Source: Acaryochloris marina S15 (GTDB lineage Bacteria > Cyanobacteriota > Cyanobacteriia > Thermosynechococcales > Thermosynechococcaceae). Taken from it: a stretch of 32,000 nucleotides of DNA. Position numbers and translations under genes: made by a program. The notes under the pieces were generated by a model that saw nothing but the letters and a program-made list of their open reading frames with translations, did not search any database and was not told where the DNA came from. Shown piece after piece: positions 1 through 32,000 of the stretch; the stretch's first letter is position 1, and each line of letters opens with the position of its first letter. The stretch covers positions 120,001 through 152,000 of the forward strand of contig NZ_CP064925.1 of the NCBI RefSeq assembly GCF_018336915.1. Direction: 5' to 3'.

Positions 1-192
1 CCTTGGATTATCTAATCCAAAGATGGCGTTACAGATGCAGGTAGAGGTCGTCAACATCCAGGTAGTGATCTTATGGGGATCGGCTGTCTGATCTCGTGCC
101 ATCTCTAAGAGAAGATCAACCATATTTCTTCTGAAAGGGATATCCAGGCGAGCTTCTACATTATTCCAGGTAGCTAAGATATTAGTGGCCAT
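1..192 (-). CDS. hypothetical protein, family X paralog (5' part only; gene runs off the left edge)
   Basis: ATG at 192. Translation MATNILATWNNVEARLDIPFRRNMVDLLLEMARDQTADPHKITTWMLTTSTCICNAIFGLDNP aligns at roughly 60-65% identity by eye with the N-termini of 9651..10145 and 1888..2358. Confidence 0.6.
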   Translation of the reverse strand, partial: MATNILATWNNVEARLDIPFRRNMVDLLLEMARDQTADPHKITTWMLTTSTCICNAIFGLDNPR

Positions 193-207
193 TGGAAATT
201 GAGATTG

Positions 208-321
208 TCAGTTTCTATATATTTGGATACCCAAACTAGCCCAAAAACCTTCTAGGATTTTACTCAACAAGGCAACCGAATCAGCAGTTCCTCCACAGCC
301 CCTTGCCATGATTCCAGGCAT
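208..321 (-). CDS. candidate 37-aa micro-ORF 15 nt upstream of the family X gene
   Basis: MPGIMARGCGGTADSVALLSKILEGFWASLGIQIYRN. The last 29 codons align gap-free with 10161..10295 and end at the same stop position. It is below the ORF-track length cutoff. Confidence 0.3.
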   Translation of the reverse strand: MPGIMARGCGGTADSVALLSKILEGFWASLGIQIYRN

Positions 322-680
322 CTAAATCTTGCCAAATCCCTTTGAGTCCAGACTCAGCCTGAATTACCTCAATCGCCTGTTAAGCTTGAGCGATTCTCGT
401 TGCTGTGGGAGCTGGCCGCTCTTCTGCCCAAAGCCATGTCTCAGATTGGATAAGGATAATTTACCGTGATTGCAGGGAATAGGCTAAGGGACGCAATGTT
501 TCCAGTCCGAATTGCACGGTCCTTCAAAACATTCACATTTTTGCTGACCATCTAGACCACTAATGCATCTAGACATCTATACCCAGTTCTAGCAAGTTAG
601 GATAAAGCTGAGTGCTACATCTCCAAAAGCCAAATACAGCTTCCTGGGTTGTGTGACGTGGATAAGTTAAGGATGAGAAT

Positions 681-1856
681 ATGGAACTGCTCTCTATTGA
701 AACCACTCCTAGCCCAAATTGCATCAAACTTAACTTGAATGAATTGATTAGCACCAAAGCACTGACATTACAGAACGGTGTAGATTCGACAGCGGCCCCG
801 GTGGTGGCTCAACAGTTGTTAGCCATTGAGTTTGTCCAATCTGTCTTTCTTGTCCAGGATTTCATTACCCTAACTCGCAAGGGGAATTCAGATTGGCAGA
901 CTATTTTGGCGAAGGCTGCTCAGATCATAGGGATCTCGGAGGAAGCTGATTCAACGCTGCTAGCTCAGGTTTCACAGCCCCAAGAATCTGCGGCAATCAA
1001 CAGTCCCTCACATCCCCCTTCAGATTTAGGTCATGTTGAGGCCGCGATTCAGATGTTCCGGGGTATTCCAGTGCAAGTGCGGGTAACTTCTGCCGATGGT
1101 CAGCAAGCACGGGTCGCTCTACCAGAACGATTTAACCAAGCCCTGCAACGGGCGATTGGGACGACTCAAGCAGATTATATTGCAGAGCGTCGTTGGGAAC
1201 CGTATCAATCCCCAGCAGGTCCCGCTGATGAAGTTGCACAACAAGTTGCAGAAGAGATTGCTAGCCTGATTGATATAGAGGAATTAGCTCGTCTGGAGGC
1301 TGTTGCTATTTCCAATGTCTCTACAACAGAATCGTTGAACACAGCCTCAGTACAACAAACCCTCTTGTCTGAGCTGAGTCACTCGAACTGGAAACATCGG
1401 CTCAAGGCTCTCCAACAAATTGAGGTGACCCCAGCGACTTTTCCTGCTGTAGTGTCTGTCCTTAATGATGACCAGAGCACCGTACGTCGTTGGGCAGCAG
1501 CGCTTTTAGGTGCCAGTGGCATGAGTGTTGCGGTGGAGCCTTTAGGTCAGGTCATCCTTGGCGATTCTTCTGCTATGGTGCGTCGGATTGCAGGGGATGC
1601 CTTAAGTGATTTAGGGAATAATACTGCCATGCCAACGATGTGTCAGGCTCTAGCAGATTCCTCAAAGTTGGTTCGTTGGCGAGCGGCCCGGTTTCTGAAT
1701 GAAATGGGAGATCAAACTGCTGTTGATGCTTTACACCATGCGGTTGAAATCGAAGCAGAATTTGATGTGCGTGTGGAGATGATGGCTGCACTGGAGCGGA
1801 TTCAGGGGGGTGGTGAAACGCAATTACCAATGTGGATGCGGATTACGCAAGGATAG
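681..1856 (+). CDS. Nfu_N-domain / HEAT-repeat protein (conserved virulence factor C-like)
   Basis: The N-terminus (SIETTPSPNCIKLNL) resembles the Nfu/NifU N-terminal scaffold domain. The C-terminal half carries HEAT-like repeats (VRRWAAALLGASG, VRRIAGDALSDLG, VRWRAARFLNEMGD). Confidence 0.7.
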   Translation: MELLSIETTPSPNCIKLNLNELISTKALTLQNGVDSTAAPVVAQQLLAIEFVQSVFLVQDFITLTRKGNSDWQTILAKAAQIIGISEEADSTLLAQVSQPQESAAINSPSHPPSDLGHVEAAIQMFRGIPVQVRVTSADGQQARVALPERFNQALQRAIGTTQADYIAERRWEPYQSPAGPADEVAQQVAEEIASLIDIEELARLEAVAISNVSTTESLNTASVQQTLLSELSHSNWKHRLKALQQIEVTPATFPAVVSVLNDDQSTVRRWAAALLGASGMSVAVEPLGQVILGDSSAMVRRIAGDALSDLGNNTAMPTMCQALADSSKLVRWRAARFLNEMGDQTAVDALHHAVEIEAEFDVRVEMMAALERIQGGGETQLPMWMRITQG

Positions 1857-1887
1857 GCTTTGAAGATTACGTGACCAACGCCAATCG

Positions 1888-2358
1888 TCATCTTTGGTAC
1901 CTGTTGGTCTTTCGAGTCGGTTCTTTCCAAATCGATCTAAATCGCTTTAAACCTTTCCTGTTGATATTGATCTCGTCGTCTATCAGCTTAAGTTCATCGT
2001 TGGCAAAGGTTGAACCAGCAGCCCAGAGGACATTTGTGAATTCGTCGTGTTTAAAATTAGAGGGAACGAATTTCACCAGTTCATCATTGGAAAATATTTC
2101 ATAAATTTCCTTCATAGTGTCAGGATACTGAGCCTCTAGTGCCTGGCTGTAAAGCGAGAGCAAGGGCGTGGGATTATCAGTTCCAAAAATGGCATAGCAA
2201 ATACATGTGGAGGTCGTCACCATCCAGGTTGCAATCTTGCGTGGATCAGTGGTGCGATCTCGGGCCATCTCCAAAACGAGATCAACCATGTTTTGTCTGA
2301 AAGGAATATCCAGACGAGTCTCTAGGTTTTTCCAGACGGCTAGGGTATTTGGATCCAT
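1888..2358 (-). CDS. hypothetical protein, family X paralog
   Basis: MDPNTLAVWKNLETRLDIPFRQNMVDLVLEMARDR... is collinear with 9651..10145. The ATG at 2358 matches that paralog's start; the track ORF extends to 2406. Confidence 0.65.
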   Translation of the reverse strand: MDPNTLAVWKNLETRLDIPFRQNMVDLVLEMARDRTTDPRKIATWMVTTSTCICYAIFGTDNPTPLLSLYSQALEAQYPDTMKEIYEIFSNDELVKFVPSNFKHDEFTNVLWAAGSTFANDELKLIDDEININRKGLKRFRSIWKEPTRKTNRYQR

Positions 2359-2693
2359 CGTCAATCCTCTAGAATTGCCATCTGACTCCATTCCAGAATA
2401 GTTCACTGTGGTTGTTGCAGAGGATAAGCTAAGTGATACAGGTTTGCGATATTCAAAATCCTCGGCATCCGATTCTCACACTTTCGTATCAATTTCAGGT
2501 ACGAGTTCCCTCTCAAGCCTTCACCTGGAAACTACCTGGTTTTGGGCTGTTCTGGGGCTGGCTTTGGGGTGTCTAGAGTCTTTGCTGTGGCTAGTTGGGA
2601 TGTCCTGGCTCTGGTGGGGTGGAGGTCACCAAGAGTTGAAGTATGCAAACTAATCAAACCAGCATCAGCACCTAATAGAGATAGTAAGTAGAC

Positions 2694-3047
2694 TCACTCC
2701 CCCCAGTAGGTTAGTTTTTCAATAGGATGGTTCTCTGTGTTACCCACGAAAATATCAGCATCGTTCATAAAAGCTGGATGAGGTGTACCAAGCTCATATA
2801 TCGAATTTTTAGTTGTCACAAATACTCTGCCTGATTTCGTGAGATATCCCTGAATGGGAGAAGATTTCAACTGTTTCCCTGCAGGGTATTTGGGATGATT
2901 ATGAATCTGTCCACGAATGACTACCTGATTTCGGACATCCAGGGGAACCCAAGACTCGATGATCGGTAAGTTTAGGGATGTTGGAACGGATGTATTGAGA
3001 GCGAGTTGAGAGTGCTCGAAATAATAGTCTGTGATGTCATTGGTAAT
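2694..3047 (-). pseudogene. family Y paralog with its start region replaced by an IS630 insertion
   Basis: An open frame of 117 codons (ITNDITDYYFEHSQ...RGQIHNHPKYPAGKQLKSSPIQGYLTKSGRVFVTTKNSIYELGTPHPAF...KLTYWGE*) is collinear with 8996..9352. There is no start codon at the aligned position, and the IS end abuts at 3049. Confidence 0.55.
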
Positions 3048-3048
3048 A

Positions 3049-4185
3049 CCAATTTGTGTTTTGGGATGTAATTTAGATAGGATCTAATCCTATGTTCATT
3101 CCATAAGTATATGAGTCGAGTTAGTACAGTTAAACCGCATCTAACAGTGGATGAGGTGAAAGACAAAATTGCTACGGCTCCGACTGCCCGCTGTCAGCAA
3201 AAATGGATGATTATTTATAACGCTCTGGTAGATCCTCGCCCAGCTATCGAAATAGCCACGCATACTGCTACTAGTCTTCGAACGGTCCATCAGGTGATTT
3301 CCGCTTACAATCGCCTAGGAGCAGCAGCAATTGCTCCTAGGGCTAAACGGAAGAAGAATCCCGGTGCTTATCTGAGTATTGAGGAAGAGATTGAATTTTT
3401 AGAATCGTTTATTGAACGTGCTCAACAAGGTCATTTAACAACGGTTCAAGAGATCCAAACGGCCTTTGAGACTAAAGTGGAGACGTCAGTGGCACCCAGT
3501 ACTATCTATCGTTTGCTAGACCGACACGGATGGCGCAAACTCATGCCTCGTCCGTCCCATCCCAATGGAAACAAAGCGGCACGAGAGGCTTTTAAAAAAC
3601 TTTCGGGGGCTGGTCCAAACCGCTGTAGCAGATCGCTCAGCCGAAGACCAACGTCCCATTGTGATCATGGCAGCAGACGAAGGGCGCTTTGGTCGTCTAG
3701 GGCAAGTAAGAAGAGCTTGGTGTGCTCCTGGAATTCGACCCGAAAGTGGGCAGCAGCTTGTCCGTGAATATCTCTATGGCTATGTTGCTGTTGCTCCTGC
3801 GTTAGGAAAGATGAGTGCTTTAGTCTTACCCTTTTCCAATACTCAGATGATGAACTTATTCCTAGCACAAGTGGCGGATGAATTTTCAGACTATTTTGTG
3901 GTGATGCAGGTCGATGGAGCGTCTTACCACACCGGAAAGAAGCTCGTCATTCCAGACAATATACGCTTGATTGTTCAGCCTCCTCGAAGTCCACAACTCA
4001 ATGCTGTAGAGCATATCTGGGAGGAGGTGAAAGAAAAGCACTTCTACAATCAGGTTTTTGATTCTTTAGATGCGGTATCCGATACCTTGTGCAAGGGACT
4101 CAAAGAACTCATGGATTTACCCGATAGGCTGACTTCTATGACCAATTTTCCTCATATGAGAATTACGATTTAAAACGCAAATTGG
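3049..4185 (+). mobile_element. IS630-family insertion sequence, apparently intact (1137 bp)
   Basis: Imperfect ~27-bp terminal inverted repeats (CCAATTTGTGTTTTGGGATGTAATT at the left end, AATTACGATTTAAAACGCAAATTGG at the right end). TA is present on both flanks (3047-3048 and 4186-4187). The element encodes a two-frame DDE transposase. Confidence 0.9.
3111..4173 (+). CDS. IS630-family transposase, orfA-orfB fusion by -1 frameshift
   Basis: orfA (3111..) carries the HTH part. orfB (to 4173) carries the DDE triad context (DEGRFG, MQVDGASYH, NAVEHIWEEVK). The frames overlap at the slippery run TTTAAAAAAC (A-run 3594-3599); shifting -1 there joins ...AFKK to NFRGLVQ... Confidence 0.85.
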
Positions 4186-4809
4186 TATAAGCATGGTCAA
4201 GTAGGTAGGATGCGAGGTGGAACTTGATAACCAAAACAGCCAATGGCAGGCTCAGTTATATTGAGCCTAATCAGAATTTGAGTTAGAAAACACAGGAGAA
4301 ATACCGAAATTAGTCAAAGCACAAAATACTTGTCCTGAGTGTAATTGCTGATTTATCAACCAGTATCAATGCAATAGTCCTAACTCATACTGACTCCTCC
4401 CTCCCTCCACCCACATTCCCCACAATCCCAGTGACTCCTCGGTGGCGTGGTCTCCCTGATCGGCCTCTCGCAGTTGGGGCATCGGCCCGTGAAAACTGGA
4501 TGCCAGTCCAGCAGATCCATCTTCTGTTCTGTCGTCAGATGATTTGAGGGTGAGGCGATGGGGGTGCTGTTGTAGGGAGAGTTGTTAGGCGTTAAAGATC
4601 CTGTTGTTTACGCTCAAGCTATCCTCACATTCTATTGCTAGCTTTTGGGTTAGGACTGAACGGCATATCCTGGCCCTCCTAAGATGCCCTACTTTAGGGG
4701 GGCTTATTGCTCTAAGTAATGGCAGATTTTTTCAAAAGTGTTGATCACAAAATTTGGGGAGGATGATAATCAGACAAGAACTCTGGAAGACAACTTTTGA
4801 GGGCTGACT

Positions 4810-5061
4810 GTGCTACTTGGGGGGATGATGCTACGCTTCATTCGCAATGTTTTTGTAAGCAATAAATTCAGGCTAGCTTTTGTCGGCCTAGCGTTCACTG
4901 CTGCGACGTTAACCATTACTATAACGAGGCAGATTGGATTGGCAGCAGAGATCCATAAAGACGCTCTTTTGGAAGCTGGTGAATTGTTCGGAATTCTGGG
5001 GCTAATAACGCTATCCAGTTGCCTTGTTGGCTTACTTCTTAGTGGGAATCTAAAGGATTAA
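4810..5061 (+). CDS. small hydrophobic hypothetical protein
   Basis: An 83-codon ORF with a non-ATG start and two predicted hydrophobic helices. There is no other support. Confidence 0.3.
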   Translation: MLLGGMMLRFIRNVFVSNKFRLAFVGLAFTAATLTITITRQIGLAAEIHKDALLEAGELFGILGLITLSSCLVGLLLSGNLKD

Positions 5062-5208
5062 GTTGCGATATCGAGCGAGCCAAAAATGGCGAAGGGGCAT
5101 CGCTAGAAAGACTGGCAGCTCTGCGAAGATACTAGCCAGTTGATTTTTACGTGAATTCAATCACTCTATCAGCCTTTAATTTTTTCTCCTCTCCGCTTTC
5201 GTTCACCA

Positions 5209-5559
5209 TCATGTTATTAGATGAATATTGGGCATCATGTGTTCTGGTATGTAGATTCTGGGTGGCTTGGTTGGCGCTTGCCAGGTCAAATCAAAAATAA
5301 TGCTAATTAATACGCCATTAACCAGTGTGGAAAATAGCAACAGCCCCATTGTCATCTTGAATTTATACTCTGCTTGGATGCAACGATGATAAAGCTGCTC
5401 CGCCGTTTTGACCGCCTCTCTGTATAAGAGGTGCTTTTCCAGTAGTGTGCGGCTAGCTTGAGTGAGTTTTTGTTGCAGATGGGCGATGGTTGCTTGATCC
5501 TGGTCTGTCGCCTGTTTCCACTGGCTATTCCTGCTGATGCTAGAAAGATGCTCTGTCAT
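5209..5559 (-). CDS. hypothetical single-pass membrane protein downstream of the sigma factor
   Basis: ATG at 5559 (MTEHLSSISRNSQWKQ...). It has a coiled N-terminal half and a hydrophobic segment (MTMGLLLFSTLVNGVLISIIF). It lies 87 nt downstream of the sigma gene on the same strand. Confidence 0.5.
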   Translation of the reverse strand: MTEHLSSISRNSQWKQATDQDQATIAHLQQKLTQASRTLLEKHLLYREAVKTAEQLYHRCIQAEYKFKMTMGLLLFSTLVNGVLISIIFDLTWQAPTKPPRIYIPEHMMPNIHLIT

Positions 5560-5646
5560 GGGTGCGCCTTCCAAGATGTGTTTTAGCGTTTGGGATAAGA
5601 TAGCACTTCAGACAATATTGTGATGTTGCCCCAAGTACTGCTCTAT

Positions 5647-6456
5647 TCAAGCTGTTCTAGCCTTTCTCTCTAGTTTTTTCATGGCTTTGTTGATGATTTG
5701 TCGAACCCGTTCCCGGCTGACGCCAAGCTGTTGACCAATCTCATTCATTGTCTTGGGTTCGCCATCTTCTAATCCATACCGTTGGCTGACAATAAACTGC
5801 TCGCGTTCATCTAGATGCACCATTAATCGAGAGAGTTCATCATTCATCTGTAGTGACTCTATGTAGGGTGCTGGACCATTTTTTTCTTGGATTAAGTCAA
5901 TGAGTGAATCTTTTTGTTGTTCCCCCACGAGCTTATCGAGAGACGCTACTTTTTGGAACAGTTGTAGCGTTTGCCTTATCACCTCTGGCTTGAGGTCCAT
6001 CGTCTTTGATAATTCAGCAAGTGTAGGTTCACGTCCGAGCTGTTGGGTTAGTTTCTGGTGGTGTTTTCTAATCTTGTTGGCAACATTCCAGTGATGGTCA
6101 GGTAAGTAGATGGGGCGAGATTTAAGTTTGATCGCGCGGGTAACCCCTTGCAAAATCCACCAATAAGCATAGGTACTGAAGCGACAGCCCTGAGCCAGGT
6201 CAAATTTTTCTACTGCTCTACTCAATCCAATGCTGCCTTCCTGGATCAAGTCCATCAGGGGTAAACCTCGATTCTGATGTTTTTTGGCAATAGAGACAAC
6301 TAAGCGTAGGTTGCACTCGATCATCCTTTGCTTAGCTCGGAGGCTTCCCACTTTAGCTTGTCTGGCAAGCTCAATTTCTTCTTCATGGGATAAGAGGGGA
6401 TAACGGCCCATTTCCTGGAGGTATAAATGAAGACTGTCATTGTTTGTAGCCATCAT
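5647..6456 (-). CDS. RNA polymerase sigma-70 family factor (short, group-3-like)
   Basis: Region 2 ([35 protein letters not shown]), region 3, and a region 4 HTH ([26 protein letters not shown]). I take the first ATG at 6456; the track starts at a TTG at 6468. Confidence 0.9.
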
Positions 6457-6676
6457 TGAACCTTGCAAACATCATGGGTAGAGGAATACACCGAAATGCT
6501 GACAAGGGGGCCAGAATTTTTTATTTCTTAAGAAAATTGAAGAATGATTGACAAGTTTCTCAGAGTTCGGGAGTATTGCTGGAAATAGTTCAGTAGTCTC
6601 ACTCAGGCTATTCTGCTACTCATTTCAGACTATAGAAACATCCAATAGCCCAATTCTCAATTGTTTCCTTTGATCG

Positions 6677-6886
6677 ATGAGTTCTCCATCCCAACAACAG
6701 TTTATTCAGTACCTGCAAACTGAGCTAGAGATTTCAGAAGAAGCGATTGACTTGGCCTTGCGTCGCCAGGAGCCATCACGAGGTCCGTTGCATATACTCT
6801 TATGGCAACATGGCCTGATCGACCTTGACCAACTCGGCAAAGCTTTCGAGTGGCGAGTGAATGAATCTGTCGCGACTGCACTATAG
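6677..6886 (+). CDS. DUF2949-like small cyanobacterial protein
   Basis: FIQYLQTELEISEEAIDLALRRQE...PLHILLWQHGLIDLDQLGKAFEW matches my recollection of the DUF2949 pattern. It is divergent from the sigma gene. Confidence 0.55.
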   Translation: MSSPSQQQFIQYLQTELEISEEAIDLALRRQEPSRGPLHILLWQHGLIDLDQLGKAFEWRVNESVATAL

Positions 6887-6976
6887 TCCCAATAAAAAAG
6901 CTGATGGGTTCAAAAGATTACCCGCCAGCTTGGTTGATAGGATCAGAGTGATTGATTAGACATAGTTTTTAGTTTA

Positions 6977-7252
6977 TCAGGGTTTCACTTTCTCCTTAAA
7001 AAGCTTGCCAGCACTGAAAGCAGGTGCTTTGGAAGCGGGGATAGTCATTTTCTCACCCGTCTTAGGATTACGCCCTTCCCTGGCCTTACGGTCCCTGGCT
7101 TCAAAGCTGCCGAAGCCAACGAGAGTAACTTTGTCACCGGAGCTAACAGCATCCATGATTGTCTCTATTGCAGCCGAAAGAGTTGTATCAGCCTGCTTCT
7201 TGGTGACACCAGTACTCTCAGCAATTGCGTCAACTAATTCGCCCTTATTCAT
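6977..7252 (-). CDS. hup: HU-family nucleoid-associated DNA-binding protein
   Basis: MNKGELVDAIAE...VTLVGFGSFEARDRKAREGRNPKTGEKMTIPASKAPAFSAGKLFKEKV is the canonical HU/IHF signature. Confidence 0.95.
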   Translation of the reverse strand: MNKGELVDAIAESTGVTKKQADTTLSAAIETIMDAVSSGDKVTLVGFGSFEARDRKAREGRNPKTGEKMTIPASKAPAFSAGKLFKEKVKP

Positions 7253-7506
7253 ATAAATCTATTGAAACGCTGTTGAGCATTGTAACTCAGGGTTTTAGGA
7301 GGAAATGATGAATCGTTTGAATCTTATTCCGAATTGGGAATGCTAGAAAAGTCATGCGAACTCTGTGAGCGTAGTTTACGGAGTGTATGGCTCCCTAGTC
7401 GTTTTCTAATTCTTTTTGAATTGGAGAACGACGCACCAAGATTCATCTGTGATTAATATAGAAGAAGATAACCATTTTTCTGGTTGTCTCGCTTACTCTT
7501 GCAACT

Positions 7507-7536
7507 CCCAGCCCAATGTTCGGCTGGGCTTTTCAT
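7507..7536 (+). terminator. intrinsic terminator-like hairpin
   Basis: CCCAGCC-caatgttc-GGCTGGG followed by CTTTTCAT. The U-tract is only on the plus strand. It sits 62 nt past the minus-strand cyAbrB stop, so strand assignment is ambiguous. Confidence 0.45.
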
Positions 7537-7597
7537 GGCTATCTGAAAACTCCCTAGTACAAGGCAAGGGCGTTTGTTGCATCAGCACTTCAATGGA

Positions 7598-7975
7598 CTA
7601 AGCAACCTTGGTCAAATGAATGTGCTTGCGACCTACAGAGATTTCAAATTCGTCTCCTGGGTTGAGATCCATCTCTTTGGTGTAGGCTTTACCCACTAGT
7701 AAGTTGCCATTGGATTGCACACTAATCTTATAAGCTGCTTGTCGTCCTGCCATTCCCTTGCCGTTAGGGGATTGACTATCTAAATCAATACCTTCTGCGT
7801 CTAAAAGGGCATTGAGGAATGCGATAGTTTTAATTCGTTCAGAGCCATCTTTATCGGTAGCAACATATCCGCAAGCCTTAGCTTTTTCCTCACGAGTGAA
7901 ATCACTCAGTTGTTTGACTTTAGCTACTAAATCTTTTCCTGTTAAGGGTTTAGTCTGTTTCTTTTTTCTAGGCAT
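7598..7975 (-). CDS. cyanobacterial AbrB-like transcriptional regulator (cyAbrB)
   Basis: MPRKKK...KACGYVATDKDGSERIKTIAFLNALLDAEG...GNLLVGKAYTKEMDLNPGDEFEISVGRKHIHL has the C-terminal AbrB/SpoVT domain architecture typical of the CalA/CalB family. Confidence 0.85.
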   Translation of the reverse strand: MPRKKKQTKPLTGKDLVAKVKQLSDFTREEKAKACGYVATDKDGSERIKTIAFLNALLDAEGIDLDSQSPNGKGMAGRQAAYKISVQSNGNLLVGKAYTKEMDLNPGDEFEISVGRKHIHLTKVA

Positions 7976-8150
7976 GAGCTAAAAAATCTCTCTAGCAGTA
8001 TCAAGTATCACTATTAACTACTAGATAATTACATATTTTTTGTGGTTAGCGGAAAACCGACCATATTCGTGAATGCAAAGTAGGTTGTCGAGTTTTTATA
8101 TCAGAAGGAGCTATCGAAATAAGATAAGCGAAACTGTTAGTAATTTAGCT

Positions 8151-8393
8151 CTAAACCTTCGATAATTCCTTGATTTTGACTGTAGACCGTGAGGTTGGCT
8201 TTTGGGAAGGGTCATGCCGATAAAAGTCTAAATCAAGGGCCGAGCCAATGGCCTGCCCGTTTGCAGATATCTCATACCACTTGTTAGTAAAAATATGCTG
8301 AACAAAGGTTGCATGAGACATCCCACACCGAGATATCCCTTCTGGCTTGTCTTTCAGAGGAATAGCTTTGATCGGACCTTGAGTGCTGGGCAT
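8151..8393 (-). CDS. hypothetical protein
   Basis: An 80-codon ORF with GGGGAG 9 nt upstream of the ATG, lying 72 nt downstream of the PadR gene on the same strand. Confidence 0.35.
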   Translation of the reverse strand: MPSTQGPIKAIPLKDKPEGISRCGMSHATFVQHIFTNKWYEISANGQAIGSALDLDFYRHDPSQKPTSRSTVKIKELSKV

Positions 8394-8464
8394 CTTGGAT
8401 AGCTCCCCAGTTCTACATCTGGGTATATGCTAACAATCCTGTTTAAGAATATCTCAGAGAAGTT

Positions 8465-8836
8465 CTACCTGGGTTTGGCTATGGCTGACTTGTCATCTGC
8501 CCCCAAATACTGATGCCATAATTGAGCCAAACGTTTGGCTTCATCTAGTTTTTCTGGTCGAATTGAAAGCATTCGCCTTGGTCTACCTCTGCCAGGTGTC
8601 TTGTTCCAATAGGACTGAATCATTCCTTCATCCACCAGAAATTTGAGAGCAGCGTATAGGACGGTATCTGACATGTGATAAGGCGGATGTTCAGTATTGA
8701 GGTGATGCATTAAGGCTGAACCGTAGGAGTCGCCATTGTCAGCCAGAATGGACAGAATGTAGCAGACCGCTACTTCCTTCCTCAGATAAATAGAGGGAGG
8801 ACTTTGAAAATAATGATAGATATCCTGAAAATTCAT
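8465..8836 (-). CDS. PadR-family winged-helix transcriptional regulator
   Basis: YILSILADNGDSYGSALMHHL...SDTVLYAALKFLVDEGMIQSYW...GRGRPRRMLSI fits the PadR pattern. Confidence 0.75.
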   Translation of the reverse strand: MNFQDIYHYFQSPPSIYLRKEVAVCYILSILADNGDSYGSALMHHLNTEHPPYHMSDTVLYAALKFLVDEGMIQSYWNKTPGRGRPRRMLSIRPEKLDEAKRLAQLWHQYLGADDKSAIAKPR

Positions 8837-8995
8837 TTTAATCCCCCTTGAGTGTAAAGACTTAAAAGATTCAGTAATGTAAGCCCTAAATGATCTGGAA
8901 TATCAGTAGACCAAAATTTCAAGCTCAGGGTATCCATCTGTGAAACGGGTGACACCCGGCTCTCCCTTAGATAGCATTCGAGAGTATAGATACAG

Positions 8996-9352
8996 TTACT
9001 CTCCCCAATAAGTGAGTTTCTCCCATTGCTGAGTCCCCATGTTGTCAACTAACTGTTGTGCATCCCCCGTGAAGTCTGGATGGGGCATACCAAGTTCATA
9101 CATCGAATTTTTGGTAGTCACATAAACCCGACCATCCTTGGCGAGATAATCTTGAATGGGTGAAGTCTTTAACTTTTTTCCTGTTGGGTGTTTGGGGTGA
9201 TTGTGGATTTGCCCGTGAATTACAATCTTTTTCCCGGTATCAACACAAATCCAAGACTCAATAGTGGCTGTGCAAAGTGAATGTGACTGAGGTGTCGCCA
9301 ATATAGACTGGGAGTTTTGCAAATAGTAATCAACAATGTCATCAGCTTTCAT
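8996..9352 (-). CDS. hypothetical protein, family Y (118 aa)
   Basis: An intact ORF, MKADDIVDYYLQ...HGQIHNHPKHPTGKKLKTSPIQDYLAKDGRVYVTTKNSMYELGMPHPDF...KLTYWGE. Its paralog lies at 2694..3047. Confidence 0.6.
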   Translation of the reverse strand: MKADDIVDYYLQNSQSILATPQSHSLCTATIESWICVDTGKKIVIHGQIHNHPKHPTGKKLKTSPIQDYLAKDGRVYVTTKNSMYELGMPHPDFTGDAQQLVDNMGTQQWEKLTYWGE

Positions 9353-9650
9353 GAAAAAGCCTCCCTCGTATAATTCCTAGATGAAAAGCATTAGCAATAA
9401 AGCTAGGATTAAAATAATATCAAGGTCACACAGTTGCGTCCAATTTAATCTATGCCTATAAAACAAGAATCAGTATAAACACTGAAGCCTTTGTGAAGAC
9501 TGCATTCTGAGTTTAGCTGAAGGCAGATTTAGATGTTAGCTTCTAGTAAAACAGCAATTTCTTATTGATATAATATCTTATAAGCAGAATTTCAACGACT
9601 CTGTTCGATTTTGTTCTCCATGAGAACTTTTAAATTCTTTCATCCCATTA

Positions 9651-10145
9651 TCACCATATGACCGAAATCCCAGGATTACCTTGGGAATTATTCAGTTTCT
9701 TAAAGGATGCTTTCCAACTCAACTTGAATCGCTCCAATCCTTTTGGGCTGATATCGATCTCGCCATCTGTCAATATCAACTCACCGTTAGCAAAGGTAGA
9801 GCCTGCTGCACTGAGGATGCCAATGAACTCATCACGATCTGCAATAACAGGAACATATCGCCTTAAATTGCCATAAGAATAAATCTGAGAAATTTGATGC
9901 ATCATGCCAGGATAGTGATCAAATAACACTCGAATGTAGAGAGAGAGTAAGGGCATAGGATCATCGCTCTCAAAGATGGCATTGCAGATACAAGCAGACG
10001 TGGTCAACATCCAGGTGGCAATCTTTTTGGGATCGGCTTCCCGTTCTCGTGCCATCTCCAACAGAAGATCCATCATATTGTTCCTAAAGGGAACATTCAG
10101 ACGAGTTTCTAAGTTTTTCCAGACGGCTAAAGTATTAGGATCCAT
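9651..10145 (-). CDS. hypothetical protein, family X (164 aa)
   Basis: An intact ORF with paralogs at 1888..2358 and 1..192. Shared blocks are DLLLEMAR..DP.KI.TWM.TTS.CICNAIF and AAGSTFAN.EL. Confidence 0.65.
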   Translation of the reverse strand: MDPNTLAVWKNLETRLNVPFRNNMMDLLLEMAREREADPKKIATWMLTTSACICNAIFESDDPMPLLSLYIRVLFDHYPGMMHQISQIYSYGNLRRYVPVIADRDEFIGILSAAGSTFANGELILTDGEIDISPKGLERFKLSWKASFKKLNNSQGNPGISVIW

Positions 10146-10160
10146 TTTAGGTCGAGCTTT

Positions 10161-10295
10161 TCACTTGCTATATCCTTGGATACCCAAATTAGTGCAAAAA
10201 CCGTCTAGCGATTCAATCAATAAGGCAACCTGGACAGCAGTTCCTCCACAGTCCCCTGCATTGTTTTTTAACACCCACTGTTCAATGTGCGACAT
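10161..10295 (-). CDS. candidate 44-aa micro-ORF 15 nt upstream of the family X gene
   Basis: MSHIEQWVLKNNAGDCGGTAVQVALLIESLDGFCTNLGIQGYSK. Its C-terminal 29 codons are collinear with 208..321, with the same stop position and the same 15-nt spacing to the X start codon. Confidence 0.3.
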   Translation of the reverse strand: MSHIEQWVLKNNAGDCGGTAVQVALLIESLDGFCTNLGIQGYSK

Positions 10296-10344
10296 TGAAA
10301 GATATGAATCGAAACCCTGGCGTCATCAATACTGGTTAGGCAAC

Positions 10345-10971
10345 ATGAAAGATCCTCCTGAAATCAAAGCTCTCTTATTAGATGCGGACTGGGTCATTCA
10401 AAGCATTCCTCCAGACTGGTTATCATGTATCGAACGACTGATAGATCCAGATGCTGATAAACAATCTTTTCTCGTGGAAGTATTTGAGGCTGAAAGCCAA
10501 TGTATAACTGGTCAAGCTGACTTTGAGATAGAGCTTTCAAAAGTGCTAAACCATTGGGGGTCTAAGGTCCATGTCGATGATGCTGCGAGGATCTGGCACA
10601 AGATTCTTCCAGATCCCGATATTCTGAGATATGTCAGGCAGCTTCGATCTGCGGGAGAACTAGTATGCTTAGCGACGAACCAGCATCACTACCGATATCG
10701 ATTTATGACAAACGAACTCGGGTACGGGCAAATGTTTGACACCTTATTTGCTTCATGCGAGATGGGCATAGCCAAGCCGTCAGAATCCTACTTCATTCAG
10801 ATCTGTCAGCAGCTTGATTTGTCTGCCAGCAACCTATTATTCATTGACGATATTACTAGAAATGTAGAGAGTGCAAAGTCTTGTGGGTTGTTTGCAGAGC
10901 GCTTCCACCTTGTAGAAAATCGAGGTGCATTCGAGGAGATCTTGGCAAAGTATAATTTCAATGTTGAATAA
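10345..10971 (+). CDS. HAD-superfamily hydrolase (subfamily IA-like)
   Basis: Motif I LLLDADWV, motif II LATNQ, motif IV FIDDITRNVESAKSCG. The track ORF (from 9976) is mostly the antisense shadow of 9651..10145. The ATG at 10345 directly precedes motif I; an alternative ATG is at 10285. Confidence 0.8.
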   Translation: MKDPPEIKALLLDADWVIQSIPPDWLSCIERLIDPDADKQSFLVEVFEAESQCITGQADFEIELSKVLNHWGSKVHVDDAARIWHKILPDPDILRYVRQLRSAGELVCLATNQHHYRYRFMTNELGYGQMFDTLFASCEMGIAKPSESYFIQICQQLDLSASNLLFIDDITRNVESAKSCGLFAERFHLVENRGAFEEILAKYNFNVE

Positions 10972-11014
10972 TCAATCATTCTGTTAACTATCACGTAGCT
11001 AGCATCTGGGTCGG

Positions 11015-11230
11015 TTGCATTCTTGTCCTAGGTATTGCGGCTGCGATGGCCGAAGGCCGGTCGTAGACCATCGCAAGTTTGATACGAACAATACCGCCAC
11101 TCTTCACACTTCCCCCATCCGAATCACCGCCGGGGGAGCTGCGGGCCTTGTGAAGTGCCAGAGGCAAACTCCAGAGGAATCTAGGAGAATACCTATTGTT
11201 GGACCGAGAATTGTTGTTGTTAGGGATAAT
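11015..11230 (+). repeat. copy 1 of a ~200-bp diverged direct repeat (element R)
   Basis: Near-identical cores are shared with 14162..14342: ATCGCAAGTTTGATACGAACAATACC (from 11070) and CTGCGGGCCTTGTGAAGTGCCAGAGGCAAAC (from 11139). Copy 1 has an extra GC-rich hairpin insert at 11033-11069. Confidence 0.7.
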
Positions 11231-11269
11231 TATCTTGGAATAGCTCCTTTTTCGGTTTAGGTAGCACTT

Positions 11270-12595
11270 TTAAGATTGCTTCTCATTCCAGGTAACAAAG
11301 CAATCTCGTCCTTGATCTTTGGCTTGGTATAGTGCTTTATCAGAATCTTTAATCAGCATTTGAGGGGAGTTGTTTGCATTGGGAATCATGCTTGCAATTC
11401 CCATGCTAAGAGTAATGTGTGCTTTAGCTATAGAGGTGCTGTGGGGGATCTGAAGTTGGTGGATAGTGTTTCTAATGGAAGTGGCTACTTGGGTAGCCTC
11501 AACACTATTTACGTTGGGTAACATGATTACAAATTCCTCCCCACCATAGCGAGCTGCTATCTCTCCAGAACGCCTGACGCTGCCTTGTAAAACTTGGGCC
11601 ACATGGCGCAAGCATTCATCTCCAACCTGATGACCGTAAGTATCGTTGTAGTTTTTGAAACAATCAACATCACAAAGAATGAGTGATAAGGGGTGTTGTT
11701 GGCGTTTAGCTCTCTGCCACTCTTGCGCTAAGCATTGATCAAACTGGCGTCGGTTGATCAACTGGGTTAAGCCATCAATAGTGGCTAAGCGTTTGAGGTC
11801 AGCAGTTCTTTCTCTAACCTTCTGTTCTAACTCTTGCGTTGTATTGCGAAATCGTCCAATGACTAAAACTAACCCTGAAATAGTTAGGCAACAGATAGTC
11901 GTTAGTACGATATAAATTGCCTTTAACCCATCTTGGGCAATCAGCATATTTTGCTCGAGAGGCTGAGTAATTTCTACAATCCCCCTCACCTGTCCGACTT
12001 TCCAGTCTTTTTTAGGGCTGTTAGCTAATGTGTTGTGACAGGCTACACAGCTTGCCTCCATTACAACAGCCTCGGTGTAACGAAAGGAGAGATGATTCCC
12101 CGTTTTCTCTTTGCGATAGAAGGATGCTGTTGGATGCTTTGTCAGGTATGCAAGGGCGGCACGTTCAAATTGATCTTTAGGTCCACCCGTAGTTTGCCGA
12201 TTGGGGAATGGAAAATCGCTATAGATTCGGAATAACAAGCCTTTGGATGGATCACTCAGATGATCTCCTATCTCGATTGTGTAAGTGACCGGATTAGGAA
12301 TACCGCCACTGATGGCATGATATTCAGGCGTGACGGTCACACCGCTGATTGACTTTACCCGATCGACAACATTATTGCTATAGAGTTGTCTAGCCTTGTT
12401 TAGAGTTTTAATAACTACACTTGAATAGTGTACGGCTTGGGAATCCACCAAATTTATAGAGAGGTAGTATGTTCCAAGCAACGCTATACTTAGCCCCAGA
12501 CAAAACAAGGTAACAAGGATAATAATCACATGTCGATAGAGTAGCTGATATAGCCATTTAAGAAATTTTGATGCTTCCGATTGCAACAGTTTCAT
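11270..12595 (-). CDS. diguanylate cyclase with a periplasmic heme-c (Tll0287/DUF3365-like) sensor domain
   Basis: An N-terminal TM helix, an extracytoplasmic domain with the CVACH heme-c motif, a second TM helix, then a GGDEF domain (RYGGEEFVIML). I see no RxxD I-site 5 residues upstream of GGEEF. Confidence 0.9.
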   Translation of the reverse strand: MKLLQSEASKFLKWLYQLLYRHVIIILVTLFCLGLSIALLGTYYLSINLVDSQAVHYSSVVIKTLNKARQLYSNNVVDRVKSISGVTVTPEYHAISGGIPNPVTYTIEIGDHLSDPSKGLLFRIYSDFPFPNRQTTGGPKDQFERAALAYLTKHPTASFYRKEKTGNHLSFRYTEAVVMEASCVACHNTLANSPKKDWKVGQVRGIVEITQPLEQNMLIAQDGLKAIYIVLTTICCLTISGLVLVIGRFRNTTQELEQKVRERTADLKRLATIDGLTQLINRRQFDQCLAQEWQRAKRQQHPLSLILCDVDCFKNYNDTYGHQVGDECLRHVAQVLQGSVRRSGEIAARYGGEEFVIMLPNVNSVEATQVATSIRNTIHQLQIPHSTSIAKAHITLSMGIASMIPNANNSPQMLIKDSDKALYQAKDQGRDCFVTWNEKQS

Positions 12596-12772
12596 AAAAT
12601 AACTACAACTAGATTTGTGCCATCTTATGATTTTTCCCGCAAAGAATATCTAAAGAAACACTTTGTCAGCATTAAATAGTTGTATCTAGAAATAATCAAA
12701 AAATGCTTCTATAAATTCGTTTAGTGAACTAAATTCTATAAGCCTCATGCTTTGTGATGCAATGATTTAGAA

Positions 12773-12817
12773 AGGATATAAAGGGAGCGACTAAACTAGT
12801 CGCTCCCTTTATATCCT
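12773..12817 (-). terminator. 21-bp perfect inverted repeat (terminator or protein site)
   Basis: AGGATATAAAGGGAGCGACTA-aac-TAGTCGCTCCCTTTATATCCT, located 80 nt downstream of the 12898 stop. Confidence 0.5.
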
Positions 12818-12897
12818 GAGATTGATATCTAGGCATGAATCCAATGGGAGATATGTCTGTTAATTCTGTAGTTTTTCAATCAACTCTCTTTCTCTAC

Positions 12898-13320
12898 TTA
12901 GTCTGGCTGACTTAGAGCTTTCAGTTGTGTATCTAGACTTGCTAAATAGCTATTATCATTGAGGGTATCCGCAGACAAACGGTTGGTTTGAACAGCAGCT
13001 TGGGCAACTTCTGTAGCAGAGATGTGCCCGCTTCGATAATCTTGAATCAGTTGACTAGCTGAAGGTACTCCTTCATTGGTAAACCAGCCTTGGTAAGCCA
13101 TGTACGCCAAGTTGAAGGGAGAAAGCTGGCGAGCGACTTTGGGTTGGGAAGCCATAGCGACTTTGACCAGTTTACTTGCACCATAAGGGCCTTGAGTAAT
13201 GATTTGGCGTTGTGTCGGAGCTGCGATCACAGCGGTGGAACTGAAGCCGATAGCTAGTGCCGCGAACCCGGTGAGTTTTTGGGCAAAGGCTTTGGCGCGT
13301 TTCATTAGATTGTTCTCCAT
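12898..13320 (-). CDS. secreted hypothetical protein
   Basis: Signal-peptide-like N-terminus (MKRAKAFAQKLTGFAALAIGFSSTAVIAAP) and a plausible RBS (AGGGG). Confidence 0.6.
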   Translation of the reverse strand: MENNLMKRAKAFAQKLTGFAALAIGFSSTAVIAAPTQRQIITQGPYGASKLVKVAMASQPKVARQLSPFNLAYMAYQGWFTNEGVPSASQLIQDYRSGHISATEVAQAAVQTNRLSADTLNDNSYLASLDTQLKALSQPD

Positions 13321-13624
13321 CTCAATACCCCTAAGCTACAGGGTATGCCTGAGAAACTAATGATGCTTATCTGTGTCAATCACAGAACCTTGCTGAGATA
13401 TTCCGCAGAGTTCTCTGAGAAAGCTGAGAAAAATGTCATTGATAGTGATTCTGAGCTGGAATTTCTACTCATGAGGTTACTAGTGCAAGCTCTCTCCCTG
13501 GGATCGCTCCTAGAACTGTCTGAGTGTCCTGGTCTTGGTGGATGGGGGTGCTTTCTCAAGACTGGTCTACATCCAGTTGTCTGCTAATAATAGTCATCAC
13601 GATCCTGCTACAATCCCTAGCATC

Positions 13625-14017
13625 TCACGTCTGCAACTGCGCTAAGAATGCTTTGTCATCCCAGTAGGCACAAACCTTTTGGATTTTGCCAGATTCACTA
13701 ACTTCAAAAATGCTGATTCCCTCTGCACTGGCTTCTTTATGACTTTTGTTAGTAGCCTGCAAGCTCCATTTCACAGCGGCTTCATTCCCCACAATGAAAA
13801 CTGATTCTGGCTTGACGACTAGAGACTCATTCTTTTTCTGGAGTATGTCAAAGAATGGTTTTGAGTCAGTTTGAGGATTGCTAGGCGGATTACCGACCGG
13901 ATCATAGACTTGGGCATCAGGGGTAAATAGTTCAGACCATTGGGCTGCATTCATGGCTGAGAATGCTGAGAAGTAAGCATTAATAATGTGATTAATCGTA
14001 GAGGGAGGTATGGGCAT
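13625..14017 (-). CDS. SnoaL/NTF2-like fold protein
   Basis: MPIPPSTINHIINAYFSAFSAMNAAQWSELFTPDAQVYDPVG...AVKWSLQAT...ISIFEVSESGKIQKVCAYWD is the typical SnoaL-like pattern. The ATG at 14017 is chosen; the track extension to 14278 crosses element R. Confidence 0.65.
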   Translation of the reverse strand: MPIPPSTINHIINAYFSAFSAMNAAQWSELFTPDAQVYDPVGNPPSNPQTDSKPFFDILQKKNESLVVKPESVFIVGNEAAVKWSLQATNKSHKEASAEGISIFEVSESGKIQKVCAYWDDKAFLAQLQT

Positions 14018-14161
14018 AATCTGCAAACTTACAGTAGATGAGCACAAGACGGTTAACTGTTTGAGATATGTTCTGTTTGTTGCCTTGTAATCTTTAGAGC
14101 AACCTTCAAGCAGTTGATTGGTCTGTCGTTCGCAGTATATCAGTACAAAAAGCTGTCGATA

Positions 14162-14342
14162 TTGCACCTTTCCTAAGACCAAACTGAGATCGCAAGTTTG
14201 ATACGAACAATACCCCTCACACCACCCGAATCTCCACCGAGGGATCTGCGGGCCTGGTGAAGTGCCAGAGGCAAACACTAGAGGCTCCTAAGAGGATGCC
14301 GAGGATTGGGCTGGGGTGGTTGCGGTTGTTTGGGGGTATGAG
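14162..14342 (+). repeat. copy 2 of element R
   Basis: Same orientation as copy 1. The cores start at 14189 and 14246. A 12-nt net deletion lies between the cores, and the GC-rich hairpin insert of copy 1 is absent. Confidence 0.7.
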
Positions 14343-14393
14343 AACGGACTTACGAGCTTATCTGTATCGACTATGGGCTTAGTCTTAACTGGC

Positions 14394-14678
14394 TCATGAC
14401 ACCTCTTCATAACCAGTCACCACAATATCAGTCTTAGCCCAACGAAAAACCAATGTTCCGTTCATGGCTTTGACTATGCATTCAATGGTTTTATGGCTTG
14501 ATTTATCAGGATCTTCGAGAGCCCTTTCCAGTGTTGATATAAGTGTTCTGGGGTTAGGGAAACTCTCGTTGTAAAGCTCCTCTCTAACCCTGGCAACTTC
14601 TTGAGCTAGGCGATAACTTGACCAACCTAGTTCCTGCAATCGGCTAGTTAGTATCTCTGGACGCATTGTAAATGTCAC
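14394..14678 (-). CDS. small HTH-like regulator (putative)
   Basis: GTG start with GGAGGT 9 nt upstream. SRLQELGWSSYRLAQEVARV resembles a Cro/CI-type helix-turn-helix. It is divergent from the P1 promoter region. Confidence 0.5.
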   Translation of the reverse strand: MTFTMRPEILTSRLQELGWSSYRLAQEVARVREELYNESFPNPRTLISTLERALEDPDKSSHKTIECIVKAMNGTLVFRWAKTDIVVTGYEEVS

Positions 14679-14783
14679 TGCTTATCACCTCCATTGTGCC
14701 TTTTCCTAGAACTATTGGATTTTTTATAAGTATATAAGGGAGTTCAGGTAATCTCAAAAGAAACATTAAGTTACTTTATAAGG

Positions 14784-14812
14784 GTTGTAAAAGTAACTTT
14801 ATACAGTTACTA
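14784..14812 (+). promoter_or_regulatory. putative sigma-70 promoter P1 (TTGTAA-17-TACTAT) within an operator-like inverted repeat
   Basis: AAGGGTTGTA, a 17-nt spacer and TAYTAT are shared with P2. The inverted repeat AAGTTACTTT/AAAGTAACTT flanks the -35 element. Confidence 0.4.
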
Positions 14813-14993
14813 TATTAACAGATAGAAAAGGCAAGCGCCCAACGGAAGGCTTCCCCACAACCAAATAAGTGAGTTCTACGAAGTGCTAGGTTACCCTGCT
14901 GAATACCGCAGTCACGAAACCGAGGTAACGCTGGATCAAGGTCTGAATGCCCTCGGTGGATAAATTAAAAGTTCAAAAACTAGTCCAAAGACA

Positions 14994-15041
14994 AAGCGGA
15001 AGAGATTCGATTGACACCCGTTCCTCTTCCGCTGGCTTTTA
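14994..15041 (+). promoter_or_regulatory. leader stem-loop / attenuator-like hairpin before the DUF932 gene
   Basis: 10-bp stem AGCGGAAGAG/CTCTTCCGCT with a 20-nt loop, followed by GGCTTTTA. It ends 6-21 nt before the candidate start codons. Confidence 0.45.
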
Positions 15042-15061
15042 CACCTATGGAGATTTTAACC

Positions 15062-16117
15062 ATGAAACAAGGACTTACGCTCGTTGAAATGGCCCAAGCT
15101 GTTCAAGACCAGGCTGAGGCCAAGCGTGATTTTGTTGCTGATACACGCACTCTTGAGATGAACCCTGATGGTTCAATCACAGTTGAGTCAGAAGAAGTCG
15201 AGGAAACTTTCACCACTACTGAACACACCCACGGCCAGATTTCCCAACGCCTCAGCATTCCCCTCAAATACTATCGCCGTATGCAATCTACAGCCCCCCA
15301 ACTTCTAGCTGAGAACGTCAATCATTGGTTCAACACTAACCATGAGCGGCGCATGATTCGCACCCTTGACGGTTCTGCTCGTGCTTTCCTCTCAGACCGC
15401 TATCGCAGAGTGGACAACTTTGAGATTGCTGAAACGGTCTTGCCCGTCCTGAATGAGTTTGGTGACGGCTTGAAAATCGTTAGCGTTGGCCTGACTGACT
15501 CAAGACTGTATATCAAGGCAATCAATGAAAGAGTTCAGCTTGACGTGAAAAAAGGTGACGCTGTTCAAGCTGGGGTGGTCATCAGTAATTCTGAGATTGG
15601 TCTTGGCTCGATACGGGTTGAACCCCTTGTATTTCGGTTAATTTGCCTCAACGGCATGATTTCTCAAGACCACAGCTTTAAGAAATATCATGTGGGTCGC
15701 CAAGTCGGTGAAAGTGATGCCGCGATGGAACTATTCAGCGATGAGACGATGCAAGCAGATGACAGAGCGCTATTGCTCAAAATCCGTGACATGGTGCGAG
15801 GGGCTGCTGATGTTGCCAAGTTCACCCAGATAGTTGATCGGATGCGCGATGCCACAGAACGCAAGATCGAGGGTAACCCGGTCACTGCTGTGGAGGTATT
15901 GGGCGATAAGCTCAACGTCAATCAGGAAGAGAAGTCAGGCATACTAACCCACCTGATCCAGGGTGGCGATTTGACCGCTTACGGAATGATGAACGCTGTC
16001 ACCCGGACTTCCCAAGATGTTGAGAGCTACGACCGGGCAACGGAGCTAGAGACGATGGGTTCTCAGGTTCTGAGCCTACCTCAAGCTACCTGGCGAGAGA
16101 TTGCGGTAGCCCGATAG
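15062..16117 (+). CDS. DUF932-family phage/plasmid-associated protein
   Basis: HTHGQISQRLSIPLKYYRRM...RMIRTLDGSARAFLSDRYRRVDNFEIAETVLPVL... fits the DUF932 pattern. GGAG lies 9 nt before the ATG at 15062; an alternative ATG is at 15047. Confidence 0.8.
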   Translation: MKQGLTLVEMAQAVQDQAEAKRDFVADTRTLEMNPDGSITVESEEVEETFTTTEHTHGQISQRLSIPLKYYRRMQSTAPQLLAENVNHWFNTNHERRMIRTLDGSARAFLSDRYRRVDNFEIAETVLPVLNEFGDGLKIVSVGLTDSRLYIKAINERVQLDVKKGDAVQAGVVISNSEIGLGSIRVEPLVFRLICLNGMISQDHSFKKYHVGRQVGESDAAMELFSDETMQADDRALLLKIRDMVRGAADVAKFTQIVDRMRDATERKIEGNPVTAVEVLGDKLNVNQEEKSGILTHLIQGGDLTAYGMMNAVTRTSQDVESYDRATELETMGSQVLSLPQATWREIAVAR

Positions 16118-16165
16118 TCCATATCTTTCAGCCCTGGTTATTTGCTGGGGCTGAGGAGAGATTGG

Positions 16166-16378
16166 CTATACTTCAGGCTTAATTCTCACGAGCAACTCTG
16201 TAATCCCGCAGTTAAGAGCGTCACAGATTTTTTCAAGAGTATCGAACTGAATACCCTTAGCTTTTCCCTGCTCAATTTTTTGAATATTTTGAGGAGACAT
16301 GCCAGTTGCTCTTGCTAGCTGGTTTTGGGAAAACCCTCTATTCTCTCTGACTTCTTTCAGTTTAAAAATCACAGCCAT
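16166..16378 (-). CDS. XRE/Cro-C1-type HTH transcriptional regulator
   Basis: LKEVRENRGFSQNQLARATGMSPQNIQKIEQGKAKGIQFDTLEKICDALNCGITELL. Confidence 0.9.
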   Translation of the reverse strand: MAVIFKLKEVRENRGFSQNQLARATGMSPQNIQKIEQGKAKGIQFDTLEKICDALNCGITELLVRIKPEV

Positions 16379-16489
16379 TACCAAAAACTACTACTAGTAG
16401 TAACACAACAGATAGAAGTACAGCGAAGAGTGATAAGCCGTACTGATCGATTCTCCCCTGAATATTACTAATAGTCATACAACAAAGGG

Positions 16490-16518
16490 TTGTATAATAC
16501 TGTTAATAGTATTATTAT
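16490..16518 (+). promoter_or_regulatory. putative sigma-70 promoter P2 (TTGTAT-17-TATTAT), homologous to P1
   Basis: Shares AAGGGTTGTA and the spacing with P1. The palindrome ACTACTAGTAGT lies upstream. An alternative reading uses TATAAT at 16493-16498 as the -10. Confidence 0.4.
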
Positions 16519-16670
16519 AAGTAGTATACAAGGAAAGGAAAGCGCCCAACGAAAGGCTTCCACCGAAATAGTCCAGAGACATGATCTTCTAGGCAGAGCA
16601 CAAGGTCTTCCAGACTGGGTAAAGAAGCTAGAAGAAGCAATCAAAGGATAGATACAAAATTTTTATTAAA

Positions 16671-16708
16671 AGAGCCGCTGACTTTCTAGCAGGAGACCCA
16701 GCGGCTCT
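16671..16708 (+). promoter_or_regulatory. leader stem-loop before the orf88/DUF3768 operon
   Basis: 10-bp stem AGAGCCGCTG/CAGCGGCTCT with an 18-nt loop, 30 nt before the ATG at 16738. Its position and geometry match the P1 leader hairpin but the sequence differs. Confidence 0.4.
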
Positions 16709-16737
16709 CCATGTAAACCCTCTACGAGGTTCACGAC

Positions 16738-17004
16738 ATGACTGTAGCACTTCTGACCCCAGAGCAACGATATGCTGCTCTCTATCCATCAACGGTTAAA
16801 TTCGATATCACCATTGACTTCTACCCTGGTGTGGAAGAAGACGGTGAAGAACTTGACCTAAGCATTGAGCTTCCCAGTCAGGCTCATGTGACCAGTCGCC
16901 AACAATGCGAACGCTGGGTAGTAGAAAACTATCCTTCAGGGCGGCTGATCAGTGTCCAGCCTATATTTACGACTCAGCAGTTACTCGCTGAAGACGAATT
17001 CTAA
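16738..17004 (+). CDS. hypothetical acidic protein (88 aa)
   Basis: An ORF with GAGG 9 nt upstream; first gene after leader 2. Confidence 0.5.
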   Translation: MTVALLTPEQRYAALYPSTVKFDITIDFYPGVEEDGEELDLSIELPSQAHVTSRQQCERWVVENYPSGRLISVQPIFTTQQLLAEDEF

Positions 17005-17065
17005 CCCATCCATCTGGGGCACCTCTGCCCCTTCGACCGTTTCAGGAATTTCAGAGGACAATCTT

Positions 17066-17410
17066 ATGACCACTACAGAAGTAACCCAAGCCCCCACCAT
17101 TGCCCAGCTCAATGACCGCTTTCGTCAAGGTGACCATACCCTAGGCCAGGTCTACACCACTCAGCTTGTTAAAGGTCTTTCGTCAGAAGCTCAGCAAGAA
17201 CTCTTTCGACTGGTCCGTGTGTTCGATGATTTCACGGAAGATAATGACCCGTGGCAAGAACACGATTACGGGCGGATCGAGTTCCAGGGTGAGCAATATC
17301 TCTGGAAAATTGATTATTACGACAAAAGCTTAGAATACGGCTCGGATGCCCCTGGTAATCCAAAGGTTACCACCAGGGTTCTGACTCTGATGCACTCCAG
17401 CGAGTACTAG
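17066..17410 (+). CDS. DUF3768-like protein
   Basis: IAQLNDRFRQ...FDDFTEDNDPWQEHDYGRIEFQGEQYLWKIDYYDKSLEYGSDAPGNPKVTTRVLTLMHSSEY fits the DUF3768 pattern. The ATG at 17066 is preceded by AGAGGA. Confidence 0.7.
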   Translation: MTTTEVTQAPTIAQLNDRFRQGDHTLGQVYTTQLVKGLSSEAQQELFRLVRVFDDFTEDNDPWQEHDYGRIEFQGEQYLWKIDYYDKSLEYGSDAPGNPKVTTRVLTLMHSSEY

Positions 17411-17495
17411 TATCCCGTCCCTTCTGCGCCCTGGCTCTTGGCTGGGGTGCCCTTCTTCTCTGATTGATACAATGATATTAACGAAGGAAAACGAT

Positions 17496-17726
17496 ATGAC
17501 AGCAGCATCACCTGACAGAGATGACCGAATAGAAAGCACTCTAGAGACTGTTCTAGAGAAGATTCAGCAGATTGATACCAAAGTAGAAAAGCTGGATACC
17601 GATGTTCGTGCTGCCAATGAACGAACTGATACCTACTGGGAAGCCTCGAAGCTGCTGATTAATCTGGCTTTTGGATTGATTGCAACGGCTGTAATTGCCA
17701 TCATCATTCCTGCAGTGTTAAGGTAA
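17496..17726 (+). CDS. small coiled-coil protein with a C-terminal TM helix
   Basis: GAAGGA lies before the ATG at 17496. The C-terminus is LLINLAFGLIATAVIAIIIPAVL. A terminator follows. Confidence 0.5.
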   Translation: MTAASPDRDDRIESTLETVLEKIQQIDTKVEKLDTDVRAANERTDTYWEASKLLINLAFGLIATAVIAIIIPAVLR

Positions 17727-17756
17727 TTCCCATTCCTTCATTTCATTATCTCCAAA

Positions 17757-17790
17757 GCACCCCGGCATCTACTGTCCGGGGTTTTTCTTC
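17757..17790 (+). terminator. rho-independent terminator
   Basis: ACCCCGG-catctactgt-CCGGGGT followed by TTTTCTTC. Confidence 0.7.
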
Positions 17791-17899
17791 TGAAATATTG
17801 GCGGGATATCTCCAAGCCTTGCAACCCAATTAACAGCACCCCCTCCCCCAAAACCTTCTCTTTTCTTTCTTATCCTTCTTGTTCCCCTCACACTCATTT

Positions 17900-17932
17900 G
17901 CCCCCTGGTTCACTGCTAGGGGGCTTTCTTCT
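17900..17932 (+). terminator. second terminator-like hairpin
   Basis: GCCCCCT-ggttcactgct-AGGGGGC followed by TTTCTTCT. Confidence 0.5.
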
Positions 17933-17952
17933 GAATCATCGGAGGCAATCCC

Positions 17953-18108
17953 ATGAAAATCCACATTGCCAAAATCGAAGTCTGGAATGGCCGCACGTTC
18001 CAGCTCATTGACTTTCAGCAGGCCCAAACCCAGGAAAGCCTTGGGTCGGTCATCAGGGAGTATGTTGCCGCTATGGATTTGAAGTTAGTCTATTGGTGTA
18101 AGCAATAG
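17953..18108 (+). CDS. unannotated 51-aa ORF
   Basis: GGAGG lies 7 nt before the ATG. Translation is MKIHIAKIEVWNGRTFQLIDFQQAQTQESLGSVIREYVAAMDLKLVYWCKQ. It is below the track cutoff and is preferred over the antisense 17830..18027 ORF. Confidence 0.45.
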   Translation: MKIHIAKIEVWNGRTFQLIDFQQAQTQESLGSVIREYVAAMDLKLVYWCKQ

Positions 18109-18150
18109 GTCTAAAAATCAGATAAGACATTGAATGTCTTATCTGAAATA

Positions 18151-18654
18151 ATGAAACTCATCATTCTAGATAAGGATGGCACTCTCACTACCCCCAAAAG
18201 CGGCAAGAAGTTTGTGCAAAAACCAGAGGACCAAATATTACTTCCTGGTGTTTTGGATGCCGTGAGATGGCACACCTTACAAGGTCATATGCTTGTCATC
18301 GCCTCAAATCAGGGAGGTGTATCAGCAGGGCATAAAACGATTGAGGAAGTGATCTTAGAGATGAAATATTGTTTACATCTACTCCTCGGGATACAGTCAG
18401 CCTATTTTTGTCCTGATTTAGAGGGCAATCAATGCTGGCATGTGGAACGGCAGAGCAGCTCCCAAATAGAGGTACTGAGGTTCAAAGGCAGAATGCAAAA
18501 ACCTGGAGACGGGATGATTCAGCAAGCGCTTTTAGACCATCCTAGTGTGTCTGAAATACTATTCATTGGTGATCGCCAGGAAGACGAGCAAGCGGCCCAT
18601 ACCGCTGGGGTTGCATTCCAAAGTGCAGAGAGTTGGAGATTGCCCAGAGAATAA
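18151..18654 (+). CDS. HAD-IIIA phosphatase (GmhB / polynucleotide 3'-phosphatase-like)
   Basis: Motif I ILDKDGTL, motif II ASNQGG, then KPGDGM and IGDRQEDEQAA. The ATG at 18151 directly precedes motif I. Confidence 0.8.
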   Translation: MKLIILDKDGTLTTPKSGKKFVQKPEDQILLPGVLDAVRWHTLQGHMLVIASNQGGVSAGHKTIEEVILEMKYCLHLLLGIQSAYFCPDLEGNQCWHVERQSSSQIEVLRFKGRMQKPGDGMIQQALLDHPSVSEILFIGDRQEDEQAAHTAGVAFQSAESWRLPRE

Positions 18655-18825
18655 GGCTATCCCTGGTTCTTGTGGATGCGACCACTTGCTGCTCGTTGAC
18701 AATCGCATCCACGATACAAACTACATCGAAACTTTTCCCTATCTTCCACCTAGAAAAAGACTTCACACCTATTGAACTCCCCTGGCCTATCTGCTGGGGG
18801 TTTCGCGTATCTACTGGAGAAAAAA

Positions 18826-19206
18826 ATGACCATAAACTTTCCCCTTCCCACTCTCAAAGCCCAAACCAATGTCACCAGCTACAGCAGAAACCCCGCTGAT
18901 CATCCCACCCTCGAAAAACTCTCAAATCTTCTCCCCGCCCTTACCCAAGATGCCCTAGCATCCCTCAGTATCATTGCCCTCAATGAAGGCTATGCACCTG
19001 TCGTTGTGCAGGTAGGTTATGGCTGCGGTTGCAATACCTTTAATCGCTGCATCGAACTGATCCAAGACCTCTCCCAGGCTGGCAAGGTTGCCCTGGTTCG
19101 GAGTGTTGCAGAGCTGCTGGCAGTATCGCTTAGCCTTCCAACTCAGCCCCAAGAAATTACTCTGCCCCCTGTGCTATCTTCGCTGACCAAAGGAGTAGAA
19201 CAATGA
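18826..19206 (+). CDS. hypothetical protein (126 aa)
   Basis: GGAG-A6-ATG. The stop overlaps the next start (ATGA at 19203). Confidence 0.5.
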   Translation: MTINFPLPTLKAQTNVTSYSRNPADHPTLEKLSNLLPALTQDALASLSIIALNEGYAPVVVQVGYGCGCNTFNRCIELIQDLSQAGKVALVRSVAELLAVSLSLPTQPQEITLPPVLSSLTKGVEQ

Positions 19207-19649
19207 CACAAATACTAACTGCTAAGGTCAAATTTCCCGCTAAAGAATGGGATACCCAGCATGGTCCAAGACTCAATGCAAAAATCACACTCCCTGATGG
19301 AGAAGATATAAAGATTTGGGGTAATCCCGATGATGCAGTGCTCAAAGCTCTCCGCAAAGGCCAACCTGTCCAGGTCGCTAAGGATAGCAAAGGCAAATAC
19401 AGCCTAGTGGAGCAAGCCCCGGTTCCAGGTCAGCCCCTGGTGGTCGAGGCACCACCCCTGGATACTGGGGAGATAGGGGAGGATGCCAAGAGTGCGATCG
19501 CAAGTTACATTTCCCACCGAGCAGCCCTCTATTCCTTCTGCTACCAAGAAGCATCCAGAGAGCTAGGAAAGCATGAAGTAAGTGAAGAGACGATTAAGTG
19601 TGCGGCCAGTACCTTGTTCATATCTGCTCAGAAAAAGTTTGGTATATGA
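19203..19649 (+). CDS. hypothetical protein (148 aa)
   Basis: AGGAG lies 7 nt upstream. The gene is translationally coupled on both sides. Confidence 0.55.
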   Translation: MTQILTAKVKFPAKEWDTQHGPRLNAKITLPDGEDIKIWGNPDDAVLKALRKGQPVQVAKDSKGKYSLVEQAPVPGQPLVVEAPPLDTGEIGEDAKSAIASYISHRAALYSFCYQEASRELGKHEVSEETIKCAASTLFISAQKKFGI

Positions 19650-19960
19650 ACCTGACCATTGACTGGCAAGCACTGAAGACCCTGACGGAGTATTGCCGGG
19701 AGGATATCAAGGGCTTCTGTGAGGATGAGGGCTTTCCGGTTTACCCTAGTCGCCTTCATCCTTTCCAAGCCCTGTTTCTCCGCAATTTGCTGTTGTGCAA
19801 CTGGTCGGTGCGCGAGGGGTATTTCGCTTATTACTGGCAAGCTCAGCAAGCCTTCGAGTTGTTCTGGGCAGAGCTGCCCGATGATGTCAGTGATTGCCAG
19901 TTGACGAAATCTTGGATTGCCTGGTGTGAGGTTGGCTTGAGCAACAAAAAAGGCAGCTAA
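19646..19960 (+). CDS. hypothetical protein (104 aa)
   Basis: The ATG at 19646 overlaps the preceding stop (ATGA). Confidence 0.5.
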   Translation: MNLTIDWQALKTLTEYCREDIKGFCEDEGFPVYPSRLHPFQALFLRNLLLCNWSVREGYFAYYWQAQQAFELFWAELPDDVSDCQLTKSWIAWCEVGLSNKKGS

Positions 19961-20065
19961 CTCAGAAAGCTACCTTTGGAATTCTAATGAATAAGACATG
20001 TGCTTAGGGTTCCCACTCTGACAGCATTCCCAACATCCCAAGTCATAGGACTACCAAGAAATTCC

Positions 20066-20102
20066 TTGAAAAAAGGCGATTCCCATACCTGAAAATCGCC
20101 TT
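20066..20102 (-). terminator. hairpin H1; canonical intrinsic terminator when read on the minus strand
   Basis: AAGGCGATT-cccatacctgaa-AATCGCCTT preceded on the plus strand by an A6 run, which gives a U-tract only on the minus strand. Confidence 0.5.
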
Positions 20103-20249
20103 GGACTATGTAATTCATATTTCCATTTCTCAAGGAACAACATATCACGGTGCGCTCCCTTGCCCTGCCACTGCGATGTCATCAAGTCCTATCTGGAGTG
20201 GAAGCACCAGAAACCCCGTAGTTAGGGCCGTCTTGACTCAATCGAATCA

Positions 20250-20284
20250 ATGAAAAAGGCGATTCCCAACTAGAAGAATCGCCT
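20250..20284 (-). terminator. hairpin H2, a sequence-related copy of H1
   Basis: AGGCGATTC-ccaactagaa-GAATCGCCT preceded by A5. It shares TGAAAAAGGCGATTCCCA with H1. Confidence 0.5.
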
Positions 20285-20323
20285 CAGCCAATAACCAATT
20301 AAAACTACTAGGAAAAATTTATC

Positions 20324-20605
20324 ATGTTTTCCAAAAAATCTGTGCGGCCCTTAGAGGTGCCGTTAGTTCGTCGTTGCTTTAGTTGTCATCAACTGAAGTT
20401 TGCGATCGCATCCCAAGTATTGATCCATAAATCCTCTGGCTACCCCTATCGTCGCTGGCTTTGCGAGGACTGTGGACAGTCACGAGGTCTATATCCGACA
20501 CAAGAATACCTAAAGAATCTTCGAGAGATGGACGCAGGGGATGAGGCAAAGGTGAAACTGAAGGTTTTGCTCAGGTGTGAGAGGTCAGTGTTGGTGAAGA
20601 CATAA
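20324..20605 (+). CDS. hypothetical protein with a putative zinc-ribbon (CxxH...CxxC)
   Basis: A 93-codon ORF with CFSCH and CEDCG pairs and a weak RBS. Confidence 0.45.
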   Translation: MFSKKSVRPLEVPLVRRCFSCHQLKFAIASQVLIHKSSGYPYRRWLCEDCGQSRGLYPTQEYLKNLREMDAGDEAKVKLKVLLRCERSVLVKT

Positions 20606-20698
20606 GACGTGGATATCTACGCCGATATCAGGCCAAGAATCAACTTTTGAACAACTATCGAAGCTCTATAAAAATCGCATAACTCAAACAGGAGGTAA

Positions 20699-20995
20699 AT
20701 GATGCAGTGCCTTAAACCGTTGACAGCCTCGATCGAGATTCAAGAACTGCGGGAAGTGGGTTGTGATTGGAGCGGTGACCTGTTTGGCTACTATGCCATC
20801 GGTCATCACGATCCAGTGGCTTTTATCCAGGCTGTTAACGCTGAACATAATCCAGATTGTCCTGTTGAAGCTCAACAAGTTCATCAAGGATTTTGGATGG
20901 AATATCCCCTAGAAATCGATAGTGATTGCTACTGCTTTAAGACATGCAATGCAGATATTGAAGGCGCGATTGCCGTCACCTATATCGAAGTTTAA
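20699..20995 (+). CDS. hypothetical Cys-rich protein (98 aa)
   Basis: A strong AGGAGG lies just upstream. Tandem ATGs are present; the one at 20702 has the better spacing. Confidence 0.55.
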   Translation: MMQCLKPLTASIEIQELREVGCDWSGDLFGYYAIGHHDPVAFIQAVNAEHNPDCPVEAQQVHQGFWMEYPLEIDSDCYCFKTCNADIEGAIAVTYIEV

Positions 20996-21043
20996 GGGGA
21001 GCCACAACCCCAATTAGCCAACTAAATATTGGAGGAAACTCTC

Positions 21044-21259
21044 ATGCGCGATTTAGTCTACTCGCCTCAGAATCATCTCGTGTACTTCCTCGGAACTCTC
21101 AGGAGACAAAATGGCACCCGTCTCAAGGTGTTCTCAACCGTTTCCAGGCAGCACGTTCTGATGATTGCCAAGAGTAAATCAGGGAAGTGGAGCAAAGACT
21201 TCACTTCTGTCAAAATTACGGATTTACGCCCCGCTGTCAGACTCAGATTGTGTTGCTAG
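21044..21259 (+). CDS. hypothetical basic protein (71 aa)
   Basis: GGAGG lies before the ATG at 21044. The stop is 12 nt before the next gene. Confidence 0.45.
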   Translation: MRDLVYSPQNHLVYFLGTLRRQNGTRLKVFSTVSRQHVLMIAKSKSGKWSKDFTSVKITDLRPAVRLRLCC

Positions 21260-21271
21260 GGGGTGAGGATC

Positions 21272-22297
21272 ATGAGCGCCACCCAAATGGTCTTGCCCTT
21301 CCAAGTGCCCGGTGCCTCGACGCTTCCTGATCTGTCCACCTATGATCGCATTCTGGTCGCCTTCTCCGGTGGCAAGGATTCTATCTGCTGTCTGTTGCGA
21401 CTACTGGAGTTGGGTATCCCCAAAGACAGGATTGAATTGCATCATCATTTGGTTGATTCAAGGGGCCACAACCTTTTCGACTGGCCTGTCACCGAGAGCT
21501 ATTGCCGCAAATTTGCCCAAGCCTTCGACCTTCCTCTGTATATGAGCTGGCTAGAAGGTGGGCTAGAACGCGAGATGTGTCGCAAGGACCAACCCAAAGC
21601 ACCCACACACTTCCAGACTCCTAATGGTGAGCAAATATCTGGGGGGCAAGGCAAGCCTGGAACTCGGCGCAAGTTCCCAGCAAAGACCGCTGACCTCAAA
21701 ACTCGGTGGTGTTCTTCCTATCTGAAGATTGATGTTCTCAGCACCGCCATTGCCAATCAATCTCGGTTCAACCATGCTCGAACTCTGGTGGTAACCGGAG
21801 AGCGGGCACAGGAGAGTGCCGCTAGAGCAAAGTATCTCACCTTGGAGCCACACCGAACTGATCGGCGGGATAGCCTCAAACTCAGGCGACATATTGACCA
21901 CTGGCGACCCGTCCACTCATATACGAGTGAGCAAGTCTGGGAGATGATTCAGCGCTGGGGAGTCCTGGCACATCCTGCCTACTACCTCGGCTGGGGTCGG
22001 CTGAGCTGTCAGTTCTGCATTTTCGGCTCACCTAATCAGTGGGCTTCTAATGCGGCCATCTCGCCAGAGCGCACAAAGCGGTTGCACCAGTACGAGCAAG
22101 AGTTTCAACACACCATCGACAACAAGCTTTCCATCCCAGACATGGCCGATAAGGGAACGGCTTACGCTGCCATCCACCAGCATCCTGATCAGCTTCGACT
22201 TGCCCTGAGCAATGAATACACAGCCCCAATCCTCGTTGACCCGAATACCTGGACCCTGCCTGCTGGGGCATTTGGGGAGAGCGCAGGACCGACTTAA
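21272..22297 (+). CDS. PAPS-reductase-family PP-loop ATP pyrophosphatase (DndC/IbrA-like class)
   Basis: PP-loop ILVAFSGGKDS. The C-terminal core is WRPVHSYTSEQVWEMIQRWGV..HPAYYLGWGRLSCQFCIF. The RBS is GGGGTGAGGA. Confidence 0.85.
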   Translation: MSATQMVLPFQVPGASTLPDLSTYDRILVAFSGGKDSICCLLRLLELGIPKDRIELHHHLVDSRGHNLFDWPVTESYCRKFAQAFDLPLYMSWLEGGLEREMCRKDQPKAPTHFQTPNGEQISGGQGKPGTRRKFPAKTADLKTRWCSSYLKIDVLSTAIANQSRFNHARTLVVTGERAQESAARAKYLTLEPHRTDRRDSLKLRRHIDHWRPVHSYTSEQVWEMIQRWGVLAHPAYYLGWGRLSCQFCIFGSPNQWASNAAISPERTKRLHQYEQEFQHTIDNKLSIPDMADKGTAYAAIHQHPDQLRLALSNEYTAPILVDPNTWTLPAGAFGESAGPT

Positions 22298-22308
22298 GGA
22301 GATTAGAC

Positions 22309-23760
22309 ATGAAGAAAAAATCTTACATCACAGTCACCGACCAATTTGCTGGGTGTGGTGGTTCGAGCAGTGGTGCTGCTCAAGCGGGCTGTGAAATCGT
22401 GATGGCAATCAACCACTGGGAAAGGGCCGTTGAAACCCACAATACCAACTTTCCCAATACCGCCCATGATTGCCTGGACATCAGCGCTTGCGACCCTTGT
22501 CGCTATCCCAGTACGGATATTTTGCTGAGTTCGCCCGAGTGTACAAACCATACGATTGCGAAAGGAAAAAGACGCAAAAACCTGGGCCAGATGGACTTAT
22601 TTAATCCCCAAACCATCGACCCGGCTGATGAAAGATCAAGGGCTATTTTATGGGATGTCGTCAGATTTTCAGAGGCCCATCGGTACAACTTCATCATCGT
22701 GGAGAACGTTGTTGAGGTGCGTCACTGGATCCTGTTCGATAGCTGGCTTAATGCCATGCACACCTTGGGATATGACCATAAGGCGGTATTCTTCAACAGC
22801 ATGTTTGCCGAAGCACCTCAAAGCAGGGACCGTGTTTACATTGTCTTCTGGAGGAAAAACAACCCTAAACCCAACCTCAGCTTTACCCCCCTGGCCCATT
22901 GCTCCGAATGTGGCGAGGTCGAGGCCATCCAGTCTTGGAAAAACCCATTCAAAAAATGGGGGCGTTACGGCAAGCGCAATCAGTATGTTTATCGCTGTCC
23001 CAGTTGCGCTCAGATCGTGGAGCCTTACTATACCCCAGCCTATACCGCGATTGACTGGAGCTATCCCAGTATCAAGGTGGGTGAGCGCAAAAGACCACTG
23101 AGGCCAGCAACTCTAGACCGCATTCGTAAGGGATTGGAGAAGTTCAACAATCCTGTCCTGGTAGAAACGGCTTACGGCAAAGACACGAGCAATCGGGTTC
23201 GGAGTGTGGAGGGGATTCTTCCCACCCAGACTGCCCGCCAAACAATGGCCTTGGCAATGCCGTTCATTGTCAGGAATTACACGGGGGCGCAGGCCGCTAG
23301 CATTAGTGAGCCACTGCCCACAGTCACCACGGTTGACCATAATTCGCTGGTGCAGCCGTTTATGGTGACACTCCGAAACCACAACCAAGCACACTCACTG
23401 GAGGAGCCGCTAGGTACGGTCACCGCTGGGGGAGGGCATCACGGTTTAGTTCAGCCTTTTCTAGCTAGCTATTACAGTGGCTCAGATCAAGTCTGTGGAG
23501 TGGATAAAGCCATTCCCACCATCACTGCCGGCGACCGCCATGCCCTGGTGCAACCGGATCGCTCTATCTCTGTTGAAGACTGCTATTTTCGCATGTTGCA
23601 ACCTCATGAAATCCAGGCAGCGATGGCCTTTTCTCAAGATTACGTCGTGATTGGCAATAAGCGAGAGAAGGTTAAACAGCTTGGCAACGCCGTTACTCCA
23701 CCCGTAATGCAGATGATTGTGCAACGTTGCCTTGATTCCCTGTCATCCTCAAATTTTTGA
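22309..23760 (+). CDS. DNA (cytosine-5)-methyltransferase
   Basis: Motif I DQFAGCGG, motif IV SSPECTNHT (a variant PC motif), motif VI IVENV, motif VIII QSRDRVYIVF, motif IX RMLQPHEIQAAMAF, motif X QLGNAVTPPV. The RBS is AAGGAG. Confidence 0.95.
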   Translation: MKKKSYITVTDQFAGCGGSSSGAAQAGCEIVMAINHWERAVETHNTNFPNTAHDCLDISACDPCRYPSTDILLSSPECTNHTIAKGKRRKNLGQMDLFNPQTIDPADERSRAILWDVVRFSEAHRYNFIIVENVVEVRHWILFDSWLNAMHTLGYDHKAVFFNSMFAEAPQSRDRVYIVFWRKNNPKPNLSFTPLAHCSECGEVEAIQSWKNPFKKWGRYGKRNQYVYRCPSCAQIVEPYYTPAYTAIDWSYPSIKVGERKRPLRPATLDRIRKGLEKFNNPVLVETAYGKDTSNRVRSVEGILPTQTARQTMALAMPFIVRNYTGAQAASISEPLPTVTTVDHNSLVQPFMVTLRNHNQAHSLEEPLGTVTAGGGHHGLVQPFLASYYSGSDQVCGVDKAIPTITAGDRHALVQPDRSISVEDCYFRMLQPHEIQAAMAFSQDYVVIGNKREKVKQLGNAVTPPVMQMIVQRCLDSLSSSNF

Positions 23761-23813
23761 AACCACAAATCATTTCAGAATCTCGCTGGAATTTGAAAAC
23801 TTAGGAGGCAATT

Positions 23814-23915
23814 ATGAATAGCTACACTCTTGTCTGGTGGCTCATCTGGCAATCCCTCTACTTCGGCATGTTTCTTTATTTCTTCCTCTATGATGCCTTG
23901 AGGAGCTACCCATGA
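23814..23915 (+). CDS. 33-aa hydrophobic micro-ORF
   Basis: TAGGAGG lies 5 nt before the ATG. Translation is MNSYTLVWWLIWQSLYFGMFLYFFLYDALRSYP. Its TGA overlaps the ATG of the next gene (ATGA at 23912). Confidence 0.45.
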   Translation: MNSYTLVWWLIWQSLYFGMFLYFFLYDALRSYP

Positions 23916-25039
23916 TTCACGTACTCAACTTTGGCATGGGCGTAGATTCCGTCGCAATTTTGCTTTCCTGGATTTACAGCCCCAAAACCCGCCCTTTTGC
24001 TAGTTTTGATGATTTGATATTGATAACTGCCCAAACGGGTAACGAACATCAATCCACTAAGCACTTGGTCGAAGCACACATCTTGCCCTTGCTCAGGCAA
24101 CATCAGATTCGCTTTGTCCAGGTCGCCAAGGCGGGTCACTCTAAAAAAGATGGATACACCGTCTTGAGTGATACTCGAAACCCCCAGATCTGCCATATCG
24201 AAGGCGATTACACTCTCGGTCATTCTCTCAAAATTGCAGGCACAAGCCAACCTGTGAGTGGTGCCCATACCTGTGCCATGAAGTTTAAAGGTGTCGTCAT
24301 TGATAGCTGGATATCGGATCATCTCTCTGGTGAGGCCATCGGTCCATATCTGGGTTATTGCAAAGGGGAAGAAAAGCGCTCAGCCAAGTGTGCTGATTAC
24401 CCCTGCATGGGGTCTGATTATCGATTTCCGCTCCAAGAATGGGGCTGGGATAGACAGACCTGCATTGACTACATCCGTGAAAAGACCGGGGCAGATTGGC
24501 TCAAGTCGGCCTGTGTTTTCTGTCCCTTCTGTAAGCCCGAACAGGCGAGACAGCGCTGGGAAGCTGAACCGGATGCGGGCCTGTACGCCTTGGTTTTGGA
24601 AGCTGCGGCGCTTGCCCTCAACCCCAGAATGAAGCTTTTTGCCAGTCGTTCTGCCTGGGAGGTTGCTCCCCAATCTGTCAGGGAGCTGGCAGTGAATCAC
24701 CTAGACTCAATTGACTGGGCGGTTTACCGGGTCGAGCGCATTTATCAAGGTAAGCAAATCAGTAGGCGAGTCACGCGAGTGTCTGAGCCGATGCATCGCA
24801 GTGCTGCTGATGCTCAAGTCAGTGTGATTGCCAAGCAACACGGCTGTGCTTGCGATGCATCAGACCCGACCTACGTCAGAGCTTATGAGTATCACAAAAA
24901 ATCTAATGAGTCCCTGACCTGTGAAGGGTTCTGGGTTGCTGCACCTGGATTTATTCAAGATAAGGTGCATCGACCGAATTACTTTGAGCAGACCTGGCAA
25001 GAGGCGACCGGGAAGGTCAAGCAGCTCTCACTAGTTTGA
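23912..25039 (+). CDS. divergent PP-loop-like (PAPS-reductase-like, phage-type) protein
   Basis: N-terminal VLNFGMGVDSVAILL lies at the position of the SGGxDS P-loop. A mid-protein Cys cluster is ACVFCPFC. The assignment is by motif only. Confidence 0.55.
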   Translation: MIHVLNFGMGVDSVAILLSWIYSPKTRPFASFDDLILITAQTGNEHQSTKHLVEAHILPLLRQHQIRFVQVAKAGHSKKDGYTVLSDTRNPQICHIEGDYTLGHSLKIAGTSQPVSGAHTCAMKFKGVVIDSWISDHLSGEAIGPYLGYCKGEEKRSAKCADYPCMGSDYRFPLQEWGWDRQTCIDYIREKTGADWLKSACVFCPFCKPEQARQRWEAEPDAGLYALVLEAAALALNPRMKLFASRSAWEVAPQSVRELAVNHLDSIDWAVYRVERIYQGKQISRRVTRVSEPMHRSAADAQVSVIAKQHGCACDASDPTYVRAYEYHKKSNESLTCEGFWVAAPGFIQDKVHRPNYFEQTWQEATGKVKQLSLV

Positions 25040-25082
25040 ATAATTTGACTGAATACAACTCTCTATACCTTGGAGCAAAACC

Positions 25083-25700
25083 ATGTATGCCCCCACTGAC
25101 AAGCGTGGTCAGCAGAAGCTTGCTATTACGCTCAACCTTGTTCCGAATACCCCAGCCCTTCCTGTGGGTACCTATTCCCTGATCGTGGCTGATCCACCGT
25201 GGAGCTATCACCTCAGAGAATCTGACAAAACCCATCGGGGGCGGTGCCCTTATCCCTCGATGACCGATGAGGAAATCATGGCGATGCCTGTGAGTTCGAT
25301 TGCGGCTCAAGATTCTTATCTGTTGTTGTGGACGACAAACAACCACCTACCTTTGGCCTTCAAAGTCATGGAGTTATGGGGGTTTGAGTACAAGGCACTT
25401 CATACGTGGGTCAAAGTCACACGAGACAGGTCCAAGATCCGATACGGTATCGGACACTATGGGCGAAATTGCACCGAACAAATTTTGGTAGGCCGCAAAG
25501 GTAAGGCCAAAACCTTTACTGCTCTCGGACTGACCAATATTCCCACTGCATTCCAGGCTCCCCTTGGTCAGCACTCTCAGAAGCCAGAAGAGTTTTACCA
25601 GATGGCAGATCGGCTAGGTGATGCCCTCGGTGGTCAGCGGATTGAGTTGTTCTCTCGGTGCCCTCGTCCAGGCTGGGAGAACTGGGGAGCGGAGGCATAG
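25083..25700 (+). CDS. MT-A70-family DNA N6-adenine methyltransferase
   Basis: YSLIVADPPWSY (DPPW catalytic motif), LLLWTTN, and HSQKPEEFY. Confidence 0.9.
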   Translation: MYAPTDKRGQQKLAITLNLVPNTPALPVGTYSLIVADPPWSYHLRESDKTHRGRCPYPSMTDEEIMAMPVSSIAAQDSYLLLWTTNNHLPLAFKVMELWGFEYKALHTWVKVTRDRSKIRYGIGHYGRNCTEQILVGRKGKAKTFTALGLTNIPTAFQAPLGQHSQKPEEFYQMADRLGDALGGQRIELFSRCPRPGWENWGAEA

Positions 25701-25702
25701 CC

Positions 25703-26152
25703 ATGAAAATCCTCACCCTCTGGCAACCGTGGGCAACCTTCATTGCCCTGGACCTCAAGCGCTATGAAACCCGATCATGGGGCACTCGCTACCGAGGCAA
25801 GCTAGCGATTCATGCGGCCAAGCGACCTATCGGTTTAGACGGGCAAGCCATAGTGAGCCAAGTTAATGATCTGACGGGTGGCAAGGTGCCGCGCAAACCA
25901 TGTGATTACCCACTCGGTTGCATTGTGGCAATTGCGGATCTGGTGGACTGTCCCCAGATGGACTCGAAGCTGATCAGCAGACAAACCGAACTGGAGCTGG
26001 CCGTGGGGTGCTGGCAACCTGGGCGCTTTGCATGGCAGTTAGGAAACATCGTTGTACTGCCTGATCCTATTCCCTATCGCGGGAGCCAGGGACTCCGGGA
26101 TGTCCGACCTGATGTACTGAAAATTTTGATGGAGTTAACCAATGGAGAATAG
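25703..26152 (+). CDS. ASCH-domain protein
   Basis: MKILTLWQPWATFIALDLKRYETRSWGTRYRGKLAIHAA fits the ASCH pattern. GGAGG lies upstream, and the gene starts 2 nt after the preceding stop. Confidence 0.8.
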   Translation: MKILTLWQPWATFIALDLKRYETRSWGTRYRGKLAIHAAKRPIGLDGQAIVSQVNDLTGGKVPRKPCDYPLGCIVAIADLVDCPQMDSKLISRQTELELAVGCWQPGRFAWQLGNIVVLPDPIPYRGSQGLRDVRPDVLKILMELTNGE

Positions 26153-26945
26153 CAAGATTGAGTGGACTGCAACTCAAAAACCAGATGGGACATGGGAACC
26201 TGGATACACTTTCAACCCTTGGATCGGCTGCGCCCACATCAGTCCTGGCTGTGCAAATTGCTACGCCGAAACCCTGATGGATAAAAGATATCATCGCGTG
26301 AAGTGGGGTAAGAACGGAACCAGATCGCGCACCTCAGAAACCTATTGGAAGCAACCCCATAAGTGGAATCGCAAAGCTGCGAAGTTCGGGGTCACTAAAA
26401 CTGTGTTCTGCGCGTCTTTAGCCGATGTGTTTGAGGACCGAGATGATCTGATCGATTGGCGATTGGATCTGTTTGATACTGTCATCGACAAAACGCCCAA
26501 CCTAACCTGGCTTCTACTCACCAAGCGGGTAGATGTTGCGGCTAAGTTTTTCCAATTCAGACAAGCAATACCCAACGTCTGGTTGGGCCATAGCATCTGC
26601 ACCCAGCATGAATATGATGTCGTCATTCCCAAGCTAGCAAAGTTGCGGAAGAAAGTTGGTGGGATTTTTCTAAGTTGCGAACCCCTGCTTGAACCCTTGG
26701 ATCTTGGTGATTCTCCCGCGAATTGGATTATTGCCGGGGGTGAATCTGGCCCTGGCGCACGGCCTTGCGATGTGGACTGGATTCGCTCAATTCGGGACCA
26801 ATGCAAGACCGCAGATATACCCGTGTTTATCAAGCAGCTCGGCAGCAAACCCGTGGGTGTTCCCAAACTCCGTTCTGCGAAGGGTGGAGACATTCACGAG
26901 TGGCCTGATGATTTGCGAGTGAGGGAATTTCCAGAGTTTGGATGA
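26142..26945 (+). CDS. DUF5131 (phage Gp37/Gp68 family) protein
   Basis: IEWT...FNPWIGCAHISPGCANCYAE, then LLLTKR, SCEPLL, IIAGGESGPGARP and FIKQLG. It overlaps the ASCH gene by 11 nt. Confidence 0.9.
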   Translation: MENSKIEWTATQKPDGTWEPGYTFNPWIGCAHISPGCANCYAETLMDKRYHRVKWGKNGTRSRTSETYWKQPHKWNRKAAKFGVTKTVFCASLADVFEDRDDLIDWRLDLFDTVIDKTPNLTWLLLTKRVDVAAKFFQFRQAIPNVWLGHSICTQHEYDVVIPKLAKLRKKVGGIFLSCEPLLEPLDLGDSPANWIIAGGESGPGARPCDVDWIRSIRDQCKTADIPVFIKQLGSKPVGVPKLRSAKGGDIHEWPDDLRVREFPEFG

Positions 26946-26960
26946 TGGAGGTGATTGTGG

Positions 26961-27308
26961 ATGCTGAGTGAAGATATAGAGGGTTGGCGAGTGGGTCTAA
27001 AGTCTGAGACTCAAATCGGCCTGGAGTTTCAGACTTTGGAAATATCTGGGCCAGGAAATTTGAAGATTGAGATCCAACGCTTCGTTCTATCAGATGTTGC
27101 CATTGAGGGCTTTGTGAATTTGGAAAAAGAGCCACCACTGTATTACAAATTGGGTTTCTCGTATTTTGAAGTGGCGAACAAATGCAAGGTGTATCTCGAT
27201 TATTATTTTACGGGGGAGCCAGAAGCATATCTGATCGTGGGATGCGCTCATTGGGTGATACCGTGCAAATTCGCACAGAAACTCGTCCATGTTTTCTTGC
27301 TGGGCTAG
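26961..27308 (+). CDS. hypothetical protein (115 aa)
   Basis: GGAGG lies 9 nt before the ATG at 26961. It is the last gene of the coupled run. Confidence 0.45.
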   Translation: MLSEDIEGWRVGLKSETQIGLEFQTLEISGPGNLKIEIQRFVLSDVAIEGFVNLEKEPPLYYKLGFSYFEVANKCKVYLDYYFTGEPEAYLIVGCAHWVIPCKFAQKLVHVFLLG

Positions 27309-27748
27309 GTATTTGCCAATTCAGCACAGTTGACAAAACATGCCCATTTTGTCAGTACAGGAGACGAAAAAATACTGTTCTCAATCTCGTGTTCTGTCTC
27401 AGTCGTCATCAAATTAATCGCTTCCAACACAGTTGATTGAGAAAAGTACACTAAACATCAGCAAAGGTTAGTCTCCCTCCCCCACCGATCAGAAACCCTA
27501 ATCTCCCAATCATTGTAGTACCAAGCCATTCACACTACCCTAGTCACTAGGCAGTGGGACAGACCCACCCAAAGTTTTTCCTCCAAATCCAACCCGCCTA
27601 CGGCTCCAAATCGAGCCTGATTTTTGCTGGCGGTATATTCCCCAAGAGGCAAAGACCTCCCTTTCCGTTTTCTCAATATCAATATGGCCGACTTGGTTGC
27701 ACATGCCAGTCGTGCCTATCCACTATTCGTTCTTAAAGGACAACACTC

Positions 27749-28405
27749 ATGAGATTGATTACAAGCATTCAAGTAAAGCAAGCCGAACACACTGAAGTCA
27801 TCGACACTGCTGCTACCCAAGTGGGCCTAGCTGCAAACAAAGCCTTCCTGTTCGTCATCCGCAAGGAAATCCAAGGCTGGAAAAACCTGACGGCCCTCAT
27901 CTCTTGGGGATTGTCCAAGGTAGAACAAAAGCATGGCCCCATCTTTGAGGAAGTCAAAGGACGTACTGTAGCTGTTTTCCGCAAAGGTTGTCAGCAAGAG
28001 ACGGTGTTCGTACAGGGGCTAATCAAGACCCAGCTCACGGATCGCCTTGATGCCCACTGGGAACTGCACGATAAGGCTATCGACTGGTTCAAGGTCCAGA
28101 CTCAGGCATTCCTGGCCGATAGCCCGGTTGAGGATACTTCTGAGGTTGATGCTGAGGATCAGGCTCCTGATGTTGCGGAAGACCTGGAGGAGCTTGCATC
28201 TGTGGCTGAAGTGGAGGAGCCTATCAGTGAAGTTGAGGAATCCCCTGTCCTTGTCTTCGACCCTGACCCGCTGGATGATGAGCTGGGTGTTCCTCAAAAC
28301 CCGACTCCTGTTGTGGCTAGTGGTGGGGGCAAGCGTCGGACTGCTAAGAAGAAAGTTGAGTCATCGCTGTCTAGCATGATGAGGGAAGAGGCCGCAAAGT
28401 CTTAG
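27749..28405 (+). CDS. hypothetical protein with an acidic C-terminal half
   Basis: A 218-codon ORF with an AAAGGA RBS and an acidic, low-complexity tail (EVDAEDQAPDVAEDLEELASVAEVEEPISEVEE). Confidence 0.55.
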   Translation: MRLITSIQVKQAEHTEVIDTAATQVGLAANKAFLFVIRKEIQGWKNLTALISWGLSKVEQKHGPIFEEVKGRTVAVFRKGCQQETVFVQGLIKTQLTDRLDAHWELHDKAIDWFKVQTQAFLADSPVEDTSEVDAEDQAPDVAEDLEELASVAEVEEPISEVEESPVLVFDPDPLDDELGVPQNPTPVVASGGGKRRTAKKKVESSLSSMMREEAAKS

Positions 28406-28511
28406 CCATGCAACCCCAACTCCCAGCCTCTAGAGAGAACTGGGGGTTAGGGTATCGTGTCAGGTATCCTAATCTCACCAATTGAAAGAAAGCTGTTTTT
28501 CAGCTCATTGC

Positions 28512-28871
28512 TTAGATAGCAGATTTAACAGCTTTTAAAAAATCTTCACGGGTGTAGGGCTTGGTAATGTATTCATCTGCCCCTTGCTTTCTACCCCAGA
28601 GCTTATCTAAATCCTGATTCTTAGTCGTGCAGATAATCACAGGTAATTGCTGAGTCGCTTCGTTCTTCTTTAGACTTCGGCACAACTCAAACCCACTCAT
28701 TTCCGGCATGACCACATCGGTAATGACAAGATCAGGCTTTTGAGTTTCAGCTTTGCTCAACGCATCTTTGGCATCATCTGTGCTGACCACAAGATAACCC
28801 GCTTCTTTTAAATATAGACACATTAGCTTTAGTTCAGCCGGACTATCATCCACTACTAAAACAGTTTTCAC
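28512..28871 (-). CDS. single-domain CheY-like response regulator receiver
   Basis: KTVLVVDDSP...DLVITDVVMPEMSGFELC...PVIICTTK...ADEYITKP. There is no ATG. The GTG at 28871 has GGAG 9 nt upstream; an alternative TTG is at 28886. Confidence 0.9.
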   Translation of the reverse strand: MKTVLVVDDSPAELKLMCLYLKEAGYLVVSTDDAKDALSKAETQKPDLVITDVVMPEMSGFELCRSLKKNEATQQLPVIICTTKNQDLDKLWGRKQGADEYITKPYTREDFLKAVKSAI

Positions 28872-28894
28872 TTGTTGTTTCTCCAATAAAAAAT

Positions 28895-30281
28895 GGCTCT
28901 CCGGTAATTAGCGTGGTGACACCCTACATATAGTGTTTATTCCTTAGTCATCTCCTATGGAATGATCTGAGGAGGTACTTCAGAACGAGAGTGTCATGGA
29001 TAACTCAATTCGCATTCCCCTCAACCTTCCCGATGTTCAAGTTCTAGAGCTATCGAAGACGGAACGAGGGGATTGGCTGATCAAAATTGAGAGTACTCTG
29101 CAAGGAACAACCTGCCACAAATGTGGACATGAGATTACTGACCTTCACTGCCATGATCAGGCTCTTCGAATTCGTCACATGCCATTGTTCGAAGTACCAG
29201 TGTATTTAGAAATTCGGCCCAAGCGCTATCGATGCGGGTATTGCGATGACCATCCCACAACAACTCAACGCTTAGAATGGCATGAACCTCGCAGTCCCAA
29301 TACAAAAGCTTATGAGCATTGGCTTCTGCGTATCCTGATCAACTCAACGGTCTCAGATGTTGCTAGAAAACTAGGCGTTAGTGAAGGTGTCGTCAGTGGC
29401 ATTATTGATCGCTGGATTGCCTGTCAAGTTGACTGGAGCGAATATTTAGACCTCAAGGTTATCGGGATTGACGAGATTTCTCTGAAAAGAGGCCACCGTG
29501 ATTTTGTAGTTTTGATCACGATTCCTACCACAGGCGGAGTAGACATATTGGCAGTTCTGGCTGACCGTAAACAACAGACCGTTGCAAATTTCCTTAAATC
29601 GATTCCCCTTCATTTACGCCAAACCATTGAGCGGGTTTGTACTGATATGTATCAAGGATTTGTCAGTGCAGTCCGTGAACAACTCCCTCAATCCAAAATT
29701 GTCATTGACCGCTTTCATGTGGCCAAAGCCTATCGTAATTGTGCCGATACAGTTCGTAAACGGGAGGTCAAACGTCTACGCCAAGAACTCCCTAAGCAAG
29801 ACTATGACAGTATCAAAGGTGCGATGTGGGCCTTTCGAAAACGGCCTGAGAATCTCCAGGAGTCAGAACAACAGTTGCTTGAGCGAGTGTTTGCTTATTC
29901 TCCTGAGATGAAGCAGGCCTACAAACTCCGAGAGGAATTGACACAGATATTTGAGGGTAGGTACACCAAAAACGGAGCTAAATGTGCCATCCGGGCTTGG
30001 TGTAAACGAGTCCTCAAAAGTGACATCAAGGATTTTGAGAGTTTCCTGATCACTGTCAACAATTGGATGGATGAGATGACCAACTATTTTCTGGAGGGAT
30101 GGACCAGTGGCTTTGTCGAAGGATTTAACAACCGAGTTAAGGTCCTAAAAAGACGATGCTACGGTATTTTCGATATTGAAAGGCTCTTCCAAAGGATTTC
30201 GCTTGATCTCAATGGGTATCAGACTTTTGCCTTGACCTAAACACTATATCTAGCGGCTACCACGCTAATTCCCAGAGAGCC
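28895..30281 (+). mobile_element. ISL3-family insertion sequence (1387 bp), intact
   Basis: Terminal inverted repeats GGCTCTCCGGTAATTAGCGTGGT and ACCACGCTAATTCCCAGAGAGCC. A perfect 8-bp direct duplication TAAAAAAT lies at 28887-28894 and 30282-30289. Confidence 0.9.
28996..30240 (+). CDS. ISL3-family transposase
   Basis: N-terminal zinc finger (CHKCGH...CGYCD), an HTH segment, and a DDE domain (IGIDEISLKRGH.., CTDMYQGF.., GFVEGFNNRVKVLKRRCYG). Confidence 0.95.
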   Translation: MDNSIRIPLNLPDVQVLELSKTERGDWLIKIESTLQGTTCHKCGHEITDLHCHDQALRIRHMPLFEVPVYLEIRPKRYRCGYCDDHPTTTQRLEWHEPRSPNTKAYEHWLLRILINSTVSDVARKLGVSEGVVSGIIDRWIACQVDWSEYLDLKVIGIDEISLKRGHRDFVVLITIPTTGGVDILAVLADRKQQTVANFLKSIPLHLRQTIERVCTDMYQGFVSAVREQLPQSKIVIDRFHVAKAYRNCADTVRKREVKRLRQELPKQDYDSIKGAMWAFRKRPENLQESEQQLLERVFAYSPEMKQAYKLREELTQIFEGRYTKNGAKCAIRAWCKRVLKSDIKDFESFLITVNNWMDEMTNYFLEGWTSGFVEGFNNRVKVLKRRCYGIFDIERLFQRISLDLNGYQTFALT

Positions 30282-30474
30282 TAAAAAATAGAGGTAAGCT
30301 CGTAAACAATGGCTCCACCTGATACATTTAGGGTGCCCTTTTTTTATCTAAGGCTTGCTATTTCTTACGTCGAAAATCCGCCTCCAGTAATGGATGTGTA
30401 CGCGATTGAATAGGCACAAACCTTAGAAAGTGGAGTGAGGCGGTGCTAATATTCTGCTAGCGCGGATTAATCAA

Positions 30475-30897
30475 ATGGTTTGTATCCCAACTCTTTCTCT
30501 CAAGCAATTAGCGATTGTGAGGCTTGCCAAAAAGTATCCTGGTAAGACGATTAAACTGTATTGTGAAATGCCAATCATCAATCATGGTGAACCCTCAACT
30601 GGATATACAGCCGTTATTCAGAAGCTGATTGATTTAAATTTGATTGAAGTTAAGTCCAAACTGATGCATTTTGATTTCTCGCGGTTTCAAAAGAAATCAT
30701 GGGCTAAGTTCAGCGCAGATATAGAGTATCCCTCTATCCTCGTCTGGGAAAGATGGCGAGATAAGTTTATTGCTAGGCAGAAAGGCTCGGAACGTGTAGC
30801 CGTACCTGGGAAAGATTTTGAAGACTTCAGCTATGTGTGGATTCAAGAAATAGGAGTTCAGGTGATTCAACCCAGGGAAGACTCAATCCTCCAGTAG
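30475..30897 (+). CDS. hypothetical protein (140 aa)
   Basis: ORF only; no recognisable motif. Confidence 0.4.
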   Translation: MVCIPTLSLKQLAIVRLAKKYPGKTIKLYCEMPIINHGEPSTGYTAVIQKLIDLNLIEVKSKLMHFDFSRFQKKSWAKFSADIEYPSILVWERWRDKFIARQKGSERVAVPGKDFEDFSYVWIQEIGVQVIQPREDSILQ

Positions 30898-31290
30898 TGC
30901 AACATCTCCAAGTAAAGCCAGGGAGCGGAGCAAAGGCACGGCTTTGCGATGGCGACATTGCCGATCTAGGGTGCGCTAAGCTCTTGCTTGTTTTGGGGCA
31001 CCCACTCTCGCATCATCTCAAGCCCATCATCGACTCAACAGCAGCCCCCGGAACCTGCACTGCGGCGAGCGGTTTTTCTTCCCTTAACATCCTCACTAAC
31101 AACCCCTCATTCCCATTTGCGAATCTCCCTGAGACTTTCCTCTATCCCAGATTCCGGCAAAACTTGGCAGACTCGACCCTAGCGTTGCACCAGATTGGCT
31201 TATTTAGATCAGACTCTTGAAAATCCTTCAGAAAATGTTTGCTGGAGTTACATAATGTAATTTTGAAGTGCTTTCCGTCGGATATCGTGG

Positions 31291-32000
31291 TTAATCCTCA
31301 CCCTCAAGTAGCCTTGTTAACTGCAAGAGAAGTCTTTCCAGTTGCTTTTTCTTTTTGGGATTTTTCCAGATCTTTGACTTTTTAACTTGTTTATAAGCTT
31401 GGTCAATATCCTGCATAAGAGGTCCGCCTTGATTAGGCTTTATGCTTTTTGGGATAAGTTCTTGGACTCTTAGTTTAATTTCAGCGAGAGTTAAGTCATT
31501 TTTTATGGCAGTCTTTAGTAATCGCTGCCTTTTAGGCTTATCTTGAATTCGGGCGATTATACTTCCTTTAGTATATTCTAATTTCCCATCTCTTACTGCA
31601 TTTAAGACATCTGTAGGCCATTTCAGTAAAGGCAGACGATTCCTTACAAAAGATTTCCATGTCATGCCACCTACTGTCTTGAAAATAGTTTCTATTATTT
31701 CTGCCTCCGGTTTACCCGTAACGTTACGGGTAACTTTACCCTTTGCTTCATTATCCATCCGTTGAAGAAGGGCAATTATGGAGTCACGCTTCTGCTGAAG
31801 TTGATAAGACAGCAGATAGAGAATTCCCTCAGTTTCTTCAACTGGATTAAGATCTTCCCTCTGTAAATTTTCAACAAGTGCAAGTTGTATTGCTTCTTCA
31901 TCAGTTAATTCACGAATTGATACTGGGACTTCTTCAAATCCGGCTGATTGTGCAGCACGTAATCTTCTCTCTCCTGCGACTAACTCATACCTATCCTCAG
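31291..32000 (-). CDS. ParB/Spo0J-like N-terminal-domain protein (start beyond the right edge)
   Basis: The frame is open to the window edge. Upstream of the track ORF it reads YELVAGERRLRAAQSAGFEEVPVSIRELTDEEAIQLALVENLQREDLNPVEETEG, which is the ParB box. Confidence 0.85.
   Translation of the reverse strand, partial: EDRYELVAGERRLRAAQSAGFEEVPVSIRELTDEEAIQLALVENLQREDLNPVEETEGILYLLSYQLQQKRDSIIALLQRMDNEAKGKVTRNVTGKPEAEIIETIFKTVGGMTWKSFVRNRLPLLKWPTDVLNAVRDGKLEYTKGSIIARIQDKPKRQRLLKTAIKNDLTLAEIKLRVQELIPKSIKPNQGGPLMQDIDQAYKQVKKSKIWKNPKKKKQLERLLLQLTRLLEGED

Follow-up and report, generated by a model that had tools for sequence, protein, structure and literature searches.

Two parallel plasmid modules of Acaryochloris carry mosaic structured leaders that recur on cyanobacterial plasmids

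Results

The window analysed here, a stretch of 32,000 nucleotides from Acaryochloris marina S15, lies on an Acaryochloris-type plasmid and contains two parallel modules in which the whole layout of regulator, promoter, leader and stem occurs twice. The initial annotation had described this duplication, and each of the elements it listed is present where it was placed (Table 1). The leaders belong to a family that spans Acaryochloris, Thermosynechococcaceae and Nostoc plasmids and whose members are mosaics of exchangeable modules, two properties that the initial annotation had missed. Its members consist of a regulator and operator that vary, a sigma-70 promoter close to consensus, a 5' hairpin module that may be absent, swappable middle modules termed alpha, beta and gamma, and an A/U-rich linker followed by a hairpin near the start codon. 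The leader modules match no described RNA family, no match to the leaders being found in Rfam, and recur on many cyanobacterial plasmids, where they probably control genes that help the plasmid to settle in a new cell. How they are built, their conservation and mosaicism, their covariation and their constant distance from the start codon are directly apparent from the comparisons below.

Table 1. Coordinates of the features of both modules in the window
Feature	Position	Strand	Description
Regulator-position ORF 1	14394..14678	-	94 aa from GTG, 90 aa from ATG 14666
ORF 1 promoter-like site	14729..14757	-	TTGAGA-17-TATACT, 10/12 matches
Inverted repeat 1	14765-14777 and 14790-14802		ATTAAGTTACTTT / AAAGTAACTTTAT, 13 nt, 92% complementary
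Operator-like repeats, module 1	14765..14813		AAGTTACTTT / AAAGTAACTT around -35; third half-site CAGTTACTAT over -10
Promoter P1 (predicted)	14785..14813	+	TTGTAA-17-TACTAT
5' module, copy 1	14824..14854	+	weak hairpin GG-C-AAGC...GCUU-CC
Alpha middle module	14860..14957	+	AAATAAGTGAGTTCTAC...CTGCTGAATACCGCAG...CCGAGG...CCTCGG
A/U-rich linker 1	14958..14994	+	GGATAAATTAAAAGTTCAAAAACTAGTCC...
3' hairpin type 1	14995..15033	+	AGCGGAAGAG, 19-nt loop, CUCUUCCGCU; arms 14995-15004 / 15024-15033
DUF932 gene	15049..16117	+	SD GGAG 15049-15052, ATG 15062
Regulator 2	16166..16378	-	XRE-family / Cro-C1 HTH, 70 aa; Pfam HTH_26 3e-20, HTH_3 1.7e-15
Palindrome ACTACTAGTAGT	16390..16401		adjoins regulator-2 gene start; read from sequence
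Second palindrome, module 2	16494-16515		ATAATACTGTT/AATAGTATTAT, between -35 and -10 of P2
Promoter P2 (predicted)	16490..16518	+	TTGTAT-17-TATTAT
5' module, copy 2	16531..16561	+	sequence match to copy 1
Gamma module	16564..16652	+	three-helix RNA motif; model R2, 106 bits
A/U-rich linker 2	16653..16670	+	ACAAAATTTTTATTAAA
3' hairpin type 2	16671..16708	+	AGAGCCGCUG, 18-nt loop, CAGCGGCUCU; arms 16671-16680 / 16699-16708
Operon 2	16726..17790	+	SD GAGG 16726-16729
Operon 2, first ORF	16738-17004	+	88 aa
Operon 2, DUF3768 gene	17066-17410	+	
Operon 2, membrane protein gene	17496-17726	+	ssr2422 family
Operon 2, terminator-like element	17760-17787	+	CCCCGG...CCGGGG-TTTTT; sequence reading

The modules are set in a unidirectional gene array adjoining parAB, with orphan methyltransferases and DUF5131, and with ssb in pREB1. 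The DUF932 gene is assigned by PF06067 (2.8e-9) and phrog_1362 (7e-57). Both small minus-strand genes, described initially as HTH genes, are present as ORFs; the HTH assignment holds for the second, by its Pfam matches, and not for the first. ORF 1 has no match in Pfam, NCBIfam or PHROGs, and its single-sequence AlphaFold (AF2) model is unusable (pLDDT 52). It is presumed to be a repressor, and an HTH would be assigned to it only from its position, which is held by diverse HTH or RHH regulators in homologous loci.

The predicted promoters follow the arrangement of a common box, 17 nt and TAYTAT recognized at the outset: AAGGGTTGTA occurs exactly at 14780-14789 and 16485-16494, with TACTAT and TATTAT following, respectively. 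By itself this box is without significance (four matches at ≤1 mismatch versus 1.85 expected), and the hexamers of P1 and P2 share only 8 of their 12 positions with the consensus, which is why the promoter scanner missed both. Homologues carry TTGACA-17-TAATAT at the place of P1, and a near-consensus TTGACA-17/18-TAnnAT promoter is found 200–260 nt 5' of the ATG in all homologous leaders. Operator-like inverted repeats, as anticipated, occur in both modules; for P2, the ATAATACTGTT/AATAGTATTAT palindrome is a better operator candidate than ACTACTAGTAGT. The inverted repeats within the -35/-10 spacers of the homologues differ on each plasmid and the regulators 5' of their leaders are equally diverse. 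Conservation among homologues starts only at the transcribed part, the promoter/operator DNA alongside being completely diverged.

The leaders extend over 248 nt (module 1) and 219 nt (module 2) from the -10 to the ATG. They were rightly described as devoid of a convincing ORF: the frame of the only one inside leader 1 (14947-15087, 46 aa) is broken in homologues, and no conserved ORF was found on comparing the leaders of the window with their homologues. The box reported downstream of both promoters, AAGCGCCCAACGRAAGGCTTCC, has exactly two occurrences (14833-14854 and 16540-16561) versus 0 expected and widens to 31 nt with 90% identity (14824-14854 versus 16531-16561), so that over 22–31 nt the similarity is far above chance. 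This 5' module folds with -6 kcal/mol (z about 0), no covariation was seen among its Acaryochloris copies, and copy 2 matches the Nostoc 5'-module model R1 weakly (11.3 bits, E 0.54). Several otherwise intact leaders, those of pREB2, pREB6 and pREC1, are devoid of it. GGAAGGCTTCC, proposed as a near-palindromic protein box, is better explained as an RNA hairpin, because variation falls at predicted bulge or loop positions and because unrelated hairpins hold the same place in other leaders.

Middle module alpha, which is also carried by pREB2 and pMB05 ahead of other genes, is thermodynamically ordinary (z +0.4), and leader 1 as a whole has a z of -0.3. Gamma is 79% identical to its Nostoc plasmid copies, with 99.2% of cells paired, 98% pairing across three lineages and invariant G-U pairs, and its consensus fold in the strand test is -17.95 kcal/mol on the plus strand versus -7.29 kcal/mol on the minus strand. 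The middle modules retain conserved unpaired nucleotides in internal loops. Covariation in homologous leaders, proposed initially as a check, is present in the helices: with a third lineage, 9 of gamma's 17 pairs carry compensatory changes versus ≤2 in slid controls, while the Thermosynechococcaceae leaders and the alpha/beta modules have 7 compensatory pairs each, equalled in 3/500 and 10/500 shuffles, respectively, counts that exceed the number of independent events since they are drawn from only two to three independent lineages per module. For alpha/beta and the 3' hairpins the strand test favours neither strand, so that these might also act as single-stranded DNA. In the linker region, the GGATA(A/G)AT element noted as common to both leaders is found as GGATAAATTAAAAG at 14958-14971 and as GGATAGAT...ATTAAAAG at 16646-16672, and the GRAUAAA/AAUAAA-type linker motif recurs in other genera.

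The 3' hairpins were announced as 10-bp stems with 18–20-nt loops, and both stems are indeed perfect over 10 bp, far above chance, with loops of 19 and 18 nt and folding z-scores of -3.3 (type 1) and -5.7 (type 2). That position and geometry are kept while the stems differ is borne out by the hairpins of the homologues. Those of the window end about 28–29 nt 5' of the start codon; the distance from hairpin 3' end to ATG is about 29–32 nt in all Acaryochloris and Thermosynechococcaceae copies, regardless of upstream content, and roughly 28–36 nt in the Nostoc hairpins examined. In one locus (L184), a 60-aa ORF is inserted upstream, yet the spacing is unchanged. The type 1 hairpin is conserved in 12 loci with 5 compensatory pairs. 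The type 2 stem is identical in 11/11 plasmid copies (12 loci listed, two being duplicates), its loops vary from 18 to 21 nt across the same copies, and it stands before two unrelated first-ORF families, which argues for sequence-specific recognition of the hairpin and against a fixed-phase duplex site or recognition by the first-ORF product; alternatively, invariant stems could stem from recent recombination spreading one copy. The loops are inverted between some copies, which points to DNA-level hairpin dynamics and is hard to square with an essential strand-specific loop sequence. The suggestion that hairpin 1 could terminate a ~210-nt sRNA is not supported: its U-tract is a short UUUU starting 3 nt past the stem, is not conserved in homologues and is not terminator-like in a terminator scan, and no U-tract follows hairpin 2.

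Discussion

The explanation that we favour, and to which we give an even chance of being right, is that repressor-gated "establishment" promoters are combined with a cis-acting structured 5' UTR whose 3' hairpin acts on mRNA fate. Each module would be an establishment-type expression switch in a conjugative-plasmid-like gene array. The divergent regulator (XRE-type in module 2, unclassified in module 1), as the presumed repressor, would act on inverted repeats overlapping the sigma-70 promoter, which would fire on entry of the DNA into a repressor-less cell and be turned off again as repressor builds up. The transcript would open with a 210–250-nt non-coding leader acting in cis as RNA and composed of a purine-rich 5' end with a small hairpin, corresponding to the shared box, an exchangeable structured middle (alpha in the DUF932 leader, gamma in that of the DUF3768 operon), a presumably single-stranded A/U-rich linker and, about 29 nt 5' of the start codon, a strong hairpin whose stem is constrained in sequence. 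In its folded single-stranded form this hairpin would be recognized by a protein or RNase and would determine how the mRNA is processed, how stable it is or how readily ribosomes reach the first gene. If the linker is cleaved, the 3' hairpin would most likely become a 5'-proximal protective hairpin, the 5' and middle modules tuning transcript fate upstream of the cleavage point. What we infer is that the promoters are repressed, that transcription starts at the predicted sites, that the linker is cleaved and that translation or stability is affected. Among 5'-UTR stabilizers, the E. coli ompA leader hairpin and the B. thuringiensis cryIIIA STAB-SD provide parallels for such a putative stabilizing role, with a purine-rich, AAGG-containing 5' end followed by a hairpin and a stable hairpin just 5' of the ribosome-binding region, but they are short and non-modular and lack middle domains that covary and conserve their internal loops.

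In organization, the closest analogues, which come from a different host phylum, are the establishment gene regulatory sequences EGeRS1 and EGeRS2 of the Bacillus pLS20/p576 plasmid family (Val-Calvo et al. 2021, PMC8708921). EGeRS2 is a strong promoter with plasmid-repressor operators that gives transient expression after transfer, and EGeRS1 lies directly before the RBS and holds several hairpins whose mode of action is not known (PMC8708921). Both systems have conserved noncoding repeats directly 5' of the RBS of small, variable "establishment" operons. Here, however, one module joins a structured leader to a repressor-type promoter, each module appears to have its own divergent regulator, from diverse families, instead of one global RHH repressor, and the leaders are mosaics of 210–450 nt, whereas EGeRS1 spans 420–750 bp without a promoter. 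In Aca-controlled anti-CRISPR operons, which occur in phages and plasmids, an HTH repressor also restrains the strong promoter of early counter-defence genes (PMC8708921). The aca gene usually follows acr in one transcript, whereas the regulator is divergent here, and Aca operons have no described long structured leader.

Lambdoid phages exert immediate-early control by CI/Cro operators at pL/pR with nut (put in HK022) RNA elements just downstream, and the window resembles them in its two repressor-type promoters with the same short promoter-proximal RNA hairpin at the transcript start. In a scheme of attenuation or antitermination resembling lambda nut/Q, HK022 put or the pLS20 conAn system, which we regard as unlikely, the 3' hairpin would be a terminator or pause site, and the 5' module, or a plasmid factor that loads onto it, would let RNA polymerase read through. 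Such a scheme would suit the conserved element proximal to both promoters, the canonical terminator look of the pre-gene hairpin and subsequent U-run on Nostoc plasmids and at several other DUF932 loci, and the orientation-dependent stop of read-through by pLS20 EGeRS1 (PMC8708921). Yet no proper U-tract follows the stems in the window or in any Acaryochloris or Thermosynechococcaceae copy, the window has no canonical terminator to override, and termination needs no fixed distance to the ATG. Moreover, several homologous leaders (again pREB2, pREB6 and pREC1) can dispense with the 5' element, which bears no boxA/boxB similarity, and neither an N/Q-like protein nor another antiterminator gene was identified. 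We find it improbable that the leader or middle module is a trans-acting RNA, a decoy or regulator produced in a burst after plasmid entry with downstream expression as a by-product: although the middle modules are autonomous, exchangeable, conserved across genera before unrelated genes, endowed with conserved unpaired loop nucleotides and could be freed by linker cleavage, they always lie between promoter and ORF in sense orientation, never alone, and have no defined 3' end, and a search for target complementarity within the window found only short, chance-level repeats.

At the DNA level, the hairpins in the transferred strand could serve as priming signals, single-strand promoters or plasmid-protein sites, a reading to which we give little credence. 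The modules do resemble the Frpo/ssi elements of the F and ColIb-P9 leading regions, which are repeated, orientation-specific, hairpin-forming and noncoding and stand, within a unidirectional array, ahead of one leading-region gene after another, ssb and genes for anti-restriction among them (Masai & Arai 1997; Samuel & Burstein 2024, PMC11541004). The gene array here is likewise leading-region-like and unidirectional, with ssb in pREB1, a noncoding element repeats ahead of successive genes as Frpo does in F and ColIb (PMC11541004), loops flip between copies, stem sequences are invariant, and the strand test is neutral for the 3' hairpins. Frpo, however, is a single long hairpin whose stem rebuilds -35/-10, while the leaders form several short ones with no -35/-10 hexamers found within them on either strand, an ordinary duplex promoter with operators standing 5' of every copy. 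Nor does priming give a reason for the fixed 29–32-nt distance to the start codon, and the gamma structure, with its invariant G-U pairs, is specific to the coding (RNA-sense) strand; the variable arm spacing of 18–21 nt speaks against a duplex dimer site. Least probable of all, in our view, is that the leaders have no dedicated function and are recombination remnants among paralogous plasmid regions joined to ordinary mRNA hairpins. Mosaicism and near-identical segments on co-resident Acaryochloris plasmids do indicate active recombination or gene conversion, and the overall stability of leader 1 is ordinary, but conservation, compensatory substitutions included, extends to Nostoc and Thermosynechococcaceae, the leaders persist where the adjoining promoter/operator DNA has wholly diverged, and the position of the 3' hairpin is constrained even across non-homologous stems.

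The leaders as mosaics of exchangeable modules

The initial annotation had described two parallel units, each with a small regulator gene, an operator-like repeat, a promoter and a structured leader, upstream of the DUF932 and DUF3768 genes. All of the listed elements were found in the window, and the duplication is real but wider in scope than described. The nearest relatives of the region are the Acaryochloris plasmids pMB01 and pMB03 ('Moss Beach') and pREB1–6 (A. marina), with 85–92% identity; the window carries two copies of the leader, 210–250 nt in length, and each Acaryochloris plasmid one or two, with eight in total on pREB1–6 of A. marina MBIC11017. As read from the collected sequences, the leaders are mosaics of exchangeable parts: an optional 5' hairpin module (the box), a middle module, which is either alpha, beta, or gamma, an A/U-rich linker, and a 3' hairpin of one of two types. 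The window shows the combinations box, alpha, type 1 and box, gamma, type 2, and all part combinations occur. The shared box occurs exactly twice, with no occurrence expected, and covers 31 nt at 90% identity when extended; no further copies of any module were found within the window. The 5' module is present in 10 Acaryochloris leaders, is absent from pREB2, pREB6, and pREC1, and has its place taken by unrelated hairpins in pMB01 and pMB05. The type 1 hairpin (GCGGAAGRG...CYCUUCCGC) always stands before DUF932, a pairing also seen in Thermosynechococcaceae MAGs, A. thomasi, and metagenomic contigs, and the type 2 hairpin (AGAGCCGCUG...CAGCGGCUCU) precedes DUF3768 operons. A comparison of the Thermosynechococcaceae leader with plasmids gave no match.

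Between 15.0 and 28.4 kb, almost every gene lies on the plus strand. The array runs from DUF932 through an 88-aa ORF, DUF3768, an ssr2422-family membrane protein, a PNK3P-like phosphatase, two PAPS-reductase-like proteins, and C5 and MT-A70 DNA methyltransferases to DUF5131, with an ISL3 transposase and a ParB-like gene downstream; the pREB1 version additionally contains ssb and has parAB at its end. Such a one-way layout and gene content are typical for plasmid leading or establishment regions (PMC11541004). Sequence searches of DUF932 and DUF3768 against the PDB gave no match.

The thylakoid membrane protein of the ssr2422 family (NCBIfam NF053525, E 1.4e-21) is encoded by the third gene of the DUF3768 operon and is a surprising cargo in an operon of the establishment type. 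The PAPS-reductase-like genes lie on both sides of an orphan C5 methyltransferase gene and, together with the following MT-A70 and DUF5131 genes, form a cluster resembling the leading-region DNA-modification and anti-restriction cassettes of phages and plasmids. An inverted repeat, CAGCCC...GGGCTG, separates the convergent ends of the DUF932 and regulator 2 genes and is followed by a U-run on neither strand.

Coordinates of the features in the window and in related loci (L-handles)
Feature	Locus	Position (strand)
Regulator 1 gene	window	14394–14678 (−)
Promoter P1	window	14785–14813
AACAGATAGAA, copy right after the P1 −10	window	14817–14827
Box 1	window	14824–14854
MPTKAKN* mini-ORF	window	14947
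MPTKAKN* mini-ORF	L085	~1435–1458
MPTKAKN* mini-ORF	L086, L088, L089, L002	
Hairpin 1 (type 1)	window	14995–15033
DUF932 gene	window	15062–16117 (+)
CAGCCC...GGGCTG repeat	window	16129–16153
Regulator 2 gene (XRE)	window	16166–16378 (−)
AACAGATAGAA, second copy	window	16407–16417
Promoter P2	window	16490–16518
Box 2	window	16531–16561
Gamma module	window	16564–16652
Hairpin 2 (type 2)	window	16671–16708
DUF3768 operon	window	from 16738 (+)
ssr2422-family gene	window	17496–17726 (+)
PAPS-reductase-like gene	window	21263–22297
C5 methyltransferase gene	window	22309–23760
PAPS-reductase-like gene	window	23912–25039
MT-A70 methyltransferase gene	window	25083–25700
DUF5131 gene	window	26142–26945
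Inverted loop, first pair	window; L003	14996–15032; 2669–2705
Inverted loop, second pair	L087; L091	1518–1553; 1641–1676
Nostoc HIP1-stem hairpin	L190; L191; L192; L092	1540–1600; 1560–1620; 1565–1625; 1800–1870
Nostoc-type 5' module (among others)	L184; L011; L017; L099	4227–4273; 3012–3064; 3017–3073; 609–664
GAGGCACUGG-containing module	L189; L191; L192; L193; L009	1290–1360; 1320–1400; 1290–1370; 1290–1370; 3130–3200

Regulators, promoters, and operators

In an alignment of both window intergenic regions with those of pMB03, pMB01, pREB1, and one Nostoc plasmid, conservation is confined to the transcribed part, and the plasmids share no related promoter/operator DNA. A near-consensus promoter, TTGACA-17/18-TAnnAT, is found ~200–265 nt 5' of the ATG in 22 of the 25 collected leaders; the window promoters P1 and P2 have only 8/12 consensus matches, and the short AAGGGTTGTA box is not significant by itself. 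The palindrome in the −35/−10 spacer differs from leader to leader in the collected set, and the upstream regulators vary too, comprising several XRE subfamilies, pairs of an RHH-like antitoxin with RelE, and a 134-aa protein. Judged by eye, operator palindromes change alongside regulators among the homologues; in the window, the inverted-repeat operator candidates over the sigma-70 promoters are I8 and I23. Both window regulators had been taken for HTH proteins. Regulator 2 is a clear XRE HTH protein divergent from P2; regulator 1, a putative HTH protein, matches no family, and its single-sequence AF2 model was too poor for a structure search.

An identical 11-mer, AACAGATAGAA, follows the −10 of P1 and recurs close to the start of the regulator 2 gene, ~80 nt before P2. 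A related motif, ATAGACA, lies 3' of the −10 in most homologous promoters and occurs twice within 1.7 kb; its likeness to the complement of a MOBF nic core raised the idea of an oriT, which was set aside.

Covariation and RNA structure of the leaders

The structured character that the initial annotation had ascribed to the leaders was borne out by homologous leaders, whose helices show compensatory changes, each module being sampled in only two or three independent lineages. Copies of the gamma module on Nostoc plasmids share 79% identity with that of the window and stand before unrelated small ORFs. The module has conserved purine-rich internal loops and three covarying helices; the helices keep 99% of the pairing, with 4 compensatory pairs, and several G-U pairs are invariant. 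A third, divergent copy was detected with the covariance model (30 bits) on N. edaphicum pNe_5; once included, compensatory changes affect 9/17 pairs, versus at most 2 with slid partners, in an alignment that was fitted to the model and leans towards the structure. The consensus fold reaches −17.95 kcal/mol on the coding strand versus −7.29 on the opposite strand. On these comparisons, at least gamma has good covariation support, without a counterpart in Rfam: Rfam 15 at gathering thresholds had no match in the window or in 20 related loci, and permissive thresholds applied to 14679–17100 yielded chance-level matches alone, the best being FinP (18.6 bits, threshold 45, E 2.1). No tRNA or tmRNA was found.

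In Thermosynechococcaceae-type DUF932 leaders, the fold comprises a closing helix, three hairpins, and the 3' hairpin, with 7 compensatory pairs, a number reached by 3/500 shuffles. Aligned with each other, alpha and beta are variants of one structure, also with 7 compensatory pairs (10/500 shuffles). Among the type 1 hairpins of 12 loci, 5 pairs are compensatory and the apical loop is partly conserved (UCRAUUGGAMCCYG); a small second helix, UGGnn...nnCCA, lies directly 5' of the SD, its covariation being judged by eye. The 5' box and alpha are thermodynamically ordinary. Altogether, the existence of a conserved RNA structure and of the promoter logic is reasonably supported.

A coding function of the leaders was rejected, as neither the 46-aa ORF at 14947 nor the 66-aa CDS annotated in the pREB1 leader keeps its frame between homologues. 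The alpha/beta modules contain a mini-ORF of 7 codons, ATG CCC ACC AAG GCT AAA AAC TAG (MPTKAKN*), with synonymous-looking variation and, in some copies, an SD-like GGAG/AAGG 5–7 nt upstream; in L184, one of the collected loci, its stop is lost and the frame continues into a 60-aa basic ORF. This mini-ORF was rejected as coding too, since the same positions are explained equally well or better by a GCC...GGC stem, for which L184 has the compensatory variant GAC...GUC.

The 3' hairpin and rival explanations

Both window hairpins are perfect 10-bp inverted repeats, with folding z-scores of −3.3 and −5.7, and each ends ~28–29 nt 5' of its start codon. The initial annotation had seen in hairpin 1 a possible terminator of a short RNA or an attenuator of DUF932. 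Its U-tract, however, amounts to four U offset by 3 nt from the stem, and is missing after hairpin 2 and in homologues, which continue with CUGGGCUAUUC, CAGGUUCUUAC, and similar sequences; neither plus-strand hairpin was called terminator-like. The Nostoc versions do carry U-runs. As the U-tract is not conserved, a conserved intrinsic terminator or sRNA end was rejected; for an attenuator, no conserved alternative pairing of the antiterminator type emerged in the consensus folds. Attenuation or antitermination, a trans-acting RNA, single-stranded-DNA signals, and recombination debris are the less likely rivals of the reading proposed below. Alpha/beta and the 3' hairpins fold equally well on both strands. 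A FinP-type antisense RNA ending at hairpin 2 was rejected on the FinP score, far below threshold; the minus-strand U-run after hairpin 2 is not conserved (pREB4 has CUCUCGUC), and a conserved antisense promoter is not possible because hairpin 2 precedes two unrelated ORF families. For the same reason, hairpin 2 was rejected as an autoregulatory operator for the product of the first ORF. A single-strand promoter of the Frpo/ssi type, with both hexamers recreated inside a long imperfect hairpin, was rejected, as no promoter-like hexamer pair lies inside either leader on either strand; the folds are made up of several short hairpins. Viral contigs scanned for the hairpin 2 pattern yielded palindromic terminators unrelated to it.

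The stem of type 2 is identical in 11/11 plasmid copies, with loops differing in sequence and length (18–21 nt). Arms spaced so variably speak against a duplex dimer site and favour a hairpin that is recognized in folded form. The hairpin–ATG distance of ~29–32 nt is held even with the 60-aa ORF inserted upstream in L184, and in other cyanobacteria, non-homologous hairpins precede DUF932 by much the same distance. Because this distance is kept, the hairpin is tied to the translation-initiation region, which favours a role at the RNA level. The loops are sometimes inverted between copies of both types, a signature of hairpin-mediated DNA rearrangement that we cannot fully reconcile with a strand-specific loop function. 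Small inversions of hairpin loops are known from chloroplast spacers. The window loop is ATTCGATTGACACCCGTTC; the loop of pREB1/pREB6, once reverse-complemented, reads AGTCGATTGCAACCCGTTT and agrees with it at 14/19 positions.

Proposed function and comparison with known systems

We propose that in each module a regulator gates an establishment promoter, and that the transcript opens with a structured 5' UTR acting in cis. The 3' hairpin, recognized in its folded form, would affect processing, stability, or translation, while the purine-rich 5' end with its hairpin and the middle module may modulate transcript fate; repression, the positions of the start sites, a cut within the A/U-rich linker, and effects on translation are all inferred. 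A bolder version, to which we give a low probability, sees in the leaders modular riboregulators of a new class, carried by cyanobacterial conjugative plasmids: middle modules such as gamma would specifically sense a host or plasmid factor or offer it a binding platform, and the sequence-invariant 3' hairpin would be the output device by which establishment and anti-defence genes are gated in translation or processing, or else released modules would serve as RNA decoys in trans during the first minutes after transfer.

The nearest described analogue of the promoter–leader modules is the establishment gene regulatory sequences (EGeRS) of the Bacillus pLS20-family plasmids, where a strong promoter and operators for a repressor make up EGeRS2, and EGeRS1 is a multi-hairpin region directly before the RBS, with an unexplained mechanism (PMC8708921). 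Likeness to EGeRS1 concerns architecture only, namely a conserved multi-inverted-repeat region directly 5' of the RBS in several operons per plasmid; EGeRS1 measures 420–750 bp and lacks a constitutive promoter, whereas the cyanobacterial leaders, of 210–250 nt, have a consensus promoter. The cyanobacterial modules combine both EGeRS features in a shorter, mosaic unit, each with an individual divergent regulator. In module 2, the XRE regulator gene adjoins the promoter that it would control, as in EGeRS2 and Cro-CI-like circuits. As with Frpo, the element is repeated before leading genes, but the anatomy differs; lambdoid pL/pR-nut is a functional analogy, no more.

The timing of establishment and anti-defence gene expression on conjugative plasmids is an active question, with three solutions documented so far: single-stranded DNA promoters, repressor circuits, and the unexplained EGeRS1 hairpin regions. 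On cyanobacterial megaplasmids, this locus joins a repressor-type promoter with conserved, recombining RNA leader modules, a possible counterpart of EGeRS1, and it offers short concrete elements to mutate and a comparative handle on the function of the DUF932 and DUF3768 operons.

The 5' box and Nostoc-type leaders

Leaders on Nostoc plasmids are 400–450 nt long and lie behind strong promoters. Their predicted transcripts start with AAGGGCAAGGAAAGCGAAC..., followed by a covarying hairpin, GCRAAC...GUUYGC, and the leaders end in a U-tailed hairpin ~28–36 nt before genes without a Pfam match. The 5' region of the Thermosynechococcaceae leaders (AAGCGAACGCCACCCGGAC) is visibly homologous to this Nostoc 5' module, of which the window box appears to be a form shortened internally. 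A covariance model, R1, of the Nostoc 5' module (the transcript start and its hairpin) matched box 2 with 11.3 bits (E 0.54) and did not report box 1; its matches to other Acaryochloris boxes are weak (E 0.02–1, with pREB1 at E 0.02), always at the right place and strand, and in DUF932 loci of Chlorogloea, Aliterella, and mat metagenomes it matches the starts of operons with E 1e-5 to 1e-2. The window boxes may plausibly belong to the Nostoc-type family.

Other operons of cyanobacterial DUF932 loci also begin with the Nostoc-type 5' module, for example before a DndB-family gene and ~1 kb upstream of DUF932 in Chlorogloea. The stems of the end hairpins of Nostoc leaders are HIP1 palindromes (GCGATCGC), with a conserved GUCUGGAAAAC in the loop and a U-run after it; UGGA is common to this loop motif and the Acaryochloris type 1 loops. 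An extra conserved leader module, ...GAGGCACUGG...AGAGAAGGYGA.GGGUA...GGGAAA.GGAU...AAUAAA, is common to several Nostoc plasmids and, apparently, one Thermosynechococcaceae MAG.

Follow-up and report, generated by a model that had tools for sequence, protein, structure and literature searches.

The window analysed here is a stretch of DNA of 32,000 nucleotides, in which nine co-directional plus-strand ORFs occupy positions 21044-27308. The cassette opens with a 71-aa leading ORF (21044-21259), whose ATG is internal to an ORF starting at a TTG at 21029. It is followed by PP-loop protein 1 (344 aa, 21263-22297), which carries FSGGKDS and whose RefSeq orthologue starts at the ATG equivalent to 21272; a C5-cytosine DNA methyltransferase (483 aa, 22309-23760); a hydrophobic micro-ORF (33 aa, 23814-23915); PP-loop protein 2 (375 aa, 23912-25039), with GMGVDS in place; an MT-A70 N6-adenine DNA methyltransferase (205 aa, 25083-25700) with DPPW; an ASCH-domain protein with a PUA-like fold (149 aa, 25703-26152); a DUF5131 (Gp37/Gp68) protein (267 aa, 26142-26945); and a last ORF of 115 aa (26961-27308; 117 aa if counted from 26955). 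Re-deriving the ORF coordinates and reading the junctions from the sequence gave the same close packing as a preliminary description of the locus, with a CCATGA overlap at 23912, a 2-nt gap in TAG-CC-ATG at 25698-25705 and an 11-nt overlap at 26142. The other intergenic gaps were 3-12, 11, 53, 43 and 9-15 nt. Coupling this tight equally fits a co-expressed functional unit. Promoter-like and terminator-like sites in the cassette showed no excess over the shuffled expectation, which leaves a single operon plausible.

PP-loop protein 1 matched PF01507 (PAPS_reduct) with an E-value of 8.6e-8 and 32.8 bits (cut-off 22.5), phrog_424 at 2e-29 and also the PADLOC MTase_II model. The best PDB match to its AlphaFold model (pLDDT 90.8) was the APS reductase 2goy (TM 0.63), and C150, C249 and C252 were invariant. 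It is predicted to be a PAPS-reductase/DndC-superfamily ATP-pyrophosphatase-like protein with an SGGKDS motif. PP-loop protein 2 gave no match in Pfam, NCBIfam or PADLOC; it matched phrog_424 'PAPS reductase' at 2.8e-12, and hhalign of its family profile against the PP-loop protein 1 family gave 93.7% probability (E 2e-7), with the PP-loop, C..K, G.R..ES and SCxxC motifs in register. Its AlphaFold model (pLDDT 94.9) was closest to a Vibrio phage PAPS reductase in BFVD (E 4e-6) and matched the PDB weakly. With conserved C121, C184, C201 and C204 and an extra C-terminal alpha/beta domain, PP-loop protein 2 is, as judged from profiles and predicted structure, a divergent member of the PAPS-reductase superfamily.

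The C5 methyltransferase matched PF00145 (E 4e-31), TIGR00675 and phrog_116 (9e-66), its best PADLOC match being DrmMII (3e-41). The FAGCGG, SPEC, ENV, QSRDR and GNAV motifs are visible, together with three repeated TRD-like segments at aa 305, 337 and 403. The MT-A70 protein matched PF05063 (E 1.8e-34), phrog_359 (2.6e-63) and PADLOC MTase_II (4e-54); its gene is split by a 1.49-kb IS in plasmid pMB03 but intact in the window. Both the C5-cytosine and the N6-adenine enzyme thus read as intact orphan DNA methyltransferases with no cognate nuclease. Domain searches of the cassette and its immediate flanks found no nuclease, helicase or ATPase, the small ORFs matching no family, and the view that the layout is not that of a classical R-M, Dnd, Ssp or BREX system was upheld, such partners being absent.

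Residues 4-85 of the ASCH protein matched the ASCH domain of human ASC-1/TRIP4 in the PDB (phmmer, E 1.2e-12). The protein also matched phrog_3193 (1.9e-34), had no Pfam match at E <= 0.01, and has RefSeq orthologues named 'ASCH domain-containing protein'. The DUF5131 protein gave a strong full-length match to PF07505 (E 8.7e-60), and matched phrog_2045 (1.3e-70), the PADLOC candidates PDC-M41B and PDC-M30B (3e-44) and, weakly, TIGR04471 'radical SAM mobile pair'; searches detected neither a TcmP-like nor an rSAM-pair partner. DUF5131 is a radical-SAM subgroup at RadicalSAM.org (PMC9477430), and the protein, which lies on a mobile element, is predicted to be radical-SAM-superfamily-like. Its three-cysteine motif is CAHISPGCANC, that is Cx6Cx2C and not the Cx7Cx2C first reported; the gene identifications themselves (by PF01507, PF00145, PF05063, PF07505, phmmer for ASCH, and phrog_424 and hhalign for PP-loop protein 2) were right. 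ASCH and DUF5131 are translationally coupled, and their 11-nt overlap was kept in pMB03, pREC3 and pREB1. Of 23 viral DUF5131 loci, 22 lacked this pairing, and across the 23 DUF5131 had no recurrent partner.

In profile searches the leading and the last ORF matched no family. The leading ORF was nevertheless 85-100% conserved at the cassette head in pMB03, pREB1, pMB01 and pREB3, and 42% identical in a related contig (L200), while the last ORF was 74-100% conserved after DUF5131 in pMB03, pREB1 and pREB3. The predicted micro-ORF has an AGGAGG ribosome-binding site, and its stop overlaps the start of PP-loop protein 2 (ATGA). It was kept in pREC3 and pREB3, coupled there to MT-A70 rather than to PP-loop protein 2.

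The window was 98.9% identical to plasmid pMB03 of Acaryochloris sp. 'Moss Beach', and partial copies were present on 13 other Acaryochloris plasmid records, several of them typed as conjugative (MOBF/MPF_T); its DNA is accordingly assigned by similarity to an Acaryochloris (cyanobacterial) megaplasmid. The cassette is enclosed in a wider plus-strand accessory block of about 13 kb (15011-28405) which, by Pfam matches, holds DUF932, DUF3768, a PNK3P-like HAD phosphatase, small ORFs, the cassette and a 218-aa acidic protein. The backbone order DUF932, DUF3768, cassette, parAB was the same in pMB03, pREB1, pMB01 and pREB3; some of these plasmids also have SSB and DUF4326, and parAB stands at the far end. 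No relaxase or oriT was found within the window and the MobF relaxase of pREB1 is about 26 kb away from the block, so that the label 'leading region' is unproven. The canonical anti-restriction genes ArdA, KlcA, ArdC and Ocr were likewise not found within the window.

Gene content within this common block differed between the sister plasmids by many insertions and deletions. Compared with pREC3 and pREB3, the cassette shows a clean indel of the PP-loop protein 2 gene, and in pREC3 the boundary of its absence coincides exactly with the ATGA junction of the micro-ORF. Plasmids pREB1 and pMB01 have kept only the leading ORF, a PP-loop protein 1 remnant, ASCH and DUF5131; pREB3 has a PP-loop protein 1 remnant and MT-A70, along with DUF5131 in a different allele. 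On contig L200, downstream of DUF3768 and SSB, the genes for MT-A70, PP-loop protein 1, an N6/N4 methyltransferase, a C5 methyltransferase and DUF5131 stand in an order different from that of the cassette. These varying subsets and indels argue that the cassette is a modular toolbox and not a fixed pathway.

Smaller parts of the array recur elsewhere. Among 136 immediate neighbours of PP-loop protein 1 homologues at 72 loci, the commonest annotated were DNA methyltransferases (C5 five times, N6_N4 three times, D12 once), and ArdC, Lar, RadC and DUF5131 also occurred; in Sphingobium the homologues adjoin ParB, an ArdC-like zincin and SSB. A PAPS-reductase gene lay within 2.5 kb of a PP-loop protein 2 member in 18 of 75 loci (about 24%), spanning Acidobacteriota, Actinomycetota and viral contigs; as a rough comparison, a PAPS-like gene was present in 3 of the 23 DUF5131 loci. 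One such pair overlaps by 4 nt (L126), and contiguous arrangements include C5 methyltransferase-PP2-PAPS (L077) and DUF6094 methyltransferase-PP2-C5 methyltransferase (L138). In Pseudoalteromonas phage KB12-38 PP-loop protein 1 is followed by a C5 methyltransferase, and a betaproteobacterial element, seen in 98 blocks of the contig collection, has the two genes the other way round. Two PAPS-type genes stand together in KB12-38 and in pSDM007. The suggested functional link of PP-loop proteins and methyltransferases gains from these adjacencies in several phyla and from a PAPS-Dam phage fusion, but they concern a minority of loci, and most homologues of PP-loop protein 1, PP-loop protein 2 and DUF5131 stand without other cassette members. 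Because the two PP-loop families co-occur in only about 24% of loci and a methyltransferase directly adjoins PP-loop protein 1 in only about 13%, part of the association could reflect a shared island habitat and not a shared function. As for recurrence of the gene order, sub-modules recur across phyla, and sister plasmids retain just parts of the full architecture.

We favour the reading that the accessory backbone of an Acaryochloris megaplasmid carries here a modular array of genes for self-protection and anti-defence, and neither a defence system nor one fixed route of biosynthesis; we regard this as probable though far from certain. The role of the cassette would most likely be to shield the plasmid from host restriction, rather than to build one exotic base. 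On entry of the plasmid into a cell, or during its maintenance there, its DNA would be methylated pre-emptively by the two methylases and so be spared cutting by host R-M systems. The PAPS-reductase-like proteins would act alongside the methylases. They may introduce a further DNA modification that depends on ATP and possibly on sulfur or an Fe-S cluster, or else they may imitate or disturb DndC, SspD or BrxP of modification-based defences, as is reported of a phage PAPS-Dam fusion that escapes Dnd. ASCH and DUF5131 would form a separate sub-module acting on nucleic acid, and the parts would be gained and lost independently, as fits an arms-race toolbox. The self-protection or anti-restriction cassette on a mobile element, offered as an alternative in the preliminary description, is in keeping with the Acaryochloris plasmid and its co-directional block of DUF932, DUF3768, in places SSB, and parAB, and with homologues that adjoin ArdC, ParB, SSB, RadC, Lar, relaxases and orphan methyltransferases on other conjugative elements.

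The closest known settings are as follows. Plasmid leading regions are enriched in orphan methyltransferases and SSB (Samuel et al. 2024, PMC11541004). The cassette resembles these regions and the anti-defence islands that conjugative plasmids carry, as well as phage orphan methyltransferases, in its nuclease-less C5 and N6A enzymes, its co-direction with establishment-type families (DUF932, DUF3768, ParB nearby; SSB in sister plasmids and L200) and its gene content that varies between relatives. It differs in that its position relative to oriT is not established and that ArdA, KlcA, PsiB and anti-CRISPR genes were not found; its two PP-loop proteins, ASCH and DUF5131 are not described as anti-defence genes in that work. 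In Vibrio podovirus p0018 a fusion of a PAPS domain with Dam belongs to an anti-Dnd determinant and is needed for Dnd escape (bioRxiv 10.1101/2021.05.05.442762). There too a PAPS-reductase-superfamily domain is linked to a DNA methyltransferase on a mobile element, in a context of counter-defence and not of sulfur metabolism. However, the cassette has separate genes of two different families, its methyltransferases are C5 and MT-A70 and not Dam, and no Dnd system is known for its host. PAPS reductases have also been found in Aca-regulated anti-defence operons (10.64898/2026.07.27.740549).

The strongest competitor, to which we give a minor share of the probability, is one coherent DNA hypermodification pathway, in which the C5-methyltransferase-fold enzyme and/or MT-A70 would install a group, the PP-loop enzymes would adenylate and elaborate it (e.g. 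by amidation or thiolation), and radical-SAM-like DUF5131 and ASCH would add chemistry or recognition. It would account for the tight translational coupling along the whole array, for the PP-loop/methyltransferase trios, paired PAPS-type genes and fusions described above, for the MTase_II match of PP-loop protein 1 and for the conserved Cys triads or tetrads of both PP-loop families, which are compatible with an Fe-S cluster. However, single members were lost or gained among closely related plasmids with the remainder intact, the C5 methyltransferase has all the canonical methyltransferase motifs, and no precursor-synthesis genes of the kind in known hypermodification clusters are present. The earlier idea that two PP-loop enzymes bracketing the C5 methyltransferase form one pathway is thus hard to reconcile with the PP-loop protein 2 indel, the plasmid subsets, the gene order of L200 and the DUF5131 loci, and a multi-step pathway is the less likely alternative.

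Host-protective anti-phage defence, either modification-based with an unrecognised effector or of a PDC-M30/M41-type candidate, is improbable. The PDC-M41B and PDC-M30B matches of DUF5131, the DISARM DrmMII match of the C5 methyltransferase and the weak BrxP, DndC and SspD matches of PP-loop protein 1 point this way, but none of 10 proteins (the eight larger cassette ORFs, leaving out the micro-ORF, and two upstream ORFs) matched the partners PDC-M30A/M41A, DrmA/B/C, BrxC/PglZ, DndD/E/FGH or SspB/C/E, and the neighbourhoods are plasmid or phage accessory or anti-restriction regions. DndC, SspD and BrxP (Dnd, Ssp, BREX type 4) share with the PP-loop proteins the superfamily, PP-loop, C..K motif, C-terminal CxxC, a probable Fe-S cluster and an association with DNA modification. 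PP-loop protein 1 nevertheless matched them weakly and partially, far under the curated cut-offs (TIGR03183: 35.9 bits vs 290); the DndC models cover about 450-590 positions, much more than either PP-loop protein, and the cassette has no cysteine desulfurase, DndD/E, SspB/C or BREX partner. A chance juxtaposition of unrelated accessory genes, in which the PAPS reductases would serve sulfur metabolism, draws on the PHROG label 'auxiliary metabolic', a preprint on sulfur assimilation by prophage PAPS reductases (10.64898/2026.02.18.706556) and the differing cassette content, but is very improbable given that both PP-loop proteins lack the CysH-type C-terminal catalytic ECG[LI]H motif, that SGGKDS of PP-loop protein 1 is a canonical ATP-type PP-loop, that the neighbours are DNA-acting and not sulfur-pathway genes, and that distant elements carry the same set of genes again.

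Both PP-loop families reach well beyond Acaryochloris. Any match to PP-loop protein 1 was found on 1,603 plasmids, 1,160 of them typed conjugative, IncC included, and full-length homologues on 1,433. The IncC/IncA 'phosphoadenosine phosphosulfate reductase family protein' (e.g. WP_000946102.1, beside repA) aligns to 93% of PP-loop protein 1 at 44% identity, has the same conserved motifs and is found on conjugative plasmids, but has no adjacent methyltransferase, PP-loop protein 2, ASCH or DUF5131; no description of its function was found in the literature searched. PP-loop protein 2 belongs to a large family as yet without a name, with at least 511 clusters at 50% identity (E <= 1e-30) and no Pfam domain on any homologue. 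Methylases and relaxases are among its recurrent neighbours; homologues also lie beside RadC, ParB, SSB, DUF3560 and LPD29, and at 11 cyanobacterial loci they lie about 2 kb downstream of a MobA/VirD2 relaxase.

The cassette consists of nine co-directional plus-strand ORFs at 21044–27308, an arrangement proposed in the preliminary description and present in the ORF list. A small leading ORF (21044–21259) is followed by PP-loop protein 1 (21263–22297), a C5 cytosine methyltransferase (MTase; 22309–23760), a hydrophobic micro-ORF of 33 aa (23814–23915), PP-loop protein 2 (PP2; 23912–25039), an MT-A70 MTase (25083–25700), an ASCH protein (25703–26152), a DUF5131 protein (26142–26945) and a last small ORF (26955/26961–27308). 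The close spacing described for these ORFs was confirmed by reading the sequence directly: the stop codon of the micro-ORF shares CCATGA with the ATG at 23912, MT-A70 and ASCH are separated by 2 nt (TAG-CC-ATG), and ASCH and DUF5131 overlap by 11 nt. The remaining intergenic gaps are 3 to 53 nt. Promoter and terminator scans gave no excess over the shuffled background and are therefore uninformative on operon boundaries. The profiles PF01507, PF00145, PF05063 and PF07505 all matched, with concordant results from PHROG, NCBIfam and PADLOC, and the profile searches agreed with the earlier reading that no recognisable nuclease, helicase or ATPase domain lies in or adjoining the cassette.

The cassette encodes two intact orphan methylases. 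The C5 MTase belongs to the C5-cytosine DNA methyltransferases (PF00145, 109 bits), and its translation contains FAGCGG, SPEC, ENV, QSRDR and GNAV for the tested motifs I, IV, VI, VIII and X. Its variable region holds three tandem PT[VIQ]T...L[VA][QM]P segments, at residues 305, 337 and 403, and this repeat layout resembles that of multispecific phage methylases with several target-recognition domains. The second enzyme is an MT-A70 family member, matching PF05063 over profile positions 1–172 of 172 (119.6 bits) with the motif IV sequence DPPW. For the micro-ORF the ribosome-binding site is AGGAGG, and the junction at its end, with the stop overlapping the downstream start, is kept on three plasmids (homologous loci L002 12325–12423 and L011 9215–9313), leading into PP2 here and into MT-A70 in the sister plasmids pREC3 and pREB3. 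It resembles a leader for translational coupling, or else a cassette junction.

PP-loop protein 1 scored 32.8 bits against PF01507 (cut-off 22.5), carries an SGGKDS motif and is a member of the PAPS reductase superfamily (adenine nucleotide alpha-hydrolase/PP-loop fold). The top structural match of its AlphaFold model (pLDDT 90.8) was APS reductase 2goy (TM 0.63), ahead of TilS, PAPS reductase, FMN adenylyltransferase and QueC. When both PP-loop proteins and the DUF5131 protein were compared with PDB sequences using phmmer or hmmsearch, nothing meaningful was returned; a colicin S4 match to the PP2 family profile was judged spurious.

The proposal that PP2 is a second, divergent PP-loop-like protein was borne out by three lines of evidence. 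PP2 had no Pfam, NCBIfam or PADLOC match, and phrog_424 (PAPS reductase) matched it at 2.8e-12. Alignment of a 42-sequence PP2 family profile to the PP-loop protein 1 family profile with hhalign gave a probability of 93.7% (E 2e-7), pairing GMGVDS with SGGKDS, HTCAMKFK with RWCSSYLK, GY..E..R with TGER..ES and SACVFCPF with LSCQFCIF. The AlphaFold model of PP2 (pLDDT 94.9) had as its best BFVD match a Vibrio phage PAPS reductase (E 4e-6, TM 0.45). With the PP-loop, C..K, acidic G.R/K..E and SCxxC elements in register, PP2 was assigned to the PAPS reductase superfamily. A Foldseek comparison with the PDB matched the nitrile synthetase ArtA (E 6.5e-4, TM 0.33) and was not taken as functional evidence because this match is weak with a low TM. 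Since the PP-loop is degenerate (GMGVDS), use of ATP or another nucleotide by PP2 is not assured. Eight residues are invariant or nearly so across the family (G8, G10, S13, C121, K126, C184, C201 and C204). By analogy with APS reductase and DndC, the conserved cysteine triad of protein 1 (C150, C249 and C252) and the tetrad of protein 2 (C121, C184, C201 and C204) suggest that both proteins may carry Fe-S clusters.

The ASCH call rests on similarity to the human ASC-1/TRIP4 domain: with phmmer, residues 4–85 matched five PDB human ASC-1 ASCH sequences with E from 1.2e-12 to 1.7e-11, and RefSeq calls the orthologues ASCH, whereas the Pfam ASCH model (PF04266) gave no match at E ≤ 0.01. By sequence similarity the protein belongs with the ASCH domains. 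The DUF5131/Gp37-Gp68 protein was clearly identified (PF07505, 202.7 bits against a cut-off of 28.9); its three-cysteine motif at residues 30–40 is Cx6Cx2C and not Cx7Cx2C as first given. DUF5131 is included in the radical-SAM superfamily by classification (PMC9477430). Literature searches on DUF5131 and on mobile-element ASCH proteins gave classification or unrelated papers only. Neither ASCH-DUF5131 nor MT-A70-ASCH-DUF5131 could be upheld as a widely conserved module: among 23 viral DUF5131 loci no partner recurred, each neighbouring Pfam family occurring once only, and ASCH was nearby at one of the 23. The ASCH-DUF5131 coupling is Acaryochloris-specific.

Relatives of PP-loop protein 1 are abundant on mobile elements. 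The family is extensive and well conserved, with 2,683 clusters in the database at E ≤ 1e-10 and identities that typically lie at 53–60%, and full-length homologues occur on 1,433 PLSDB plasmids; counting any match, there are 1,603 plasmids, 1,160 of them typed as conjugative. Viral contigs gave no matches with a single-sequence query, and an alignment query was needed. We took a census of 136 immediate same-strand neighbours at 72 loci having at least 3 kb on either side. The top Pfam families were DNA methylases (C5 five times, N6_N4 three times and D12 once), and ArdC-N, Lar, RadC, a polyvalent-protein zincin and DUF5131 were also found. In a betaproteobacterial element, represented by 98 blocks of the contig collection, a C5 MTase is followed by a PP-loop protein 1 homologue and then an N6/N4 MTase. 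On a Sphingobium plasmid the order is ParB, an ArdC-like zincin, the homologue and then, farther away, SSB. In the IncC backbone the homologue adjoins repA with no MTase neighbour; literature searches on the IncC gene returned classification or unrelated papers only. Pseudoalteromonas phage KB12-38 (L014 3484–7963) has an MTase beside a protein-2-like PAPS gene and, farther along, a PP-loop protein 1 homologue beside a C5 MTase, then DndB. Pseudomonas hygromyciniae pSDM007 (L038 6860–9886) has two different PAPS-family genes in tandem; it and KB12-38 are unrelated elements that both hold two different genes of this family. DpdA is the DNA transglycosylase family of 7-deazaguanine systems, and a Rubrivivax island groups DpdA, a PP-loop protein 1 homologue and a C5 MTase in a stretch of a few kb; there the DpdA homologue (L202 2467–3432, an R. 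gelatinosus contig) lies 2.5 kb upstream of the PP-loop gene, with the C5 methylase near.

The PP2 family, which is unnamed and has no Pfam domain, numbers 511 representatives (50% identity) at E ≤ 1e-30 and 2,081 at E ≤ 1e-10, from Cyanobacteria, Acidobacteriota, Actinomycetota, Chloroflexota, Heliomicrobium and large viral contigs. A PAPS-reductase gene was found within 2.5 kb of the PP2 homologue at 18 of 75 eligible loci, in nearly all cases in the same orientation and mostly directly upstream, for example with a 4-nt overlap in L126 and contiguity in L069, L077 and L099. PF01507 was also the commonest Pfam family among the immediate neighbours (9 of 147), followed by C5 MTase, DUF6094 MTase, SSB, ParB and DUF3560. 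Contiguous trios were seen in Streptosporangium (L077; C5 MTase-PP2-PAPS) and in two viral contigs (L138 and L140; DUF6094 MTase-PP2-C5 MTase). At 11 cyanobacterial loci a MobA/VirD2 relaxase is found about 2 kb upstream of the PP2 homologue, and further PP2 loci have RadC, ParB, PLD, DUF932, SSB or LPD29 nearby. In the cyanobacterial loci L052–L062 and L091 a relaxase, unknowns of 443 and 146 aa, the PP2 homologue, a 98-aa unknown and a Gp157-like protein are conserved; this block probably represents a family of conjugative or mobilisable elements. The PP-loop/MTase and PP-loop/PP-loop sub-modules thus recur across phyla, but in a minority of loci.

The cassette lies within a co-directional plus-strand accessory block of about 13 kb (15011–28405), comprising DUF932 (15011–16117), DUF3768 (16952–17410), a polynucleotide-kinase-3'-phosphatase-like HAD protein (PNK3P-like; 18130–18654), small ORFs, the cassette itself and a 218-aa acidic protein. 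After the block come a response regulator, an ISL3 transposase and parB. The ISL3-family transposase (PF01610, E 1.8e-73) occupies 28996–30240, with the response regulator on one side and the next conserved ORF on the other, and is absent from that position in pMB03. This backbone order is common to pMB03, pREB1, pMB01 and pREB3, with SSB/DUF4326 in some and parAB at the far end. The blocks on the sister plasmids start with DUF932 and DUF3768, and on the metagenomic contig L200 (ENA ctg353207) DUF3768 likewise stands at the head. Several sister plasmids are typed as conjugative (MOBF, MPF_T). No relaxase or oriT was found in the window; in pREB1 a MobF relaxase lies about 26 kb from the block. 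At the DNA level, a 6.4-kb region was 98.9% identical to pMB03 of Acaryochloris sp. 'Moss Beach', and partial copies (79–90% identity) were present on 13 further Acaryochloris plasmid records. Phage genomes gave three weak matches, to the methylase gene only. A prophage origin was rejected, as phage structural genes are absent and the DNA matches outside the methylase are to plasmids. In pMB03 the 5' end of the MT-A70 gene is split by a 1.49-kb IS (L001 13038–14665, equivalent to 25103–25113 here), whose transposase ORFs are fragmented and whose target duplication is 11 bp long. MT-A70 is intact in the window, which is therefore a close relative of pMB03 and not pMB03 itself.

The sister plasmids provide natural deletion variants of the cassette. 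On pREC3, which lacks PP2, the genes are PP-loop protein 1, two additional small ones, the C5 MTase, the micro-ORF, MT-A70, ASCH and DUF5131. The alignment shows the micro-ORF CCATGA coupled straight to MT-A70 in pREC3 and pREB3, indicating that PP2 is an exact indel at this junction. What pREB1 and pMB01 retain is the small ORF at the head, 35 aa of PP-loop protein 1 as a remnant, ASCH and DUF5131. On pREB3 there are a remnant of PP-loop protein 1, the micro-ORF and MT-A70, together with another allele of DUF5131 (39% identity). On contig L200 (1065–10492), downstream of DUF3768 and SSB, the order is a small ORF, MT-A70, PP-loop protein 1 (68% identical), a zinc-finger ORF, an N6/N4 MTase, the C5 MTase (63% identical), a 112-aa ORF and DUF5131; relative to the cassette it has an extra N6/N4 methylase and SSB, and has no PP2 or ASCH. 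Such a pattern speaks against a pathway that needs all nine genes, and for a modular gene set with a common theme. A single multi-step DNA hypermodification pathway, as the preliminary description had put forward, would suit the tight coupling of the genes and the recurrent PP-loop/MTase adjacency, but with gene order shuffled and members lost by natural deletion, we regard it as unlikely. The alternative given in that description, a self-protection cassette carried by a mobile element, fits.

We consider that the cassette is probably a plasmid self-protection and anti-defence island. This is favoured by what is known of orphan MTases and by two precedents for PAPS-type proteins. Orphan MTases of phages and plasmids shield incoming DNA from restriction-modification (R-M) and are enriched in plasmid leading regions (PMC11541004). 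In a Vibrio podovirus, joint transfer of the PAPS-domain-Dam fusion p0018 and the adjacent unknown p0019 permits infection of a Dnd host (10.1101/2021.05.05.442762), the sole experimental precedent we found for the PP-loop proteins, and Aca-regulated anti-defence operons contain PAPS reductases (2026 preprint, 10.64898/2026.07.27.740549). In the proposed island, methylation by the two orphan MTases would block R-M. The DndC-like PP-loop proteins could themselves add an ATP-dependent modification, or they could imitate host machinery of the DndC/SspD/BrxP type and interfere with it, and ASCH-DUF5131 may form a separate nucleic-acid-directed sub-module.

By analogy, the cassette would work like the orphan-methylase/anti-restriction islands of conjugative plasmids and phages. 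In the plasmid leading-region islands of Samuel et al. 2024, orphan MTases, SSB, anti-restriction genes and ssDNA promoters (Frpo) are enriched. The cassette has orphan MTases; SSB is found in pREB1 and L200, not in the window, and no ArdA or KlcA was found. Those islands lie within roughly the first tens of ORFs on the leading side of oriT and are co-oriented with transfer. Here the 13-kb block is co-directional and may or may not be a leading region, with no relaxase or oriT in the window, the MobF relaxase of pREB1 about 26 kb away, and a relaxase about 2 kb upstream of the PP2 homologue at the 11 cyanobacterial loci. As a whole, the cassette is a fairly ordinary plasmid accessory-gene mosaic. 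It is unusual in that a canonical PAPS reductase of mobile elements stands with a second family of the PAPS superfamily, one without a name, and in its ASCH-DUF5131 pair.

It is quite improbable, in our estimate, that PP2 is the founding member of a family of DndC-like Fe-S PP-loop enzymes of conjugative elements which, with the canonical mobile-element PAPS reductase and MTases, install an undescribed DNA modification by which incoming plasmid DNA evades modification-sensing defences; thiolation or amidation of the backbone or of bases, with no Dnd or Ssp partners involved, would be an example.

A host defence system is very unlikely. PADLOC did report components (PDC-M30B/M41B and DrmMII, with weak BrxP, DndC and SspD matches), but components only, with the partner or effector absent in each comparison. 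The DndC model TIGR03183 gave 35.9 bits against a cut-off of 290.4, over residues 145–231 only, and no neighbour matched a Dnd partner in PADLOC or Pfam. Matches to SspD (7.6e-7) and BrxP (1.1e-11) were partial, both over residues 146–287, and no SspA/B/C(/E) or BrxC/PglZ/BrxL partners were found in the window. For DISARM, the C5 MTase alone matched DrmMII (3e-41), with no helicase, DUF1998 or PLD among the window ORFs tested. A type II R-M system was rejected because no recognisable nuclease domain was found in the ORFs of 18.7–28.4 kb by Pfam, PHROG, NCBIfam or PADLOC, although the small ORFs could still hide one.

That these are sulfur-metabolism genes or chance neighbours can be dismissed as extremely improbable: their neighbourhoods are DNA-centred, and the PP-loop proteins are not CysH (assimilatory PAPS/APS reductase), since both lack ECG[LI]H and scores are far under the equivalog cut-offs (NF002537, 18.6 bits against 154; TIGR02055, 20.4 against 235).

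Among the accessory genes of plasmids and phages that lack an explanation, those for PAPS-reductase-like proteins rank with the most common, the PP-loop protein 1 subfamily by itself being on more than 1,400 sequenced plasmids, the clinically important IncC included, and their function is hinted at by a single genetic result, anti-Dnd. A 6.3-kb expressible unit here unites a canonical member, a divergent and unnamed paralogue family, two MTases, ASCH and a radical-SAM-like protein. Together with the deletion variants it is a compact, naturally dissected test bed for these 'PAPS reductases', in which it can be tested whether the PP-loop enzymes modify DNA or sabotage modification-based immunity of the host, and it reveals a sizeable uncharacterised sister family. 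If the enzymes modify DNA, the known epigenetic marks and anti-restriction strategies would each grow by one; otherwise the orphan methylases and accessory genes of this region make up an ordinary mosaic.

Elsewhere in the window, two overlapping ORFs at 3111–4173 (HTH_33/HTH_29, then DDE_3) resemble an IS630-family transposase expressed through programmed frameshifting. An ORF at 681–1856 with Nfu_N, Virulence_fact and HEAT/PBS-lyase repeats is unrelated to the cassette.
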